Program-made: the position numbers and the translations under genes | DNA from: Bugula neritina | Taxonomy: Eukaryota > Animalia > Bryozoa | NCBI GenBank assembly: GCA_964035545.1 | Contig: OZ037765.1 | Span: 22,009,504 to 22,073,503, forward strand | Length of the DNA stretch: 64,000 bases | Direction: 5' to 3' | Notes under the pieces: generated by a model | The model's database searches: none | The model's input: only the letters and a program-made list of their open reading frames with translations | Told to the model about the DNA's origin: nothing | Part shown: in pieces, positions 1 to 64,000 of the stretch | Position numbering within the stretch: the first letter of the stretch is position 1 | Layout of the letters: each line of letters opens with the position of its first letter

Positions 1-4
1 TGCT

Positions 5-143
5 GGGGGCAGCCGTGTCTTAGCGATTAGAGCACTGGTCTATTGGGTCTTAGGTCTCAGCCCTGACTATTGGTGATGTCAGTGAGATCTAATTGTTCCT
101 GTGCTGCAGCAAAACTTTTCAAACTGTGTTGCCGTATCACAGG
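5..143 (+). mobile_element. Degenerate copy of the tRNA-derived SINE family also found at 5806, 9022 and 25945
   Basis: GGGGCAGCCGTGTCTTAGCGATTAGAGCA...ATTGGTGATGTC aligns by eye with the head of the 25945 copy (GGGAGTAGCCGTGGTCTAGCGGTTAGAGCA...ATTGGTGATGTT). The 3' limit is approximate. Confidence 0.65.
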
Positions 144-1099
144 AATATAGATTTTAAGCGGACAGGAGTTTTTTTTATTAGAACGTATTCTAAAATCATA
201 CAAGTTTTGTTTAAAAATGTGTCGTATTTTGATACATTGTTCAAACTTGTTCTTTTACATGCTCAGTGCCTGTGGAGTTGTGCACCACAAGAAAAACCAG
301 TGTGATGCTTTTTAGAAAGTCTAATCAAAATATTCCCAGACTTATAATCTTGAAGTAGTTTGGATATCTTAAAAATAAAACAATTTGGAGTTTTTATTTT
401 TATTGTTTGCTTATAAAATAACTCTGAATTTTTTTACTTCGACAATAGAGTGTAACTAGGGTGCGGCAGAATACCACACTAGTTGTTCTTGTTATCAACA
501 AACAAATCATTCTTCTTGAAAGTGACTAATGTTTCCATTTTTAGCTGACGGCTATTAGAAGAATAATTACTATTGATTCGGAGAAATTGTCATTTTTTGC
601 ACAAAATAATTTGGGCATGTTTGCAGCTCTTGCAACTCTGTAATTACCATGCAGCTGGTCACTACTGGTGTCAAACTAATGTCTCCTCTCTACGTCAAAC
701 TAAAATGGATGTCAGAAATGCAAAAATTTAACTAATGAAAATTAGTTGAGCTCTAGATGTAAGCAATAATCATCTGTTGCAGCTTTTGTTGTGGAACGCC
801 ATGAATGTCTCATCATAAGTTGCCAAGTCTGCAAGAAACATACAATAAAAGGTTCACCTAAAATTAATGCTACTTGCAAAATTTCCAAATTTACTTCGAC
901 ATTGCAGTCGTGATATACTCCTGTGGTAACTCAGGTAGCTCAGCTGATGGAACTTTTGTTGGCAAAAAGTGCTGAATATCTATACAATTTCACAGTTTGG
1001 ACATTTATCAGTTGATCACATCAACTGTACTGTATGTGTTAACCCATTTAGTTCAAAGAGAGTGTTTTTAAAAACTCCATGCTGACTTTATTTCTGCTG

Positions 1100-1385
1100 T
1101 CAATACTAGTTTTGAGCTAACCTATCCTCACTAGGCAATACAGAGCTATGCAACCATTGATGTGCTCCCCTTTCATAATGTAGTCACTCTAACAACTGTC
1201 TAAGCACCAATACTTGGTTGTGCCATGACTCAACTGTTTCTGGCGAAAGATGTGCTTAAAAAGCAGTTGAGAAGCATTAAGATAATTACATCATATGACT
1301 GGTATATTAAGATGCGATATGTCATACGATCAGGTCATTTTAATGGCATTTTTGCTTTACTATCATGTGAGAAAGGTTGACATAT
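1100..1385 (+). pseudogene. Possible heavily decayed hAT transposase C-terminal dimerisation domain
   Basis: Fragments in different frames read YLVVP, STVSGER, LRCDMSYDQ and FNGIFALLSCEK. Their order matches the hATC pattern ...P-V-T-x-x-S-x-E-R-S-F-S...L-R-S-T-M-S-Q-D-R-L-N-G-L-A-L-L-S-I-E. Stops and frameshifts throughout. Confidence 0.3.
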
Positions 1386-4300
1386 TCGTTTGTCATGGAT
1401 ACTGGCTAAATCTCGTCCACTTTCTAAATTTGCTTCATCATTTCAATCACCTGGAGAAACTGATCTTGTTTAATTGCTTCGTTACATCTTTTCCAGGAAA
1501 TGTATTGTGGGAGAAAAAAAATCAGTTGCAAATGAAAGCCAAATCATAAATTCTTGAATTTATAAGTAATTTTGACAGTTGCAGAAATTACCATGGTGAA
1601 CCCAAGAGGCACAACTCCTATATAAGAAATAAAGACAACCTGCACACAATCGATTTGTATGCTAAGTTAACCTATTTACGTTCTTGATAGAAAGTTGGAT
1701 CTCACGCCTCCTGACCCTTCAGCCATTAATTTGCCCGACAGTTTTTGTGAAGATGCAATCAACAGTGATAAATTGAGTGACGTTCTCATAATTACAAGTG
1801 GTCTTTGCTAGTCAGTTTTCAGTCCACAACAGTCAAACAGCATACAGTTTAGCTTTGAGGAGGTGGTATCAGTGTTGCAGTTGTCTCTAATAGCGCTGGT
1901 TCTAACAGATATTTGTAACACAAGAATGTCTTTGTTAATGAAATGAAGCAACCATCTTCCAAACCTAAATGCAAAACTACAACTTCTAAACCCAAGCTAA
2001 GCAAAAGTCTATATATTTTATATATCTAGCTGTTCTAGAGATGGTTTCAGTCTAACCACCTATATACACCCAAGCAAAAAATGTACAACTGTTCTCCCTC
2101 TTTCATTCATCAAGTACACTGGTTATTATCTAATTCTTTTGTGGGTAATAGAATATTTTACATAATTTTACTCAATCAAAATAGCTTTTACAAAAAAAAT
2201 CTATCAAATAAACGCTGATAATTAAGGGTTTTTTCATTAGCGAAACTTGTAGCGAATTCGAGTTCTACAACTTCACAAATATAAACTATTTTTATTTAAC
2301 TTTTCCCACCGTCATAAGTTTAGGTTATCAACATCAATATGAATACGAATATTGACTGATGTAGACTCTAATTATTGTGAACAATCATATCTTTAAATTT
2401 TTAAGTTTAATCAATAAGTTTTAAAAAGTTTTATTCATAATAACTTATTGTGCTACTAAAACTGCAATTCTGGTTATTGCATGAACATTACTATTATATA
2501 ACTATAATAATATATATTTATAAACATTAATCGTCACACCTTTGGTCAAGGTAACTAGGTGCTCTCCCTGTGAATGAGGTGAAGAAGCAGGCACATCTAC
2601 CTACTGCAGACATTGAGTGGTTAAAGTTTCCAATAGTTGCTCGTAAATGCGCCATAAATTTCAACTGGTTGATGGGCTACTTTAAAATTAATTTAAAATA
2701 AAAAATCGATTTAGTAATTTGAATTTCAAACTAGAATGGTATGAAAATTGCAGCAAGTGGGGTATTTTTTGCCTACTCTATCACAATTGTTGTTTTTGCT
2801 GATGTGTTTTAGCAATTTCTCCAGTAATTTTATTCATAGGTCACATCTCTTTGCAGACCACTAATCCCCAAGTTAACTACCACTGTCCTACCACTGTCGG
2901 TCACCATACTCTTATGAATTCAATTTGTCAACTACCAATTTTTAAATGATTTTTACCGATTTCAGTCATAGAAATTGCTGATGGAATATCAGTCATGCTG
3001 ATTGACAAGTCAGGTTGAAATCTGCTTAATTGTAATTTGAATACACGGCACAACTCTGTACCATCTCTTTCTACAAGGTTTTGCATCTGCTTAGCAACCC
3101 ATTTACCATTAATAAATTTGTTTACAATCATTTCTTTTTTTTTGTCTCATTATGCTGATGAAATAACTTCATGATATGTATTGTCAATTTGTTTTTTAAA
3201 AGTGCTAGAAATTAAAAACAAAAATCAGCAGTCATTGTTGTAAGCTGTAACAATATTATTTAGGTGCTCTATTTTACTTGGTGCATCACTTATAGATATA
3301 ATAACATTTTATATCTAAGTGTTTGTTGTTCCTCTTGCAAGATTTTTACCAAGGAATGATAGAAGTATAAAATTGTAATTATAAAGAAATAATCAATAGA
3401 ACCAATAATTAATAATATTGATTAATATCAATAATAAATAATTATATAATATTATGTTGTTTCAATAACTAAACCCTGTTGCTGCATTTTCTTCTGAAAC
3501 ACACTAAACATTTTATTATATGTATGTTATAAACTAACTACCTGTGGTTAATAAATAGGCATACAGTGTTTTTGAAATATAGAAATCATAGACATGTTCA
3601 TTGGGTAGTGTAAAGGTTCTGTGGAACAGTGGTTAGTTTTTCTTATATTTGAGATAATGACCACCAACTATTTATTTTTCATACAAAACTGATCAATAGT
3701 AATTTTTACCAACAAACTATAATGGTGTACAATAAATAACTCTAACAATAATTAACAAAATAATATATGCCTGAGTGTTTCTTTTATTGTTATTTCTAAT
3801 TATTTCCAAACAAAATACACAGTTTCGCAGTAATTGATTATGTAAGATTTGAGGTGTGCCTGAGGAATCTAACAGCTAAACCAGTTCCTTCATTTTTTAA
3901 AATAAAATTTGAGCATTTATTTTTGCCTTGCTCTTCAAATTCATCACAATACTACTCTACCATGTAGTCAAAATGTCGCTACCACCAGCAGCTTTAGATT
4001 CTTGTGAGACGCAGAAATTGCAAAAGATTGTAAACGGGTTTTTTTCCTGACTTTCTCAATTTTTGTCATTCTTTGCACTCGGTGAGTCTTGGTTCAATTC
4101 TTTCAACTCCGTGATGCTCTCTTTGCTCCGACAAGAATGCTGGTTAAGGAATGTGTTTAGATATTTTAATCACATGATTAGTATCTGACTCATACCTAAG
4201 CCATTTCTTTAAGCTCTGCCTTTATTCTAGTAGAATTAATTAACTTTTTATCTTTTGTTTTTGCAGGGATTATTTCAGCTCATATCTTTAGTATAGTAAC

Positions 4301-4734
4301 CAGTTTGAAAGCTGATATTAAATCTTACACAGAGTTTAGGCTACATGCTGCAGGACAATTTAAAAAATAGGATAATTTTCAATTCACGACTGGTAATATT
4401 TTGAAGCTCATTAGGTTTTCATGGGGAGAATGTTTATATTTGGGACAACTAAAATAGACACTGTAGGAGCAATAAGTGTCATGGGGGATTACAAAATGCA
4501 ATTGTTGCCCTGCCCCCAGGTAATTAAGTGTCTCAGAGTGGTAGTATTTACAGACTGTATATTCAACGCTTTGTTAATGAATAATAATGAGATGTGCTGA
4601 GTCAGTTTCATTAAGTTTCTGAGTGCATGGTTTTTTGTGTTTCAGTTTATTTTCGACTTGATGACTCTTGTAGACTCCACTGGATATCACCACCAATGTA
4701 ATTACATGCACTTGTTTTTCCATTGTTGACGCAG

Positions 4735-7700
4735 GTTGAAGAAACTATTGGTAGTAACTTGCCCGGAGTTATCCTTTCTCTAAGTGGAAACTCCTACAAG
4801 AGTAACAATCGCACTGACGAGAACGGGCACTTTTCCTTCATTGGTTTGGTATGACTAAGACCCTTGAAATTAAAAGTGTTTCCTTTGACACGTATAAATT
4901 GGTTCACCAGTTTGTTATAGATTGTAGGATTAAGTGGGTTATTTATAATCTACTAAATTACTCTACCAAGTGTTGTATATTTAATATTATATTCATGTAT
5001 AGGTACATTAATAGAGTTAATCCTATTTGCCAGTCTATCATACATGTATATGGCATGACATAATGGTAATTAAAATAATTGTACTGTAATTTTAGTTTGA
5101 GAAATGTGTTATCCTTAATAATGGCTATGAATATAGAAACGTATCATTTTGATTTGAAAGAATAACAATAATCCTTTTCAAAATTGGCCATTACTTGAAT
5201 ACCTAGATACATTCATTTTATCAATTTGTTGAAGTTGATATTTATTGCCTGTGTAAAGATGGATAAGATGTTACTATTGACATGTTTAGAGCCCCGGGCG
5301 ATACTACCTGAAGGCAATATTGAAAGAGTACGAGTTCTCGCCTGCTTCCATTGAAGTGGAAGTTGAAGAAGGTGTAACCAAAAAGGTGAAGGTCATTGGA
5401 AAAAGAGTTGCATACAGGTGAGAAACATTGTATAGTATTTTGTTTCTTTTCTGTAGGTTTGAAAGCTACTGGGGCATGAAGATAATTATGCGTGTGACTT
5501 CGGGTAATTGACTGTAAAGTACTATCCACACCTCCAAAATCCGAAAAGGCACCAATTTTTAAGTGTTTAATTACAAAGTTGAGAGGTTTTATGCAACTAT
5601 TTCATGTCTCAGCCAAGAGATAGATATTACAACCTTGTTAAAAATAATTAATAAATGTTAGTAGTGTAATAAAATCATTTAAATTAACAACTTTTTTCAA
5701 AAGTTTTAGTGTGTTTCTACATTTGTTACATTTTGGAAAAATGCTGCAGCTTCAATTTGTTCTGTTCTATTCCGGAACTATTTTCATGCAGATGGGCTAT
5801 AAAAAGCTCATGCAAGGTTATATCCACCATCTCTGTGAGAAAACCCCTAATAGAAAGGGTTTTTGTTAAATCGCGCTAAATGGGGCACTGAAGCAATTAT
5901 GACTGGATGCTCTTCCTAACATCACCAATGGCCTTTGTCGGGCTCAAACCCATGATTTCGTGCTTACTAGGCAAACTCTCTAACCCCCAAACCACTGCTG
6001 CTCCCTTCACTTTTTTCTGCACTGTTTCTATGTATTTTCAACTTGTCTCCCCTGCATAGGATACAAACTTTCATCTCTGTATCTCTAGTACTATCACCAG
6101 ATCATAGAGCATGGCAAGTACTCTCATTTATTTTTAGATGAAATAAAATACTTTCAACTTGTATAATGAGACAACTGCAAAACAGATGTGCTTCAGCCTC
6201 TTCATTCCTACTTTGATCATTCCCTTTCTGCTAGCTGTGTCTCGTAAACTACTTCTTAAGCCTGTTTAAAGTACTGTTTGAAATACTTATGCAATTGCAA
6301 AAACAATAAGCCTCATTAGTATAGCAAAAGAACCATAACGCTCAGCTATATCTGTTTGGTTCAAAATCATTTTATGAATGCAGATCAAAGATTTGACCCA
6401 GTTTCATGCGCCTCTTGCAATAGATCTTATCTTGGCTGTTGATCATCCTTCAGATTAGAGGTGCAAGTCAATTTGCTTATTCTCTCAATCTGTGTGGCTT
6501 CTGTGGCTCCTCTAGTTCTGAGAGTCTCCTGGTGTGTTTTCTTTGATACACTCTCATTAAATTTACCAGATGGAAACATCATCAAGTTGTTGTCTTGTGA
6601 GGGGACTGCATCACTTATTAGTGTTTAACTTCAGACTCTCTACTCTACGCAATCCTTAGGGTTAGGTGTCACCCACATATAGCAATACAATTGGTTTTTT
6701 TTAGAATTTTTTTGGATTGACACACCAATATGTTAGGATTAGCGGCTATATGAGTAATCACTGAGAACATATGTGGCCTGGCAATTTATTATTTCTTATT
6801 AATGATTATTGCTAAGTGGTGTAGAAGTGCTAATGGTAAATCATTGTCTGGAGTCTAAAATGATGGAAAGAATTCTTAATGAGATACTCTTTAGGCACCT
6901 ATCAATGTTAACAACTATTTTTTAGTCTAAATGCAGTTCTTCTGATTTCTATAATGGTCTTTGTGAGTTACTAGGAATCTACCATCACCCTCCTATAGGC
7001 TCATCCAGGTTTTAGGTTTTCTGATACACTTGCCAGTTACCAGGTTTTCCACCACAAATCGGTGGGTTACAAAAAGTTTCGTTTGAAAACTGTAAATAAA
7101 AATTGTTAAAATCCATTTAATGGATTTGCTATAAAAGAATGTATCATAAAATTTATTTTTTGAATAATTTTACTTTCTGGTATTTAAGTATTAAGTGACA
7201 TATGTAAGTTAATCATATCCGGGTTTAATAATATCTTTATTGCTATTACCTAATGAGAGATTGCAAAATGTATGTTAGTTGTTAGTTTTTCTGCTGGTCC
7301 ATCTGAAAATAGAATGGTGATTAATTGCTAACACTTTATCTCGTTTGCAACTCCGTCTTGAGTTTTGTTGTTTCCAGACATTCCATAAGAAAATCTGTTA
7401 GAACTATTCGTCAGTTAGAAAAGAAATTCATCAGAACAAAAACTTAACTTTGTTAATTACAAAAACGCTAATCAATTTCAAACATATGACATGATTGATG
7501 TTAATAGGCTTCTTAAAACGGGAAAGTGAACCCAACTTTTATTCTAATTATTTTAATTAAAAGAAAATGATGGCTCAACAAATTCATTGGTTTCTAATGA
7601 GGTTGAGCAACACGGACAATTAGAATTGAGTAGTGTGGCTTATAGTTTATCCAACAGTTTCCAAGGGGCATTCTGGCTGTTGCAGCGTATTCTCTCCAGG

Positions 7701-10700
7701 TATCAGGATGCTGTCAATTAAGCCACCCTCTCTCTATAACTGATGAAATATGCATCATTGTATTTTTTGCGTTTGACAGTTTCAGAGTGGCATATTATTA
7801 GTTGTAATATGAAATACTCTGCGTCAACGCTAGCTTAAAATATATCGTATAAAGATATTAACTTGAATAAGTGAGCAAAATATTGAGAAATTGTTTACAA
7901 GTCAAAATCAAAGTGTCTTACAACTTTAAAATAAAGTTTATTAAGTTGCATGCGACTGGAATTAAATTTAGTATTTGAATAATTGGTTACTTTTAGTAAA
8001 AATCGCCATAATTTTTGTCAGTCAATAACCTCACTTAATTTGGGCCTTTATTTCTAAAATTATTTCTCTTTCGCCATAATCATCAAAGTCATCTTGCTCA
8101 CTGACCTAGAAAGAAACGTGAAATTGATACAATGCATTTCTTTATTGGTCACAGGCTGGTAACTTTCTGTTATCTTTTTCTGTCCAAGGGATTTTCAATC
8201 AATGAAATCTTGAACCTAAAAATATATAACAATACATTGGTAATCAACCAGATGCTGTGGTGATTGTGAAATCCCACCAATATTTCTCCAAAGTCTCATG
8301 ATGTAAAGTATTAATGGTTTATACAATTTATTAATAGTAATGTTTTTGTTCAGTCAATAACCTTGCCTATTTAACACATAATTTCCAGCTGGGCTGGTGA
8401 CATTCCTTTGACTGTGGCCAATATTTCTACTGCCACTAGAATTTGGGCACGGGATCTGGCTGGCAGATGGTTGCTAATGGCACCCCATTTGATGTTGAAA
8501 CAGAAATATTTTGACTCAAAAACTACTTGTTTTTCAAGTGACTGGAGGAGTCAGGCTGCCAATGGTTGCCACTTGAAGGCTTCTATAAAACGATGTGCTA
8601 GTAGATAAATGCTTGCCATGTCTTTGGTCTCTGATACTACTGCTTATATACACACCTGCAGTCTAATTTGAAACTAATGTCATATGCTTTGTACAAAGAG
8701 GTAAATAAACTTTACCCAATTATGCAGTTATTTAACTAGATAAAATGGTTTCAGGTAAGGAAGTGTTAGGTATACTTCTACACATGCAACTGGTTCATCA
8801 GTTTGTACTGTGTATGCTTTATTTTCTAGTAGTCAATCATTTTAGAAGCAGCCACTTTGTATTTAGAATTTCAGTAAAACAATTTTAATAATAGGTCACA
8901 GTTTTCATTAGGATAATATTACATGGTATTGAAGTATGTTCCTTCTAAAACCCCTTCCACGTGTTTGCATTAAAGATCGTTTGTTTCAAATTTAGAACAT
9001 TATAGTTTAGTTCTTTACCGCACTCCCATGAGTTTATAGTCGATATTCCAGTGAGAATCCCCTGATGAAAAGCTTTTTTAAAGCAGGCAAAGGACTTTCC
9101 TAACATGGTACAGGCACAGTTATGACTGAATTCTCTCCCTAACATCATCGCCAGTGTTCGGACTTGAACCTATAATTTCGTGTTTACTAGGCCAGCACTT
9201 TGGCCACTATAAAACTTTTGCCCCCACTGGGATTCGAACCCGAGACCTCCGGCTTGCAAGCAGGCACGCTAACCATTAGACCACAGGGACCACTAGGTAA
9301 ACTCAACACTAGTCCACTAATCCACTGCTGCTTCCATTCTAACACCTTTAATCACAGGAAACTGTTACTTTAAACAATATTAATAACTAGTCCTTCATTC
9401 TTGCTCCCCAGCATCATTTTCTCAGATCCATTTGTCTATCTGGTAAATTCTGAATCGCCAACCTATCTAGTGTTACACAATAAGCAAGATATTCCAATAA
9501 TAATGTCTTCAGTCAGCCCTCCAACAGTCTAAACCTTGTGTCGTCATCTGGTACTTTGCTATTCCGAGCTTGGACTGTATTGATGAATTAATTTAAATAT
9601 GCTCGAGTCATGCATTAATTACAATAATTAGCAAACTGAAGATATTCACTTTCCTTGGCAAGTAATGAGTTGAAATATTTTTGGTTCTGTTAATCTGATG
9701 GAATTTTGATTTAGTGATTGTAATTATATACAATATCTGTTAAGTGAACTACTATCCATTTACATTTACATGGCAGTTTAATTAAACTTTTTGAACGCTA
9801 TATATCAAATATCCATCAATACTCGCTAGCACTTACTAATTATAATATTTGCTTGCAAAAACTATTATGTAATGAATATTGACCTGCTAGTATAGCTATT
9901 TCTTTTGAAATTCAATTTTTCATTTCATAATTTATAAATAAAATTGGGTAAATTCATGGTTCCATGTTTTGTTTTTTTTAGCTGCTCTGGCGTTGTTGTT
10001 AACCTCAATGGTAAGCCAGTTAGTCAAAGTGTGGTGGTTCGAGCTGAGGGGGTGCAAGGGGAGGATTGTATCAACACCGAAGAGAGTAGTCAAGCTGAGC
10101 CCAGCGGCTATTTCCGTGTTCGAGGACTCAAGGTTGATATGCACATGCAAACTCCTGAACGTGCTATCTATTGTTTTAATAGTTATAATTTGTTTGTTCA
10201 TGCTTCTGCAACACTCTCTTGAATAATGTGGACTTCCTTTCCATAGTCATTAGTCGCAGACTAATATGCATCTATAGATGTAATGTGTCACCCCAACACA
10301 TGGATTTAGACTTGGTTCATCAATATCTCAATAAATTCTGCGGCTGGCAAAGCTGTGCTTCTTTATACTAAAACTTGTTTTGTTGAATAAAAGTTGTCTA
10401 ATTCCTAAGTATTTTTACCATTTATTATATCTAAATTGACGTTTTTAAATTAAAGCAATTAATATAATATATATTTGCATATTATCATCATTATATTATG
10501 ATTATGCCAAATTAACATTGAATTTGTGGTGCTTTCAGAAGCTACTGCATATGATGACACTATAATAGATAAATTCCTAGTCGATTGTTTCATTAAAACC
10601 AAGTGATATATGGTTAGAATGTGTCAATGTAAGACTAGTAATATCTACATCTTCTAGGCACTTGGGTGGTTATGTTATGTTTAACTTCATTCATACCTTG

Positions 10701-13700
10701 TAAATATCATTAAATGCTTATTTTGTACCAAATTAAATTGCTATTACATTTTAAATTTGGATTATGTTTTATTTGTTTAGGAGTTTCTATTTGTAGAAAA
10801 CTTCAAAAATATAACAATACAATGTTTTGCGTAAGATGACTTGCAGTTATTGCTGCCTTACTTCTCTAATAGTATCTAAATAGTAGTGAGTTGGGACTAT
10901 AATTATTAATTTGTGTTTGTTTTAGCCTGGTTGCTCGTATAGATTTAGCCTACGCATCTTATCTGTTGAAGAGAAGAGCTCGTACCGCATCTCCCCTGAA
11001 AATTATCTGGTCGAACATGTAAGATTCTCTACTACACCTGGCTTATAAAGAAAAGTGTACCTGTAGACCATTTTCTATAAATTTGCTAACAAAAAAGCTT
11101 TTTAGTAACTTCTGCAACTAACCAGACTACAGCAAGTGCCAACATGTCAGTCCTATTCAAATTAAATATATACATTTGGGTTGCGTATGTGCTCTTATAT
11201 AATATGATTTATAAATAGTTATAGCTTATACATAAATTATTTTTATTTTAGTTTAAACTAATGCATTGCATTCAAATTAACTATAAATTTATTAATAATA
11301 GTGTCAATTTAAAATTGGTGCTATGCGTTGGCCCAGGGTTGGTGATGATAAATAATTTAGCTGTAGCTATCGTTTTTTGGCCTTACTCTCTGTTTTGGGA
11401 GAAAGCATGCAGACTTCCCTGTTGATCAGTGCAATTTCCTCTACACTCACCAGAGTCCATGTTCTGTGCATTTACAGACCAGAAAAGTCATTTTTTTCCA
11501 TGAAGGATTTGTTTTATCAGATGCAAGTTATTCCAGCACCCAGTATAATTTTAGTGCTATTGGCTAACAGTCTTTTTATCTAATACTTAATTAGTGTAAT
11601 AAAAATGCAGTTTTCTTGATAAATGAATGTAAATTAACAATAAAAATTCATAACACAACTTTTAATGGGATACGTGTGGTATTTAATGATGAATATGCAA
11701 ATGCATCATAAATTTTCTCCGTTTCCCTTTTCGAAGTATTGTTATTTGGTTATATATCTTAATAGTGTGTGTGGAAACTGGAAATAGAAGCAAAAAGTTG
11801 TAACTGGCTTGTGAGCATCTTAAGCTAATTTCATTCCTCGTGGCAATTAATTAGGACCTGTGCCGTGTTTGTCACAGGTGGATACAGGCCAACAAATATG
11901 CTGCAACACTGCTAATAGCATATATTACAATGTACTAATAGCATATACTACAGTGTACTAATAGCATATACTACAGTGCGCTAATAGCATGTACTACAGT
12001 GTACTAATAACATATACTACAGTGCACTAATAGCATATACTACAGTGCACTAATAGCATATACTACAGTGCACTAATAGCATATACTACAGTGCACTAAT
12101 AGCATATACTACAGTGCACTAATAGCATATACTACAGTGCACTAATAGCATATGCTACAGTGCACTAATAGCATATGCTACAGTGCACTAATAGCATATA
12201 CTACAGTGTACTAATAGCATGTACTACAGTGTACTAATAGCATATCTTCTGTATCAGATGGGGTCTGAAGATGTTGACATTGGGCAGTTCACAGTTATAG
12301 AAAGCTCAAAGCAAACGGCTGTTAGTGTCTTCATCAACTCACACACTGATTTCCTCTCCACTTTGAAGGTACTATCTGTGATGTCTTCCAATACATCACA
12401 TTTCTATACATGCTAGCTCTATTTAGCACATGTTTCCTCAGTCTATGATGTAAAGCTCTGCAGTTGTAGCAGCAGTGTGTCTTATTATAAGTTACATTTT
12501 CTTGTCCTGTAATATGATGAGATTGATATTAACTTTTCAAACAGCCATATTTATACTAAGTTTTGATTTGATGAATAGCAAGTATCTTTTGAAAATATTT
12601 CTTTTTTGAGTGTTTTAAGATCTTGCCTTGTGCTAAGAGTTGAGGTTTCCCCCACATTGAAATATTTCCGTAGAAAACATGGCTATTTAAACGGGTTGTG
12701 AAAGAGGCATTAGGATGGGACCTTTTTATACAGTTGTTGTCTTGCTAAGAAAGATTTGTGTATTCAAGAAGAATACTGAATTTGCTAAATTGTTTGTTCT
12801 CCAATTTTATTAAGAAGTGTACGTAGTTGGACGTAAAGACATAATTTATAATTTTCTCAGTTACTTGGAATACAACACTTTTCAAAACTGCATGTTTATA
12901 GCATGCAGCATGTGCCATTTTAAAGACTTTTCCGGTTTCTAATAACTTGAAGTAGCCATGTTTTTAGGAAAGATTTCAAAGTAGAAGGGTCTTTATTCTT
13001 GCTGTTATAATCCTTGTTTACATTAAAGCCATTTACCTTAACACCTGGATGTTATCATGTCTGTCTGTACCGCAGGTTGTACTGATGAAAGACGGAGCAG
13101 CATCTCCTTTACAGAGTGTTTCCGTTGCTTCCAGTAAAGTTATTTTCCTCAATAGTCTCCCCATGGATTCTTCGGTAATACTTTATTTTTAATACTGGCA
13201 GACCTTCCTACCTAAACCAAGGGTGATCTATTCTATAACTTTTTTCAACTGTATCTTGCTTTAGTTTACAGTGCCAATACTCTTCATTCTTTTTTACTTA
13301 ATTATCGCATACCACATCAGTGCCCATGAATATCGGTCATCTATCCTTTCTCTTTTGACTGCAAGAGATGAAGTGAAAGCTGTGAGAGGCCCTTATTATC
13401 TTTCAAGTACTTGGAATTGTTCCATCTATTATAGTTGTTTAATGTTTTATCTTGGTGACTCGTTAATAATATAGATAAAGATCGGCTCAAAAATGTGTTG
13501 CTTTACTATTTATGGGTTATTAAATTATTAAAATATTGGGGTAATATATTTGATATTTGGGTAGCAATAATAGGTGTTAGCTTTGTACATTGGCTTATAT
13601 ACACACCCCGCACACACCACACGCACACCACACACACACACACCACACTCACACCACATACACACACACCACACACACACCACACACACCCCACACACAC

Positions 13701-13741
13701 CACACACACACACACACCACACACACACCACACACCCCCCA

Positions 13742-13772
<31 letters not shown>

Positions 13773-16700
13773 CACACCACACACAGCTTTCCACTACTTC
13801 ATTATTCTGGTTTTGTGCCAATTCATGTCACACCTATTCATTTTGGATTTGTGTTTGTCACATCTGACAGTTTCATTGAAGTTTTCAATCTAATGACAAG
13901 CAAATAGCATCTTAATGTTACAGAAGTGCTGTAGATTGTTCATTCTGATTATTAATTTTGACTTCACACATCAAACCTGAGTGTATCAAGAAGTTTATCT
14001 CTCTCCTTTGAGATTGTTATCATGTGCACACATTCTCTATTCTGCTGAGTTTCTGTATATAGCCAACAGCTCTTATCTTTCTGATCTCGGCCTCTAAATC
14101 ATTGCTCAGCAATATCTGCACTCTGAAACTGTGCATGAAGCAAAGCTCACAATTTTATACTCTTGCATATTATGATAGTGGTAGACTTTATAGAAAGTTT
14201 GAATTAAAATTATACCTCATTTGGAAATTTAAGTTTGCAGTCTTACTTTTTCCATAACAGTAAACCATGATGCAACTTGCCAGAAAAGTATTGTAAAATA
14301 AAGTATCAAATAAAGATTGTATTGCCTGCTTTAACTTTTGCATTAACTTTGGATGACTGATTGAAAATTGTATTTGACTTGCAACTGCCTTGTATTGTTA
14401 TTGGCAATAGCTGGTTGTAATGGCCAACCTTACTGTGTATTCCATCACTAGATTTATCTGCTAATCTGCGTTTAGATTATCTCTTACTGCACTGCGTGGT
14501 CACACTTGCAACTCAGACTTTTCTAAGGTAAAGTATATTGTTATTGTTGACCGGCTCTCAATCTGACATCTTATACTAGCTGCAAATCCTGAAGAAAGAG
14601 CACCTAGCACACACTTGTCACGATTTCTCAGATACACAACTTTTTAGGTCTCTCCTTTATACACATGGTAATAACTTGTCCTAGTCAGTCTACACACAAC
14701 TGGTCAACACACGCTTATATGTTATCATGGAAATGCTACGCATGCCGGCAGTTGAACTTTATTAAAATAATTTTGTGCCTTCATTTTACAGAAATATAAA
14801 GTGTATTTGGAGTCTTCCCTCTCGGATTCACTGTACGAGTATAAGCAGAATGAAGCGACATTTACAGCCAACGGTGCTTCTGTGGCCTTAACTTTCAATT
14901 TCAATCCTGTAGTAAGTAACACCAATGTCACAATTACAATTCGTGGAAGTTAGAAGTTTTTTTGGCCCACCTTTTCATTTTATGTTATTGCACTAAATTT
15001 TATTTTATTTCAATAAAAAGTGTTTTTCATCGAATATTACGGTAATTATGGCGTAGAAATTTTGTGACATTAGCAACATTATTTCTACATTTATCTATTA
15101 CTTTTTTGATCTTTTTGCGATGTCAAAGTTCCCTATTGTCACAGTCAAATAATTTCTCTTTGAAAAATAAATGACACCAGCATTCCTTTCATCTTGGGAC
15201 CCATATGGCTGCAATATCAGGGTTATTGATCTGTAAATTACGGATTTCATGGAATAAAATATTTTTAAAAAATTTATGTTGTTGGTGTCTTTTTTATTTT
15301 TTGTTTTCTAAATAATAATTTGTCTCTACTATTAAAACAAATTTTACCACAGGATTAGTGAATTCAAAGATTTTGCCCAGTTTGAAGTATTCAGCCTTCA
15401 AAAAGATAAACTTGGTGGCCAAATAGTTGAAGAGTATAAACTGGCTGTATATGTCACTTAATCAAGTTAGATTATGAGATTGTGCACTTGCTTGAATTTA
15501 AATGCATGCATTGTGGCCAGTTCCTTCATCAGCTGGGGTCATTGTGTGCATATCAAATTTTAATCATAAAAATATGTTTTAGATGAAGACAAAGCTAGAA
15601 TTTGACGTGAAGGAAAGCAGTCTGTTGGGACTAGTTGTTGTTATCTGTACAACTGTTATTGTCATCAATAAGGACAAGGTGATACTTAGCCTCTAGTAGT
15701 TTTATTTTAGAAATTTCATCCTCAGCAGTTTATATTATTATAATATCTATATATTTAGACATTTAAGTTTATGCAACTATCAAGATCACCTGCATCATCA
15801 CTTTGCCTTCTCTGTTCTATGTTGTTCCCATTCATATTCAAGACATCTTCACACAGCCAAATGACCTCTTCACTGTCATAGATTAGATTATGGAGAGCCC
15901 TTTGGTAGACTATCAACACATGACGTTACGGCTCATTGCCTACCAGATTAAAATTGAGTGTTTCGGGCTGTTCACAATTGTTTTATACTTGAAAAAGGTT
16001 TTAAATCTTCAATCTTGACTCGGCTGATGCATTTATTTATGGTGTCATCGGCCAAATTGTAGGAAGCTCATTATTTTTAGATAGTTTCTCTAAGTTCTTG
16101 TAATCACGGGCCAGGAAATGTAAGAGGACTTCTCTCTTTCATCTGTAGTTAAAAGCTGAATGGATTTTTTAGAGTGAAAAACTTCATTCACGTGGCATTT
16201 CAGTTTTAAGCCCACACTTTTACCAACACATTTTCTTTAACTGCAAATCCTGGACCATAGGTTCTCTATAGGATTTCTCAAGCAACTCTTTTAAATACAT
16301 CTTGTAGCATTTTTGGCTGCATCATGTTTCGATTTCATAATGTATTTATGATTTGGTCATCATGAGTGTCATATATACCAATTCTAGCTTACCCTAGAGT
16401 TGAACTATTATGAGACAGTCCAAAATTGAGTTTTTTTAAAGGAGACCACAAAACATTGGCGCTGTTTTCATCGATAAATTTACCCATTTAAATAGGTTTT
16501 TTAGTTTAGCTTCAAAATATTTGTAGGGGCAGCTTTAATTACAAATTAATTTGTAGGAAACTTGAATGTCAATGTCTAGTTATTTGGACTACAATAATCT
16601 ACCTACAGGTTGACCAGCACATGAATTTAAACTTGAAATGAGTCACATGGTAGAAAGCCTAGGTGGTCAGCTGTTTACCTACATCAATCATTATCTTTGA

Positions 16701-17932
16701 AATCTAGGGCCCCATTGGTGTTGAGTTGATGGGTGGCCAGATCCATGACTGTTCAATCTTTTAGCAATGCCACACAAGTAGCTAGAACTATGGAGTTCGT
16801 AGATACGTGTGGGCTGCATGATATCACCTGCACCAGTCACCTGCCAACCTGAAACTGCATAATATGTATCACAATATAAACCCTCGCTACATTGTCTTAA
16901 TTAGTATTCCTAACAATTCCAATATAGCTAACAATGCAGTTCACTGTTTCACTTCTTGGCTTAAAATTCATGACATCCAGAAGATTTTTTCGAGGAAAAG
17001 TAATGACTGTTATGGTTCAAACCATTGCAACAGTAGAGTATTTGATGAGTTTGCAGTTCTGAGCTATCAGCCACTCATTCAACTGGTATTACCAAGATGA
17101 TTAGAGGCTAAATTATGTGAGATAGAGCTACTCTGCTCAGTCTCTAGTTAAAGTGTAATCTTTCTACAGTCTCCTAGTTGTCTCTTTCTGTCTCGGCATC
17201 ATTTCCCATATCTCCCGCATCTCCTTCATTACTCTAATAGCACTCTAAACAATGCTCAATCAACAAATCTAAAAAATGTTTTGAATCAGCTACTGTTAAC
17301 CAACACAGTGTTTTAGGGTTAGTTGCAACTAGAAACTGAAATTTGCAAAAAGCCAAAAAGTCTTAACCATATTTGCTGTTGTCTGCATTCAATGTGTCAC
17401 CATCTAGTATTACAATGAATTACAATTGATGGTCTTTACATAATATATCAAAAGCAAATGCTCGTTGGATGAATGAGTGGAATATTTTCGGCCCGACAAC
17501 TGCAGCAGTTAATTACATTTCGCTTTGCCTTCAAAGTGAAGATCTCAGGGCTTTGTTTCAGATCTATTGTACAACTGGGATATAACTCTTCTACCCAAAG
17601 AAATTCTAACCAGCTGGGTGATAAAAATTCACCATTTATCACACAAAGCTTAGTTAATGGGGTTTTCAATTTTACGCTATCATACTATATTACCTTTTAA
17701 AATGTTGATGTGTACGTTCAAAAATAACAATTGCATAAAATTTTGGCCACTGTGCAAGTGTTGAATCAATTCACATAAATCAGTTGTTAAATGATGAGAA
17801 ATTTAAATGAGAGAGCTGTAGTAATATTTGTAAAAGTGTGTTTATATGTGAACTCTTACAAAACGTTTCTATGATAGTTTAATATTATTCTTTTTGTTTT
17901 AGGTTTTCACTTTATTCAGCAAACAGCACTGA
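4735..17932 (+). CDS. NOMO1: Nodal modulator (NOMO / BOS complex subunit), 3' portion; 5' exons not identified in the window
   Basis: Phase-consistent GT-AG exons: 4735-4848, 5290-5417, 9982-10132, 10926-11018, 12258-12368, 13076-13174, 14792-14911, 15583-15678 and a less certain last exon 17903-17932. They translate to LPGVILSLSGNSYKSN...SPGRYYLKAILKEYEFSP...AYSCSGVVVNLNGKP...GYFRVRGLKPGCSY...YKVYLESSLSDSLYEY...FNP, then a TM helix (SSLLGLVVVICTTVIVIN). This is colinear with the NOMO C-terminal prealbumin-like repeats and membrane anchor. Confidence 0.9.
5806..6006 (-). mobile_element. tRNA-derived SINE (~200 bp)
   Basis: The reverse complement matches the 25945-26156 copy along its length (GGGAGCAGCAGTGG...TCATGGGTTTGAGCCCGACAAAGGCCATTGGTGATGTTAGGAAGAGCATCCAGT...GGGTTTTCTCACAGAGATGG...CTTGCATGAG). 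Confidence 0.8.
9022..9335 (-). mobile_element. tRNA-derived SINE copy interrupted in its A-box by a 104-bp insertion
   Basis: 9022-9209 and 9314-9335 align with the SINE body and head. CCACTA is duplicated at 9204-9209 and 9314-9319, flanking the insert. Confidence 0.7.
9219..9290 (-). other. tRNA-like sequence (pseudo-tRNA or head of a second SINE type), Ala(TGC)-like
   Basis: Minus strand GTCCCTGTGGTCTAATGGTTAGCGTGCCTGCTTGCAAGCCGGAGGTCTCGGGTTCGAATCCCAGTGGGGGCA has intact A and B boxes and an acceptor stem with G-U pairs. The D stem is mismatched, the anticodon loop is 6 nt and the T stem is bulged, so it is unlikely to be a functional tRNA. Confidence 0.6.
11912..12245. repeat. 23-bp minisatellite, ~14.5 copies (CTAATAGCATATACTACAGTGCA)
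   Basis: Tandem array read directly, ending about 12 nt before the NOMO acceptor at 12257. Confidence 0.95.
13600..13784. repeat. Imperfect (CA)n/CAC low-complexity tract
   Basis: Read directly; it explains the His/Thr- and Cys/Val-rich ORFs at 13495-13907. Confidence 0.95.
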
Positions 17933-18288
17933 TTCACTCTAGAAATATTAGACAAAGCTGACTTTGGAAAATAAGAGCTCTAACTGAAGTATATAATTAT
18001 ATTATTTGTACATTTTCATATGATTTATCTTTATACCTTGTCTACCATCATAATATAAAGATTATTATGTACATTTTTGATGTGTTTAAAATGTTGTATT
18101 TTATATTCTGTCAACAAAAATAAATAAATAAAGATAAAACAAAGACAACATAACTAACAGCTATAGCTCATAAAAATAATAACTAACAAATTAAAAGTAA
18201 ACAAGTAGATATACAAACAAAATCAACAACACTGTCTCGTTGGTGGAATAATAAAGAAGAATATGTTAATATAAAATAATTATCGTTT

Positions 18289-20710
18289 CTAAAAAGCCTC
18301 CATTACAAGACTTTCCATTATGTCATTGAACATCACATCATTGCTATAAAAACTGTCCGGGCTGCTACTTTCATAGCTGTTCACCGAATGAGAACGACAG
18401 CGACTCTGGGGGATTTGGGTTGAATTGGAATTGTTCTGATTATATATATCATTGTGAGCTGCACTGTATGTTGCACTCGAGTCTGTTGTAATAGGTAAAG
18501 AGTTGGCACGGGTGGTACACATCTTCGTCTTACCTATAATATTATCTATGTTCTCCATAAGATGATTAAGATTTGGTTTGATGTCTGGTAGAGATGCTGG
18601 GCTAGCACTGGCATGTAAGTCATTCAGAAATGACCCATTCTCTTGGTAGCTGCTGCTAACTGGACTTGGCTGTTGCTGCTGCATGATACCTGTGTTATAT
18701 GGTTGTGGTAGTTGCACTGATGCGGCTGCCATTGGGGACTGTGCCATGGGCTGTTCTGCTGGTCTGCACTGAAATCCGAACTGCATTGGCTGCGGCCACT
18801 GCTTTCCATGTGCGCTTATTGAGGTTGGTACTTGGTAACCGTTTGGAGCCTGTTGGTGACACATTTGTGACGAGTCCATGGACATGGACCAGCTCTGTGG
18901 AAGTGGCTGCACATGGTTCCAGTTAAAGCCGTGGTGCTGATGGTACGAGGGACTTGGCGTGACAGGCGAGTAATATGGACTACATTGGCCACTGGATGGG
19001 CTCGCCTGGTAAACATTCATTTGGGCTTGGTTTCCCTGGGAAGCTGCATTTCTTTGGGCCTGGCTACTACTTGCTGATCTGCGATAGAAAGGCTGAACTT
19101 CATAAGACTTCAAAATTTCTCGAGAGTTGAACTTGTAAGTATACTTTCTCTTTGGAACTTTGCGAAGAATCTTTTTCTCGTAGTAATGTCGGAGAGATCT
19201 AGACAACTTTTCATATGTCATGTTGGTGCGGTTTCTTTTCTCCCCCCACATTTCTGCTAACCTTGTGGGATCTCTAATTCTAAACATTCCTTTCTGATCT
19301 TCCCAGGTTGCTACGTTAGATTTATTTGAGTCTAGCAGAATGTCGAATAAGAACATCCACAGATGGCAATGTGTGGTGTCTACAACATCAAAAGAAAAAC
19401 TATTGACAAACAAAAAACCTCATTAGGTTTTTGAAGTATGAAAGATTGGTTTATACAAATTCAAGTAATAGTTGATCAAATAGTATCTTTTTAAAGATAG
19501 CAGCTTATAATATGCAAACTATGTTGAAATAGCATAGTGTTTACCTTTAAGGATTTTCTTCTTGAGTATGTTGAAAGCATCAATTTCAGACATCTTGTCA
19601 TACGCACTTGTTATTGTCTCCACTAAAACATTAATCATAAACTTAGTTTATTATGCAATATATCAACTTCTGTCACCTATATACATGTACATATATAACA
19701 TAAAGATTAATAAGGAGCGTTTTTGGCGTGGGATCCATTTATTATTCGATTTGTTACAGTATTATGGTCTAACAATTTACATATTGTAGTTATCAGCGAC
19801 ATTTATAAACTAGGTACTTATTTTAGTAGTTCCAATACTAGTACAAGAAACTAAACTGTTCATTACTTCTAACATCGTTATTCAACAACAAGGCCACTGT
19901 ACTATCTCAATGTCAAAGTCATTTAGGTTCAACTTAAAACTTAAATTTTACTCACCAGTTTTTTGTTCTGTAACGTTTCTAGCTGAAGTGGGTGCTTTGG
20001 CTTGCAGTTGTTCACAAGACAGACGTAACATTTCCAAGCTACTTTTTCCATGTTTGACTACAAATCAAAAACAAAATTCAGTTAACAAAATTGGTTTCAA
20101 ACAAATAAATAAGCTACTCTGCATAAATCTATTCTCACCAAATAAATTTTTGCCAAGTTTGTGTATTTTATCAATTTAAGTCTGAGTAGTAATTAGAATT
20201 AGTTTGTCTTCATGCCCGCATTGTATTGCAATTTAGCAAATGAGAATTTATTTTCTGTGCGCTGTATATGTCCTTAGGTTTCAACTTGAGTTGCCTTAAA
20301 ATCTTATTAATATTTGGCTAAAATATATTAGTTCAGTAAGTTGAAACAATAAGTTGCCTGATTTTACAATAATATATTGTAAATCTTTTTTATAATTAGT
20401 TTGTCTCAATCTTTGAATTCATGTTATTTTATTTAGCAAGACTAACACCGTGTTTGCATTAAAATGGAGGATGTCATGAATGGTAACATGCTAAATCAGC
20501 TTGAAATAGCTTGAGAATAAATAGTTGTATGTTGCTGCATGCCACTTACAGTGTATAGCATAACAGCCTATGACAAATTTACAAGTTTATGTATTATAAA
20601 TTGTTACCTGTAGGGTTTGCCAGCTTGTCGTTGTGATAAAATTGATCCATGATTTGTTTCTGCGAATTCATTTGGTCAACCAAGTGTTCTGGATAAAGTC
20701 CACTGTCCAT
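18289..20710 (-). CDS. ETS-domain transcription factor (TEL/ETV6-like DNA-binding domain), ~457 aa
   Basis: Exons 20710-20608, 20057-19956, 19622-19545 and 19379-18289, all with phase-1 junctions, total 1374 nt. ETS domain HLWMFLFDILLD...[50 protein letters not shown]...YTYKF, followed by a Q/S/P-rich tail. The start codon is less certain than the ETS exon. Confidence 0.9.
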
Positions 20711-21763
20711 ATTATTTACTAAATTCTATAAAGAAACAAACAGATATATAAGTTTAAAAAGCTGAATTACCACTTGATTTGTGTAAAAAGTCCTAGCTTG
20801 TATGTTCTAATTACAACATTATAAACATTTTTGGTGATAAACACATAAAACCTATTAGAGCAAGAGATATGTTTATTGTTGAGTATTTAACCCAAAGAAT
20901 ATAATAAATGTTTTACTTTAATTTTGAACAGTCAGTTTCATTCATTAACTTATATATTTTGTTTATTTATACATAGTCCATTTTCTTACAACAATATTTT
21001 TTTTCAAACTGTTAGAATAGCCCACCAATGATGTTATAGTAGAACATTTTACAAAGCATACCTTTTTAGAGAAGTTGAGATTCACCGATACTAGAATAAG
21101 TATATGTAATAGTCCGTTGGTAGGTAACCTTTGGTAAGGCTAAACCCCTGTACGTTTAGTAGTTATTCTAATATATCGTCAAATGAACTTCTGCTAACAT
21201 TCATTTTGTATTTATATATTCTGTTATTACCGCATCTGCCACACCCATCGTCATTGGTAGAGATGGTAGAGACTCTGTTTGGTTGTGCAACAGTGCAAAA
21301 AGTCACCCAATTGGTTAAAAAAAATCCAATTTCTCGGTATATCAATTCTATGGCAATTGAATACCAGCTACCATCAATCATAATACGTATTTATAATAAT
21401 CTCATGTCAACTGTCCATTTACATGTGTTATTGTTCTGAATCAATAACTATAACAAAAATGATACGACTATTTTTTGTTTCAAACTTACGTTGTTGAATT
21501 TGTGGTAATGATTTATAGGCTAAGTCTTTCGTTTTTGTAACCAGATTTAGTGAAGTTATTGCCGGTCAGTAAAAGCAGAATTTTTGGAAAATCAGCTACA
21601 CATTAGTTTCTTTGCATAGCTGTTGATAGCTGAGAATGTATTTATTTTGTTCATGATGTAGTTTTAGTGGATGATGTGACAAATTAATGTGCATAAAACA
21701 ACATGACATGATAAAAAATCTGCCCACATTTGTTGACAGAAGGCTTAAAACTTCAGGATATTG

Positions 21764-21870
<107 letters not shown>

Positions 21871-22535
21871 AGTCTTGGAGAATGTTAGACATTCATATGA
21901 AATTTCTGCTAGCAGCAGCAACAAATATAAACTAGCATTACTCTATTGATTGCCCTATCTTTATGCTTTGTTTCAATAATTCGCCAAGTTTGTCTGCATG
22001 GCATAGAGATGTGTGATTTGTAGCTTTTTAAAGTTATTTTATTTGTGAATTAACATCAGTATTAAAGACATCATAACTGATACAGAGTTTTCCATAAGTG
22101 CAAACTATATGTAGCTGTTAACATTAATATTTATTTTCTGTCCATAATAGAAAATATATTATGTTAGTAGATTATTATACTAATATTATTAAAAATACAA
22201 GTATAGTATAATATGCTTATTAATTTTCAAATTTACTAGCAGTGGTTCTATTGTCAAAAGAAAAAAAATAAAATCTGAATTGTCTATTAGCAAAGCACAC
22301 TATATTATATAGCATAACATATGTTGTTGGTGCAAATAAACTTTTTTATTAAACAGCAATAAAATTATAATAGCCGAGTGTTAAAACTTGCAGTTTGAGA
22401 ATTAAATTTATAATACTGTTCTCAAAGCTACAAATAAGCAAGTAACCTATATTACAAAGTAAATATGCATAAGTACAAGCAATGCCAAGTAAAAATAAAA
22501 TGCGATTGTAATAGGGAAAAAATAAATATTCGATT

Positions 22536-25500
22536 TCACTGATAGTTATTAAATCTGACTGGAATTTGCTGTCCAGGAGTGAGTAAAGCTCTCGTAACAG
22601 GTAGAAATGAGTGTCTCTCATCAGTTGTTAGCATGTACTGGCTCAAGATCTGCAACACAAATTATGTCACTTAATATTAGATAAATATCCAACTATCTAG
22701 CACAGCTGGAATATGTTTATACATCCATACACTATTCAACAGCTGATATGCAAACTTTTGTACTTTTCTAAAATATAGTTTTCCAATATAATTTATTTTC
22801 AGTTGTAGCTGGTAACTCTTTAAATCATGTTTTCAGTTTTTGAAACTTTTTAATTAGATTGTAAAGTTTATTTTTTTAATCATTCCAAAACTTTTAGCTG
22901 GTGCTTAAACAATTATATAACATATTGCAGAGCTTAAAAATAGTAAGAATGTTGTAAGATTATTTTGAACAACTCACCCTTGTTCAACAACAACTTATCA
23001 CATAATAATGGGGTGCAAGTTTATTACATGCTGATATAAAATAACTTTCAGAATTTATATAGTGTTCAGATATAAGATACGCAGGTTTTAATTGTTTCAA
23101 ATTAAGCCAAAATTTGAGTCATGAATTTACAACATATTAAAGTCCTATTTAGAGTTGTCTTTCTATCTACCAAATAAAAACCATTAACCAACAACCCTTA
23201 GTGCAATAAATTATTAGACTTTTGGTATGGCAAGCGTACATGTAGTTAGAAGTTATCTTACCTTCATCACACTAAGGCTCAAAGTCAACTCGGCTATTCG
23301 CTTGCCTGAAAAGAACAGCACTTTTTAGACAAAAAACATTTTTTATTAAGCATAATATGCATATGCAATTTATTAAAAATAGAAGTTTCATATGACAAAA
23401 GGCGAAAATAGATTTTCAGTTTTAAAAAAATAACTTAAAAGTTTTACTGCAGCTGTTTATTTATTTGAAGTAAACATGCATTTACAAATATTCATTAATA
23501 TTTTATGTTCAATTTTTATTTTCACCATTTTGGTAACATCTAGTTGAGACAAGTTGTTGAGAAAGTTACAAGAACTTATAAACTCCGGGCATATTTACCG
23601 ATGCAACCTCTGGTGCCAAAACCAAAAGGAATGGAAACAAGCTGCCGAGCTGGAGAATCTGCATCTGATAAATCTCTGTCGAATCTTTCTGGTATAAACT
23701 GGTCACTCTTGTACCACAAGTCTTTGTCCCTCGCCATACAGTAATGGAAAAACATCACATTATCCTGGAATCACAACACATTAATTTTTAATTCAAAGTT
23801 TTGTAATACATGTGCATAATATTTAATGTTTCACTACTTGATAGTTTAAACATTGGCTGTTTTTAATTGGTAGTTGTCATGCCTTGACCAACCCAATCCC
23901 ATAATAATCATTTCCAAAACTATTGTTGATTGTGGTAGGACAACTACCAAACCTGCCTGAGAACTTAGCAATACGGTCAACTAGTAACAAGATGACGATT
24001 GTTGCATTTTGTTTTATCTGATATACTTTGACTTATATTTTGCACATGCTAAGCAGACTGGTTTTCTTTAAACCTTGAGTTAATTTCATAATTGAATATT
24101 TTTTTATAATGAACTTTTTATCATAAGCATATAGCTTAGACTAATAAACCCCTACCTACTTCAATCTCTCATAAGTTTAGACTTTTTAGCATTAAGTTAA
24201 AACTATTTTTGTCTATTAAAAGTTTTTAAAATGGTAGTTTCTTAATTTATGGTAGGAAAGTAGTGTTAATATAACAAAAATACTTATATTGTCTTGCAGC
24301 TGCTATTATGGCAAGAAATCATCTGCATTATATAACTTTGAGAAATACACATTTATGCTTCAAGTGGGGTATTGAAAAATATGCAAAAAGATGGATATAC
24401 ATTGGCAACATAATATCTATGATAGGCTGAACTTCAACAAAATTAATGGGGTTGTCTTCATTTAATTGTTTTATGAACATAGATGACAACTCCCAAATGC
24501 AGAAAAATGTTTATCATAGGCATAATATTTCTTTGGCGAAGCTAGTGAAGGAACATAAACTAATATTATTCTGTCAATGGTATATTTATTACTGTTTTCA
24601 GAAAGCAGATTTTAAATAAATGTTTTTCAAAAATATCTACTGTTTATTTCTTTTTTATGTAATCCTTGTAGCCCTCTAAAAAACAAACTAAAAGCTCAAA
24701 TAAGCTAATTTTGGAGAACTCTAACTTCAGCACTTTTGTCCAGCAGCAGGTGACAGTCTAGTTACATCATGGAGCTAAAACTCTTAAGTGTTAAGTTTGC
24801 TGAAATTATTGAAATAAATTTTTAGATCAATGTATCAAATGAGTATGTTTTATAAACTTGTATAACTTGAAAAAAAGAAGCAAAAATTAAATTAACAATC
24901 AGGAACCTGAACAAGAAACTGCTTCAGTTGTTATAGCGACTATAATTTAATATAATGTAAGAGCTCAAGAAAATATTAATTGGTTGAAAATAATTTGCTA
25001 AAAACATAAATTAGCTTCAGAATGATATGGTAGTGCAAATGTTTGGAAAGTGCTTGTCCCTGATCAATGGAAATGTCACTCATGAATATATACAGGTATA
25101 TTACTTTTGACTTTTGTTTACTTGAGTATATGTACATTAGTAATATAGGTATTGTAATTGTGTATTTGATGTATCTAAAAGTCTGGTGCTAGTCAGTCTA
25201 TTTAATAGCACTAGTTATGAGGTACCACAACCTTGTTTATTCATAGCATATTTGCCTTCCATATATATACATGATATCAACTGAGGTTGTCACATGAATT
25301 TGGTATTCTGGAATGTTCTATTAGTAACCAGTATTTTCTAGAATAAATTCAGCGGTATTATGAGTCACAAGACCTATTCAAGTTTGTTTTGGAGAAACAT
25401 TGTTTACCAGGATTTTACTCTATAAGCTGAGACGGGTTTGTTGACAAGAGAAGTTAATTTTCTATTACTAGCTAATAAATATGGTAGACTTAGCAGCAAA

Positions 25501-28500
25501 CGGAGTTCTTTCAATTTTAAAATTATCATGAATTATTAGTCTATTACCACAGAACAACTGACATGTTTATATCAAACCGAACTTTTCTGGACTTTCCTCA
25601 TAGTGAGAACTAACGTTTTGTGACCAGCTTTAAATTTATATCTGTTCAAATAATAGTCTCAACTTACACCTGCTTTAAACTCCATATTCCTTGCTTTAGT
25701 AGTGAAGCTCTGTGATATAGCTCTACCATTTATAAAGAGAGCTGGATATAGTCTGAGAGTCTCCTTAATACAGCTATTCAAGTATCTCATATTCTGTATT
25801 GTGTTCAGGTCAAGGCCATTTCCACTCTTGATGACTTCTTTTACTTCTGCTCTCAACTTCTCTTGTTTATCTGGGTGAGCTGCTAGCAGGTAGAGTAGGA
25901 ATCCCAGCGTGTTGGAAGTCTACAGTGTGCAGTAGAAAGATTAAGGGAGTAGCCGTGGTCTAGCGGTTAGAGCATTTGCCTAATAAACACAAAGTCATGG
26001 GTTCAAAGCCCGACAAAGCCCATTGGTGATGTTGGAAGAACATCCAGTTATAATTGCTCCTCTGCCTCATATGAATAAGTCTTTAGCCTGATTTACCAAA
26101 AGCGCTTTCCATCAAGGGTTTTCTCACAGATATGGCGACTATAAACTTGCATGAGTGTGCAGCATATATATATTTTATAGCAAACTATTGAATTTAAAAA
26201 AGACTGACCTAATAAATAAGTTTATAATAGAAAAAATTATAATTGTATATCAACTTAAAAACGAAAGACCTGAAATATTCACTGCTGCCAGTTATTAAAT
26301 AGCTTTTTTCTACTGCATTTCTCTAACGAAATAAACATACAAACCAAACTCATTAGTGTAAATCTTGGATTAGCAGCAACGGCTTAAGTGTAGTTGTTGA
26401 TGTCACATTTATTTATTTATGTAAGTTTGGTTTAAGTTTAATACATCGTATTCTGTTTGAACATTACATAATAATGATCAAAATCAGTCTTCCTTCCACT
26501 TGACTGTTCATTTAAAGTTCAAGTAAAGACAATCTTGGGGCCAACAACTTACAAGGCATAATACAACTTAGCTGCTGAAGTCTATTTATAAACGATGAAT
26601 TAGAGAAAGCTATAACAGGTTCTGCTGTAAGAATGTCATACATACTGTGTCCACACCACCAAACAGGAATTCCAGCAGCATGCACTCAATATCCCCGTTA
26701 GTCAGTTTCGAGTTGCTGATCAGAGCAAGAGTTAAGGGTGAACTTCCAGGCTTTCCTTCAATGGCCTTCGACAGCATCTTTTCTGTGAAGTGTCTGTCTA
26801 TAAACATAAACTTGTTAATCAATACTATAGTTGTATTCACCAAGTATATTAAATTAGTGGTAGTTTATTGAATATTGAAATTGTCTTTTCTTTTACATAA
26901 AGCTAATTCTATACTTTTGCTAAAATCATTACAGTACACTAAAATATAAAAGAACAAATAAGCGTAAGGCTTTATTATATAGTAATTATTGACAAGTTTT
27001 ATACTTGAACTTGAAATCAATTTCTCTCAATTATCAATGCTGTGGCTGCAATCGGGTTATATAAATTAGTTTTCAAAGAGTTTTCACTTAAACTATGCAA
27101 ATCATAGTAGTATTGCATGTTAATGACTCAATGACAGACAACTTCTTTGTCAAATAAATAAAAAAGGTCCACCTTTGTTAGATTTTCTTGCTGCAACTTG
27201 AAGATCTATAATCAATGAATGATTTATATTTTATACCCATGAAACTGACAGGTATTATGACCACCAATCAATAACCTACACACGCATACAAGTTAGTACT
27301 AGGATATTTATCTTCTGATATTTACCTGCCAGCGAAGCACTATAAATTGTAATGCATATATTAGTAAAATGCACTATGCATAGCCTTTCAACAAATAGTA
27401 CACATATTGCACAATCACATTACTATAGCACTTCTGTAGTACAGGGTTTACATGCATGCAGTTGACAAATAGGCTTCCATAATGCATGTGTGAAGCATTC
27501 CATAATACATTAATACATTCCAGGCCCAAAAATGAAATAAAGCAATAAATCATAGATAATTTATACAACTGCGCATGCCAGTGTGACTTTCATTAAGTGA
27601 CACATGAAGTTGAACTTCAAACTAGCACATTGGTTCACGAGCACCTGCCTCTCATATAATATTATGCTAGTAAATGATATCAATTGGTGCATCCTAACTA
27701 CACAGTAACTCAGTCGCTAGTGTTACAGGTGGAATTTTTAGTCAATAAAACAATGATGTTTTATAAGAGTGATTAGGTACTTGAAGAATCCCTGACCCAC
27801 TTCATTTATGCAGTAATAGACTATAATATATCTTAGCTATCATCTACAGACTGTTTGAGGGTTGTATGCTCAAACAATTTTGTTATATAATAGTAAACTT
27901 TGTACTCATGCTAATGATGGTTTCTTTTAGCTTTGGAGTCAGTGAAGTAATAAATAATACAAGCATAGGGTAACCAGGTATGACACTGCAGCTGTTATCG
28001 TTTCAAAGCAACATGAATGTTTTATTCAATGTTTTTATAGGAATAATTATTTTGTAAGCAGATATTATTTTCTTGTTGTTTATTTTAATTTATATGATGT
28101 CAAGGAAAATAAATGTAAATAAAGGATAATGGTGAATAGCATCACACCAAGTATTAGTCATATAACATAAAAGTGGCGAGACAAGAAAACGCCGTAATAT
28201 CTTATGAAGCTGAGAATATGTTAACTCAAATTTGAGAGTTGGGAGTCTTATACATTAAACAGTTATTAGTTTTAGTTAATCAACATTACATAAAGTAGGC
28301 TAAATTTTTAGGTTTGTGAGATTGTAAAAAAGATGTAAGTTTCAAGTTTTTTTAATTTTGTGTTGGCGCCAAAATTTTCATAATGAGACTATATAGCTCC
28401 AATATGAATAAATGGCTAGTTAAATCACTCATTTAATGGTATTTCTTAGAATTGGACTAAAGAAGTTTGATGCTAATTAAACTCATTTCTGCGGTATGGG

Positions 28501-31500
28501 AAATTCAGCAAGCTGTATCATGAGGTCATACCTGTTGTGTGATGAGGTTTTGGTTACTCTAAGCCTAGTCATAGATGACAATAAGTGAAAACTATTATTT
28601 GTAACCAAATGAAACAAGGATTTATCTAAATTCTAAATGATCTACATAATATTATATTGAATTACTTTAATTACTGTTTATTGTCAATACTAGTCAGTTG
28701 GTGGCTTTGGCCTGATAAGAATCTACCACCTGGCAATAAATTATAATGTCTGCCTTGATAACAGAAAAATATATGAATAGTTCAAATACATAGACCTAAC
28801 TCTGCCATTGATTTTAATCATTGGTATTATTTCAGCAGTAAATAGTAATTTATAATGTAATACTGTACAGATTCTAGCAGTTAGCCTATTCAAAAACTCT
28901 CAAGCTACTGAATATATTATGCATCTATTTTGTCAACAAGACCATGATTTAAATACACCCCCTGGCTCCATTCCTTTCACATTATTCTTATTATTTGTAG
29001 CAGGAACAGCTCTTTAAAGGATAGTAGAAGTTGTTTATCTAAAAACATGTTTAATATAATGCAATCAATATTAAAGCTCTTGCTACTCACTGTATTGGAC
29101 AGCTGTATCCCAGGCCTTCTTATGCTCTCTCCACAGTTTAGTATTTAGGAAACTTTGAACTTTAGAATTCACCATAAGTGAGCTGTAGCAGGCTTTGAGA
29201 ATGTGGGACACTGCGTGGATGAACTCATCACAGCCAGGCTCGGAGTTCACACTCAAACCTCCGGCTCTTTCACCATACAGCACTGACACAATTCCTACAT
29301 ATATTACAAACTGTTTGCTGAAACTTATTATAAACATGAAAATATTAATATTATTGGATTTTTATAACCATTTAAAGGTATATTTAATTAAATTGTGCAG
29401 ACAAATCCTGTCATCTAAATCTAAATCTTGAAGCTTGAAAAACAAAAACAAAGCTAGTTTGAGGCTATTTCTCTCCAACAAGCTGTAATATTATAATGTT
29501 TATGGCTGGTTGCTGGGTTATTGATTCTCTATTGGTATGTCAAGCATAATGAAAAATGATTTAGCAAATATGTTTTTGTCTGTATGCACTAGAAAGAGAC
29601 AACAAGGATACCAGGTGAGCAGATTGTTGTGTACTGAATAAATATCTGCACTTCCCATCCAGGTTAGTCAGTCAGTCGGTTGTTCAAGTACATGTTAGTG
29701 CATTAGTAAACTTGAGCCAAATTTTTTTTAAAAAATCCAGATTCTACACAGTTGAGTGAAGCGAGAGTGCGGTTTTTACATACTCTGTTTTTCTTTGTTT
29801 GGACTGTATTATAGAGACCCATCAATTATTTTACCCTTGGGTGGCCGGACATGATAAGGCTATTGATTTTATGATTGCGTAGGATTGTAGTTTTAAAGCC
29901 TTCACGTATACATGCAATCGGGATAAACTTGGGCCATTTTCAACTTTTTGTACAGCATTTAATAGATTGCATAAAATACGGTTTATAGTTTTTATTAGTG
30001 AAAGTAAATGCCAGTATCTTATCTAGGCAAGTCCTCTGTTCAACATATTAGTACCATAATTCTGCACCATTTATTGTCACCAGTAGATAATGACTATTAC
30101 TATGAAACTGTTCAAACTCTGATGCTAATTTGTTAAAACTGAAACAACAAACAATTGATACAGAGTACCTGTTCCTCAACACCGTTTGATGGTAAAGTAT
30201 AATAAACTCCAAAATATTGAATGTTCTATATAGTATAACCTATTCTTTTACTGCGACATGTAATTTGCATATTGAGCCAAGTACTGCTAGTGCCCGGTAT
30301 AGTTGTGGTTACGTGATACCTGGTGTATTTAGCTCCTGCTTATGCAGGCTAATCCTTCATTACCTGGCAGGTATAAGCCTCAAAGGTGTCTAATCTACTG
30401 GACTTTCGAAGAATTATTTGTAAACTATTTTGAAAATTAATGCTCCAGAAATCTACCCATAACACATAATCAAACACATTACTTTAGCAGTGTAATAATG
30501 CTATCTAATAGATTTTGGTTTTGCGTAGTGTTTTCTTCTAATACCATTATAATTTTGCACAAAGAAAGTAAGCCTCCTTTAGTCACGCAAGCTAAAAATA
30601 AGCTAAATTTACCCTCAAAAGTGAATCTGTACAGATGGAAGGATAAATTGTCCACAAAGTTGTGTTCATCCTTCTTAGAGTCCAGATAAGTGCACAGATC
30701 ATCACTGATAGCAGACTGGTTGACTATGAAGTCTTGCATAGCAAATGGTTTCAGCATCACAGATCTGACTGCCTGACGTTTTCTTTCCCATTCAGTGCCT
30801 TGCCTGTAAAGTAAAAACTATTGTAGACGTTTGACAACATTTTCAAAAAAGAACAAGCATGTTATTCATACCTGCATTAATAATAAAAATATTTAAATTA
30901 GTTACAATTTTTGTACCAAGTAATAGCATTTGAATTTTTCTCCAATTGGGTGTGAAACAATTATAACAAATTGTTTTCAAAGTACGTTGACACTATAACC
31001 TAGCCTTGTTTATTGGTACACTAGACAGGGAGGGGGGGGTTTAAATATAATCAGCCCTTAATGTTGTAGAAGATAGATGGATTCATCTCTATGATTCTAT
31101 GGCTAGAGATGATAAAGCTCTCAGCTTGCGGTGATTCAGATGATTGCAGAGTACTTATGCACTGAGCAGAGCTAAACAGGCAGGTAATGATATTCTATAC
31201 TTGAGAATATTTTGTCAATTGCTTGCTGGGTACACATGCACTCACTATTACCAAACTTTGAACCTTTGAAATTCAAACATAGTAGTTCTGATATCATATC
31301 AACAGTTTACCAAATATTAGAACAAATAATATTTTTGCAATATATTACTTCTTTCTTTTCACTTTTCACAGTAAAAACATCTATTTTAACACTGTTGTAA
31401 AAATATATATAACACAGTCAATTTAGCCTGTAATCTGATGTCGCAAAATGTTGTTACATGTTATCGCATAAGAAATTTGGTACTTTGTCATTATAAGTGC

Positions 31501-34500
31501 CTTTCATTGCACAAAAGACTACTTTTATTTAATAAAAGTTTCCCTTTTGATGCGAAGTTTAGCATATTGCTATAATAAGCTACACCATTAGTATACTATC
31601 GGTTTATTACTATAAACTATACCTACCATTAATGTGATATAATTATATTATACTATGAAGTAATATTAAAATTTCAAATTCCATAAGTCAAAAATTCTTT
31701 AACTGTAATTGTAATGCTAAAATTTCGTTTGAGCAGGAAAGATAACGCTATAATTCTGTATGATATAAATAAGACTATGCTTGTGATTTATGACTGCCTC
31801 TTTCTCACTAAAATAGGTTATAGTTTATATGCATGTGCGAATGCTTATATGTTTAATAAAGGTCATAAATTTGAACTGCAATAACTTATATAATTAAATT
31901 GCTTTGATACTTTTACTCAATTAATAACTTTATATTTAAATGGTTCTAACTACCCAGTATTTTTTCTACAATTTACTTAAAATCATAAAACAGCTGATGT
32001 ACTTTATAATGTTCAAATATTCTATTTGAGATTTAGTAACCATTATTTAAGGCTATCGATTTAAATATGCTGTGCAATCTAAATATAGTACCTAATATAA
32101 AGGTTGTATTTATATCAGTTTAAGTTATACCTTATATTCGCCTATATACAGCTCCTAATTTGGATTTATTGTATGTGGCAATAATTAAAAGTTCAACACT
32201 GATTTGTTCCCAAGTGATATACTTTACTACCTGCAATGTGACAGAGAAAGACATGTGTAGTGTGCAGCTAATATCAGATTGACAGAATAAAACAGAAATC
32301 ATTGTGCATTTTTTGTTGACCAAATTTCTATGATTTATACATCAATTTGTACAGATGAACTTGAATTATGCCAATTATGACATCACCACATAACATTTCC
32401 ACACTCCTGACAAAACACGCACGTGCTAGGTACTCATGCACCCAGTCAATTTGGTTACAAAACGCTGAAGTGAGAACAAAGCGACAGGTCATGTCATACA
32501 ATAGCATCAACAGCATAACTGGTGGATTTTTTCCCTCCGTGAGAATGCTAGTTCGCATGCATCCAGTTATTGACACTTCAATTACTACGTTTAAACACGG
32601 CTGCATTTCTGGCAAAAAGCCAATTTCATAGTTGGATTGAAACGCGCAGCTGCAGTGCAGATGAACCAGTTTTCAGTTCCCCGAAGTGTAAACAATAATG
32701 AATAGCTGCACAGCTTGCAAAGACAAAGATAGCAGTCTAACCTAGTCAGTCAATGACCATAAGTACAATATCATATCAGTTTTGTGGCTTACTAGGTCTA
32801 GACTAGATGATTACAAAGGTTAAAGTTTACAGGTGTATCATTTACCTATTACTGCTAGTGAATTTATCTGTTTTACTTAGTCCATAATATGAAGCTGTCA
32901 CAACAAGATCAGAACGTGCCTAAAACTTGAAAATTTGATGAATATTCAATTAGATATCCGGTTTGTTAACATTAATAACATTATTGAATCATGTAGGTTG
33001 CCAAAAGAACTTTACTAAAAGAACTAGTTACAGATTACTTACGATGTCAAAAGGCCACCAGGTAATTTTTGGCTCTGTAGGTACTCTAACCAGGGTAAAG
33101 GAGCATCTCTGGTGGGTATTGGATCCTCCTTTCGAACAATTTCTTCCATTAGCTTTGGACATGCAATTCCAAATGATCTTGTAGGTCCAAATTTCATTTT
33201 GACAACTTTCCCATACTCTTTCACCATATCATCCTATATTATAATTCCAAGCTTTTAACCTGCTTTTGACCAAAAGCCTCAAAAGACACACTAATAATAA
33301 ATAAGGTAGTTTCCATCACAACATATCCATTTATAGGAAGAACTAGTGCTATGCCAATGACTATAAATATTCTAGTAGTGGTCTGCCTACCATTAAAACA
33401 CATTGTTAATGCGGTTGTATTCAATGTCACAGCAGCGTCTTAGGCCATGTTAATGTACTTTAGTAACATTAAATAGTCTGTACCTTAGTAAGATTGACAA
33501 TCTGTACAGTGTATATTATAAGAATAATGACAATTATAATAATAAAACTAATAATACTAGTAATATGAGTAATGCAATAGTGTACAATATTAGGACAAGT
33601 AGTCTGTATTGCAGTGTAAGAAGTTATATTTATTGCAACAACAGAAACAGCTTGGTGACAGCTAGTTATTACATATTATGCTGTATGCTTTTATTATGGT
33701 GCATATCACTTCTTCAGCCATGCATTATGTCTTTATTAGGTTGTTATTCTACACAGTAGAAAATAGTTGTAAGCAAAATTGCATGCTTTTGGTTGGTTTG
33801 TAATCTTAATTTTAAGAGCTTACAACTTACGAGGCATCACAGCATGAACATGAAATAGCCCCGACTACACCATTAACTAAATTATTAGCATATATATTAT
33901 TTTATAGTGATTATAATTTTATTTATGATAAAATTATAGCGTAATATTAGTTCAGTGCTTTCTGGCTAGTTGCTGTAATTTTCTGATTAGTTAAATCATC
34001 TGAAATTACAGAAGAAAAGCTGGGGTGTTTTTACACATTATTGTTATAAATATATATATGGGGAATTGAATTTAATTATATATATTTTGATTTGAAGTGC
34101 AAATTGAAAATAATGATTTCTAAAACTACAATGACAATGAATATAAATTAGATATGTCAAACCTACTTTTGAATCATATTTAATATTAAAAATCGAGTAC
34201 AAATATTTGCAATATATATAATAATTTATATTATAATTATATACGAAAATTGTCTTTGGCTAGAAATTTTGTGAAGACTACATGATTTTATGAAATCAGT
34301 ATTCAGAATTTAGTATAAGGAATACTCACAATGACCAGGTGAATTTGATCAGGTTTAGCTATCAGTTTGTACGCTGTACCAACTATTGGAAATGATCTTG
34401 GTCCCTTTAAATCACTCCATGTTATTGGAGTTTTCACATCTGGCTTAGCTGACAAATCTTCAGTATTTACCGACAAAGTTCCAGCTAAAGATTGAGAGCT

Positions 34501-34557
34501 TCTGCAACTCCTGGTTACGACGTGAGATAACGACAATATTTGTTCTGCTTTTCTCAT
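22536..34557 (-). CDS. Cytochrome P450, mitochondrial clan, 513 aa, 9 exons
   Basis: Exons 34557-34330, 33233-33043, 30803-30613, 29294-29091, 26797-26646, 25919-25668, 23764-23599, 23305-23262 and 22649-22536 total 1542 nt and stay in frame. Motifs: Arg/Ser-rich N-terminus without a TM anchor, GPRSFPIVG, WERKR (WxxxR), GGVDTT (I-helix), ETLR (ExxR), PERF and heme loop FGFGTRGCIG. Confidence 0.93.
25945..26156 (+). mobile_element. tRNA-derived SINE (best-preserved copy)
   Basis: A-box TGGTCTAGCGG and B-box-like GGTTCAAAGCC in a tRNA-like head; the body is shared with three other copies in the window. Confidence 0.8.
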
Positions 34558-36402
34558 TTTGAAAAATTTAACAGCTTGCAGGCGAAATAGATTTGGAAGA
34601 GTAAATGCTCACTGTTCACCATTCCCACTACTTATTATGAACCTGCAAATGTTCAACTGTCTAGTTTTCTCCATCTCAAGGTCAAATGCACATTTAGCTC
34701 CGCCTCCTAATACTCTAAAAGCCGTTGTACATGCAGCTCGCAGGTCTTCAGTTGCAGAACCCATCAACTATTTTTTGTTTGTGTCCACAAATCGTGATAA
34801 CCTTGTATTATATATTTGATTTTCATGTACGGTATTTTCTTCATGTTTAAATTGATATTAAAAGTTGGCCCAGGATGTTCAATAATTTTCTCGACAATCT
34901 ATAGTGTTTATTTTCTCTATGCTAATTCAATTCAACTCTGAATGTTATAAATTTCACCATCAACAACTCATATTAGCCCTTGATATAAAACAAATTAAAA
35001 CTAATAAGAACTACTTAGCGTGATATAAAGCAGGACACTGGAAGAAATATTTCAAGGAGCTGATAAGCAGTCTAATATTTTCCCTGCCCCTGTTGGTTAT
35101 GTGAAGAAGGACATAGCCATATTCTATTAGTGGAAAAGACTAATTGCCGAAACAAAATTTTTAACATTTAATGAACATTTAATTAAATGCCAATGAATTG
35201 CAATTAAATCAACACGGAAAGATTTTTATCAGTAACCAATAGCATATAAAAGTATAAAGTCTACTATTGCAGTTTTATTGTATAATAAATCGGTCCTTAC
35301 AATACCATTATTATATTATTATGGAACCAAGTCCGTTTCATATTCATAATATTCTTTCAGGCTACATAGTATTAACTTTCATATTATGTTTGCATTACTA
35401 AAACTTCCATTTTACTAATTATAGTAGCTCTCATTCTAACACCTCAATCAGTTCATAAACACTTTTTCACCAATAAGAGTAGGCTGTGTGCTAGTAATTC
35501 CAGCTGGTCTGATTAATCAACATTCTGTGGCCTGTTTTGGGAGCAAATCATGCTCCACTAACAACTAAACACATCTCCTTTACCAGCACATGACAAACTC
35601 ACTATTTGTACACATCATGTGTGTACATATCATATTGAAAAACCCTCCAACTGTTTTAAATTAGTCTAGGTTTAAAGAAAACTTAAGAAGTTGTAATACA
35701 TTGCAAGTTGTAGAAAGCAACAGACAGGTCTTTTGAGTCTTCAGTATATGTAGTTTTTATAGAAAAATTTATATGACTAAAAATTGGCTTTTTACAATTG
35801 CAGCTGTTGACAAAATATCAGATGTTATATGATTGGGGCACACATCTATGAAATTTTAGCTAAATTGATAATTAACTTTTTACTGTAGGGATTTTGAAGG
35901 ATATTGCATGATGCGGTTATATGAAGTTTCTTAGAAATGAGTTGAGACAGAAACGAATGTATTAACCATAGTAGACACTAAACAGTTTATTAGATGATGT
36001 TACTTAATGTATAAACAGATTACAGAAATGTTGAATGGTGCCACTAACAAATTAACACTAGATTGTTCTGCAGTAGAATTATTAAAAAACAATTAGTTTA
36101 GAATAATTACATTCCAAAACTGTTTACCCGATAAATAATTTATTATACATTACTTTGAAAGAAGCAAACAAATATAATTTCAAAAAATAGATTTGCTCAC
36201 CAGTGCAGAGCAATTAAAATGGAAGTAAATCTCAGCAAAATATCATTTTGAAATTTTTCTGTTTCATGTATTAAAAGGCATGAAAGATAAATTATACAAT
36301 ATTTAAAAAATAATGGCATAAAATATAATTTTGCAAAACAAGAAGTTAACTTTTCTTGAAAATATACTAATTAGCTCAAATATTTGAGGTTATAGCTAAC
36401 AT

Positions 36403-39095
36403 CTATTCCTGGGCTGTTGCTGGCTTCTTTGCTGGACTTGCCTTTCGGGAGGAGACAATCTCTGGCAGCATCCCACTTTTACTAGATTCGGGGATGTCAC
36501 TAACAAACTGGAATCGCTGAAATGATGAGGAATAATTGGTTGATGTATCCATTGGTGGCTTGTTTGGATTTATCTCATACAGGGGACGAAAACTCTTGGG
36601 TGGAGGCTGGAATACTCCTACGAAAAGGAGAGCATAGCTGTCATGCAGCTGCAGCATATTTATAAAGCATCACTTTTATTTGATGTATACATAATATGGC
36701 AATCAAAATGCAGCTTCAACATTTCAATATATATTTTTGCAGCATGCTGTGAATTAGTAGTCAACTAACAAAAGAATATAGTAGGGCATATGTCACATCA
36801 AATAAATGAATGAATCCGGAATGTGGTTGGAATAGAATGACAAATAGATTATGCCATTCTATTTTCATTGGCTTCCCTAGTTGACATAAAAATTGTCTAC
36901 CTTTGAAACGTTCTTGAGATTCAGTTGAACTGTCCATTTTTACACCAGGCTTGATGAATGTAGGCAGTGGTGCATAAGACTTGGGTTTACTTTGAGTTTT
37001 GAAAGTGAAATCATCTTTATAATTAGTTGACATTTCAATATTTTCTTTTCCCAGCTTTAAAGTAGATACCCTTGGTTCATAGCTCACTCTGTCACCAACA
37101 ATGTTCCCATCAGGAAAGTCGTGCTATGAATTCACAAGTATTTCGAAATCATTTGGTGCACATGAACTAACAATCAATTGAAATAAAGTCATGCATTTTA
37201 CCAATGATAGCTCCAAAAGGATATCAGATAACATATTTTCATGTAAAAGCATACAGTCTTAGAATAAGATAAACAACTTTTTTTAGTGGCACACTTGATT
37301 GGGTTGTTAAATTTATCACACCAGTGTCTGCTAGTTTCATTATGATGGCAATTTTGTTGACAAAATTCTGGCCTATTTACTGCTTGAGGATTGATTTGAA
37401 TGAATCAATGTCACAATGCAGTCTAGTATTTAGGGACGTCTCTCATCAAGTGTAATGAATAATGCAGTAGTTCACAATGCTAAGATGATTGCATCACTTG
37501 GTGCCAGGTGTGTACTTGTGTGATGAACTCTGACAGTATGATGTCACTGTGCAACCAGTCTGGGAAAGGAAATGCCTGCATCACTTGTAAACTATCGCTT
37601 GTGTGGGATTAGTGGTTAGTAGGCATTCCCAAACCTACTAGAACTGCCCACTTATTTTGCACCTTATTAGCTAAAGTGGATGCGAAGACTGAAATACAGT
37701 TTTAGTGCATTTTGCAACGTCTAACTGTCAAAATGAGTTGTAAATTTACTTTTCTGGATTTTCCAGAACACCCATGAGAAATTTTCTGCCCTTGTACACT
37801 ATTCTGTATGAATAAACAATGCTTCATGTACATGTAGTGTTCTTATAATCACTAAAATGCTTTAATCTGAATAAGCAGTGAATCTACGGGCTTTTGCTGA
37901 ATTTGAGTAGAAACTTACTGCAAGATAACAAGGAGCTAAATTACTTGAATTCCACTTGTGATTCTAATATCATATTTATTCAATCAGATCATAAAAATTT
38001 ATGATAATTACCAATACTCTCTAATAGTAAGGGATTTGAAGAGAATGCAGTTGAATTCAGTAGACAGCAAAACTCAGCTTTTTCATTTAGGTGCAGTGAT
38101 GGAGAAATTTCAATAGCCTAAGTTCTTTAATTTTCTTGATAAATTTTGGCTTGTGGCGAATTGAAATTATCACAAAAATATCATAACTTCTTTTGCTACA
38201 TTTCTCATCTAGAACACTGGCTTTTCTCAATTTCACCATTACTGCACCCACCTCAGCTTTTGCTGGTCCAATATTTTTACTGTAAATTTACCCGCAACCC
38301 AGTGCTACAGTGTAGGTTTTAGGCTATAGTATGTACTCACTGAGGTTCTCAGGTTATGGACTACAAGCATACTTTTTATATAGCATATTGGCCTCTAGTT
38401 ATAACTAAACTTGACTGCTTAGACGAATTTTTTTCCACAAAACCCGAATGAGCCTTGCAAAATACAATTTATGCAAGACATGTGGCACATGCTTTGAATA
38501 TGACCTAATGAATGTTTTCACAATACGCCAGCATACCAGACAAATTCTCTATTAGTTTACAGGCTGTAAACAGACAGTTTCAATCAAAAAGAGAGTAGAA
38601 TTGGGTCAAGTTGCAACTCGTGATGCTACTTTACTTAGCCAACACATTAAAGCTTAGGTATGAGAACACATGTACCCACAGCAAGGGTCATATTTGATAG
38701 CATAATATTTCCATACATGCGTAGCAGATTCAGGCTCATTGCCAAATCATACATATATCTAAGAGAGGTTTTCGTGACAAGGTCAGTATTAAAAGGTTAG
38801 TAATTGGCCCCATGTCAAGGAGAGCTTCTCATGCATGTATTTCAGTACATTTCAGCTATACTGGGTAATACATTTTCTGTCTTTCAACCCACATTTTTTA
38901 AATAATTTAATGTGAAACTAATCTATATCTGCTTCACCATAGATTTATAGATTGTTTTATAGAATATGCTAGATAGTGTGAACATAGTGCTAATGTTTCT
39001 ATTACTGTAGAATACATATCTGACACCATTGGTATGGCTGCTCAATTAATTCACTTTTAATATAACTATTACTACTACTGCTACTACTACTACTG

Positions 39096-39139
<44 letters not shown>

Positions 39140-42100
39140 GATACTGCTACTACTACTGCTACTACTACTACTGCTACTACTGCTACTACTGCTACTACTG
39201 CTAGTACTGCTACTGCTGCTACTACTGCTGCTACTACTGCTACTACTGCTGCTGCTACTACTACTACTGCTGCTACTACTACTACTACTGCTGCTACTAC
39301 TACTGCTGCTACTGCTACTACTGCTACTACTGCTCCTACTACTAATGCTGCTGCTAATTCTGCATGACATTCATCAATGACACTACTTGACTTTGAAAGG
39401 TTAAAAGACTGAAGTTTATTTGCAGGTTGGAATAGAAAGTAAAGTTAACCACAACTTATTTTGAGGTGAACCTTAAACTTGTTAAAAACATATGGCAGAA
39501 TTTTACCACTGTTACTATCACTACTATAACTACTGTTACCACTGTTACTATTTCTACTATAACTACTGCTACCACTGTTACCATCACTACTATAACTACT
39601 GCTACCACTGTTACTATTTCTACTATAACTACTGCTACCACTGTTACTATCACCACTATAACTACTGCTACCACTGTTACTATTTCTACTATAACTACTG
39701 CTACCACTGTTGAAATGCTATTATCACTGCTACAATCACTAGCTATAGGAAAACACATAGTGGTTATAATTAAAACCATTAGTTACAATCAAAAACTCAA
39801 TTACAGTATCCAATTGTTGCTTAGGCCATCAAAACAAAATGGAAGTTATTTACTCTTGAATAAAAATATTTCATATGGAAAGATAACTTCTAATACATTA
39901 CAAAACCTATAAGCTCCATAGAGGTCTGTCTGCCATGTATACTATTATTCAATGAGATGTTTTACCAAATACTTAGATATAGTAGTCATATACAATGTAT
40001 CAATATATTATATATGTTATATAAAATAGTTTCAAATAAACAGAAAACAAAATGTTGTTCACCATGATAGGTTAGTAAATCGTGTTAACTTGGTGGCAAT
40101 ACCATTGTAGTATAATAACTGATTTAATCTTTATAAACTACTTTATGTTCTAAAAGGATATCATTTTATTACATCGAGTTATAATACAGCAGTAAACTAC
40201 AGCTCATAAAGAGACTGATTGAAATAGTTCAAAACCATTTGAAAGACTAGCTACGATTGAAAAGGCTACTACTGACAATTGTAGGCATTCAACAAGGTGA
40301 AACATATTAATTATTGATTCAATAGATTTTAGTAACTTTCTTAATTCATTGTTAGATATGAATTTTCTTTATAGCCTTACAGGCTTAAAATAATACCCAG
40401 TCTTTGTTAAGATATTAGACTGTTTTAGTAATATGGCCTATATATGTAGCTAACATTCTTTAGATCTGTAGCTATCAATCTTATTGCACACTGTAGTACT
40501 GTAAAATCTAATTACTGGAGTTTTAAATTTTGTGTTATAAACTCTCCCTTATAAAATCCACTCATTTTTACAAATAAAGAAGGACGAATGAGTGTTAACA
40601 TTAGATACCAGTAGCGATGCATGTAACATGGTGCAAGGAAATTTCTATTTCAAACTCCCGCAAAGTAGCTGGAGTGAGTTATTGAAGAGGTGAAATTATA
40701 GGCAATGTTTTCAATTTTAACAGAATAATTAAAATAAAATATTAAACAGGAAATTCATTTTCCTTATAGCAACAAATCAACCTTATAGTATAATAGAATA
40801 TTTACAATTACAGATTCAATCACCTTACTTGTATACAATGATTGCGAGATATAGCGCAACTATTAGTCTGGTCTAAGTCATACATGTATATTATTTTACA
40901 AGACAGTAGTTACTATAGTCTATTGATTTAGTAAGCTAATTTTAAAGAAGCATGCAATGCATGTGAACAGATTTCTACACTTCTTCTTGAGCTGATGTAA
41001 TAAATTTACCAACATCAAATAAGAATCGAAGCAATCTAACAAAATAATGTTTTGACTGCCAGAATTAATGCAAAAAAGGTGGGAAAATAAACAAATAATC
41101 AATTGGCCCAAATACCCACTACTTAAGGTTAAGTGAAATTCATGAGAATATTTAGAAAACTCACTCTGTATGTGCTCTCTGCGTTAGCCATTGGGGTTCC
41201 AGCTTTCTGGGCCTCCAACCAGTTATTCTGTGAATTCACTGTTGAATAAGGCAGTTTCTTTACATCCTTGTATGCTACAAAGTCCTTTTTATTTGTTGTT
41301 TCACAGCTAAACTTTGCCGAAGGTTTTCGATATTGGTAGGATGGGGCGAAACTAAATCAGACAGACAATTTAACTGAATAAGATAACTCATTAGTCATTT
41401 AACCAAAGAACACTGGCAAACAAGTTTAATTAAGCTTGCAAAATTTTCATAACTAGTACAAGAAAACACAATTTACACACACAAAGCACACAACAAGCTT
41501 GAAAATATTATACAATATCTTGGAACAAAAGCAACTAAATATGTAAATAATAAGACACATTTTATGTTGATAATGTGACCATTTATTGACATTTGATTCT
41601 AATCAGATTGGTGTTGATAGGTTCTATTGATTTGGCTATGAGCTATAGATTCTATACACACATGCCAATTATATTCTAACATAAAAATATAGTCCACTAC
41701 AATACAGGACCTTTGAATTAGTTACCTTTTCGTCTTAACAACAGCTCTTTGTACAAAATCTTCTGAATATCCACTGCTACCTTGAAATGTTCCACTCATA
41801 ATATTATTGTCTTTCAGCCTGTAAGCTGCAATTACATGTTATCAATGTGTCAACAGGGTTGACACTTATATTGTTGCTCTGTTAACAACAGCAAAGTAAA
41901 TACAACCAAATGATATTGATAGCAATATTAAAAAGAATTCAAGCTCTGATGAAGGTCTCCTGAATGCTTGAAGTATGTTTATATTATAGATTTGAACTAA
42001 CACTAGTTCACTGATTCTTAGTTCGCAGTTGAAACCAAGCTATTACTCCTAGTAATTATTTATATAGATGTTGAGAAGGTATATGTGTATTGTGTATATA

Positions 42101-43062
42101 TTTGAATGTTTAATCTTCACCGAGTCACTCTAGAAAACAGTTTAGTCTGCTTACACTTATAAACATACATTATTACTAATATTTTCTGAAGTTTTCTTCA
42201 AACGTGTTGTCCTTTGTATAAATATCTATTAAGCTAATAAATAATTGTAACTGACACTCCTGGAAAGTATATGTAACTGTGTAAATGTGAACTTAAGACA
42301 AGTGACAAAAGTAAGTACTTTGCCTTCACATACTAACTAATAAATTCTAGCATGTGAACCTTCGCCCTATTTGCAGTGAAAACCATGAGTGACAAATTGC
42401 ATACTTGAAAATAGGAAACAGTACACAAGAAGTAAAAATAGTAGCAAATTGTAGTTTAATTATTCGGTGAGCAAAAATTAATGTAGCAGGTTATTGTGAT
42501 GTCATTCATTTCCCTAGAGAAATCATATTGCAACAGCATGGTTAGAAATAGATGATTTATCTGCAACTGTAAAGGTAGAGAGTTACACTAGTATTAAGGA
42601 GAAGTTGAAACATAAGCCAATGCTATTGAGTTGGTGGTAGCTTACCAGTGACATGCTCAATAGGCTTAGGGGTATAGGAGTCCTTGTTCTCTGTTGTACC
42701 CTGGAAAGCTCCCTGGCCATGACTTTTGTTGACAGGCTTTATAAGGGAGGCTGGGGTGACCCGAAGTCCCTTATATGCCTCCTGACACAGTAATGGGATA
42801 TCTTACTATAGATATTTGAGTGTAGACGTTTTATTGTAGATATCTTACTCAACAATATTTTATTGTACTAGGAACTAGTGATAATTTTCTATCATTCCTG
42901 AATTAACTACTAGTACCGAAAATTTTTATATTTGTTTACTATAATCTTAAAAAAAACCATGCAATTGCTTACTCTATTAGTGGTTGTGGTTTCCATCTTA
43001 ATTCCATGTTCAGGAGCTAAGTTATCCTGCTGCTTTATAGGAGCTAATCGGACAGCGAGCAT
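36403..43062 (-). CDS. Mn-motif repeat protein, SAXO (stabilizer of axonemal microtubules)-like, ~316 aa
   Basis: Phase-consistent exons 43062-42973, 42781-42646, 41825-41726, 41351-41165, 37123-36901 and 36617-36403 (951 nt). About eight spaced Mn-like motifs occur (TTTNREAY, TTENKDSY, SSGYSEDF, TTNKKDF, STYRHDF, STNYKDDF, STESQERF, STNYSSSF), with Pro-rich linkers (KSFAP, KSYAP, KSFRP). The start codon is uncertain. Confidence 0.75.
39070..39356. repeat. (TAC/TGC)n trinucleotide microsatellite, intronic
   Basis: Read directly; it produces the spurious poly-Ser ORF 39002-39370. Confidence 0.95.
39504..39711. repeat. 33-bp tandem repeat, ~6 copies (TACCACTGTTACTATTTCTACTATAACTACTGC)
   Basis: Read directly; intronic to the SAXO-like gene. 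Confidence 0.9.
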
Positions 43063-44439
43063 ATTTTAGTAGTCAATTACGATAGGCAGCAGTGTGTTGT
43101 CTGTAAAATACCAAACTGCAAATCAGAAAGTACTCATCATAAAGCAACAGATGCTATAAGTAGAATCTTTGAGACATTGATGCAGTATTCGTTTTATAAT
43201 CGTATTTTTGAAAGCTTTAAAACCAATAAATGCCTATCATCTCAATAATTGGATGTTATGTGGAAAATCTTTTAGACAAAATTCTACATGTCTAATATAG
43301 ACAACCAGAAACAAGAGAATTAATAATAAAAATAGTATCATGAGCTAATATTTTATTGCAGAAATAGGTTCAAATCATGGCTAAATGTGTATGGCATAAA
43401 ATGTTCAAGTATGTTATCCAGCATTTGTTATTTCTTCACTCATCAGAGTTCTTACAATCAAAATTAAATAATATTACTGTAGTATATATACCTTTCTCCA
43501 AATAGTTTAAATAAAATTACCCTGTAACTAATAAATTAGTATTTATTGGGTCTAGTTAAGTCACTTATTAGTTTTGTAGCTCTAGCAGAAGTTTCACTAC
43601 CAACATAACCATGTAACTTTAATCCTGCACAGCTCACACTCTACCTAGCATTCCTAATTACAACCAAAGCAAAATTTCACAAAATTTATTTTAAAATCAC
43701 ACAAAAGGTTTCACATGCCTCGATTTGTATTTAGTATAGGAATATAGCATAAACATGCTTACCACAATCAACTGCAATCTCTGCATACAGGAGTGAGTAC
43801 AATTGGTTTAATTTACTTGTACTGTTCAGTTGCTAAGATTTGCAGTCTTGTCCAGTGCATAATATATCTTAGCTATGCCAAGCAGGAGGCAATGACAGTA
43901 AAGCTTGCTGATTGGTTGTATAGGCAATAATAGGTTACTAAGGAGCCGTAATTGGAAACCTGAGCATGAACAAGAGGCAACTCTTAATTAAAATTGTATC
44001 GAATTACTTGCTCTAATGTAAAATCACACAGCCGTAAACCCTAGCCAAGAACAAATTGGATACCTTCATACACCAAAGCAACCACTCCCACCAAATACAA
44101 ACCAACAGAGAAGATAACTCCAATCAGGAAAGCAACGCACTTCATGGACTTTACACCCGCAGCACAAAAACAAATTTCTCCACGTGTTATCAACTGTTTT
44201 ATTAAAACAGTCGCACAGCTCAAAATTATTCCAGCACACAGGTTGCATTTTAATCTATTGTCAACATTAACTGAAACAAGTTTGTGGAATTGACCTGAAA
44301 GTGGTCAAATTTTTGGATTTTGCTTATATTTACATGTTGCACCCGTTTTCAAAGTAAGTAACTTGTCAACTTTGCTAGATTTTTGCACAATTTATTTATA
44401 TATATCAAATGATACACAAGAAATGACAGGATTTAGATT

Positions 44440-45698
<1,259 letters not shown>

Positions 45699-46383
45699 TT
45701 TGATAGCTAAAAGTTTGAATATTTTAGGCATTACAGTTTATTTACACTTAGCAAAAAGCTAACAGATGATCCAACATTATTGATTAGTAAGATGAAATAA
45801 CATCACAAATCTTCAGCTATATTGGAAATACATGGATTTTAAAATTAAATTAGCATCAGTATCACTATAAAATCAAATTTAAAATAAATGAATTTGATTA
45901 TGACGGAAACAGCTACAGTATGAGCAACACTAAAACCAACTGGTAATCACTTACTGTAACTACTAACAGTAACTGTAAGCAATAATTTTAATAACGTCGG
46001 TTTCACTTTTTAAAACCATCCTGATCCTGCCATTATTATTATATTTTAATTTATACAATAAAATATTATATTTTGATTTATACAATTAGTATTACTACTT
46101 GAGAAAATAAAAACGAAACACTACTTGAAATTATTAAGAAATAATGATTAATTCTCAATTAAATTTAATTTTAATCATAATGCAAGTGCAAAACCAAGTC
46201 TAATACTAATACTAATAGTAAATGTAACAGCATGAAGTGCTAGTATTAACAACTATAAGATTGAAGTAGTCTAATAACTTATGACAAAAAAGAACAAAAG
46301 TTGAATTCAACCATTTAAATTTTGAATAAAAATGCTAATGAATTACCAAAGAATCTAAAGCAAAACGATTAAACGCGACTTAC

Positions 46384-46415
46384 CTCAACCTCACAGACCA
46401 TAAAAAGGAAGATGG
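46384..46415 (-). promoter_or_regulatory. Probable RPS9 first (untranslated) exon with TCT initiator / 5'TOP tract
   Basis: Minus strand CCATCTTCCTTTTTATGGTCTGTGAGGTTGAG|GTAAGT: a pyrimidine tract typical of ribosomal-protein transcription starts, then a consensus donor. A matching acceptor TTTTAG lies 8 nt upstream of the RPS9 ATG. Confidence 0.7.
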
Positions 46416-47391
46416 AGGCGCACATGTATTAGAAAAAAAAGCATAAACTACTCCGCTTTAAAAAAGGTATTACAAATTTAAATTTACAAGACATTTTAAA
46501 ACATTTATTTAAAAAAAATTAAAAATAATATTTAAACACATATGCTAGCATATTCCATGTTTGTTTTTTAATTGCAATTTTTACACAAATGTTTTAGAAA
46601 TATTTATTCGCTTCAATTTAACTTTTTGTTTATGTCTAGTTTCGCACTCATTGTTTTTTTATTTATCAATTTATTTTATTTTGATCATTTGTTTTAAATT
46701 TAATAATATTTTTTTGTATTTAAAATATTTTTATATTACATTGAATATTCGCAACCAATCTATATCTTACTAAGCTCTATTTTTGTTATATGGTCTACTG
46801 TATATTACGTGTACGGACAGGGTCACCTGCCGACTTAGAAGTTGGAGATATTTATAATTATTTTTAGTTATAATTATTCAGTCTTCAATTTTGTTCTAAT
46901 AATTTTAATTTTGAAATAATAGAATGTTAGTGTAACTATTTGTGTTGCTAATAGTAATAGTGTTACATTTACTTTTAGTTTATTGTCTCATGAAAATGAC
47001 AATTAGATTTACTTTTAGTGAATTACAATACTCAATAGTCAATACAGACAATCACAATGTCTCAGTCTGTGTTGTCATTTTCATTTAGTTTTACTTTTAG
47101 TTACTAGTTTTAGTTTTACTTTTAGTGAATTATATTTACTATGAGGATGTCTGTTACTATTAGTATTAGTATTAGTATAAGTATTACTATTAGTATTAGT
47201 ATTACTATTAGTATTAGTATTACATTTACTATCAATATTGCTATTACTATTCAATTGCATTGGTATTGCTATTACTATTTGTATTAGTAGGCTTCACAGC
47301 AGATTTGCTTTTGATTATGATAGAAAATCAAAATATATACTTATTCTTGTACTTATAGTTAAAGTAACTCTACTAGTGCTTCTGTACACAG

Positions 47392-48584
47392 CAGGGTTGG
47401 GGTCAATTACATGTGAATGTAATTAATTACAATTACAATTACATGAAGATTTGTCAATTACAATTACAATTATAATTACAGTTAAAAGATAATGTAATTA
47501 ATTACAATTACAATTACATGGTGATGTAATTAATTACAATTACAATTACTTTTGTTCTCACAAGGAATAACTAGAAGTTATACAATGTCACTTCTAGGGC
47601 CCAACTACCAGGGGCAATGTTGACAGTGGTGAACCTCCTTTGTTCCCAATAGTGACACTATAAGGTCACTCCATGCCAAATCAACCAAATTTTTAAGGGT
47701 CCCACACCTTTGCTTCTCAGATTTTGCTTATGTTTACACATGTCCGGTGTACTATTCGTGAATATTTCTGACATGACACAAAAACTTTTTGAGAAATGAC
47801 TACATTTGTGAAAAAAGGTTGGGAAAACTTTTGAGGAAAATTTGTGATTTCTACTTTTAGACCAACTTATAAATGTCTATATCTCAACCATTTTTTTTAG
47901 ACTGAGCCTTAAAAATTGATGTGGGAGATATTTAAAAAATTTTCAAAATTTACAAAAATTTACCCATATTCGATGGTTTAGCATATATGTACACAAATTG
48001 TTCTGTAGTATGTGTTGGTACTAGTGCAAGTTGATAGGCATTATTAAATCAAACAGCAAATTTTAAGAGCCTAGAAAAATGGTTGAGATATAGACATTTA
48101 TAAATTGCTCTAAAAGTAGAAGTCACCAATTTTCCTTAAAGTTTTTCCCAACCTTTGTCCACAAATGTAGTAATTTCTCAAAAAGTTTTCTGTCAGGCCA
48201 AAAATATTTAAGAAAAGTACTCAGGACATATGTAGGCCTATAATTTGGTGTAAATATGAATAAACTCTGAGACACAAAGGCACCGGCCATGTGGTGAGTT
48301 AGCATGGAATGACCCTATACTCGTATATTGACTTAATCTGAACTTGTTATTTAACAGTAGATATGGTAGGAAAAGAATGATTTTTTTAAGATTTAAAAGT
48401 TTGAAGTAATTGACATGTAATTATAAAGTAATTGTAAAATTCAATTACATTAGCAATGTAATTAATTACAATTACAATTACAATTACATTTTTATGCATC
48501 AATTACAAATTACATTCAATTACTTGAAAAAATGTAATTAATTACAACCAATTACAATTACAAATTACAATTACCCCAACCCTG
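47392..48584. mobile_element. Non-autonomous hAT-superfamily DNA transposon with subterminal (AATTAC)n arrays
   Basis: 12-bp TIR CAGGGTTGGGGT...ACCCCAACCCTG, with a perfect 8-bp TSD GTACACAG at 47384-47391 and 48585-48592. No ORF. Confidence 0.9.
47663..48315. mobile_element. Foldback MITE nested inside the hAT element
   Basis: Termini AGGTCACTCCATGCCAA and TTAGCATGGAATGACCC, flanked by TATA on both sides. Long internal inverted arms (47781-47900 versus 48071-48189). Confidence 0.8.
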
Positions 48585-48896
48585 GTACACAGTAACTTAA
48601 ACTACTATATTGCAACCTATTAATATTTATATTCATATTGCTACAATTTGAATTAAAGTTATTTACTTTTAGTTTTTCTGTTGTCGTTGCGCTCCAATTT
48701 GATTTGATGACTCTAGGTTGATGGTATGGGATAGACTTTAGAATTTAGATGCTATTAAAATCAGAGACAGAAGTTGCCCACTGCATTGTTTTTACAGAGA
48801 CCTGGTTAACTTGTGTTAAGCAATAATCCTTGTTTAAGTTTTATTATGTCCATATATTACATGAATAAATATCAATATTTGTTTTAGACTTTGACC

Positions 48897-51800
48897 ATGA
48901 TGAATTCCGTGAAAATCAATTACATGGCAGTGGCTGCCACTTTGACCGTGGTTATCATTTTTATGATGTCATTCTACCATCATCGATCACCAGTATGTAT
49001 GGTTTCTGTAAATAAATAAAAGTAATTATTTGCAGAATATATATGCATTATATATAAAAAGTAAAACTTTTTTCATCTTGCACATTATCAACTTACTAAT
49101 ACTGTTGCTTTGCAAATGATCTGCTTGTTTCGCTATAGTTGTTATAGTAAATTTTTCTATGTATTTTCTTTTATTTTCGGCGATTACGTTCATAAAACAA
49201 GTACATATTAATACTGTTGAACTGCATTTATTTTACTGCTAATGTGTTCCAGGTCTTGACTTTGTATATAGACTGCAGATTTTGATCAAATGTTTTGCTT
49301 TCTTATTGGCTACCCAGAAGATCACAATAGCTGCTTATCTATCATAATCTGCATGTTGCTCAATTAATGCTTGCAGACAGTAAACCTCAGAGAACTTTTA
49401 TCAGCTAGCATTGATCTGGCAGAAAAAGGGGGTCTAAAAACAGTAGAAGTAAAAAAGAAACACAAACTAAATGCCGAAAGTAAAGGCAAAACTAAGGAAG
49501 GTGCTGATGAGATGAAAACTGATGGTGACATGCAGTCACACCGAGCTATTATTGCAGGATTCCATAGAACATTCCCTAGTTTAGCATCCAGGGTTAGTAT
49601 CTTCAAGCACTAAAGATCATAGAAGTTTCATCAAAATTTAGATTTCGTTATAAATTTTTTGAGTTATGAAATCAAACAATGTTGGACTATCATTTATTTG
49701 TTTTAGTAATTGGTTCAATAGACAATTTTCAGAGGTCCCTGATATCCCCTTTATAATTAAGAGTTGTGTCCTCCCAAAGTGAATAGGTTGCACCTTTGTA
49801 TAAAGAGCAAACTCATTAAAAATTTAAAGTTTGGCTGCTACTTAAAATTCTAATTATGCTATAGAATTGTTATTTTAGGAGATAGATATTTTGGTATAAG
49901 CACACATATTAGCAGTTCAAAAATTTTTTTTAAAATATTTCATCATGGATAATTTTGACTAAAATAAACTTTAAAGCATTTTTGTGATTTTGGTTACTGA
50001 GCAATGCTGAAATGGCACTTCAGCATTGCTCAGCAACCAAAACCACAAACATGAGCTCAAGTCTATTTTGCTCAACAAATTTCTTTTGGGAGACCACAAC
50101 TCTTAATTGTAAGGGACCTCTGAAAAGGGTCTATTGATATGACATGTCGCATACTAGTATGATAAACCTTGTAGATTGTATCTGAAGAACACGATAAAAG
50201 GCATGCGTCTGAAGATGCAACAGATGCAAATATTCGCAGACCAGAGACTCAATTGTTGCCTAGTGAGTTTGTTAAAGTCAAGGATATTACTGTATGGGTT
50301 GACCCCCTTGATGCTACACAGGAATATACAGGTATTATACTTTATTAAATAACTTCTGATTTACCTATTTTTACTGTAATAAATTTTTTTGTAATGCATT
50401 GTTAGCGTTACATGAAACCTAATTTATTCTATATTTTGTTGTCTGATACTGTTAGAATGATGCTTTGCAGGAAATCAAGTTTAGACATTAGGTGTTTGTA
50501 ATAAGTGAATGGTATGTCTTTGGCCACTTGGCAATTTTTGTATTATTAGAGAATTTCAGATTTACTGGTGCTTATCAACATAATGTTTTGTACAAATTTC
50601 AAAAATAATTCTAAAATATAAAAAGAAAAAAAATGCCCACCCAAGATATAATTTAGATATCGCTTAATGTTACATGATGCATTCATACCACACCTTTGTT
50701 TTTTTATAACGTAGAGTTTATTTTTTTGGTACAAGTATGTTTATTCTACGTAACTACTGTAATTACGAAGCTTTTTATAAGAAATGCTCTGTGACAGTAA
50801 ATGTTTCATTGTGAAACATTGTGCTATAATTCTTAGTGTATCTTTTATTTACTGTAGAGGATTTGGACCAGTATGTGACAGTGATGATCTGTGTTGCAGT
50901 AAAGGGTAAACCTGTGATAGGAGTTGTTCATAGGACAGAGAAATCTGAGCAATATGATAAAGAAACTAGTGAGTAAATAAAAACCTCTTCTTTTTAAAAC
51001 AACCCAACTTAGTCTCAAAACCAGTGTATTACACACACAGCACTCTTGATTTGTTTTAAATAAAAAATTAGCAGTCATCAGCTTTCACTAAGTACAAAAA
51101 ATGATTTTTACTTAATCGTTCATTTAGAATGTATCTTGTTGCACTTCATGTGATTGCACAACAACATTTTCCTTCTAATTGGCTTTTTTTGTTGGCATAA
51201 TATATCAAAGTTTAACCACATCATTGTAATTTCTCAATGAATATAATGTTTGAGTTCTCATATACATACTACATTATGCAATTGTATTATATTGCAGTGT
51301 GGGCTTGGGTAGGTAATGGAATATCTAATAACTTGGGTGCTATCAAGGATATCACAAAAGCTCCTAAGGATCCTAAAATTATCATATCTAGGTCACATAA
51401 GGGGGATGGAGAAGAAATTGTCAAACAGGCATTTGGTGGTGGTGAGTTGTTCAAAAGATTAGATTATTTCTCCCACCCTTTGTTCAGCTCTTTTATTTAC
51501 CAGTTCATTTATATTCTTTCTCTACTTTTATCAAACAACCTTAAATTTTGCGCTTGCAAATTGTATTTGTATGAAAACTGCTATTAGTTGGTTCCAATAT
51601 ATGTTTACATGTTTTTTAAACTTTCAATTTGATTCTCATTAACTCATAGAGAAGAAAACTGTGCTGTTAGGTTGTTAATTGCATTTCACTCTGTTTCCTA
51701 GGTTGAATCTGTCGAATAAGCTAGGTTTAATATGGATTTTGTAAATTTTTGTGTGTAGGGAAAGTAATTTCTGCTGGTGGTGCAGGCTACAAAGCCATGG

Positions 51801-52045
51801 AGGTGATCAGAGGCAAAGCAGATGTATATGCTCATGTTACTCTTATTAAGAAATGGGATATTTGTGCCGGGAATGCTCTACTGAATGCTGTTGGTGGTAA
51901 AATGAAAACTCTGAAAAATGAGACTATCACTTATGACAAGGAAAGTGGTCCTCTTAATAAGAATGGACTCTTGGCTTCTATGGCTCATTTTAATTACTAT
52001 CTTGATAAACTGGGTCCACTATTTTCAGCTAAAATTAAAAGTTAG
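48897..52045 (+). CDS. BPNT2: Golgi-resident PAP 3'-phosphatase (IMPAD1/gPAPP), inositol monophosphatase family, 336 aa
   Basis: Exons 48897-48992, 49377-49592, 50175-50331, 50858-50968, 51298-51441 and 51759-52045 (1011 nt). N-terminal signal anchor; motifs [43 protein letters not shown] and IKKWDICAG. Confidence 0.93.
49715..50137. mobile_element. MITE in BPNT2 intron 2
   Basis: Imperfect ~55-bp TIRs (TCAATAGAC..TTTTCAGAGGTCCCT...AATTAAGAGTTGTG..CTCCCAAA and its inverse) plus an internal hairpin at ~49980-50049. Superfamily not assigned. Confidence 0.75.
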
Positions 52046-53261
52046 TTGAGCATTATCCAGCTCTATATTTCAGTTTTATTGCATTTGTTTCTTTTCACAA
52101 CTTAGATGAGAAATTTTTACCTCTTCATCGTTTTATTGTTGTGCTGTTGAGAGTTTTACTGGCATTATTGGGTAAAATGGAATCTAAATTATTTAATTTT
52201 TCTTCAACTCATGATAAATAGAGCCATTTATCTTCAGCACTTTGAACAAGCAGGTGGGCTGCTTTTCTAATAGCCTTCTATTTTCACCATCTATGCAAAT
52301 AGTTTACCTGGATATTTAGTTTTCTAGTAAGTACAACTAATCTTATGTTTTATTTGTGGCTATCTAACAGAATATTAGATCTGACAAATTTGCTTCCACT
52401 GTCTAGTTTTCCAAAGACATTCTTGTTTTCTGTTTAGCCTTCAGCATAGCTCTTGCACTTGTTTCTGTTCTTTTATTTCCACATACATTGCATAATCTCT
52501 AACTTATCACTTTTAAATTCTTTATGTGTTGATATTATTTATTATCTATTTATTTTATTTCAGTGAAGATTCTAACAAAAATCTAACTTTTTCAAGTTTT
52601 GCCTATACTATTTTATTTTGTATGAAATCAGGTCATAGCCCACAACTAACACTATAATAGAATTCATATTGGCCCACATGAGTGTGCATCGAAGTTTATC
52701 ACTATTGTATATCAGATAGCTGAGATGAATTTTCAATTCTACAGAAGTCATTAGCTGTTTTTGTTTTATGAGTGTTATTGTTTTTAAACTTTTGAGTATC
52801 TCTTAGCATTGCTATGATTTGCTTAGCTTTATTAGAAGTTCAATATGAGAAATAAAAGTCATGTGAAATGTTGACAGAATATTATTATAAAGTATACTGG
52901 ATGAAATGTATTAGCAGCCAATGGGCCATAACTCATTCATTTTATGTATATCAACAGTTGAATTATGGTCACCATGCTAGTATTTTGGATAATTTGGTTT
53001 ATAATTTATATGAATAGTGCTCATGTTATATCAATACAAGTATTGCTAGCAGTTGGTTAACATGTTGCACTAGGATCCAGCAGTTTGTACTTGTTCATCA
53101 ACTAACTGAGGGATAATTTCCTATGTAGTATTCCATAATATGTTTTCTTTGGCTATGATGTTTTTAGCTCCATTTCTGTCCTAATTTGTTGAGCAAGTAA
53201 AGCTTTCACATCAGAATTGATCTGGTGGTGCACTACGGACCTGGGCTTTGAGCTGACGCTT

Positions 53262-53384
53262 TTTGGGGTTGACTGAGTGCAGTAGTTTAAGATTCTCGAG
53301 TTTAAAATCGGGGGTCTATGTTGAAAAATCAACCTCCAACTCCAAACTCAGGGATCTCAAACTACTACACCCAGTCACCCCAAA
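53262..53384. repeat. Decayed inverted repeat (small MITE-like palindrome)
   Basis: TTTGGGGTTGACTGAGTGCAGTAGTTT...GAGTTT pairs imperfectly with AAACTC...AAACTACTACACCCAGTCACCCCAAA. Confidence 0.6.
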
Positions 53385-53723
53385 CTCAAATCTGCTTATA
53401 GAACAATTTATTTCACTAAAATACCGCGCGTAGACTCATTTTTTTCACATTGCTATTGTTTCGATCAGAAATAGTTGAATTATAATACAGATTTGTTGGA
53501 TAGTGTAATACATTGTAGGTCACAGGCTAAATGTGTTGAAACGCGTTCCGTCCAATCAACGGCCAACTTACTTGCATTGCGGGACTGTACAGCATTTGGT
53601 CACTTTGGATTCTTGTGTACAGAAACTGAACTTTGTTGGTTAGTGGTCAGGCACGTAGCAACTCACAATATTAAGGACTATGGTGCACTTGTAAATTTGA
53701 TTTACGCCAAAAAACGTTTGACA

Positions 53724-56700
53724 ATGGAAGAATATGATGGAAATGCTAAGCCTCGTGGTAAATGCAATTACTACATGTATACATGTTAAGCCTGATGCAA
53801 TAACTTCAGGGTTATTTAAATTATTACTTATACTTATAGTTATAGATATTACTTATTAATATTAGTATTACACTTTTTACAGCCAGTGTCACAATATGAA
53901 TATGAATATAAATATTGGTATTCATATTGATATTGAATACTTATACTGTAAAAGACTAAGTATTGACTACACAAGTTCAACACAACGACGAAATTGAAGA
54001 CATTTGTCGAACTTTTGACGGTTGAACATAATAATAAAGTTTAACGTTGTCAATTACTGTGTAGATTAAGGTTTAGTAAAACTAATTATCAACATGTATT
54101 TGTTCTGTCGGCTGTTTCGATTCTTTATTTTAAAATTAATGTTCAAATTGAGAAATTTTATCTTAAATTAATTTGATTGGTCTGTAAAATTTAAAGTTAA
54201 TCGTAAACCAATTTTGAATAGTTGATAACTATAAGTATAACTACTACTTTATTTACATTTAACGCCAAACTTAAGCTAAATGAATTTAATAATATTAAGA
54301 ATAATATCTGTACAACTAATCTTTAGAGTAAGACTTAGTTTATGCTTACCCTTAGTGATTGTAACCTACTGTAAGTATATTTAACTTTAGCTTCATGTAA
54401 ATAAAATAATTTTTATTATTATTTGTTGGTTGTGCCACAGCTTTTTGCTGATGTCCTCTCCTAACATTGATCTAGTTCCGCTGGGTCAGATAGGACTTTT
54501 CTCAAGGTGTGAGTTGATCTTAGTAAGGCTGTCTGTTAAATCAATAAATAGTAACATTTAGTATACAATCTTGTATGTAATTTCAAGGGCTTCAATTGAT
54601 ATCAGTACAGTTTTTGTGTATGTTTCCTAAAGATCGGTAAATTCTAATGCAAGCGCCTGATAATTTGCTACCTTTTGTTATTTTTTCTCTGGTACTCGCT
54701 AGGAATAGCGATATATTGAGTATCATTATTTCTGCGTTGCGCTTGCCAACTACTACAGTATCAGGCCTCATAGCTTTGATGATTTGGTTGGTGTGTATGT
54801 TGAAATCTTACAAGATCTTTATATTGTCACTTTCCATAATTTATTTCAAATGGTAGTCGTTTTTATTTCGTGCTTTTTTTCTGAAGTTTGTGGATTCCAC
54901 ACACAACTCTGAGTGATTTATCTCTTTTTATATTTGCCAGGTGCTATTTTTTGCATTCACTAAGTATATGCATCACAATTTTTTTCTTTGCGTTAATTAT
55001 CTGACACTTTTTGCTGCTTTGTTATTTCATTATGATCACCTTGTAAATCTTAGTAGGAGGCGCTTGATTCTCAGCAGCTAACAGTTCCTCTGTTTCCTTT
55101 TTTAGCCGACCAGATCATAACCAGTTTTAAAAATATGTTTTCATTGCTTATGCTTTTTCTATTTATTATTTCTTCCAATCGCTTTGTTTTTCTATAGTGC
55201 TACTTCCAAGTCGTTCAGTATTATGTCTGTATCTATGCCTGTTCTCTTTATTTAATCTGACAACCTTCAGTATCTACACCTTCCTTAATTGACACTGTAG
55301 TGATATGCTTACCTTGGTACTGGTGATATTAAACTTATTAGGTATAAGATTCTAATCCACCAGGTCAGTATGACTTTAGCTTCAAGTTTAAGTTTTAGTT
55401 TGTGAGTATTAGTATGAGTATTGTTATGATTTTCAGATCTAGGGTTGATGTGCTCTCCAGAGAGTCTATTTATTTGCTATAGAACTGCACCAGGATAAGT
55501 CGAGTGAACGAGTATATTTTACACACAATTATACATTATAAAAACGATACATTATATTCAAACAAGTTACACATCTAATCTATTTCACACTCTAGCTTCG
55601 ACTGAGTTAGCAGCGGGAAACTACAATTGCTGCTAACTATCAACTACGCTAATTGGCTATCCATTGTTCCGGGTCAATTACGCGACCCTACATGTTGTGC
55701 TGCTGGTAGTTCCACGAACCACCACACCGCCCCCACCAGCAGAAAGCCATCTTTCTGATATATATATTAAAAAAACATTCATTAGTAACCGCATACATCA
55801 GTGGACAAAAATAACACATAATATACAGGAAGAGACATAATAATAGACAGAGTCATCATAACGATCCGTTGCATACAATTGGCCAGCTGTAGATAGACGA
55901 GGAATACTAGCTAGCTGTGGTGTTAGACAGGGGATAACCTGTTAAGCAGTTAAACATTTGCATGACATCTTGGTTCCTCCCAAGATGTGAAGTTGCGGAG
56001 TATTCTGGGTAGCCAACTAGAGTCCTTGTTGGGCACGCCGGTGCTTGGCTTGGCATGTACGCAGTTTCCGTTTCATACGGCATACGGATCCCTTTAGCTG
56101 GAAGAGTCCTGTTGTAGTGTTAAGTAGATCTGGTGCCAGCTGGGTGAATTCTTCTTGTAATCGCAGGAGGCGTTCTTCTACTGTGGCTAGGCGTACTGGG
56201 TCTGGGGACGGTGTCCGTCTGCGGCGCAAGGGTGGACTGGGGGACCTGGTTCGTCTCTTCGTCGGGGTAGGGGAGATCTCTCCTTCTTCTGGATATGTAA
56301 TTTCCTCGGGGGTGTATGTAATTTGAGGGCGGTCAGACACCAACGGGGATTGTTGGCGGGCGTTGTCTAACACACGTTGGAACCCCGAGGACAGAACGGC
56401 TAACAGCATGGCCCTCTTCACCAGAGGTCGTATAAGTGTGAGGAACTCCGGGTATAGCTTAGCGTCGACCACGTAGTTTTCTCCAGGGAAACAGCCCGTC
56501 GCTCGGTGTCTGGTGACGGGGTAGGGATACACATCATTGTACCCGCAGGGGCAGAATGTTAGTAGGAGATGAGCATTGACGTGTAGTTTAAGGGAGCGGT
56601 GAGAGGCGCAATCTTCACCACAGATCTGGCATCTCGTCCGTCCTCTGGACCCCCAGGCCGTTTCTATTTCTTCTTCTGTTTGTGGAGACACCCACCGCCA

Positions 56701-59700
56701 ACGGCGGCGTAGTGGCTCAGGCCGGTCACCACTAGCATACTCCTCCGGATATGGAGCGGGAAGTGTTCTATCCCGTACCCTGGTTGTAGCGGGTCGAGTG
56801 TATTCTGAAAAAGTTTCAACAGTGTTAATACAGTACACTGCCGTGTTGTCAGCTTGAATAGCTTGGCAACTCCTAATTCAGTTACCTCGTAGAGATTTAT
56901 GGTAGTGAATAGTCAGATAGAACACGTATTGCAATGAGATTATAAAAATCTCTAAGTCAAACTGAGTTCTTACTACGGTATTCCACTAACCTATCTCCAG
57001 CTCGATTGACTCAGTGAGTCAGAGCTGAGCGATGCAATCTAGTTTCGTATTAAGATATAGTTAACTCACCCCACGATCTGTTGTCGTAAGACATACTGAA
57101 TGTGTGAAATGGTTTGAACTACTGCTTAGAAACACGTCTACTCCTGACTGCATCAGCGTATGAAAAGATCGAGCAACGTGGTTGGGGTGCGTGATTAAGA
57201 CTTTGTGCACCCGGCGGATGAATTTTGTTTCTATTTCCGCCGATACAAAAGTTGATATTTCCTTGGTGTTGACAACTCCCACATTTGCTCGATACTTTTC
57301 TCGTACGGTTTTCCCTAGACTTTCATACACGCCGCTTTTAACGCAGTCGCATATGAAGTCCTTCAAGTATGCGGGGGGTTGCCTCGTACGCTGTCCCCTT
57401 TCTAGGGGGGGTGACACGCTTGCCGGTTCGTTAGTAGGGGCCTCTAATGGCGTCTCTACTTCACCGTTAGCGGTCACCTCTTCTTGTTCTCCGGATGGAG
57501 CCCCTCCCTCCGTGGGGGTTTGCACTTCCGGAACCGGTTCGGTTTCTGGAAGTGATGGAATTAGACTTGGCGGTGGCGGACACGCTTCTGTTGACAAAAG
57601 CTGCCGCTCCTCTCTCACCAAGTTTTCTTCCCGCGGTATGACCACTTCGTATTCAGGTCCATGCCGCCGTCGCCCGCGCGTTGTTGTCTGCCTCCTGGGC
57701 TCTAACAACGGGGGGGGGGCTTCTCCCACTCCGTCAGGGCTAGCCCAATACGGTTTCAAGCGAGACTCATTCTGGATAGACACCTGTCCTGAGCGCTCAA
57801 TCTTGTACGTATGATTGGGCATAGCCTCGACGACCACGTAGGGGCCTACGAACTTAGGCTTCAGCTTATCAGCCTGTTCGCGACGCCTACGGTAATTGAC
57901 CATCCACACCTTATCTCCCATTTGATAGAGAGGTGGTTCATCGGAATCTTCGTGCCGCACCTTCCACTGCTGTTGGCGCAGTATATCGTGTGCGGCCTTC
58001 ATCCGTTCCACTAGTTCACTGGCATACTCGTGAACTGAGTTGTCTTGCTCTGGAACGTGATAGGTGAGATGGTCAGGGACACGAGTCTCTCTCCCGAGCA
58101 TCAAGAGGTTTGGGGTCTCACCAGTACTGGTGTGTGGGGTGCTACGGTATGCACGCATGACTTGCGGCAACACCGTATCCCATTCCTCTTGACCTCGTCC
58201 AAGGAGGAGACTCCGGAGTGCATCACCTAGCATCCGGTTGTTGCGCTCCACCACCCCGTTACCTTGAGGGTGGTAGGGGGTGGTCCTGCTCTGATTTACT
58301 CCCCAGAGGCGGCAAAGGTCGCTCATCAGTTGAGACTGGAATTGAGCGCCTTGATCAGAGTGTATCTGTTCGGGGAGCCCAAAATAACAGAATACATGTT
58401 GGTCTAGTGCCCTGGCCACTGTTGGGGCTGATGCATCTGGGATAGCCAGAGCATCCGCCCACCTAGTAAAGTGGTCGGTTAGTACTAGGATCCAATTATT
58501 GCCTCTGGGGGTCAGGGGCATGGGTCCGACCAGGTCTACAGCGACTACTTGCCAGGGCCTACCAGCATATAGCCTCCGCCGTCCTGCTTCACCAGGGGGG
58601 CGGCTATGCTTACTGGCCTGGCAGATCTCACACTGTTTGACTCTGAGCCGGACGTCACGCTCCATTTGTGGCCAATACCACCGGAGTCGTAATTTGGACA
58701 TCACTCTCTTGACCCCTGCGTGGGCCTGTTTGTGAGTATCCCAAATCAACTCGCGGCGGATGGCTGTGGGGCAGACTACCCTCTTCCTTTCCGGGTGTCT
58801 GCCGCTGGCAGCTAGAGAGATGGTTAGCAACCCATCCTGCCCGATCCGCAGCGAGTCCCAACGCTGACAGTATAGCCGGAACTCGGCACATCCCTGTCGT
58901 ATGCGTTCCTCGCTGGGTCGTCGCCCTTCCCTTTTGGCCCGGTATACGTCTGCCACGACTCCAGGCAGCTCTTCTTAGAGCTTCTTCAGCTCTCGAACAT
59001 TACCGGCCAGTACAGGGTTGGCGCGGAGGTTTTGTACATCCTCCGGGGACTCATCAACTCTTTGCCTGAGTTGACCTTGGTCCCAGTCAAACGGTGCTCC
59101 GTGGTGAGCCAGCGTCTCCAACTCGCATCGCGGGGGACCTCCATCCCTCCTCTCGATGTTGAGACACTGTTTGCAACCTCCGTCAGGTCGGCGACTCAAC
59201 CCATCCGCATTGCTGTGTCTCTTGCCCGGTCGATGTTCGATCCGGTATGAGAATTCAGCTAGGATTTCGAGCCACCGGGCGACCTGACTAGAGGGCTCTG
59301 CTCTCCTGCACAACCAGATCAGCGAGGCATGATCCGTACGCAGCCGGAACTTCCTGCCATATAGGTATGGTCTGAAGTGCTTCACTGACTTGATTACTGC
59401 CAGCAGCTCCTTGCGGGTAGTGCAGTAATTTCGTTCAGCGGGTGAGAGAGACTTGCTGTAGTAGGCTACTACTACCTCTCGGCCTTCCTGCACTTGTGAC
59501 AGCACAGCGCCAACATTTTGGTCACTGGCGTCCGTGTCTAGGATGTACTCCAGAGTGGGGTCTGGGTAGGCCAAGATGGGCGCCGTTAGTAGGCAGCCCT
59601 TGAGGCGGTCGAACGCTTCCTGTTCGACTGGGGTCCACTGCCACGTCACTCCCTTTGCGGTGAGCCGGTTTAACGGCTGGGCTATGCCCGCAAAGTCTGG

Positions 59701-62700
59701 TATGTATTGCCTGTAATACCCTACCAGCCCCAAGAAAGCCCGGAGTCCGGTCAAGTCTTGGGGGGTGACCCAGTCTTCTACTGCCCGTACCTTTTCGGGA
59801 TCCGTTGCCACGCCGTTTCGACCGACAACGTGCCCCAGGTACTTGACCTCCGGCTGCAATAGAGCGCACTTGGAAGGTTTGAGTTTAAGACCGGCACCTC
59901 GGAGTCTCTCGAAAACCTCCTGCAGACGACTGACATGTGTCTCGAAGTCTGGAGAGATTACGATGACATCATCGAGGTAGACCAGCAGTGTCTTCCAATG
60001 GAGTCCGCTAAGGACTTGTTCCATCAGCCTCTGGAAGGTGGCTGAGGCGGAGGTTAACCCGAAGGGCAGCACCTTCCACTTCCACAAACCGTCCCGTGTG
60101 ATAAACGCCGCTTTCTCCTGGGCGTCGGGACTCAGAGGAACTTGCCAATAGCCGCTTAGCAAGTCTAACGTACTGAAGTACTTGCTGCCGGCTAGGGCGT
60201 CCAATGACTCGTCAATACGAGGTAGAGGATAAGCGTCCTGTATGGTTACGCTATTGAGCTTGCGGTAATCCACACAGAACCGCCAACTGCCGTCTTTCTT
60301 CCGGACCAGTACGACTGGCGAGCTCCACGCGCTATGGGCGGGCTCTATCAGTCCCCGGTCCAGAAGATCCCGTACTTGTCGGCTAACTTCCTTCTCTTTT
60401 TCCGGCCCCAGCCTGCGTGTGGGCTGCCGGACAGGGACTGTCCCTGCAGTCAGCGGTATTTCGTGCCTGACAACTCCAGTCAGCCCCACGTCATGATCTC
60501 CGCTACTGAACACATCACCGTAGTCGCGTAGCAACTTCGCCATGGCTTGGCGTTCCTTGTTGCTCGCGCAGCCGCCACTGGCTGTTCCGTATAACTCCCG
60601 GAGATGTGTTGGGACTGCCCCTCGTCCCTGAATAGGGCACTGAGGGAGTGCCTCTGTCGCATCACCTAGCGACGGGCCTACGTCTCCCTCCTGAACAGAG
60701 TGAAAACGGCCCAGCATCGACCCAGCCGGGAGCTTGATAGGCTCGGTAAAGGGGTTGACGCACTGCACTAAGATCTCCCCTTGCTCAGTCAACTGATTCA
60801 GACTGCTGGCAAGTTGGATCTTTTCGTGCGCGCCTTCAACCACCCCGAGTCCAGAGATCCGGCTATTATTCACCCTGCAGTGAATGGTAGCCCGGGAGCG
60901 GCCTGGTATGATACGGTTGCGTACCACTTGCACACCTCCCACTAAAGGGCGGCCGAACTTGTCGACGCAGGCGAGTTCCCGCCCGGACATCATCATTGCA
61001 GATCTGCTAAAATCTATGTGACATCCGTGCCGTTTAAGGAACGGCATCCCGAGGATAGCATCCTCCTTGAGCTGACTGACGATGAACGTCTCTTGGATCG
61101 TTTGATCACGGACTCGTCCCGTCAGCTCAATTATACCATAGAAGGGAAGGCACGACCCGTCAGCTAGGGTGCCGTATTCCCCTTCGTATGATTCCATTTC
61201 GCCCCTGACCCTAGCACTGAGGGTGTCGAAGAGTTGGCGGCTTAAGAGGTTTGTGGTACAGCCCGAATCAATGAGGAAAGTAACAGCTTTGCCTTCCAGT
61301 TTACCGGGCAAGAAATAGCTGTTCCCATGGGGCTGCACCTGAACTCTCTCTCTTCAGGCCCTACTCTCGCAGGGAGTACCTCCCTCGCTTTGGGTCGCGA
61401 AGGAGGTCTCTTGGGGCGGTGGTAGGTAGGCCTCGGGGGTGCCGAGGTTAGATCCTCGGCTACCTTTGTGGGCTCCCATCCAGATTCTTGGACTCGTAGC
61501 CCTGTGAATCTGTTGTGAAGGGGCATAGAAAAGGCAGCCGCGGGGCGAAGCCCCTTGCTGGTCCGTCGTGGCTGTTGCCACTGTTGGTTGCCAGTACGCG
61601 ATACCCGTCTGGGTGACCTGCGTTTCTTCTTCCCTGGGGGTTTCATCGTCGGCCCGCAAGAGGTGGGAACATCTGCGGGCCGCGGTAGTTTAACCCCTGA
61701 TTTAGGAAGGGACAGTATCGGCGGAAATGCCCTTGATTTCCGCACTCCCAGCAAAAACTGACTGTTTCTCCCTGTGGCGGCGCCGATGGCCGCATGGGCT
61801 CAGGGGCGGTACTCACTGGGTTTTGTGGTGTCAGTGTTGCTATCAGCTTGGCTAGCATGTCTGTCAGTTGAGTGACTTTCGATGCCGTCGCCAACTGGGA
61901 CACGGCAGCCGCGGCGGGGGTTTCCTCCCCTTGTCCCGCGGCCGTGTCTGCGCGGTCTATCTCCACTTGACGGGAGCTTCCGCGACTTTTATGCATTTGA
62001 TTAGCTAGGAGGTAAGCTTCCCCCTCAGTCAGAGCATCTTCAACGGTGGTGACTCCCCTAGCTAGAAACTGGTGGTGGAGACCCAGATCGTCGACAGATG
62101 CTATGAAAGCGTCGAGGGTATACCTCTCGCGGTTGACTGGGGGCAAGTCGCTGTACGCGATCTGTGCCAGCTTCATGACCGCGGCGGCATGCTCCCGCAG
62201 CGGGGTGCGGGGATCACGCCGCAACCTCTGCAATCGGGCCCTGGCATCTGTAGCAGAGAGGCCGAAGCGGGCCCGCAGAGAAGCAAAGATATTATCAATG
62301 TCTACGCCCAGCCCATAAGGCTTGGCTTTGTCCATCAATGCCATTCTAAGCTTCAGCAAGGCCACCCTAGGGGGCCACTGGGCGACGTCCATTACGTCAC
62401 TAAACTCTTGGATAAATTGTTCCACCTCCTCTTCACCCGTGAAGGTGGGCGCCTTTAACCGGTAGCGTTCCTTAGTTAGTTCTCGCGGAACCCTTCGCTC
62501 TTCTACTACATGGTTAACAGGCATTGTCTCTACAGCATTGTCTCTACGCTCACCTTCTATTGCCGGTGGTTGAGTTCCAGCATTTTCAGTCTCCATCTTG
62601 GATGCACTATCCCACTGCTGCCACCACTGTTATGATTTTCAGATCTAGGGTTGATGTGCTCTCCAGAGAGTCTATTTATTTGCTATAGAACTGCACCAGG

Positions 62701-64000
62701 ATAAGTCGAGTGAACGAGTATATTTTACACACAATTATACATTATAAAAACGATACATTATATTCAAACAAGTTACACATCTAATCTATTTCACACTCTA
62801 GCTTCGACTGAGTTAGCAGCGGGAAACTACAATTGCTGCTAACTATCAACTACGCTAATTGGCTATCCATTGTTCCGGGTCAATTACGCGACCCTACATG
62901 TTGTGCTGCTGGTAGTTCCACGAACCACCACAGTATCACTGTGTTCGTAGCCCACAACCTTGGTCCCAGTCTCTTGTCAGTCTCTAAGTATAACGTCAGT
63001 TAATATTTGAGTTATTAGTTAGTAGGTGTATGCTCAAGTACTAGTAAAGGATTTGTTTCAATTAGTATAAGTATCTCTTATGAATTTGTTCACTCTTTAT
63101 CAATCTCAATCTTCTTTCGTTCTCTCCATGCTCATTTCCTATTTCTTTTTTATTAATTTACAAATAAAGAACAGATAACTCCTTGGTATACACTTCAGAC
63201 ACTATTTGTCTGCTGCCTTCCTTCCTGCCAATACACAGCCTGTTTAAATCACCATCATTATCATTAGTATCATTATTATAATTATATACTAAAGCTAATA
63301 TATTTTGCAGCATTTTCATTTTTTGAAAAGTGTTGAATCCTTGCATAAATTACGTAATTTATAATAAGGCCAGCCAGAAATTTTGTTTTTATTGTCAGTG
63401 CTCTGTATCTTTAAAACTGTCTTAATATTAAAGTTTATTTATGGGGTTTTTAAGAGCCAAGAAAGAAGCTGAAGAAGAAAAAGTCACCAGCAAAAGAAGA
63501 ACTTTTACCTGATCCGCAAGAAAACATTATTGGTTAGTTCAACTAGTAATTTATAGCAGTTACTTAGAAGTGATGACTATAAGCTCATCAAAAGGTTCTA
63601 CTGTGCAAATTTGCAAGTTTTTTCAGTTTTAACAATAGATAACTTTACATGCATGCATACTGTTAATTTATTAAGCTGCTAACCTTTACAGCTATAAAAG
63701 TATTGCACTTTTGTCAAATAAGCTATTGTGAAGAAATATAAAAAGTTAAATATAGCAATATGCGTTGACACTCATGTTTTGCTTTCTGCGGAGATATTAC
63801 CAATATTACATCAACTTGTCATAATTTTTTTAAAGCATAATATTGTTACACTTGTTTTTGCTTGAATTATAATACTGTACGTATTTGGCAATCACTACTA
63901 ACCATTATAATATATTATGTGTTTTACAGCAGCCAACAGCATAAAAAAATCTACAAAGGCAACTTTTGATTTGTATTTAGAGCAAGCTCAAGCAAATATT
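53724..64000 (+). CDS. Probable 5' exons of an unidentified host gene continuing beyond the window
   Basis: Candidate exons 53724-53757 (ATG in ACAATGG context), 63455-63532 and 63930-64000 join in phase 1 with GT/AG ends. They give an open frame MEEYDGNAKPREPRKKLKKKKSPAKEELLPDPQENIIAANSIKKSTKATFDLYLEQAQANI. No homology recognised. Confidence 0.45.
54410..55330 (-). mobile_element. Decayed 3' end of an RLE-type non-LTR retrotransposon (R4/Dong-like)
   Basis: Broken frames give LKKETEELLAAENQA, VMHILSECKK, MESDNIKIL*DFNIHTNQIIKAMRPDTVVV, IAIP and YQALALEF. These resemble the CCHC and PD-(D/E)xK restriction-like endonuclease region. The element ends in a short (TAA)n tail near 54412; its 5' limit is approximate. 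Confidence 0.7.
55422..55726 (-). repeat. 3' LTR
   Basis: No difference from 62628-62932 found by eye. AATAAA on the minus strand at 55469-55474. Confidence 0.97.
55727..55737 (-). promoter_or_regulatory. Polypurine tract
   Basis: GGTGGGGGCGG on the minus strand directly abuts the 3' LTR. Confidence 0.8.
56017..56804 (-). CDS. Retrotransposon ORF3 main exon: zinc-finger / basic SP-rich / coiled-coil protein, not env-like
   Basis: The open frame contains C-x2-C-x12-H-x3-H and C-x-C-x12-H-x4-C (56631-56491), KRRTRSPSPPLRRRRTPSP and a 43-residue heptad repeat (56190-56062). There is no ATG upstream of the fingers; the acceptor ACTTTTTCAG| ends at 56805. Confidence 0.8.
57061..58974 (-). CDS. 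pol, integrase portion (same frame as RT, separated by one TAA)
   Basis: HHCC (HKQAH...CEIC), DDE (VAVDLVGP, HSDQGAQF, VERNNR), GPY/F module (PKFVGPY) and RTRQPPAYLKDF tail motif. Confidence 0.95.
   Translation of the reverse strand, partial: EELPGVVADVYRAKREGRRPSEERIRQGCAEFRLYCQRWDSLRIGQDGLLTISLAASGRHPERKRVVCPTAIRRELIWDTHKQAHAGVKRVMSKLRLRWYWPQMERDVRLRVKQCEICQASKHSRPPGEAGRRRLYAGRPWQVVAVDLVGPMPLTPRGNNWILVLTDHFTRWADALAIPDASAPTVARALDQHVFCYFGLPEQIHSDQGAQFQSQLMSDLCRLWGVNQSRTTPYHPQGNGVVERNNRMLGDALRSLLLGRGQEEWDTVLPQVMRAYRSTPHTSTGETPNLLMLGRETRVPDHLTYHVPEQDNSVHEYASELVERMKAAHDILRQQQWKVRHEDSDEPPLYQMGDKVWMVNYRRRREQADKLKPKFVGPYVVVEAMPNHTYKIERSGQVSIQNESRLKPYWASPDGVGEAPPPLLEPRRQTTTRGRRRHGPEYEVVIPREENLVREERQLLSTEACPPPPSLIPSLPETEPVPEVQTPTEGGAPSGEQEEVTANGEVETPLEAPTNEPASVSPPLERGQRTRQPPAYLKDFICDCVKSGVYESLGKTVREKYRANVGVVNTKEISTFVSAEIETKFIRRVHKVLITHPNHVARSFHTLMQSGVDVFLSSSSNHFTHSVCLTTTDRGVS
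58975..61353 (-). CDS. pol: aspartic protease, reverse transcriptase, RNase H
   Basis: Protease FLIDSG; RT SPVVLVRKKDGSWRFCVDYRKLN, LPFGL and YLDD; RNase H DTDAS, ELLAV, RTDH and NADGLSR. Confidence 0.97.
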   Translation of the reverse strand, partial: RERVQVQPHGNSYFLPGKLEGKAVTFLIDSGCTTNLLSRQLFDTLSARVRGEMESYEGEYGTLADGSCLPFYGIIELTGRVRDQTIQETFIVSQLKEDAILGMPFLKRHGCHIDFSRSAMMMSGRELACVDKFGRPLVGGVQVVRNRIIPGRSRATIHCRVNNSRISGLGVVEGAHEKIQLASSLNQLTEQGEILVQCVNPFTEPIKLPAGSMLGRFHSVQEGDVGPSLGDATEALPQCPIQGRGAVPTHLRELYGTASGGCASNKERQAMAKLLRDYGDVFSSGDHDVGLTGVVRHEIPLTAGTVPVRQPTRRLGPEKEKEVSRQVRDLLDRGLIEPAHSAWSSPVVLVRKKDGSWRFCVDYRKLNSVTIQDAYPLPRIDESLDALAGSKYFSTLDLLSGYWQVPLSPDAQEKAAFITRDGLWKWKVLPFGLTSASATFQRLMEQVLSGLHWKTLLVYLDDVIVISPDFETHVSRLQEVFERLRGAGLKLKPSKCALLQPEVKYLGHVVGRNGVATDPEKVRAVEDWVTPQDLTGLRAFLGLVGYYRQYIPDFAGIAQPLNRLTAKGVTWQWTPVEQEAFDRLKGCLLTAPILAYPDPTLEYILDTDASDQNVGAVLSQVQEGREVVVAYYSKSLSPAERNYCTTRKELLAVIKSVKHFRPYLYGRKFRLRTDHASLIWLCRRAEPSSQVARWLEILAEFSYRIEHRPGKRHSNADGLSRRPDGGCKQCLNIERRDGGPPRCELETLAHHGAPFDWDQGQLRQRVDESPEDVQNLRANPVLAGNVRELKKL
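61354..61688 (-). CDS. Gag-Pol transframe linker (-1 frame relative to gag; part of ORF 61242-61754)
   Basis: Reached by a -1 shift at GTTAAAC. Basic, Pro-rich sequence containing PLHNRFTGL. It would join the protease frame if one GA unit were removed at 61344-61353. Confidence 0.6.
61643..62596 (-). CDS. gag, 317 aa
   Basis: ATG 13 nt after the PBS; capsid-like PTFTGEEEVEQFIQEF; zinc knuckle CWECGNQGHFRRYC. Confidence 0.93.
   Translation of the reverse strand: METENAGTQPPAIEGERRDNAVETMPVNHVVEERRVPRELTKERYRLKAPTFTGEEEVEQFIQEFSDVMDVAQWPPRVALLKLRMALMDKAKPYGLGVDIDNIFASLRARFGLSATDARARLQRLRRDPRTPLREHAAAVMKLAQIAYSDLPPVNRERYTLDAFIASVDDLGLHHQFLARGVTTVEDALTEGEAYLLANQMHKSRGSSRQVEIDRADTAAGQGEETPAAAAVSQLATASKVTQLTDMLAKLIATLTPQNPVSTAPEPMRPSAPPQGETVSFCWECGNQGHFRRYCPFLNQGLNYRGPQMFPPLAGRR
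62609..62626 (-). promoter_or_regulatory. Primer-binding site, tRNA-Leu
   Basis: TGGTGGCAGCAGTGGGAT begins 1 nt inside the 5' LTR boundary. It is complementary, with one mismatch, to the 3' end ATCCCACCGCTGCCA-CCA of animal tRNA-Leu(AAG/TAG). Confidence 0.85.
62628..62932 (-). repeat. 5' LTR
   Basis: 305 bp, TG...CA ends, matching 55422-55726. Confidence 0.97.

Follow-up and report, generated by a model that had tools for sequence, protein, structure and literature searches.

Regulatory genes are a hallmark of complex retroviruses, in which Rev, Rex, Rem, Rec and the foamy-virus Tas are small nuclear regulators encoded by spliced 3' exons, with feedback on RNA export or transcription. We know of none among these five with a double-finger domain like that of the ORF3 protein described here, and none of them matched ORF3 in sequence or fold. 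The one tested regulator of a Gypsy element found in the literature, in a paper that also describes Rev, is CERV of the C. elegans Ty3/Gypsy element Cer1 (PMC10309623). As portrayed there, CERV is nuclear, is needed for export and is translated from a spliced mRNA with the Gag start; it is 517 aa long, is encoded in five exons, contains a C4-type loop as well as H-, M- and G-protein-like domains, and has no homology outside nematodes. Like CERV, ORF3 encodes a Gypsy accessory protein with a cysteine finger, a leucine zipper and a candidate NLS, its splice being a predicted one. By the features given for CERV (PMC10309623), ORF3 differs in its size of about 276 aa, in its single 3' exon after integrase, and in its model of one 130-residue C2H2/C2HC domain followed by one long terminal coiled-coil helix, from which the H/M/G-like domains are absent.

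Other LTR elements carry third ORFs as well. Those of bdelloid rotifer elements are non-env proteins of the GDSL, DEDDy, TM and CC kinds, and resemble ORF3 in being family-specific, in following pol, in coming typically from spliced messages, as is predicted for ORF3, and, for some, in forming coiled coils (PMC5408684). However, these are either enzymatic or membrane proteins, the main text of that paper does not contain the word "zinc", and no Pfam match to GDSL or DEDDy was found in ORF3 or 85 family members. Among the additional ORFs of the plant and fungal elements Grande, RIRE2, Retand and Boty, as covered in PMC7264820, the named ones are antisense and the sense ones env-like with TM domains. 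The env genes of errantiviruses (F-type and gB-type) share with ORF3 a position after pol and a predicted splice from a donor close to where gag begins to an acceptor past integrase, but ORF3 is far shorter, has zinc ligands, and lacks the signal peptide, fusion peptide and TM anchor described for them (PMC13524379). The sequence-only reading of the locus had proposed a non-env accessory gene with fingers and a coil; selection, ligand conservation and Pfam searches support such a gene and show it to be conserved, although it is less exceptional than was implied, other non-env third ORFs having been described (PMC5408684, PMC7264820 and PMC10309623).

The window, that is, the whole 64,000-nucleotide stretch of Bugula neritina DNA analysed, contains on its minus strand a full-length Ty3/Gypsy LTR retrotransposon with the Pfam order Asp_protease_2, RVT_1, RT_RNaseH and rve, and gag upstream. 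Its features are as follows:
62933-62936 and 55418-55421, target-site duplication GTAT, 4 bp
62628..62932, minus strand, 5' LTR, 305 bp, TG...CA, identical to the 3' LTR
62609..62626, minus strand, primer-binding site directly 3' of the 5' LTR, presumably tRNA-Leu-like
61643..62596, minus strand, gag, opening in frame with the ATG at 62596 and bearing a CCHC knuckle at the C-terminus (Pfam zf-CCHC E 0.15, under the cut-off)
61650..61694, minus strand, predicted -1 gag-pol frameshift site, GTTAAAC slippery heptamer (61694-61688) and hairpin (-25.6 kcal/mol)
58978..61353, minus strand, pol (protease, RT, RNase H), broken in this copy
57061..58974, minus strand, integrase with H2C2 zinc domain, rve core (Pfam rve) and SH3-like C-terminus
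56805..57060, minus strand, spacer between integrase and ORF3, with branch-point-like TTAAC and a T-rich tract ending in CAG
56017..56877, minus strand, ORF3, 286 codons stop to stop, 273 from a GTG at 56838
55727..55737, minus strand, polypurine tract abutting the 3' LTR
55422..55726, minus strand, 3' LTR, 305 bp, TG...CA

In this copy pol is interrupted by a frame break near 61340-61355 and a stop at 58975-58977. ORF3, with its stop codon at 56017-56019, lies between integrase and the polypurine tract and 3' LTR. Both frame and place are as first read, and when the 3' region was shuffled 2000 times, no sense frame reached 262 codons, the longest having 193. The openness of ORF3 beside a broken pol, also remarked on earlier, is true of this copy but is weak evidence by itself in a young copy with identical LTRs. 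The proposed start at 56838, giving 273 codons, is not supported: this GTG is an unlikely start, and the first Met is residue 157, C-terminal to both fingers, with no AUG before them.

The ORF3 protein consists of a double zinc-finger domain, a linker and a coil:
56338..56727, minus strand, double zinc-finger domain, aa 51-180, pLDDT 90-98
56569..56631, minus strand, finger 1, C2H2, aa 83-103, recognition helix basic across the family
56491..56553, minus strand, finger 2, C-x-C...H...C, aa 109-129
56203..56265, minus strand, Arg/Ser/Pro patch PTKRRTRSPSPPLRRRRTPSP, aa 205-225, restricted to this subfamily
56023..56196, minus strand, coiled-coil helix, aa 228-285, with a conserved basic tail at its end

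Verification of the ligands (C83-x2-C86-x12-H99-x3-H103 in finger 1, C109-x-C111-x12-H124-x4-C129 in finger 2) bore out the two fingers originally described, and the heptads of the terminal coil likewise carry the residues assigned to them, L230, L237, F244, L251, L258, V265 and L272 at position a and V233, L240, L247, T254, L261 and M268 at position d. In the structure model both fingers lie inside one compact domain with conserved W62, V137-D138 and flanking helices. Finger 1, whose motif is conserved, is modelled as strands plus a helix at 93-104 (beta-beta-alpha), a pattern shared with classical C2H2 fingers (PF00096; SALL3, HIC2 and BCL11A structures), and has profile matches to SALL3, HIC2 and ZBTB17 (E 5e-6 to 3e-5). 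These C2H2 matches are of a generic kind and extend over a single finger; PF00096 scores 13.2 bits against a gathering threshold of 25.2, and 12 of 85 members reach E <= 0.05. In contrast to classical C2H2 proteins, ORF3 has no TGEKP-type linker, a C-x-C knuckle in finger 2 and a larger helical domain. Against BFVD and PDB, Foldseek gave nothing at E <= 0.001, fusogen folds included, although a missing match is compatible with such a fold. The coil ends in K or R at 269-271, 273, 278 and 280, and in the family alignment this tail, K-R-R-L-R-A-R-Q-A-R-H-R, is kept at 78-100% per position.

Relatives of ORF3 number 55 proteins in one search and 105 cluster representatives in another. Across an alignment of 85 proteins, with identities falling to about 20-30%, seven Cys/His ligands are conserved at 93-100% (C83 in 77/81, C86 in 81/83, H99 in 78/84, H103 in 81/85, C109 in 85/85, C111 in 84/85 and H124 in 80/83), and the domain is succeeded by a coil in 71 of the 92 proteins whose tail is sufficiently long, whereas among 1840 shuffled tails 120 had one. 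ORF3 thus defines an uncatalogued double zinc-finger domain of about 130 residues; the first reading had recognised no described family, and no catalogued one fits, the domain being absent from Pfam as a family. The link to elements comes from four relatives with integrase-tail or spacer sequence upstream, most relatives having no DNA context: P0066 (39% identical) has an upstream read-through from the integrase tail (E 2e-7), P0048 a weak integrase-tail match (E 0.002), and P0018 and P0019 the element spacer (0/500 shuffles each). The named relatives are bryozoan gene models of Watersipora subatra (XP_067940964.1, XP_067944745.1) and Bugula neritina (KAF6037488.1, KAF6040923.1); in bryozoan gene models the domain is present twice and accompanied by a coil, as in transcription factors.

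ORF3 is almost certainly a real accessory gene of the element. Among sibling copies (set X2), 27 of 38 listed substitutions are synonymous, 11 are non-synonymous and none is a stop, the corresponding synonymous to non-synonymous counts for the two other minus-strand frames being 5:31 and 3:34. For the listed sites pN/pS is 0.15-0.21 (p <= 1.4e-6); with all 14 remaining sites of the 52 in X2 taken as non-synonymous it becomes 0.44 (p 0.002). Disruption or neutral drift in sibling copies, which would have spoken against the gene, was therefore not what these listed sites displayed. The pol substitutions (18:7, synonymous first) indicate a similar level of selection, about 0.2. That the domain occurs in the host gene models, and that its tree does not separate capture from domestication, would fit a captured host zinc-finger exon, a passenger of little use to the element; but ORF3 is constrained as strongly as pol, has no listed indel at a share of at least 3% among sibling copies, is intronless, and is kept beside integrase or spacer in relatives of 39-49% identity. 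The passenger reading is largely refuted, and we regard it as highly improbable; the domain may nevertheless have had a host origin in the distant past.

Two splice sites are predicted in the element:
62548..62556, minus strand, predicted splice donor AAG/GTGAGC, first intron base 62553, phase 1
56804..56812, minus strand, predicted splice acceptor TTTTTCAG/, first exon base 56804, ORF3 codon 25, phase 1

By a simple consensus score the donor, 43 nt into gag, ranks first among the element's 437 GT sites. The acceptor is the most T-rich of its region and is in phase with the donor, an agreement expected by chance alone in one case in three; 21 of 23 aligned rows reaching the site have [S/L]-[D/E/G] there, which is what a conserved YAG would encode. 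The predicted product is a 276-residue Gag-leader fusion of 14 gag codons and ORF3 codons 25-286. In this copy and in P0001, P0002 and P0041 no Met precedes the fingers, whereas in most relatives an in-frame Met lies ahead of the fingers, so that those proteins could be made without the splice. One RNA run yielded one 219-nt contig inside ORF3, with none crossing the acceptor and no read of the 62553-56804 junction. Expression of ORF3 through the predicted splice is likely.

An envelope-like or particle protein, whose coil would form a fusion-type trimer and which would aid spread between cells, could also be suggested by the env slot, the env-like splice layout, the a/d core rich in Leu and the R-x-K/R-R motifs at 218 and 267. 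Such a role is remote, given the Cys/His residues spaced as zinc ligands and the basic coil at the C-terminus. The earlier statement that signal peptide and TM anchor are missing agrees with hydropathy: the best 19-residue Kyte-Doolittle mean is 1.47, 7 of 147 relatives reach 1.8, and neither ORF3 nor the 14 predicted Gag codons contain a hydrophobic leader (hydropathy, no dedicated predictor). No env family appears among the Pfam matches of ORF3 or 85 members, and the bryozoan env genes described in PMC13524379, as far as that account goes, are gB-type in gag-env-pol order. An env identity for ORF3, lacking TM anchor, signal peptide and env Pfam match, was rejected.

The ORF3 product is probably a nuclear nucleic-acid-binding regulator of the element. 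Our preferred, still tentative, version is a DNA-binding activator or anti-silencer: splicing would produce an RNA in which the opening 14 codons of gag run into ORF3 at codon 25, the coil would oligomerise the protein, the basic tail would drive nuclear import, the fingers would bind the element's own DNA, keeping it transcribed, and the acidic, proline-rich linker may activate transcription or counter silencing. Points in its favour are the resemblance of finger 1 to DNA-binding C2H2 fingers, its basic helix (R/K at +2 and +5 in 80% of the family), acidic Pro-rich linkers (24% Pro, net acidic in 26 of 43 in the near family), export signals of classes 1a/1b/1d/2 being absent, and the transcription-factor-like bryozoan gene models. 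Against it stand helix position +6, which is V/L/I in 78% and not a base-contacting residue, the loss in the near family of the former basic residues of finger 2, the LTR, in which no repeated binding-site candidate stands out, and CERV, the sole tested Gypsy precedent, which acts on RNA export.

A close rival to DNA binding, though a doubtful one, is a Rev/CERV-like role, in which the protein, produced first from the spliced RNA, would bind unspliced genomic RNA through its fingers or Arg-rich tail and multimerise by way of the coil, and unspliced RNA would leave the nucleus so that Gag and Pol are switched on. The genomic RNA holds a strong predicted donor and acceptor and must therefore escape splicing; env-bearing elements splice alike without such a protein, however, and the sites may simply be env-slot inheritance. 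By composition, the conserved basic tail on the coil is an Arg-rich motif beside an oligomerisation helix, which we take to resemble an arginine-rich RNA-binding motif. The spacer RNA, inside the predicted intron, is moderately structured (z -2.4, better than 196 of 200 shuffles, 4/200 being as good; two regions were folded in total), whereas the 3' UTR RNA is not (z -0.8), and Rfam gave no family matches. Of the export-signal patterns, classes 1a/1b/1d/2 gave no match in ORF3, class 1c gave one inside finger 1 and class 3 four in amphipathic helices, the latter expected from any coil. The Arg/Ser/Pro patch is present as reported but lineage-specific, occurring in 3 of 43 near-family linkers; the SR-like or splicing hint drawn from it therefore falls. 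CERV of Cer1, as presented in PMC10309623, follows the same logic as this RNA-export role.

The compact two-finger domain and the hydrophobic +6 would also suit a protein-binding surface, and integrase had no chromodomain match in the Pfam search. Both are compatible with an adaptor that would attach by its domain to a chromatin protein of the host or to a DNA motif, and by its coil to Gag or integrase, and so guide integration or protect the element against small-RNA silencing; with a finger 1 recognition helix strongly basic across the family, this is unlikely.

If the regulator reading is true, ORF3 would be a second, unrelated, selected env-slot regulator, and LTR retrotransposons would repeatedly fill this slot with nuclear control proteins; it would also offer a small protein with a good model for experiments on how such elements export unspliced RNA or keep up transcription in a host that silences them. 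Pfam has no family for the domain and host gene models contain it, which makes it a candidate for element-host gene exchange. Speculatively, an old double zinc-finger family might serve as the regulatory gene of marine-invertebrate Gypsy elements, a Tas-/Rev-like feedback switch operating via the env splice, with copies exchanged with hosts and two-domain genes kept by bryozoans. The spacer also contains an inverted pair of AP-1-like heptamers at 57007-57021.

The element that carries ORF3 lies on the minus strand, with a 4-bp target-site duplication.

55422-62932, minus strand: Ty3/Gypsy element, 7511 bp, with LTR pair and target-site duplication
62628-62932 and 55422-55726, minus strand: LTRs, identical over 305 bp

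The order gag, protease, RT, RNase H, integrase is typical of Gypsy. The sequence-only reading had called pol of this copy broken, which was borne out: the frame is interrupted near 61340-61355, and a stop codon occupies 58975-58977; at both sites contigs of the DNA read run X2, representing sibling copies, read differently from the window copy. One contig spans the insertion site from flank to flank (55331 to 62932, left end inexact; depth 122). The window copy has identical LTRs, yet its pol is broken twice and it departs from most of the sibling depth at many sites. Together with this contig, that suggests that a defective template was copied in trans and that its insertion here is recent and polymorphic. 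At 57312, near the integrase end, roughly two thirds of X2 depth differs from this copy by one base in length, and the integrase stop of the siblings probably sits earlier than 57061. A GTTAAAC heptamer followed by a hairpin of -25.6 kcal/mol at the end of gag (61650-61694, minus strand) is a likely, predicted -1 frameshift signal.

ORF3, between integrase and the PPT, is a real gene of the element family and is under selection. The open frame spans 286 codons (56877-56017, minus strand), and every motif previously described in it, namely the C2H2 finger, the second finger, the Arg/Ser/Pro patch and the terminal coil, was found in its place. Shuffling the 3' region yielded a sense frame of 262 codons in 0 of 2000 trials. 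The region 55960-56960 is covered by 442 X2 contigs (30/30 bins filled), at a summed depth, which is no copy number, of mostly 20,000-60,000, versus 122 for the insertion-site joint. Just one length difference is listed at 3% share, and it falls outside ORF3. Among 52 substitution sites in ORF3, the 38 shown and classified comprise 27 synonymous, 11 non-synonymous and no stops, giving a pN/pS of 0.15-0.21 (p <= 1.4e-6), so the constraint anticipated for sibling copies is present. Counting all 14 hidden sites as non-synonymous would raise pN/pS to 0.44 (p 0.002). In the other two frames of the minus strand, the 38 classified sites have synonymous:non-synonymous ratios of 5:31 (2 stops) and 3:34 (1 stop); pol and integrase (25 substitution rows, stop site excluded) give 18:7.

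The first Met of ORF3 is residue 157, downstream of both fingers; most relatives do have a Met upstream of the fingers and could be made without a splice. By a simple consensus score, the best of the 437 GTs in the element lies 43 nt past the gag ATG, and the most T-rich of the 25 acceptors in 57300-56600 leads into codon 25 of ORF3.

62553, minus strand: predicted donor, first intron base, phase 1
56804, minus strand: predicted acceptor, first exon base, phase 1

The acceptor is preceded by a branch-point-like TTAAC, and S/L-D/E/G occupies its position in 21 of the 23 aligned rows reaching it, consistent with a retained YAG. Synonymous X2 sites at codons 42, 44 and 48 are consistent with translation starting well upstream of Met157. 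The predicted splice would join 14 Gag residues to 262 of ORF3, a protein of 276 residues. The sole RNA run contains one 219-nt contig inside ORF3 and none at the predicted junction.

Judged by sequence comparison, ORF3 defines an uncatalogued domain family. Word search found 55 related proteins (44-97% identity), and a full scan returned 105 cluster representatives, with identity falling to about 26%. In an alignment of 85, C83, C86, H99, H103, C109, C111 and H124 are retained in 93-100% of rows having the column, C129 in 62 of 82 (71 of 79 have a C or H close by), and W62, V137 and D138 are also conserved. AlphaFold2 with this alignment gave pLDDT 90-98 across residues 51-180 and modelled residues 228-285 as one single helix. 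Of 92 proteins whose tails have at least 70 residues, 71 carry a heptad coil after the domain (near group 46/48, far group 25/44; shuffled tails 120/1840), and the basic tail of the coil is conserved. The Arg/Ser/Pro patch did not hold as a family feature: among 43 linkers of the near family, 3 have it, the others being proline-rich and mostly acidic. No Pfam family matched the domain apart from sub-threshold C2H2 hits, sequence-profile and fold searches returned single C2H2 fingers or generic coils only, and an Atlas search gave only leads under 0.9.

In the accessible portions of the respective papers, non-env ORFs after pol are reported in rotifers (PMC5408684) and in plants and fungi (PMC7264820), CERV of the C. 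elegans Gypsy element Cer1 is described as a regulator from spliced RNA (PMC10309623), and bryozoan env genes are of gB type with a different gene order (PMC13524379); those of PMC6338049 and PMC6431247 do not mention a zinc-finger ORF. Searches of an open-access library listed no description of a C2H2/C2HC plus coiled-coil ORF3, while Repbase, Dfam, GyDB, subscription journals or supplements could hold one. Accessory genes of this general kind are already known; ORF3 adds a real one that is under selection and whose domain is not catalogued.

As read from its sequence, the protein combines a finger domain whose recognition helix is basic, an acidic proline-rich linker, a coil and a basic tail, which is the build of a nuclear regulator. 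The protein would bind DNA, activating the element or shielding it from silencing. This role, DNA-binding activator or anti-silencer, is tentatively placed first in view of the C2H2 finger, the linker and the absence of a detectable classical export signal from the protein. Rev/CERV-like export of unspliced RNA is a close second, possible though less probable, given the strong splice sites in the genomic RNA, the moderately structured spacer within the predicted intron and CERV as a tested precedent. An adaptor role is unlikely relative to both. ORF3 contains no TM segment, and an env-like role is very improbable beside DNA binding or RNA export.

Gene calls of relatives bear on the position of ORF3. 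Among 85 relatives with at least 30 residues ahead of the domain, the N-terminal read-through matches the integrase tail in P0066 (E 2e-7) and in P0048 and P0133 (E 0.002-0.003); shuffles predict 1.2 matches below E 0.01 and 0.1 below E 0.001. For P0018 and P0019 the match to the spacer beats 500/500 shuffles, and it is weaker for P0041 (11/500 shuffles as good) and P0029 (43/500). Such read-through, as partial evidence, supports the integrase-ORF3 layout in relatives down to 39% identity. The P0066 read-through ends in F-F-L-F-T-E right before the conserved part, as might be expected of a translated pyrimidine tract plus CAG.

Named relatives belong to Bugula neritina or Watersipora subatra, which makes a bryozoan the likely host. 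The domain occurs in four bryozoan gene models, with two copies in two of them. The double-domain proteins P0063/P0154 (isoforms of one W. subatra model), P0184 (a B. neritina model) and P0096 may represent host genes, either domesticated or ancestral; P0063/P0154 and P0096 also have the terminal coil. A FastTree tree was built from 87 domain sequences over 118 columns, with the near family reduced to 12 out of the first 55 matches and near-identical cluster members omitted. In it, integrase-linked sequences form one clade (support 0.985) nested in a group containing a Bugula model (support 0.97); the tree, rooted at its midpoint, gives no direction of element-host exchange. That ORF3 is a passenger host exon is highly doubtful compared with DNA binding or RNA export.

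In the integrase-ORF3 spacer (57007-57021), two of the window's 10 AP-1-like heptamers stand back to back within a hairpin, which might serve as an internal enhancer or an RNA element. A host gene of the inositol-monophosphatase family has an exon at 51731-52045 (plus strand; Pfam Inositol_P, E 4e-13), about 3.4 kb away from the insertion. Tandem arrays with 9-bp and 23-bp units and two MITE-like inverted-repeat structures also occur in the window, at 39010-39654, 11843-12302, 47781-48189 and 49748-50115.

Follow-up and report, generated by a model that had tools for sequence, protein, structure and literature searches.

How is an open reading frame translated when no start codon of its own precedes the zinc fingers that it encodes, and what might its product do? 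These questions are raised by ORF3 of an LTR retrotransposon found in the window, a stretch of 64,000 nucleotides of the bryozoan Bugula neritina (contig OZ037765.1, positions 22,009,504 to 22,073,503), in which the earliest in-frame ATG of ORF3 (56409) lies past both zinc sites. The preliminary description of this locus had claimed that the gag start codon is spliced in frame onto ORF3, so that an env-style strategy is turned to a protein that is not an Env.

A Ty3/Gypsy element with an additional reading frame

Positions 62932-55422 of the window hold, on the minus strand, where all features described below lie, a Ty3/Gypsy LTR retrotransposon (Metaviridae) with the 4-bp target duplication ATAC on either flank. 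Its 5' LTR (62628..62932, 305 nt), which has TG...CA ends, shows no difference from the 3' LTR (55422..55726, 305 nt), where an AATAAA is located at 55474, and the element is young. The primer-binding site (TGGTGGCAGCAGTGGGAT, 62609..62626), presumably of the tRNA-Leu type, begins 1 nt after the 5' LTR, and a PPT-like purine-rich tract (55727..55737) adjoins the 3' LTR. The gag gene (61643..62596) encodes 317 aa with a weak zinc knuckle at the C-terminus and has 130 homologues. It is followed by a pol region (57061..61799) encoding protease, RT, RNase H and an integrase with HHCC, core and SH3-like parts, in the order PR-RT-RH-IN according to Pfam matches. In this copy pol is broken twice: the frame changes near 61350, and a stop stands at 58977-58975. 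Rfam gave no match within the element.

Probable joining of the gag start to ORF3

The coordinates that had been claimed for this splice hold. Coding exon 1 (62554..62596) runs from the gag ATG (62596-62594) through 14 codons and 1 nt, that is, 43 coding nt ending in phase 1, and stops at a donor AAG/GTGAGC (62548..62556; exon end GAAG at 62554, GTGAGC from 62553) that reads E-G-E in the gag frame. The predicted intron of 5749 nt (56805..62553) takes out the greater part of gag together with the whole of pol, and ends with the acceptor TTTTTCAG (56805..56812), which reads F-S-E in the ORF3 frame and lies downstream of a branch-like TATTAAC (56830-56824). Coding exon 2, which is ORF3 itself (56017..56804), comprises 261 full codons and a stop, and since two bases stand ahead of its first full codon (56802) the acceptor needs phase 1. 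The phases of both exons match, and the arithmetic of a 276-aa product is thereby confirmed. Across the acceptor, the GC content rises from 0.37 to 0.61, and a predicted 9-bp hairpin (56817..56843) presents TATTAAC in its loop, while the A that would serve as branch point (56825) tops the stem. The donor ranks first of the 437 GT sites of the element with a generic matrix whose frequencies are approximate. Among the 582 AG sites, the acceptor comes 22nd when a long pyrimidine tract is modelled and first with a short-tract model picked after the site had been seen. The donor and acceptor motifs by themselves are not beyond chance, AGGTRAG occurring once against 1.42 expected and TTTTCAG once against 0.21; what is beyond chance is the position of the sites, their conservation in relatives and the joined protein of a relative. 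RNA run X1, which contains a small share (0.16) of the sequence words, yielded almost no cover at the splice sites, zero cover at 56802-57068, and 21 contigs with no joints; the 62554-56804 junction was not among the 15 joints listed, of 53, for X1 and a run of unrecorded kind, X2.

That joined protein is P0028, a database entry that opens with the first 14 residues of gag from a sibling element and passes directly into ORF3 at the acceptor codon. Its residues 1-14 are identical to residues 1-14 of the gag protein P0112, and from residue 15 onward it aligns with the ORF3 relative P0033, starting at exactly the acceptor codon of the latter. P0028, a protein record from a 5.3-kb contig, is 54% identical to ORF3 of this copy. 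It is the sole gag-ORF3 join found when 159 ORF3 homologues were tested against 121 gags, the next-best exact prefix being of 4 residues, and the family also includes fusions of the deletion type (gag-RT in P0063, integrase-gag in P0179). At the protein level, the G-E encoded across the donor persists, as residues compatible with a donor, in 65 of the 68 gag relatives despite an otherwise variable N-terminus. Mean identity reaches 0.88 in gag columns 14-16, compared with 0.40 and 0.32 in the flanking N-terminal columns and 0.65 in the core; E16 is present in all 68 relatives, and G15 is swapped mostly for S or D, which fits a GGY codon. At the other end, the acceptor signature [FLI][SL][DEG] was found in 21 of the 24 ORF3 sequences that reach it, and the relatives that keep donor and acceptor in the same phase have Gag cores as low as 40% identical. 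The named ORF3 relatives are bryozoan, with proteins from Watersipora and Bugula. Locus scans returned no relatives from metagenome contigs, for which both the ORF3 and the gag alignment were used, from viral contigs or from prokaryote genomes, and longer ORF3 fusions of 658-2000 aa were not found either, which is weak evidence. The join in P0028, the conservation of the donor G-E and that of the acceptor signature thus constitute three lines of protein-level evidence by which the predicted splice is supported.

An alternative entry to ORF3 has to be weighed here, namely that it is reached from a local mini-exon (57070..57094; own ATG, 25 nt, phase 1) through a 265-nt intron, or from a methionine of its own, P0028 being a chance deletion. 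The mini-exon precedes the second-best donor of the element (57069), also in phase 1, and the 265-nt intron is AT-rich; however, this donor is predicted to lie paired within a long stem whereas the gag donor region is predicted to be unstructured, the mini-exon has no known promoter, and a three-exon form that starts at the gag ATG would not stay in frame. As for an internal start, 16 of 20 ORF3 sequences have a Met just past the acceptor and many have one just ahead of it, so the gag ATG is dispensable in some subfamilies. Against both forms stand the conservation of the gag donor and a P0028 that breaks at both predicted codons; this alternative is improbable, and the mini-exon form may be a minor isoform. 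It is very probable that the gag-ORF3 join arises by splicing and that this subfamily uses it.

Anatomy of the ORF3 protein

The predicted structure of the product consists of a zinc module and one helix. The compact two-zinc module (56350..56712), modelled with a pLDDT of 94 and resembling no clear known fold, contains a C2H2 finger (C58 C61 H74 H78) followed by a C-x-C...H...C site (C84 C86 H99 C104), with helices wrapped around them, and all eight ligands are kept in 68 of the 97 members that cover them. Finger 1 fits the pattern C-x2-C-x12-H-x3-H and scores under the Pfam cut-off; the second site, C-x-C-x12-H-x4-5-C, is atypical, and no further canonical C2H2 fingers were found in ORF3. 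The 58-residue helix (56026..56199) has heptads of conserved 3-4 spacing and an Arg/Lys-rich end, and a basic tail with 6-9 K/R is present in 39 of 42 members. Foldseek searches against the PDB and viral models gave nothing at E 0.001, and VIA-align matched the whole model to generic helices only (Z up to 6.5) and reached a best Z of 3.6 for the core. In the ESM Atlas, the whole protein stayed below 0.9 and the core fell in unnamed clusters at 0.95-0.96. These weak structural matches do not establish a new fold. Superposition of the two fingers on tandem C2H2 pairs bound to DNA is weak (Z 3.0-3.6 over about 50 residues, rmsd 2.5-3.0), and this geometry suits the binding of DNA no less than a role in export.

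This anatomy bears on what the spliced product might be. Its position in the element and its heptad helix could recall a degenerate Env or a small fusogen, which would make the element infectious, but this is highly improbable: the best 19-mer of the protein has a hydropathy of 1.47, short of the value of 1.6 that is reached in 8 of 116 members; the gag exon is polar and provides no signal peptide; and no Env, F-type or gB-type glycoprotein was listed among the matches to Pfam, the PDB and viral models. Sequence searches and predicted structure thus agree with the earlier claim that ORF3 is not an Env. A less remote alternative keeps the same splice and regards the protein as a dimeric or trimeric zinc-finger factor acting on LTR DNA to activate transcription or counter silencing. 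The profile matches of finger 1 are C2H2 transcription factors (best SALL3, E 6e-6), the tandem geometry is like that of the Kaiso, SALL4, ZBTB38 and CTCF pairs, and helix positions 2 and 5 of the finger are R/K; yet there are two fingers only, joined by a mostly hydrophobic linker of five residues that is not TGEKP-like, neither this linker nor helix position 6 (hydrophobic in most members) is Kruppel-like, the second site departs from the canonical form, and the structural scores are under the level of a trusted match. A DNA-binding regulator is possible, if somewhat doubtful. The protein could also act late, in the company of Gag or integrase, either chaperoning nucleic acids like LINE-1 ORF1p or targeting integration, given that a coiled coil, a basic tail and a zinc module form a generic nucleic-acid-binding layout; this is unlikely, as nothing ties the ORF3 product to particles and, having only 14 unstructured residues in common with Gag, it has no capsid domain.

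Proposed function and comparison with known systems

The reading that we favor, tentatively, is that the element makes a gag-ORF3 spliced mRNA whose 276-aa product could be a nuclear export factor of the CERV/Rev type. Splicing would be the default fate of the element RNA, because no other donor of the element is as strong, and would place the 14 initial codons of gag in front of ORF3 in a small subgenomic mRNA yielding the zinc-finger/coiled-coil protein. This protein would multimerise through its heptad helix and bind structured intron RNA through its zinc module and basic tail, so that its presence in the nucleus would let unspliced gag-pol RNA escape splicing and allow RNA of full length to be exported, translated and packaged. 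As regards the proposed target, the intron folds better than dinucleotide shuffles (38 folding windows, mean z -2.16, 19 of them at -2 or lower), and no excess was found in the retained exons (1 of 11 at z -2 or lower) or in the host flank (2 of 29). The opposite strand also has a mean z of -1.41, and the excess could be a general property of gag-pol. The hairpin-rich 3' end of the intron (z -2.3) was considered as a response element and rejected, as the excess runs through the whole intron.

Retroviral Rev, Rex and Rec carry a leucine-rich export signal and are not known to have zinc fingers. Such a signal was not clearly found in ORF3, and no class 1 export-signal pattern occurs outside its folded module. 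The likeness to these proteins, following the description available in PMC10309623, lies in a small, basic, oligomerising regulator made off a spliced mRNA, oligomerisation being predicted here. The closest precedent in the same source is CERV of the Caenorhabditis elegans Ty3/Gypsy element Cer1, which is required for export of the genomic RNA (PMC10309623). As in Cer1, a non-Env ORF lies after pol and ahead of the 3' LTR and a spliced mRNA probably begins in the gag frame here, and CERV has a cysteine-rich zinc site, a helical zipper and a basic patch where zinc, helix and basic features are also present here. Compared by description, however, CERV, known only from nematodes, is encoded by five exons and has a length of 517 aa, a C4 loop and domains of the H, M and G-protein-like kinds, and its part in export was shown (PMC10309623). 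The ORF3 product has 276 aa, two exons, C2H2 and C2HC sites and a coiled coil at its C-terminus, and a part in export is proposed for it. In Env-F of Drosophila errantiviruses of the idefix subclade, the main exon is likewise spliced from inside gag and gag-pol is dropped, but what is made in that case is described as a glycoprotein bearing a signal peptide, a furin site, a fusion peptide and a transmembrane anchor (PMC12992720; bioRxiv 10.1101/2023.08.03.551782). No such features are evident in ORF3. Bdelloid LTR retrotransposons, also from the lophotrochozoan side of invertebrates, have captured non-Env ORF3s whose messages are said to be typically spliced; the proteins differ (GDSL esterase, DEDDy exonuclease, CC, TM), and the available text of that source does not contain the word zinc (PMC5408684). 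The splice strategy is hence not new, because a spliced, gag-initiated, non-Env ORF3 was already known in Cer1 CERV, a precedent that the preliminary description had missed; what seems to be new is the ORF3 protein. In literature mainly outside subscription journals, no description of the ORF3 family or of bryozoan elements carrying it was found, and prior annotation is possible.

In a broader and rather speculative picture, which we consider possible but doubtful, a bryozoan Ty3/Gypsy lineage would have become independently 'complex retrovirus-like', with a captured zinc-finger module, a gag-ATG start acquired by splicing and a Rev-type switch reading the structured gag-pol intron; spliced mini-copies would be retrotransposed and provide the factor in trans, and bryozoan hosts would have genes in which copies of this module are duplicated. 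Among LTR retrotransposons without env, the route by which unspliced RNA is exported is known in few cases, and additional ORFs in the env position are mostly without assigned function. With the ORF3 family there is a second candidate for a regulator like CERV or Rev, apparently unrelated to the first, and it offers an exact predicted splice, young copies and an undescribed two-zinc domain that is modelled with confidence. Should the product prove instead to activate transcription or counter silencing by binding DNA, it would remain a regulator encoded by the element itself, and few of that kind have been demonstrated in the retrotransposons of animals.

The element and its proposed splice sites

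The proposed ORF3 splice sites are carried by a complete minus-strand LTR retrotransposon (62932-55422), whose two identical 305-nt LTRs start with TG and end with CA and which has ATAC on both flanks. Reading along the minus strand, there is a primer-binding site behind the 5' LTR and a purine tract ahead of the 3' LTR. Gag has 317 aa, and the succession of domains downstream of it (protease, RT, RNase H, integrase) is that of Ty3/Gypsy elements. A 185-codon frame (61799-61242, minus strand) runs across the end of gag in the -1 frame, and GGGTTAAAC near 61695 within it is a likely site of the gag-pol frameshift. Pol is not intact in this copy: the frame changes near 61350, and a stop codon occupies 58977-58975. 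In X2, a sequencing run of unrecorded kind, nearly all depth differs from the window at this stop and most depth carries a 1-nt length difference near 57312, so the interruptions look peculiar to the window copy or its assembly. Matches to 55200-63200 in the same run comprised 6226 contigs spread over all identity bands, so that in this sample the family is both large and diverse. Elsewhere in the window, an open frame of 376 codons (19419-18289, minus strand) encodes an Ets domain and a long Q/S-rich tail, and is an exon from a host gene for an Ets transcription factor. Tandem repeats occupy 39010-39900 (unit about 9 nt), 11843-12302 (23-nt unit) and 13588-13794 (a CA-rich run), and MITE-like inverted repeats 47781-48189 (115-nt arms, 91%) and 49748-50115 (43-nt arms around a 60-nt palindrome).

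The preliminary description proposed that the gag start codon is spliced in frame onto ORF3 by removal of 62553-56805 (minus strand), and every splice-site coordinate in it was re-derived correctly from the sequence. The donor ranks first among the 437 GT sites of the element under a generic matrix with approximate frequencies; the acceptor ranks 22nd of 582 AG sites when a long pyrimidine tract is modelled, and first with a short-tract model that was chosen once the site was known. Since motifs that good are expected by chance within 7.5 kb, the sequence alone is no proof of the splice. At the acceptor, GC content rises abruptly from 0.37 to 0.61, and the first in-frame ATG of ORF3 lies only at 56409, downstream of both zinc sites and preceded by five out-of-frame ATGs. 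In the RNA run X1 no donor-acceptor junction appeared (0 joints in 21 contigs), the sites being almost without cover.

Conservation and a joined protein in a relative

Conservation of the donor and its phase had been suggested as a check on this splice, and both are kept in the family at the protein level. The gag comparison drew on 120 listed sequences of 130 homologues; of the 68 that include the start Met as well as the donor column, all have E16, 60 retain G15 and 65 have residues compatible with a phase-1 GT donor. Mean identity is 0.88 over the three donor columns, compared with 0.65 for the Gag core and with 0.40 and 0.32 for the columns before and after the donor. Each of the 23 gag clusters at 80% identity contains the motif, with a first exon mainly of 10-14 codons. 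This G-E conservation is read from proteins rather than DNA, and constraint on the protein itself may be another cause. ORF3 has 55 close homologues and 105 matches among 50%-identity representatives. In an alignment of 54 close sequences, 24 reach past the acceptor column on its upstream side, and 21 of them, window copy included, show [FLI][SL][DEG] at that position, as TTTTCAG or TTAG would read when translated in this phase; the three exceptions are P0028 and two sequences whose N-termini are unrelated. A Met stands soon after the acceptor in 16/20 ORF3 sequences, and dependence on an upstream ATG is confined to the subfamily of the window copy (database proteins P0001, P0005, P0006, P0045).

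The decisive item is P0028, a 261-aa JGI protein from a single 5320-nt contig, in which the proposed product exists as one open frame. Its residues 1-14 are identical to the start of the gag protein P0112, the match ending exactly before G-E, and from residue 15 onward it aligns with the ORF3 relative P0033 from the acceptor codon of the latter. It is the sole such join among 159 ORF3 homologues. Deletion fusions are known within the family (P0063, P0179), but one striking both predicted codons is improbable (less than 1 in 1000 by a rough estimate). Putative initiator and polyadenylation motifs predict a spliced RNA of ~1.6 kb; because the contig exceeds this length, it is probably a retrotransposed spliced copy, possibly a mini-element with the ORF3 product as its only coding content. 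A different start for ORF3 would be provided by a 25-nt, phase-1 mini-exon with its own ATG at 57094, whose donor at 57069, second-best in the element, would also give an in-frame entry into ORF3 by removal of a 265-nt intron. The mini-exon lacks an evident promoter, the predicted RNA fold has its donor in a paired region, and a three-exon form including it would not keep the gag ATG in frame. We consider the feature real and the gag-to-ORF3 splice very likely.

The ORF3 protein

ORF3 was described as a non-env protein, which is borne out: no transmembrane stretch was found in it, Pfam, PDB sequence and fold searches returned nothing beyond weak C2H2 likeness, and an Env identity was rejected on these grounds. 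AlphaFold predicts a compact 120-residue module, a disordered linker rich in proline, and a helix of 58 residues, the core modelled alone reaching pLDDT 94 and pTM 0.87. The module combines a C2H2 finger with a C-x-C...H...C site, joined by a hydrophobic linker, not TGEKP, and all eight zinc ligands are retained in 68 of the 97 members that span these positions. Strict heptads run through the helix, which closes with 6-9 K/R in 39/42 members. Four species-named clusters were found among 20 distant relatives checked, two from Watersipora subatra and two from Bugula neritina. The same two-zinc module, at times in two tandem copies, is present in annotated bryozoan proteins (P0187/P0278 and P0234, from Watersipora subatra; P0286 and P0287, from Bugula neritina), which may be products of host genes or of transposon ORFs.

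Intron structure and a possible export loop

In published work, the Env of the Drosophila idefix subclade is likewise spliced from within gag (PMC12992720), whereas the product here is non-Env. Cer1 CERV is, like ORF3, a gag-initiated, spliced non-Env product, and it is required for genomic RNA export (PMC10309623), a role shown for CERV and proposed for ORF3. Published accounts also describe other non-Env ORF3s in bdelloid elements (PMC5408684), MDG1-group small ORFs reported as unspliced (PMC11952523) and bryozoan env-carrying elements with a gB-type Env in gag-env-pol order (PMC13524379). The splice strategy is already known; the literature searched held no account of this protein family or description of its exact splice.

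Within the gag-pol intron (62553-56805, minus strand), 19/38 sense-strand windows fold at z -2 or lower vs shuffles, as do 1/11 in the retained exons and 2/29 in the host flank (Mann-Whitney p 0.002, the windows not being independent of composition). The predicted excess of structure covers the whole intron and is absent from the exons that remain after splicing. The branch-like motif falls within a predicted hairpin (56843-56817, minus strand); read-through peptides of several relatives (S-V-Y...L-H-C) fit the same stem, by back-translation only. A close but somewhat less likely rival is that ORF3 acts as a DNA-binding activator or anti-silencer, its modelled fingers resembling DNA-bound tandem pairs. 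The folding of the intron and the placement of the branch-like motif lead us to favour, tentatively, a CERV/Rev-like loop. As the strongest donor of the element sits inside gag, full-length RNA must evade splicing and nuclear retention: default splicing would yield the ORF3 protein, which would then bind the intron RNA and may free the full-length RNA from splicing and retention.

What the first reader, a model, noticed from the sequence alone, without database searches (positions are those of the whole stretch)
56805..57094. Splice model B: a mini-exon overlapping the integrase end plus a 265-nt intron
Seen: in another frame of the last IN codons there is AGT-ATG TCT TAC GAC AAC AGA TCG TGG G|GTGAGT (ATG 57094, A at -3; donor 57069, phase 1). 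It splices in frame to the same acceptor and gives MSYDNRSWEYTRPATT... The intervening 265 nt are more AT-rich than the element body, like a host intron. Inference: ORF3 may have its own start and an internal promoter, or two isoforms (A and B). An intron with consensus ends that survives reverse transcription implies regulated intron retention in the genomic RNA, which a Rev-like ORF3 could explain.
Basis: partly seen in the sequence, partly recalled or inferred. Interest (0 to 1): 0.72.

Follow-up and report, generated by a model that had tools for sequence, protein, structure and literature searches.

The report
Two splice starts for retrotransposon gene
A young jumping gene of the Ty3/gypsy type carries a third, conserved zinc-finger gene behind a splice site; a relative shows this gene joined to the start of gag, and the tiny upstream exon reported here is likely a second, alternative start that still needs RNA evidence.

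Summary
The coordinates are right: ATG 57094, donor 57069, acceptor 56805, a 265-nt intron at 38% GC, in phase with ORF3. They lie in a young Ty3/gypsy LTR retrotransposon whose ORF3 is a conserved non-env protein with a double zinc finger and a coiled coil. The acceptor is conserved: 22 of 23 relatives fit YYYYAG, against 64 of 1773 controls. The exception, P0021, is a natural gag-leader-to-ORF3 junction, so the directly supported route is model A (gag donor 62553). Model B has indirect support only. All 6 integrase tails that reach the site (two lineages) fit ATG, 25 nt, donor at the same spacing; 0 of 120 control tails do at those offsets. No B junction was found: 0 of 23 proteins, no contig joint, and no RNA cover. 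The overlap with the integrase end is not general: in most family tails Pol ends before the ATG. The internal promoter and the Rev-like role are untested; CERV and Oikopleura Tor are precedents. Verdict: a new variant of a known kind; model B about even odds.

The parts
62628..62932 (-). 5' LTR, 305 bp, TG...CA
   Evidence: identical to the 3' LTR; 4-bp target-site duplication ATAC on both sides
62609..62626 (-). primer-binding site, tRNA-Leu-like (tRNA identity recalled, not tested)
   Evidence: sequence 1 nt behind the LTR; the same 18-mer lies before gag in L002
62554..62596 (-). gag leader exon (model A): gag ATG + 14 codons + 1 nt; donor AAG|GTGAGC at 62553, phase 1
   Evidence: xGE/ESE (fits N|GTGAG) in 61 of 63 gag relatives with a readable N-terminus; natural junction in P0021
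61643..62596 (-). gag ORF (317 aa, C-terminal CCHC knuckle)
   Evidence: zf-CCHC weak, E 0.14; 130 homologues
57061..61353 (-). pol: protease, RT, RNase H, integrase; this copy has an in-frame stop at 58977-58975 and leaves the family's IN-tail frame near 57,310
57290..57490 (-). strongest predicted RNA structure of the element, in the IN tail; candidate cis-element, function unknown
   Evidence: z -7.5 and -5.1 among 148 windows; z -4.8 for 57510-57270; no Rfam match
57119..57121 (-). stop codon of the frame in which family integrases end
   Evidence: 17 of 63 IN-tail hits carry the SYAD-type motif in their own frame; 7 of the 17 end at or one codon after this stop
57070..57094 (-). mini-exon (model B): ATG + 7 codons + 1 nt
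   Evidence: position-compatible in 6 of 6 IN tails that reach it; peptide not conserved between lineages
56805..57069 (-). 265-nt intron (GTGAGT...TTTTTCAG), also the 3' end of the 5,749-nt model-A intron; branch-like CTGAC and TTAAC 20-50 nt before the AG
   Evidence: homologous over its length in P0028 (219 of 260 aligned nt compatible, score 87.8 vs shuffled max 22.2); acceptor predicted inside a stem
56017..56804 (-). ORF3 coding exon: a C2H2 finger plus a second Cys/His finger in a compact 136-aa domain, a Pro/Ser/Arg linker, a 59-residue helix and a basic tail
   Evidence: 70 homologues, 123 by profile; models pLDDT 82.9 and 93.6; near-invariant C/H
55727..55737 (-). G-rich polypurine-tract-like stretch before the 3' LTR
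55422..55726 (-). 3' LTR, 305 bp

Best explanation
The 265-nt stretch is the last part of an intron in a Ty3/gypsy retrotransposon whose acceptor (56805) opens a conserved zinc-finger third gene; a relative shows this gene joined to the gag start, and the 25-nt ATG mini-exon is likely a second, alternative first exon, predicted to be transcribed from an untested internal promoter at the end of pol. Shown: the signals, their phase, the conserved acceptor, and one natural gag-to-ORF3 junction in a relative. Inferred: LTR-driven RNA is partly spliced from the gag donor (isoform A), while the unspliced remainder serves as genome and gag-pol message; a shorter transcript starting in the integrase tail splices the mini-exon, which supplies only a start codon (isoform B, same fingers, different first residues). 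The predicted stem over the acceptor would keep splicing incomplete. Speculative: ORF3 binds nucleic acid and acts on the element's own RNA, as CERV does.
For: Phase 1 at both donors and at the acceptor. ORF3 has no Met before residue 132. 22 of 23 junction-spanning ORF3 homologues fit YYYYAG at the same codon vs 64 of 1773 control positions; the 23rd is P0021. P0021's first 14 residues are identical to a gag start (P0093) and run straight into the ORF3 exon. The gag donor is kept as xGE/ESE in 61 of 63 otherwise divergent gag N-termini. For B: the tail of P0222 aligns (114 of 130 nt compatible, score 61 vs shuffled max 19) with its ATG-compatible and donor-compatible positions on 57094 and 57069, at 69 and 94 nt from the anchor, the window's own distances. 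Five tails of a second lineage (P0225, P0252, P0257, P0259, P0260) do not align over this stretch, yet fit ATG at 67 and donor at 92, the same 25-nt spacing. Control: 6 of 120 gag C-tails fit the pair anywhere, 0 at those offsets. In run X2, none of the 30 listed substitutions and none of the 10 indel rows falls in the ATG, the -3 A or the donor; all 10 indel rows lie in the intron. Precedents: Tor3a splices env from a donor near the gag start and Tor3b/4b use an internal promoter (PMC4402516, passages); CERV (PMC10309623).
Against: No B junction was seen: 0 of 23 junction-bearing proteins and no contig joint in 56760-57200 (the contigs are short and 16 loose-end rows were not shown). The RNA run X1 has no cover from 56866 to 57126. 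B conservation rests on back-translated proteins, not DNA: each ATG needs one of two possible codons, and the five second-lineage tails are close kin (two independent lineages in all). The X2 invariance of the 11 signal bases is not significant (P about 0.15). P0028's start fits the donor register only slightly better than one 4 nt inside the intron (scores 1.7 vs -0.6), and its best gapped alignment starts inside. The mini-exon peptide is not conserved. I ran no promoter scan suited to animals and saw no TATA-like box by eye. Many relatives have their own Met just behind the acceptor, so they need no upstream exon. The distant relatives L001/L002 show no such intron. Whether P0021's contig is DNA or RNA is unknown.
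Confidence: 0.5

Rival explanations
1. Model A only: ORF3 is made solely from the gag-leader splice, and the ATG/GTGAGT pair is a cryptic site kept by descent in a slowly changing stretch.
For: The only natural junction is of type A. No B product among 23 proteins or in X2 contigs. A lax B-like arrangement arises in 21% of shuffles. P0222 is close enough in this stretch to share the motif by descent.
Against: The second lineage fits ATG and donor at the 25-nt spacing although the sequence there no longer aligns; 0 of 120 controls do at those offsets. A strict arrangement arises in 1.1% of shuffles.
Confidence: 0.25
2. Decoy donor: the GTGAGT binds U1 snRNP and engages the ORF3 acceptor without productive splicing, damping splicing so that genomic RNA accumulates, like the negative regulator of splicing of Rous sarcoma virus.
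For: The donor position is conserved while the peptide is not. No intron-less B copies were seen, although such copies would keep PBS and PPT and could be copied. A decoy 5' splice site is described for RSV (PMC3082916, start of abstract in the search listing). The acceptor lies in a predicted stem.
Against: It does not explain an ATG kept 25 nt upstream in phase with ORF3. The RSV element lies in gag, far from its acceptor (recalled).
Confidence: 0.12
3. B without a promoter: only the 265-nt intron is removed from LTR-driven RNA, and ORF3 is translated from ATG 57094 by reinitiation after Pol or by internal ribosome entry on the structured IN tail.
For: The family Pol stop lies 24 nt before the ATG, or at the donor. 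The element's strongest predicted RNA fold lies 200-400 nt upstream.
Against: Such RNA would be packaged and give full elements lacking the intron; none were seen. The frame relation between Pol stop and ATG differs between lineages (69 vs 67 nt).
Confidence: 0.08
4. Internal (middle) exon: the CAG at 57098-57096 is an acceptor, and a 26-nt exon is included between the gag donor and ORF3.
For: YAG with 10 of 15 upstream pyrimidines, as many as at 56805.
Against: 26 nt breaks the gag-ORF3 phase. Of 8 upstream YAGs tested, only one (78-nt exon) keeps phase, and it contains the stop at 57121. The relatives' residues at this position (S-K-W, V-E-Y) do not fit a YAG there.
Confidence: 0.05

Closest known systems
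Oikopleura Tor elements (PMC4402516; 8 passages read)
   Same: A third ORF expressed either by splicing from a donor near the gag start (Tor3a) or from an internal promoter in or after pol (Tor3b/4b): the two routes proposed here.
   Different: In Tor the third ORF is an env glycoprotein, the two routes are in different elements, and the internal-promoter RNAs showed no splicing. Here ORF3 is a zinc-finger protein, both routes would sit in one element, and B would have its own small intron.
CERV of C. elegans Cer1 (PMC10309623; abstract, 12 passages and section 9 read)
   Same: A non-env 3' ORF joined by splicing to gag-derived N-terminal exons, with a Cys-rich region and a predicted coiled coil; CERV is required for export of unspliced genomic RNA.
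   Different: CERV is 517 aa from 5 exons, with H/M/G domains, and is reported to have no obvious homologue outside nematodes. ORF3 has a C2H2-type double finger and one short leader exon. No CERV comparison was run, and ORF3 function is untested.
Drosophila errantivirus env splicing (bioRxiv 10.1101/2023.08.03.551782; 2 passages read)
   Same: [quoted passage not shown]
   Different: The product there is Env-F, and no second first exon at the pol end is mentioned in the passages read.
Foamy virus internal promoter for tas/bet (internal promoter seen in a figure legend of PMC7828637; the spliced tas/bet transcripts are recalled)
   Same: An internal promoter near the 3' end drives accessory-gene transcripts.
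   Different: It is a retrovirus, with the promoter in env (recalled); Tas is a transcriptional activator. No homology is claimed.
HIV Rev / HTLV Rex (recalled)
   Same: Spliced accessory proteins with an Arg-rich motif that allow export of intron-containing RNA; ORF3 ends in a basic tail (9 R/K in the last 25 residues, median 8 in 34 aligned rows).
   Different: ORF3 has a zinc-finger domain that Rev lacks; its two NES-like matches lie inside the folded domain; no RNA target is known.

Membership tests
Ty3/gypsy LTR retrotransposon | paired LTRs TG...CA, target-site duplication, PBS, PPT | tested here: met
   identical 305-bp LTRs, ATAC duplication, PBS 62626-62609, G-rich tract 55737-55727
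Ty3/gypsy LTR retrotransposon | pol order PR-RT-RNase H-IN | tested here: met
   Asp_protease_2, RVT_1, RT_RNaseH, Integrase_H2C2, rve in this order
U2-type (GT-AG) intron, model B | consensus donor, branch-like motif, pyrimidine tract, YAG, in-phase exons | tested here: met
U2-type (GT-AG) intron, model B | junction present in RNA or in an intron-less copy | tested here: inconclusive
   no RNA cover in X1; no joint in X2 contigs; 0 of 23 proteins; contigs show presence, not absence
gag-leader-spliced third ORF (Tor3a / idefix / Cer1 type), model A | conserved donor near the gag start and conserved acceptor before ORF3, same phase | tested here: met
   61 of 63; 22 of 23; both from back-translated proteins
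gag-leader-spliced third ORF (Tor3a / idefix / Cer1 type), model A | joined form observed | tested here: met
   P0021, in a relative, not in this copy; its contig DNA was not seen
env-bearing elements (errantivirus, Tor) | third ORF is a membrane glycoprotein with signal peptide and transmembrane helix | tested here: not met
   by inspection of the sequence no N-terminal signal and no hydrophobic stretch of membrane length; conserved C/H finger residues instead; no env family in Pfam; no dedicated TM predictor was run
internal-promoter third ORF (Tor3b/4b, foamy IP) | capped 5' ends inside the pol 3' end | not testable with these tools
   only contigs were served
CERV | H, M and G domains; homology to CERV | not tested
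   no CERV sequence or model was compared
CERV / Rev-like export factor | needed for export of unspliced genomic RNA; binds a response element | not testable with these tools
   needs cell experiments
CERV / Rev-like export factor | Arg-rich motif and Leu-rich export signal | tested here: inconclusive
   basic tail present; NES-like regex hits at residues 71 and 124, inside the folded domain
classical C2H2 zinc-finger proteins | C-x2-C-x12-H-x3-H finger | tested here: inconclusive
   spacing present and residues near-invariant, but Pfam zf-C2H2 is below cut-off (E 0.12) and the best finger match is Z 3.5, rmsd 3.4, 58 aligned (5vmu_A)

The most novel reading that the evidence does not exclude
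A clade of invertebrate gypsy elements carries a family of regulatory zinc-finger genes that I did not find described. The gene began as a C-terminal extension of Pol (still so in L001/L002), was cut free by an intron, and is now made in two ways in one element: from the LTR through the gag donor, and from its own internal promoter through a start-codon-only mini-exon. It controls export or splicing of the element's unspliced RNA through the structured IN tail, giving a complex-retrovirus-like early/late switch in an env-less retrotransposon.
Probability: 0.15. Interest if true: 0.8.

Novelty: new variant of a known kind. Interest (0 to 1): 0.5.

Why it matters
How LTR retrotransposons keep part of their RNA unspliced and export it is known for few elements; CERV is the worked example of a dedicated protein. 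This element offers a second, apparently unrelated candidate, with sharp tests: two named junctions, one candidate promoter region and one candidate RNA structure. If model B holds, a single element uses both expression routes that Oikopleura Tor elements use separately. The Pol-fused form in distant relatives would show how an accessory gene can arise from a polyprotein tail. If B fails, what remains is a well-supported spliced, non-env accessory gene family, not found in my literature searches.

Tried and rejected
No genome is held for this window. ORF3 patterns found no loci in metagenome contigs (180 pattern matches, none confirmed) or viral contigs (95, none). The IN scan gave 5 distant loci only, so no DNA alignment of close relatives was possible. 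RNA run X1 (share 0.16) covers neither mini-exon nor donor; both runs are contigs. In one search, 89 joints and 773 loose ends were not shown, so a model-A joint in X2 could be neither seen nor excluded. Pol-ORF3 read-through fusion was rejected: the Pol stop and the ATG share a frame in the window's lineage but not in the second (69 vs 67 nt). Splicing the window's own IN frame at 57069 enters a different frame that stops after 46 codons. The middle-exon model was rejected. I first read P0028 as proof of an exact 265-nt intron in a relative; its start register is ambiguous, so I count it only as homology of the intron body. Of the 10 IN tails tested, 4 were negative; 3 end before the site, and P0214 ends before the donor (ATG-compatible at 72). 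Fold searches: no match at E <= 0.001 in PDB or viral models; VIA-align gave only generic coiled coils (Z 6.5) and Z <= 3.6 for the finger domain; this does not show a new fold. The Atlas gave no hit at 0.9 or more. The homodimer prediction gave no verdict (score 0.09) and is not used. No Rfam match and no tRNA gene in the window. The whole intron folds only modestly (z -2.2); 15 of 148 element windows reach z <= -3 against 4 of 79 host windows, so the stem over the acceptor is suggestive, not unique. Sequence look-ups among earlier findings gave nothing. Literature searches showed no listing that describes this ORF3 family; PMC8220671 (12 passages) added nothing. Repbase, Dfam and subscription journals were not searchable, so a prior description cannot be excluded. 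No supplementary files were read.

Full report
Setting. The finding lies on the minus strand of a complete, very young Ty3/gypsy LTR retrotransposon: identical 305-bp LTRs at 62932-62628 and 55726-55422, a 4-bp target duplication, a PBS, gag, and pol in the order PR-RT-RH-IN. The host DNA is AT-rich and eukaryote-like (an inositol-monophosphatase exon at 51731-52045). This copy's pol has an in-frame stop at 58977-58975. Behind pol is a third ORF whose coding exon runs 56804-56017. No genome is held.

The observation. ATG 57094 (A at -3), a 25-nt exon, donor G|GTGAGT at 57069, acceptor TTTTTCAG at 56805, a 265-nt intron at 38% GC, and phase 1 into ORF3 are all as reported. Shuffles give such an arrangement in 22, 92 or 418 of 2000 trials for strict, medium and lax donor definitions, so the window alone is moderate evidence. 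One part does not generalise. Of 63 IN-tail homologues, 17 carry a conserved SYAD-type motif in their own reading frame. In the window that motif lies in another frame, entered near 57,310 and ending at the stop 57121-57119. Twelve of the 17 tails end before the ATG and five end at the donor. The overlap with the integrase end is therefore variable and, in this copy, a result of its own frame change.

ORF3 is a real, conserved gene that needs a spliced start. It has 70 homologues and 123 by profile, conserved from the acceptor codon onwards. The first Met of the window's exon is residue 132, behind the fingers. Of the 197 ORF3-side proteins fetched, 23 show the junction motif; 22 of these fit a YYYYAG acceptor at that codon, against 64 of 1773 control positions. 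The model shows a compact 136-residue domain (pLDDT 93.6) with near-invariant Cys/His residues, a linker and a 59-residue helix. Structure matches are weak and to tandem C2H2 fingers. It is not an env.

Model A is the route with a direct witness. A phase-1 donor AAG|GTGAGC lies after codon 14 of gag (62553). Among 63 of 120 listed gag homologues with a readable N-terminus, 57 have xGE and 4 have ESE at this place, both compatible with N|GTGAG, although leader length and sequence vary; 2 have neither. The one ORF3 homologue that does not fit the acceptor, P0021, begins with 14 residues identical to a gag start (P0093) and continues without a gap into the ORF3 exon. Two other proteins matched a leader at 50% over 10 residues, which I take as chance. 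P0021's contig is 5,320 nt, longer than the roughly 1.5-kb spliced RNA expected, so I infer a reverse-transcribed copy of spliced RNA in genomic DNA; I could not read the contig.

Model B has indirect support only. No DNA of close relatives could be fetched, so I tested back-translated IN tails. Of 10 tested, 6 fit ATG, 25 nt, G|GTR; the other 4 end before the donor. P0222 aligns to the window through the site with both signals on the homologous bases, at 69 and 94 nt from the anchor, as in the window. Five tails of another lineage stop aligning at or before 57114 (3 of the 5 were aligned), yet fit ATG at 67 and donor at 92. In the control, 6 of 120 gag tails fit the pair anywhere and none at those offsets. 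That is two independent lineages, each needing a favourable codon choice. The implied mini-exon peptides differ, so the exon would supply only a start codon. The intron body is homologous over its length in P0028 (219 of 260 nt compatible), but whether P0028's first codon is the donor is ambiguous. In run X2 (133 contigs laid), no listed variant hits the ATG, the -3 A or the donor, all 10 indel rows are intronic, and 2 of 3 mini-exon variants are synonymous in the mini-exon frame; none of this is significant (P about 0.15 for the signal bases). Against B: 0 of 23 junction-bearing proteins carry a B leader, no contig skips 56805-57069, and the only RNA run has no cover there.

Mechanism. Shown: signals, phases, a conserved acceptor and one natural A junction in a relative. 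Inferred: LTR transcripts are partly spliced from the gag donor to make ORF3-A, and the rest stay unspliced as genome and gag-pol message. The acceptor is predicted to be base-paired (z -3.9; among the lowest of 148 windows, though 15 reach z <= -3), which would damp splicing. If the B donor were used in full-length RNA, elements lacking 265 nt should be copied and spread; none was seen, so B, if used, most likely belongs to a short transcript from a promoter in the IN tail, which lacks the PBS and cannot be copied. That also accounts for the lack of B retrocopies, but it makes their absence uninformative. I put A in this element at about 0.9, productive use of B at about 0.55, and the full picture at 0.5. 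Rivals are a cryptic site (0.25), a decoy donor of the RSV type (0.12), B by reinitiation or internal entry (0.08) and a middle exon (0.05). The ORF3 function is open: zinc fingers, a long helix and a basic tail fit a nucleic-acid-binding regulator, and an RNA export role is a guess by analogy (about 0.25).

A clue to origin. Two distant elements (L001, L002; IN 37-40% identical; L002 has the same PBS) carry an ORF3-like finger and helix in frame behind integrase; in L002 the frame is open for 1,368 codons to the contig end, and L001 has one stop. The match is moderate (HMM E 1.9e-8 and 8.6e-6 among 30 frames; hhalign probability 35, E 4e-4, with the Cys/His positions aligned). The direction of change (fusion or split) was not tested.

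Comparison with what is known. Splicing a 3' ORF to a gag-start exon is known (Tor3a, PMC4402516, passages; idefix subclade, bioRxiv 10.1101/2023.08.03.551782, passages; Cer1 CERV, PMC10309623, abstract, passages and section 9). Internal promoters for a third ORF are known too (Tor3b/4b, there without splicing). CERV shows that a non-env spliced product can be required for genomic RNA export. What I did not find in six searches (listings only, apart from the papers named) is this zinc-finger family, or both routes in one element; Repbase and Dfam were not searchable.

Verdict. This is a new variant of a known kind: a gypsy element with a spliced, non-env zinc-finger accessory gene, shown for the gag-leader route in a relative and about even odds for the mini-exon route. 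Interest 0.5.

Noticed in passing
P0021 (JGI contig of 5,320 nt): A natural gag-leader-to-ORF3 junction, probably a retrocopy of the spliced subgenomic RNA; such copies would be non-autonomous elements carrying only ORF3.
   Followed up: partly
L002:5201-6724 and L001 (about 2640-3790): In distant gypsy relatives an ORF3-like finger domain and long helix lie in frame after integrase, as a Pol C-terminal extension with no intron seen.
   Followed up: partly
window 57490-57290 (-): The strongest predicted RNA structure of the element (z -7.5 and -5.1) lies in the IN tail, 200-400 nt upstream of the mini-exon; a candidate response element or entry site.
   Followed up: partly
window 56890-56790 (-): The acceptor AG and pyrimidine tract are predicted inside a stem, with a hairpin over the branch-like TTAAC; by eye the hairpin arms look compatible in several relatives' translated introns (not computed).
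   Followed up: partly
P0275 / P0376 (RefSeq XP_067940964.1, XP_067940963.1, Watersipora subatra): An annotated bryozoan protein carries two copies of the ORF3 finger domain (profile E 3.4e-33): a domesticated element gene or the host source of the domain.
   Followed up: no
window 58977-58975 and near 57,310: This copy has identical LTRs yet an in-frame pol stop and a frame change in the IN tail, so it was probably mobilised in trans (inference).
   Followed up: partly
window 61799-61242 (-): gag, a 185-codon basic frame and pol occupy different frames here, and windows at 61540-61440 fold strongly (z -5.1, -4.3); the gag-pol recoding signal was not examined.
   Followed up: no
window 56280-56190 (-): A Ser-Pro/Arg-rich linker occurs only in the window's ORF3 subfamily (P0001, P0002, P0004); other relatives have a short proline run.
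   Followed up: no
window 51731-52045 (+) and 49368-49613 (+): Host exons near the element, one of the inositol monophosphatase family.
   Followed up: no
window 39010-39654, 11843-12302, 47781-48189, 49748-50115: Tandem arrays (9-nt and 23-nt units) and two MITE-like inverted-repeat pairs.
   Followed up: no
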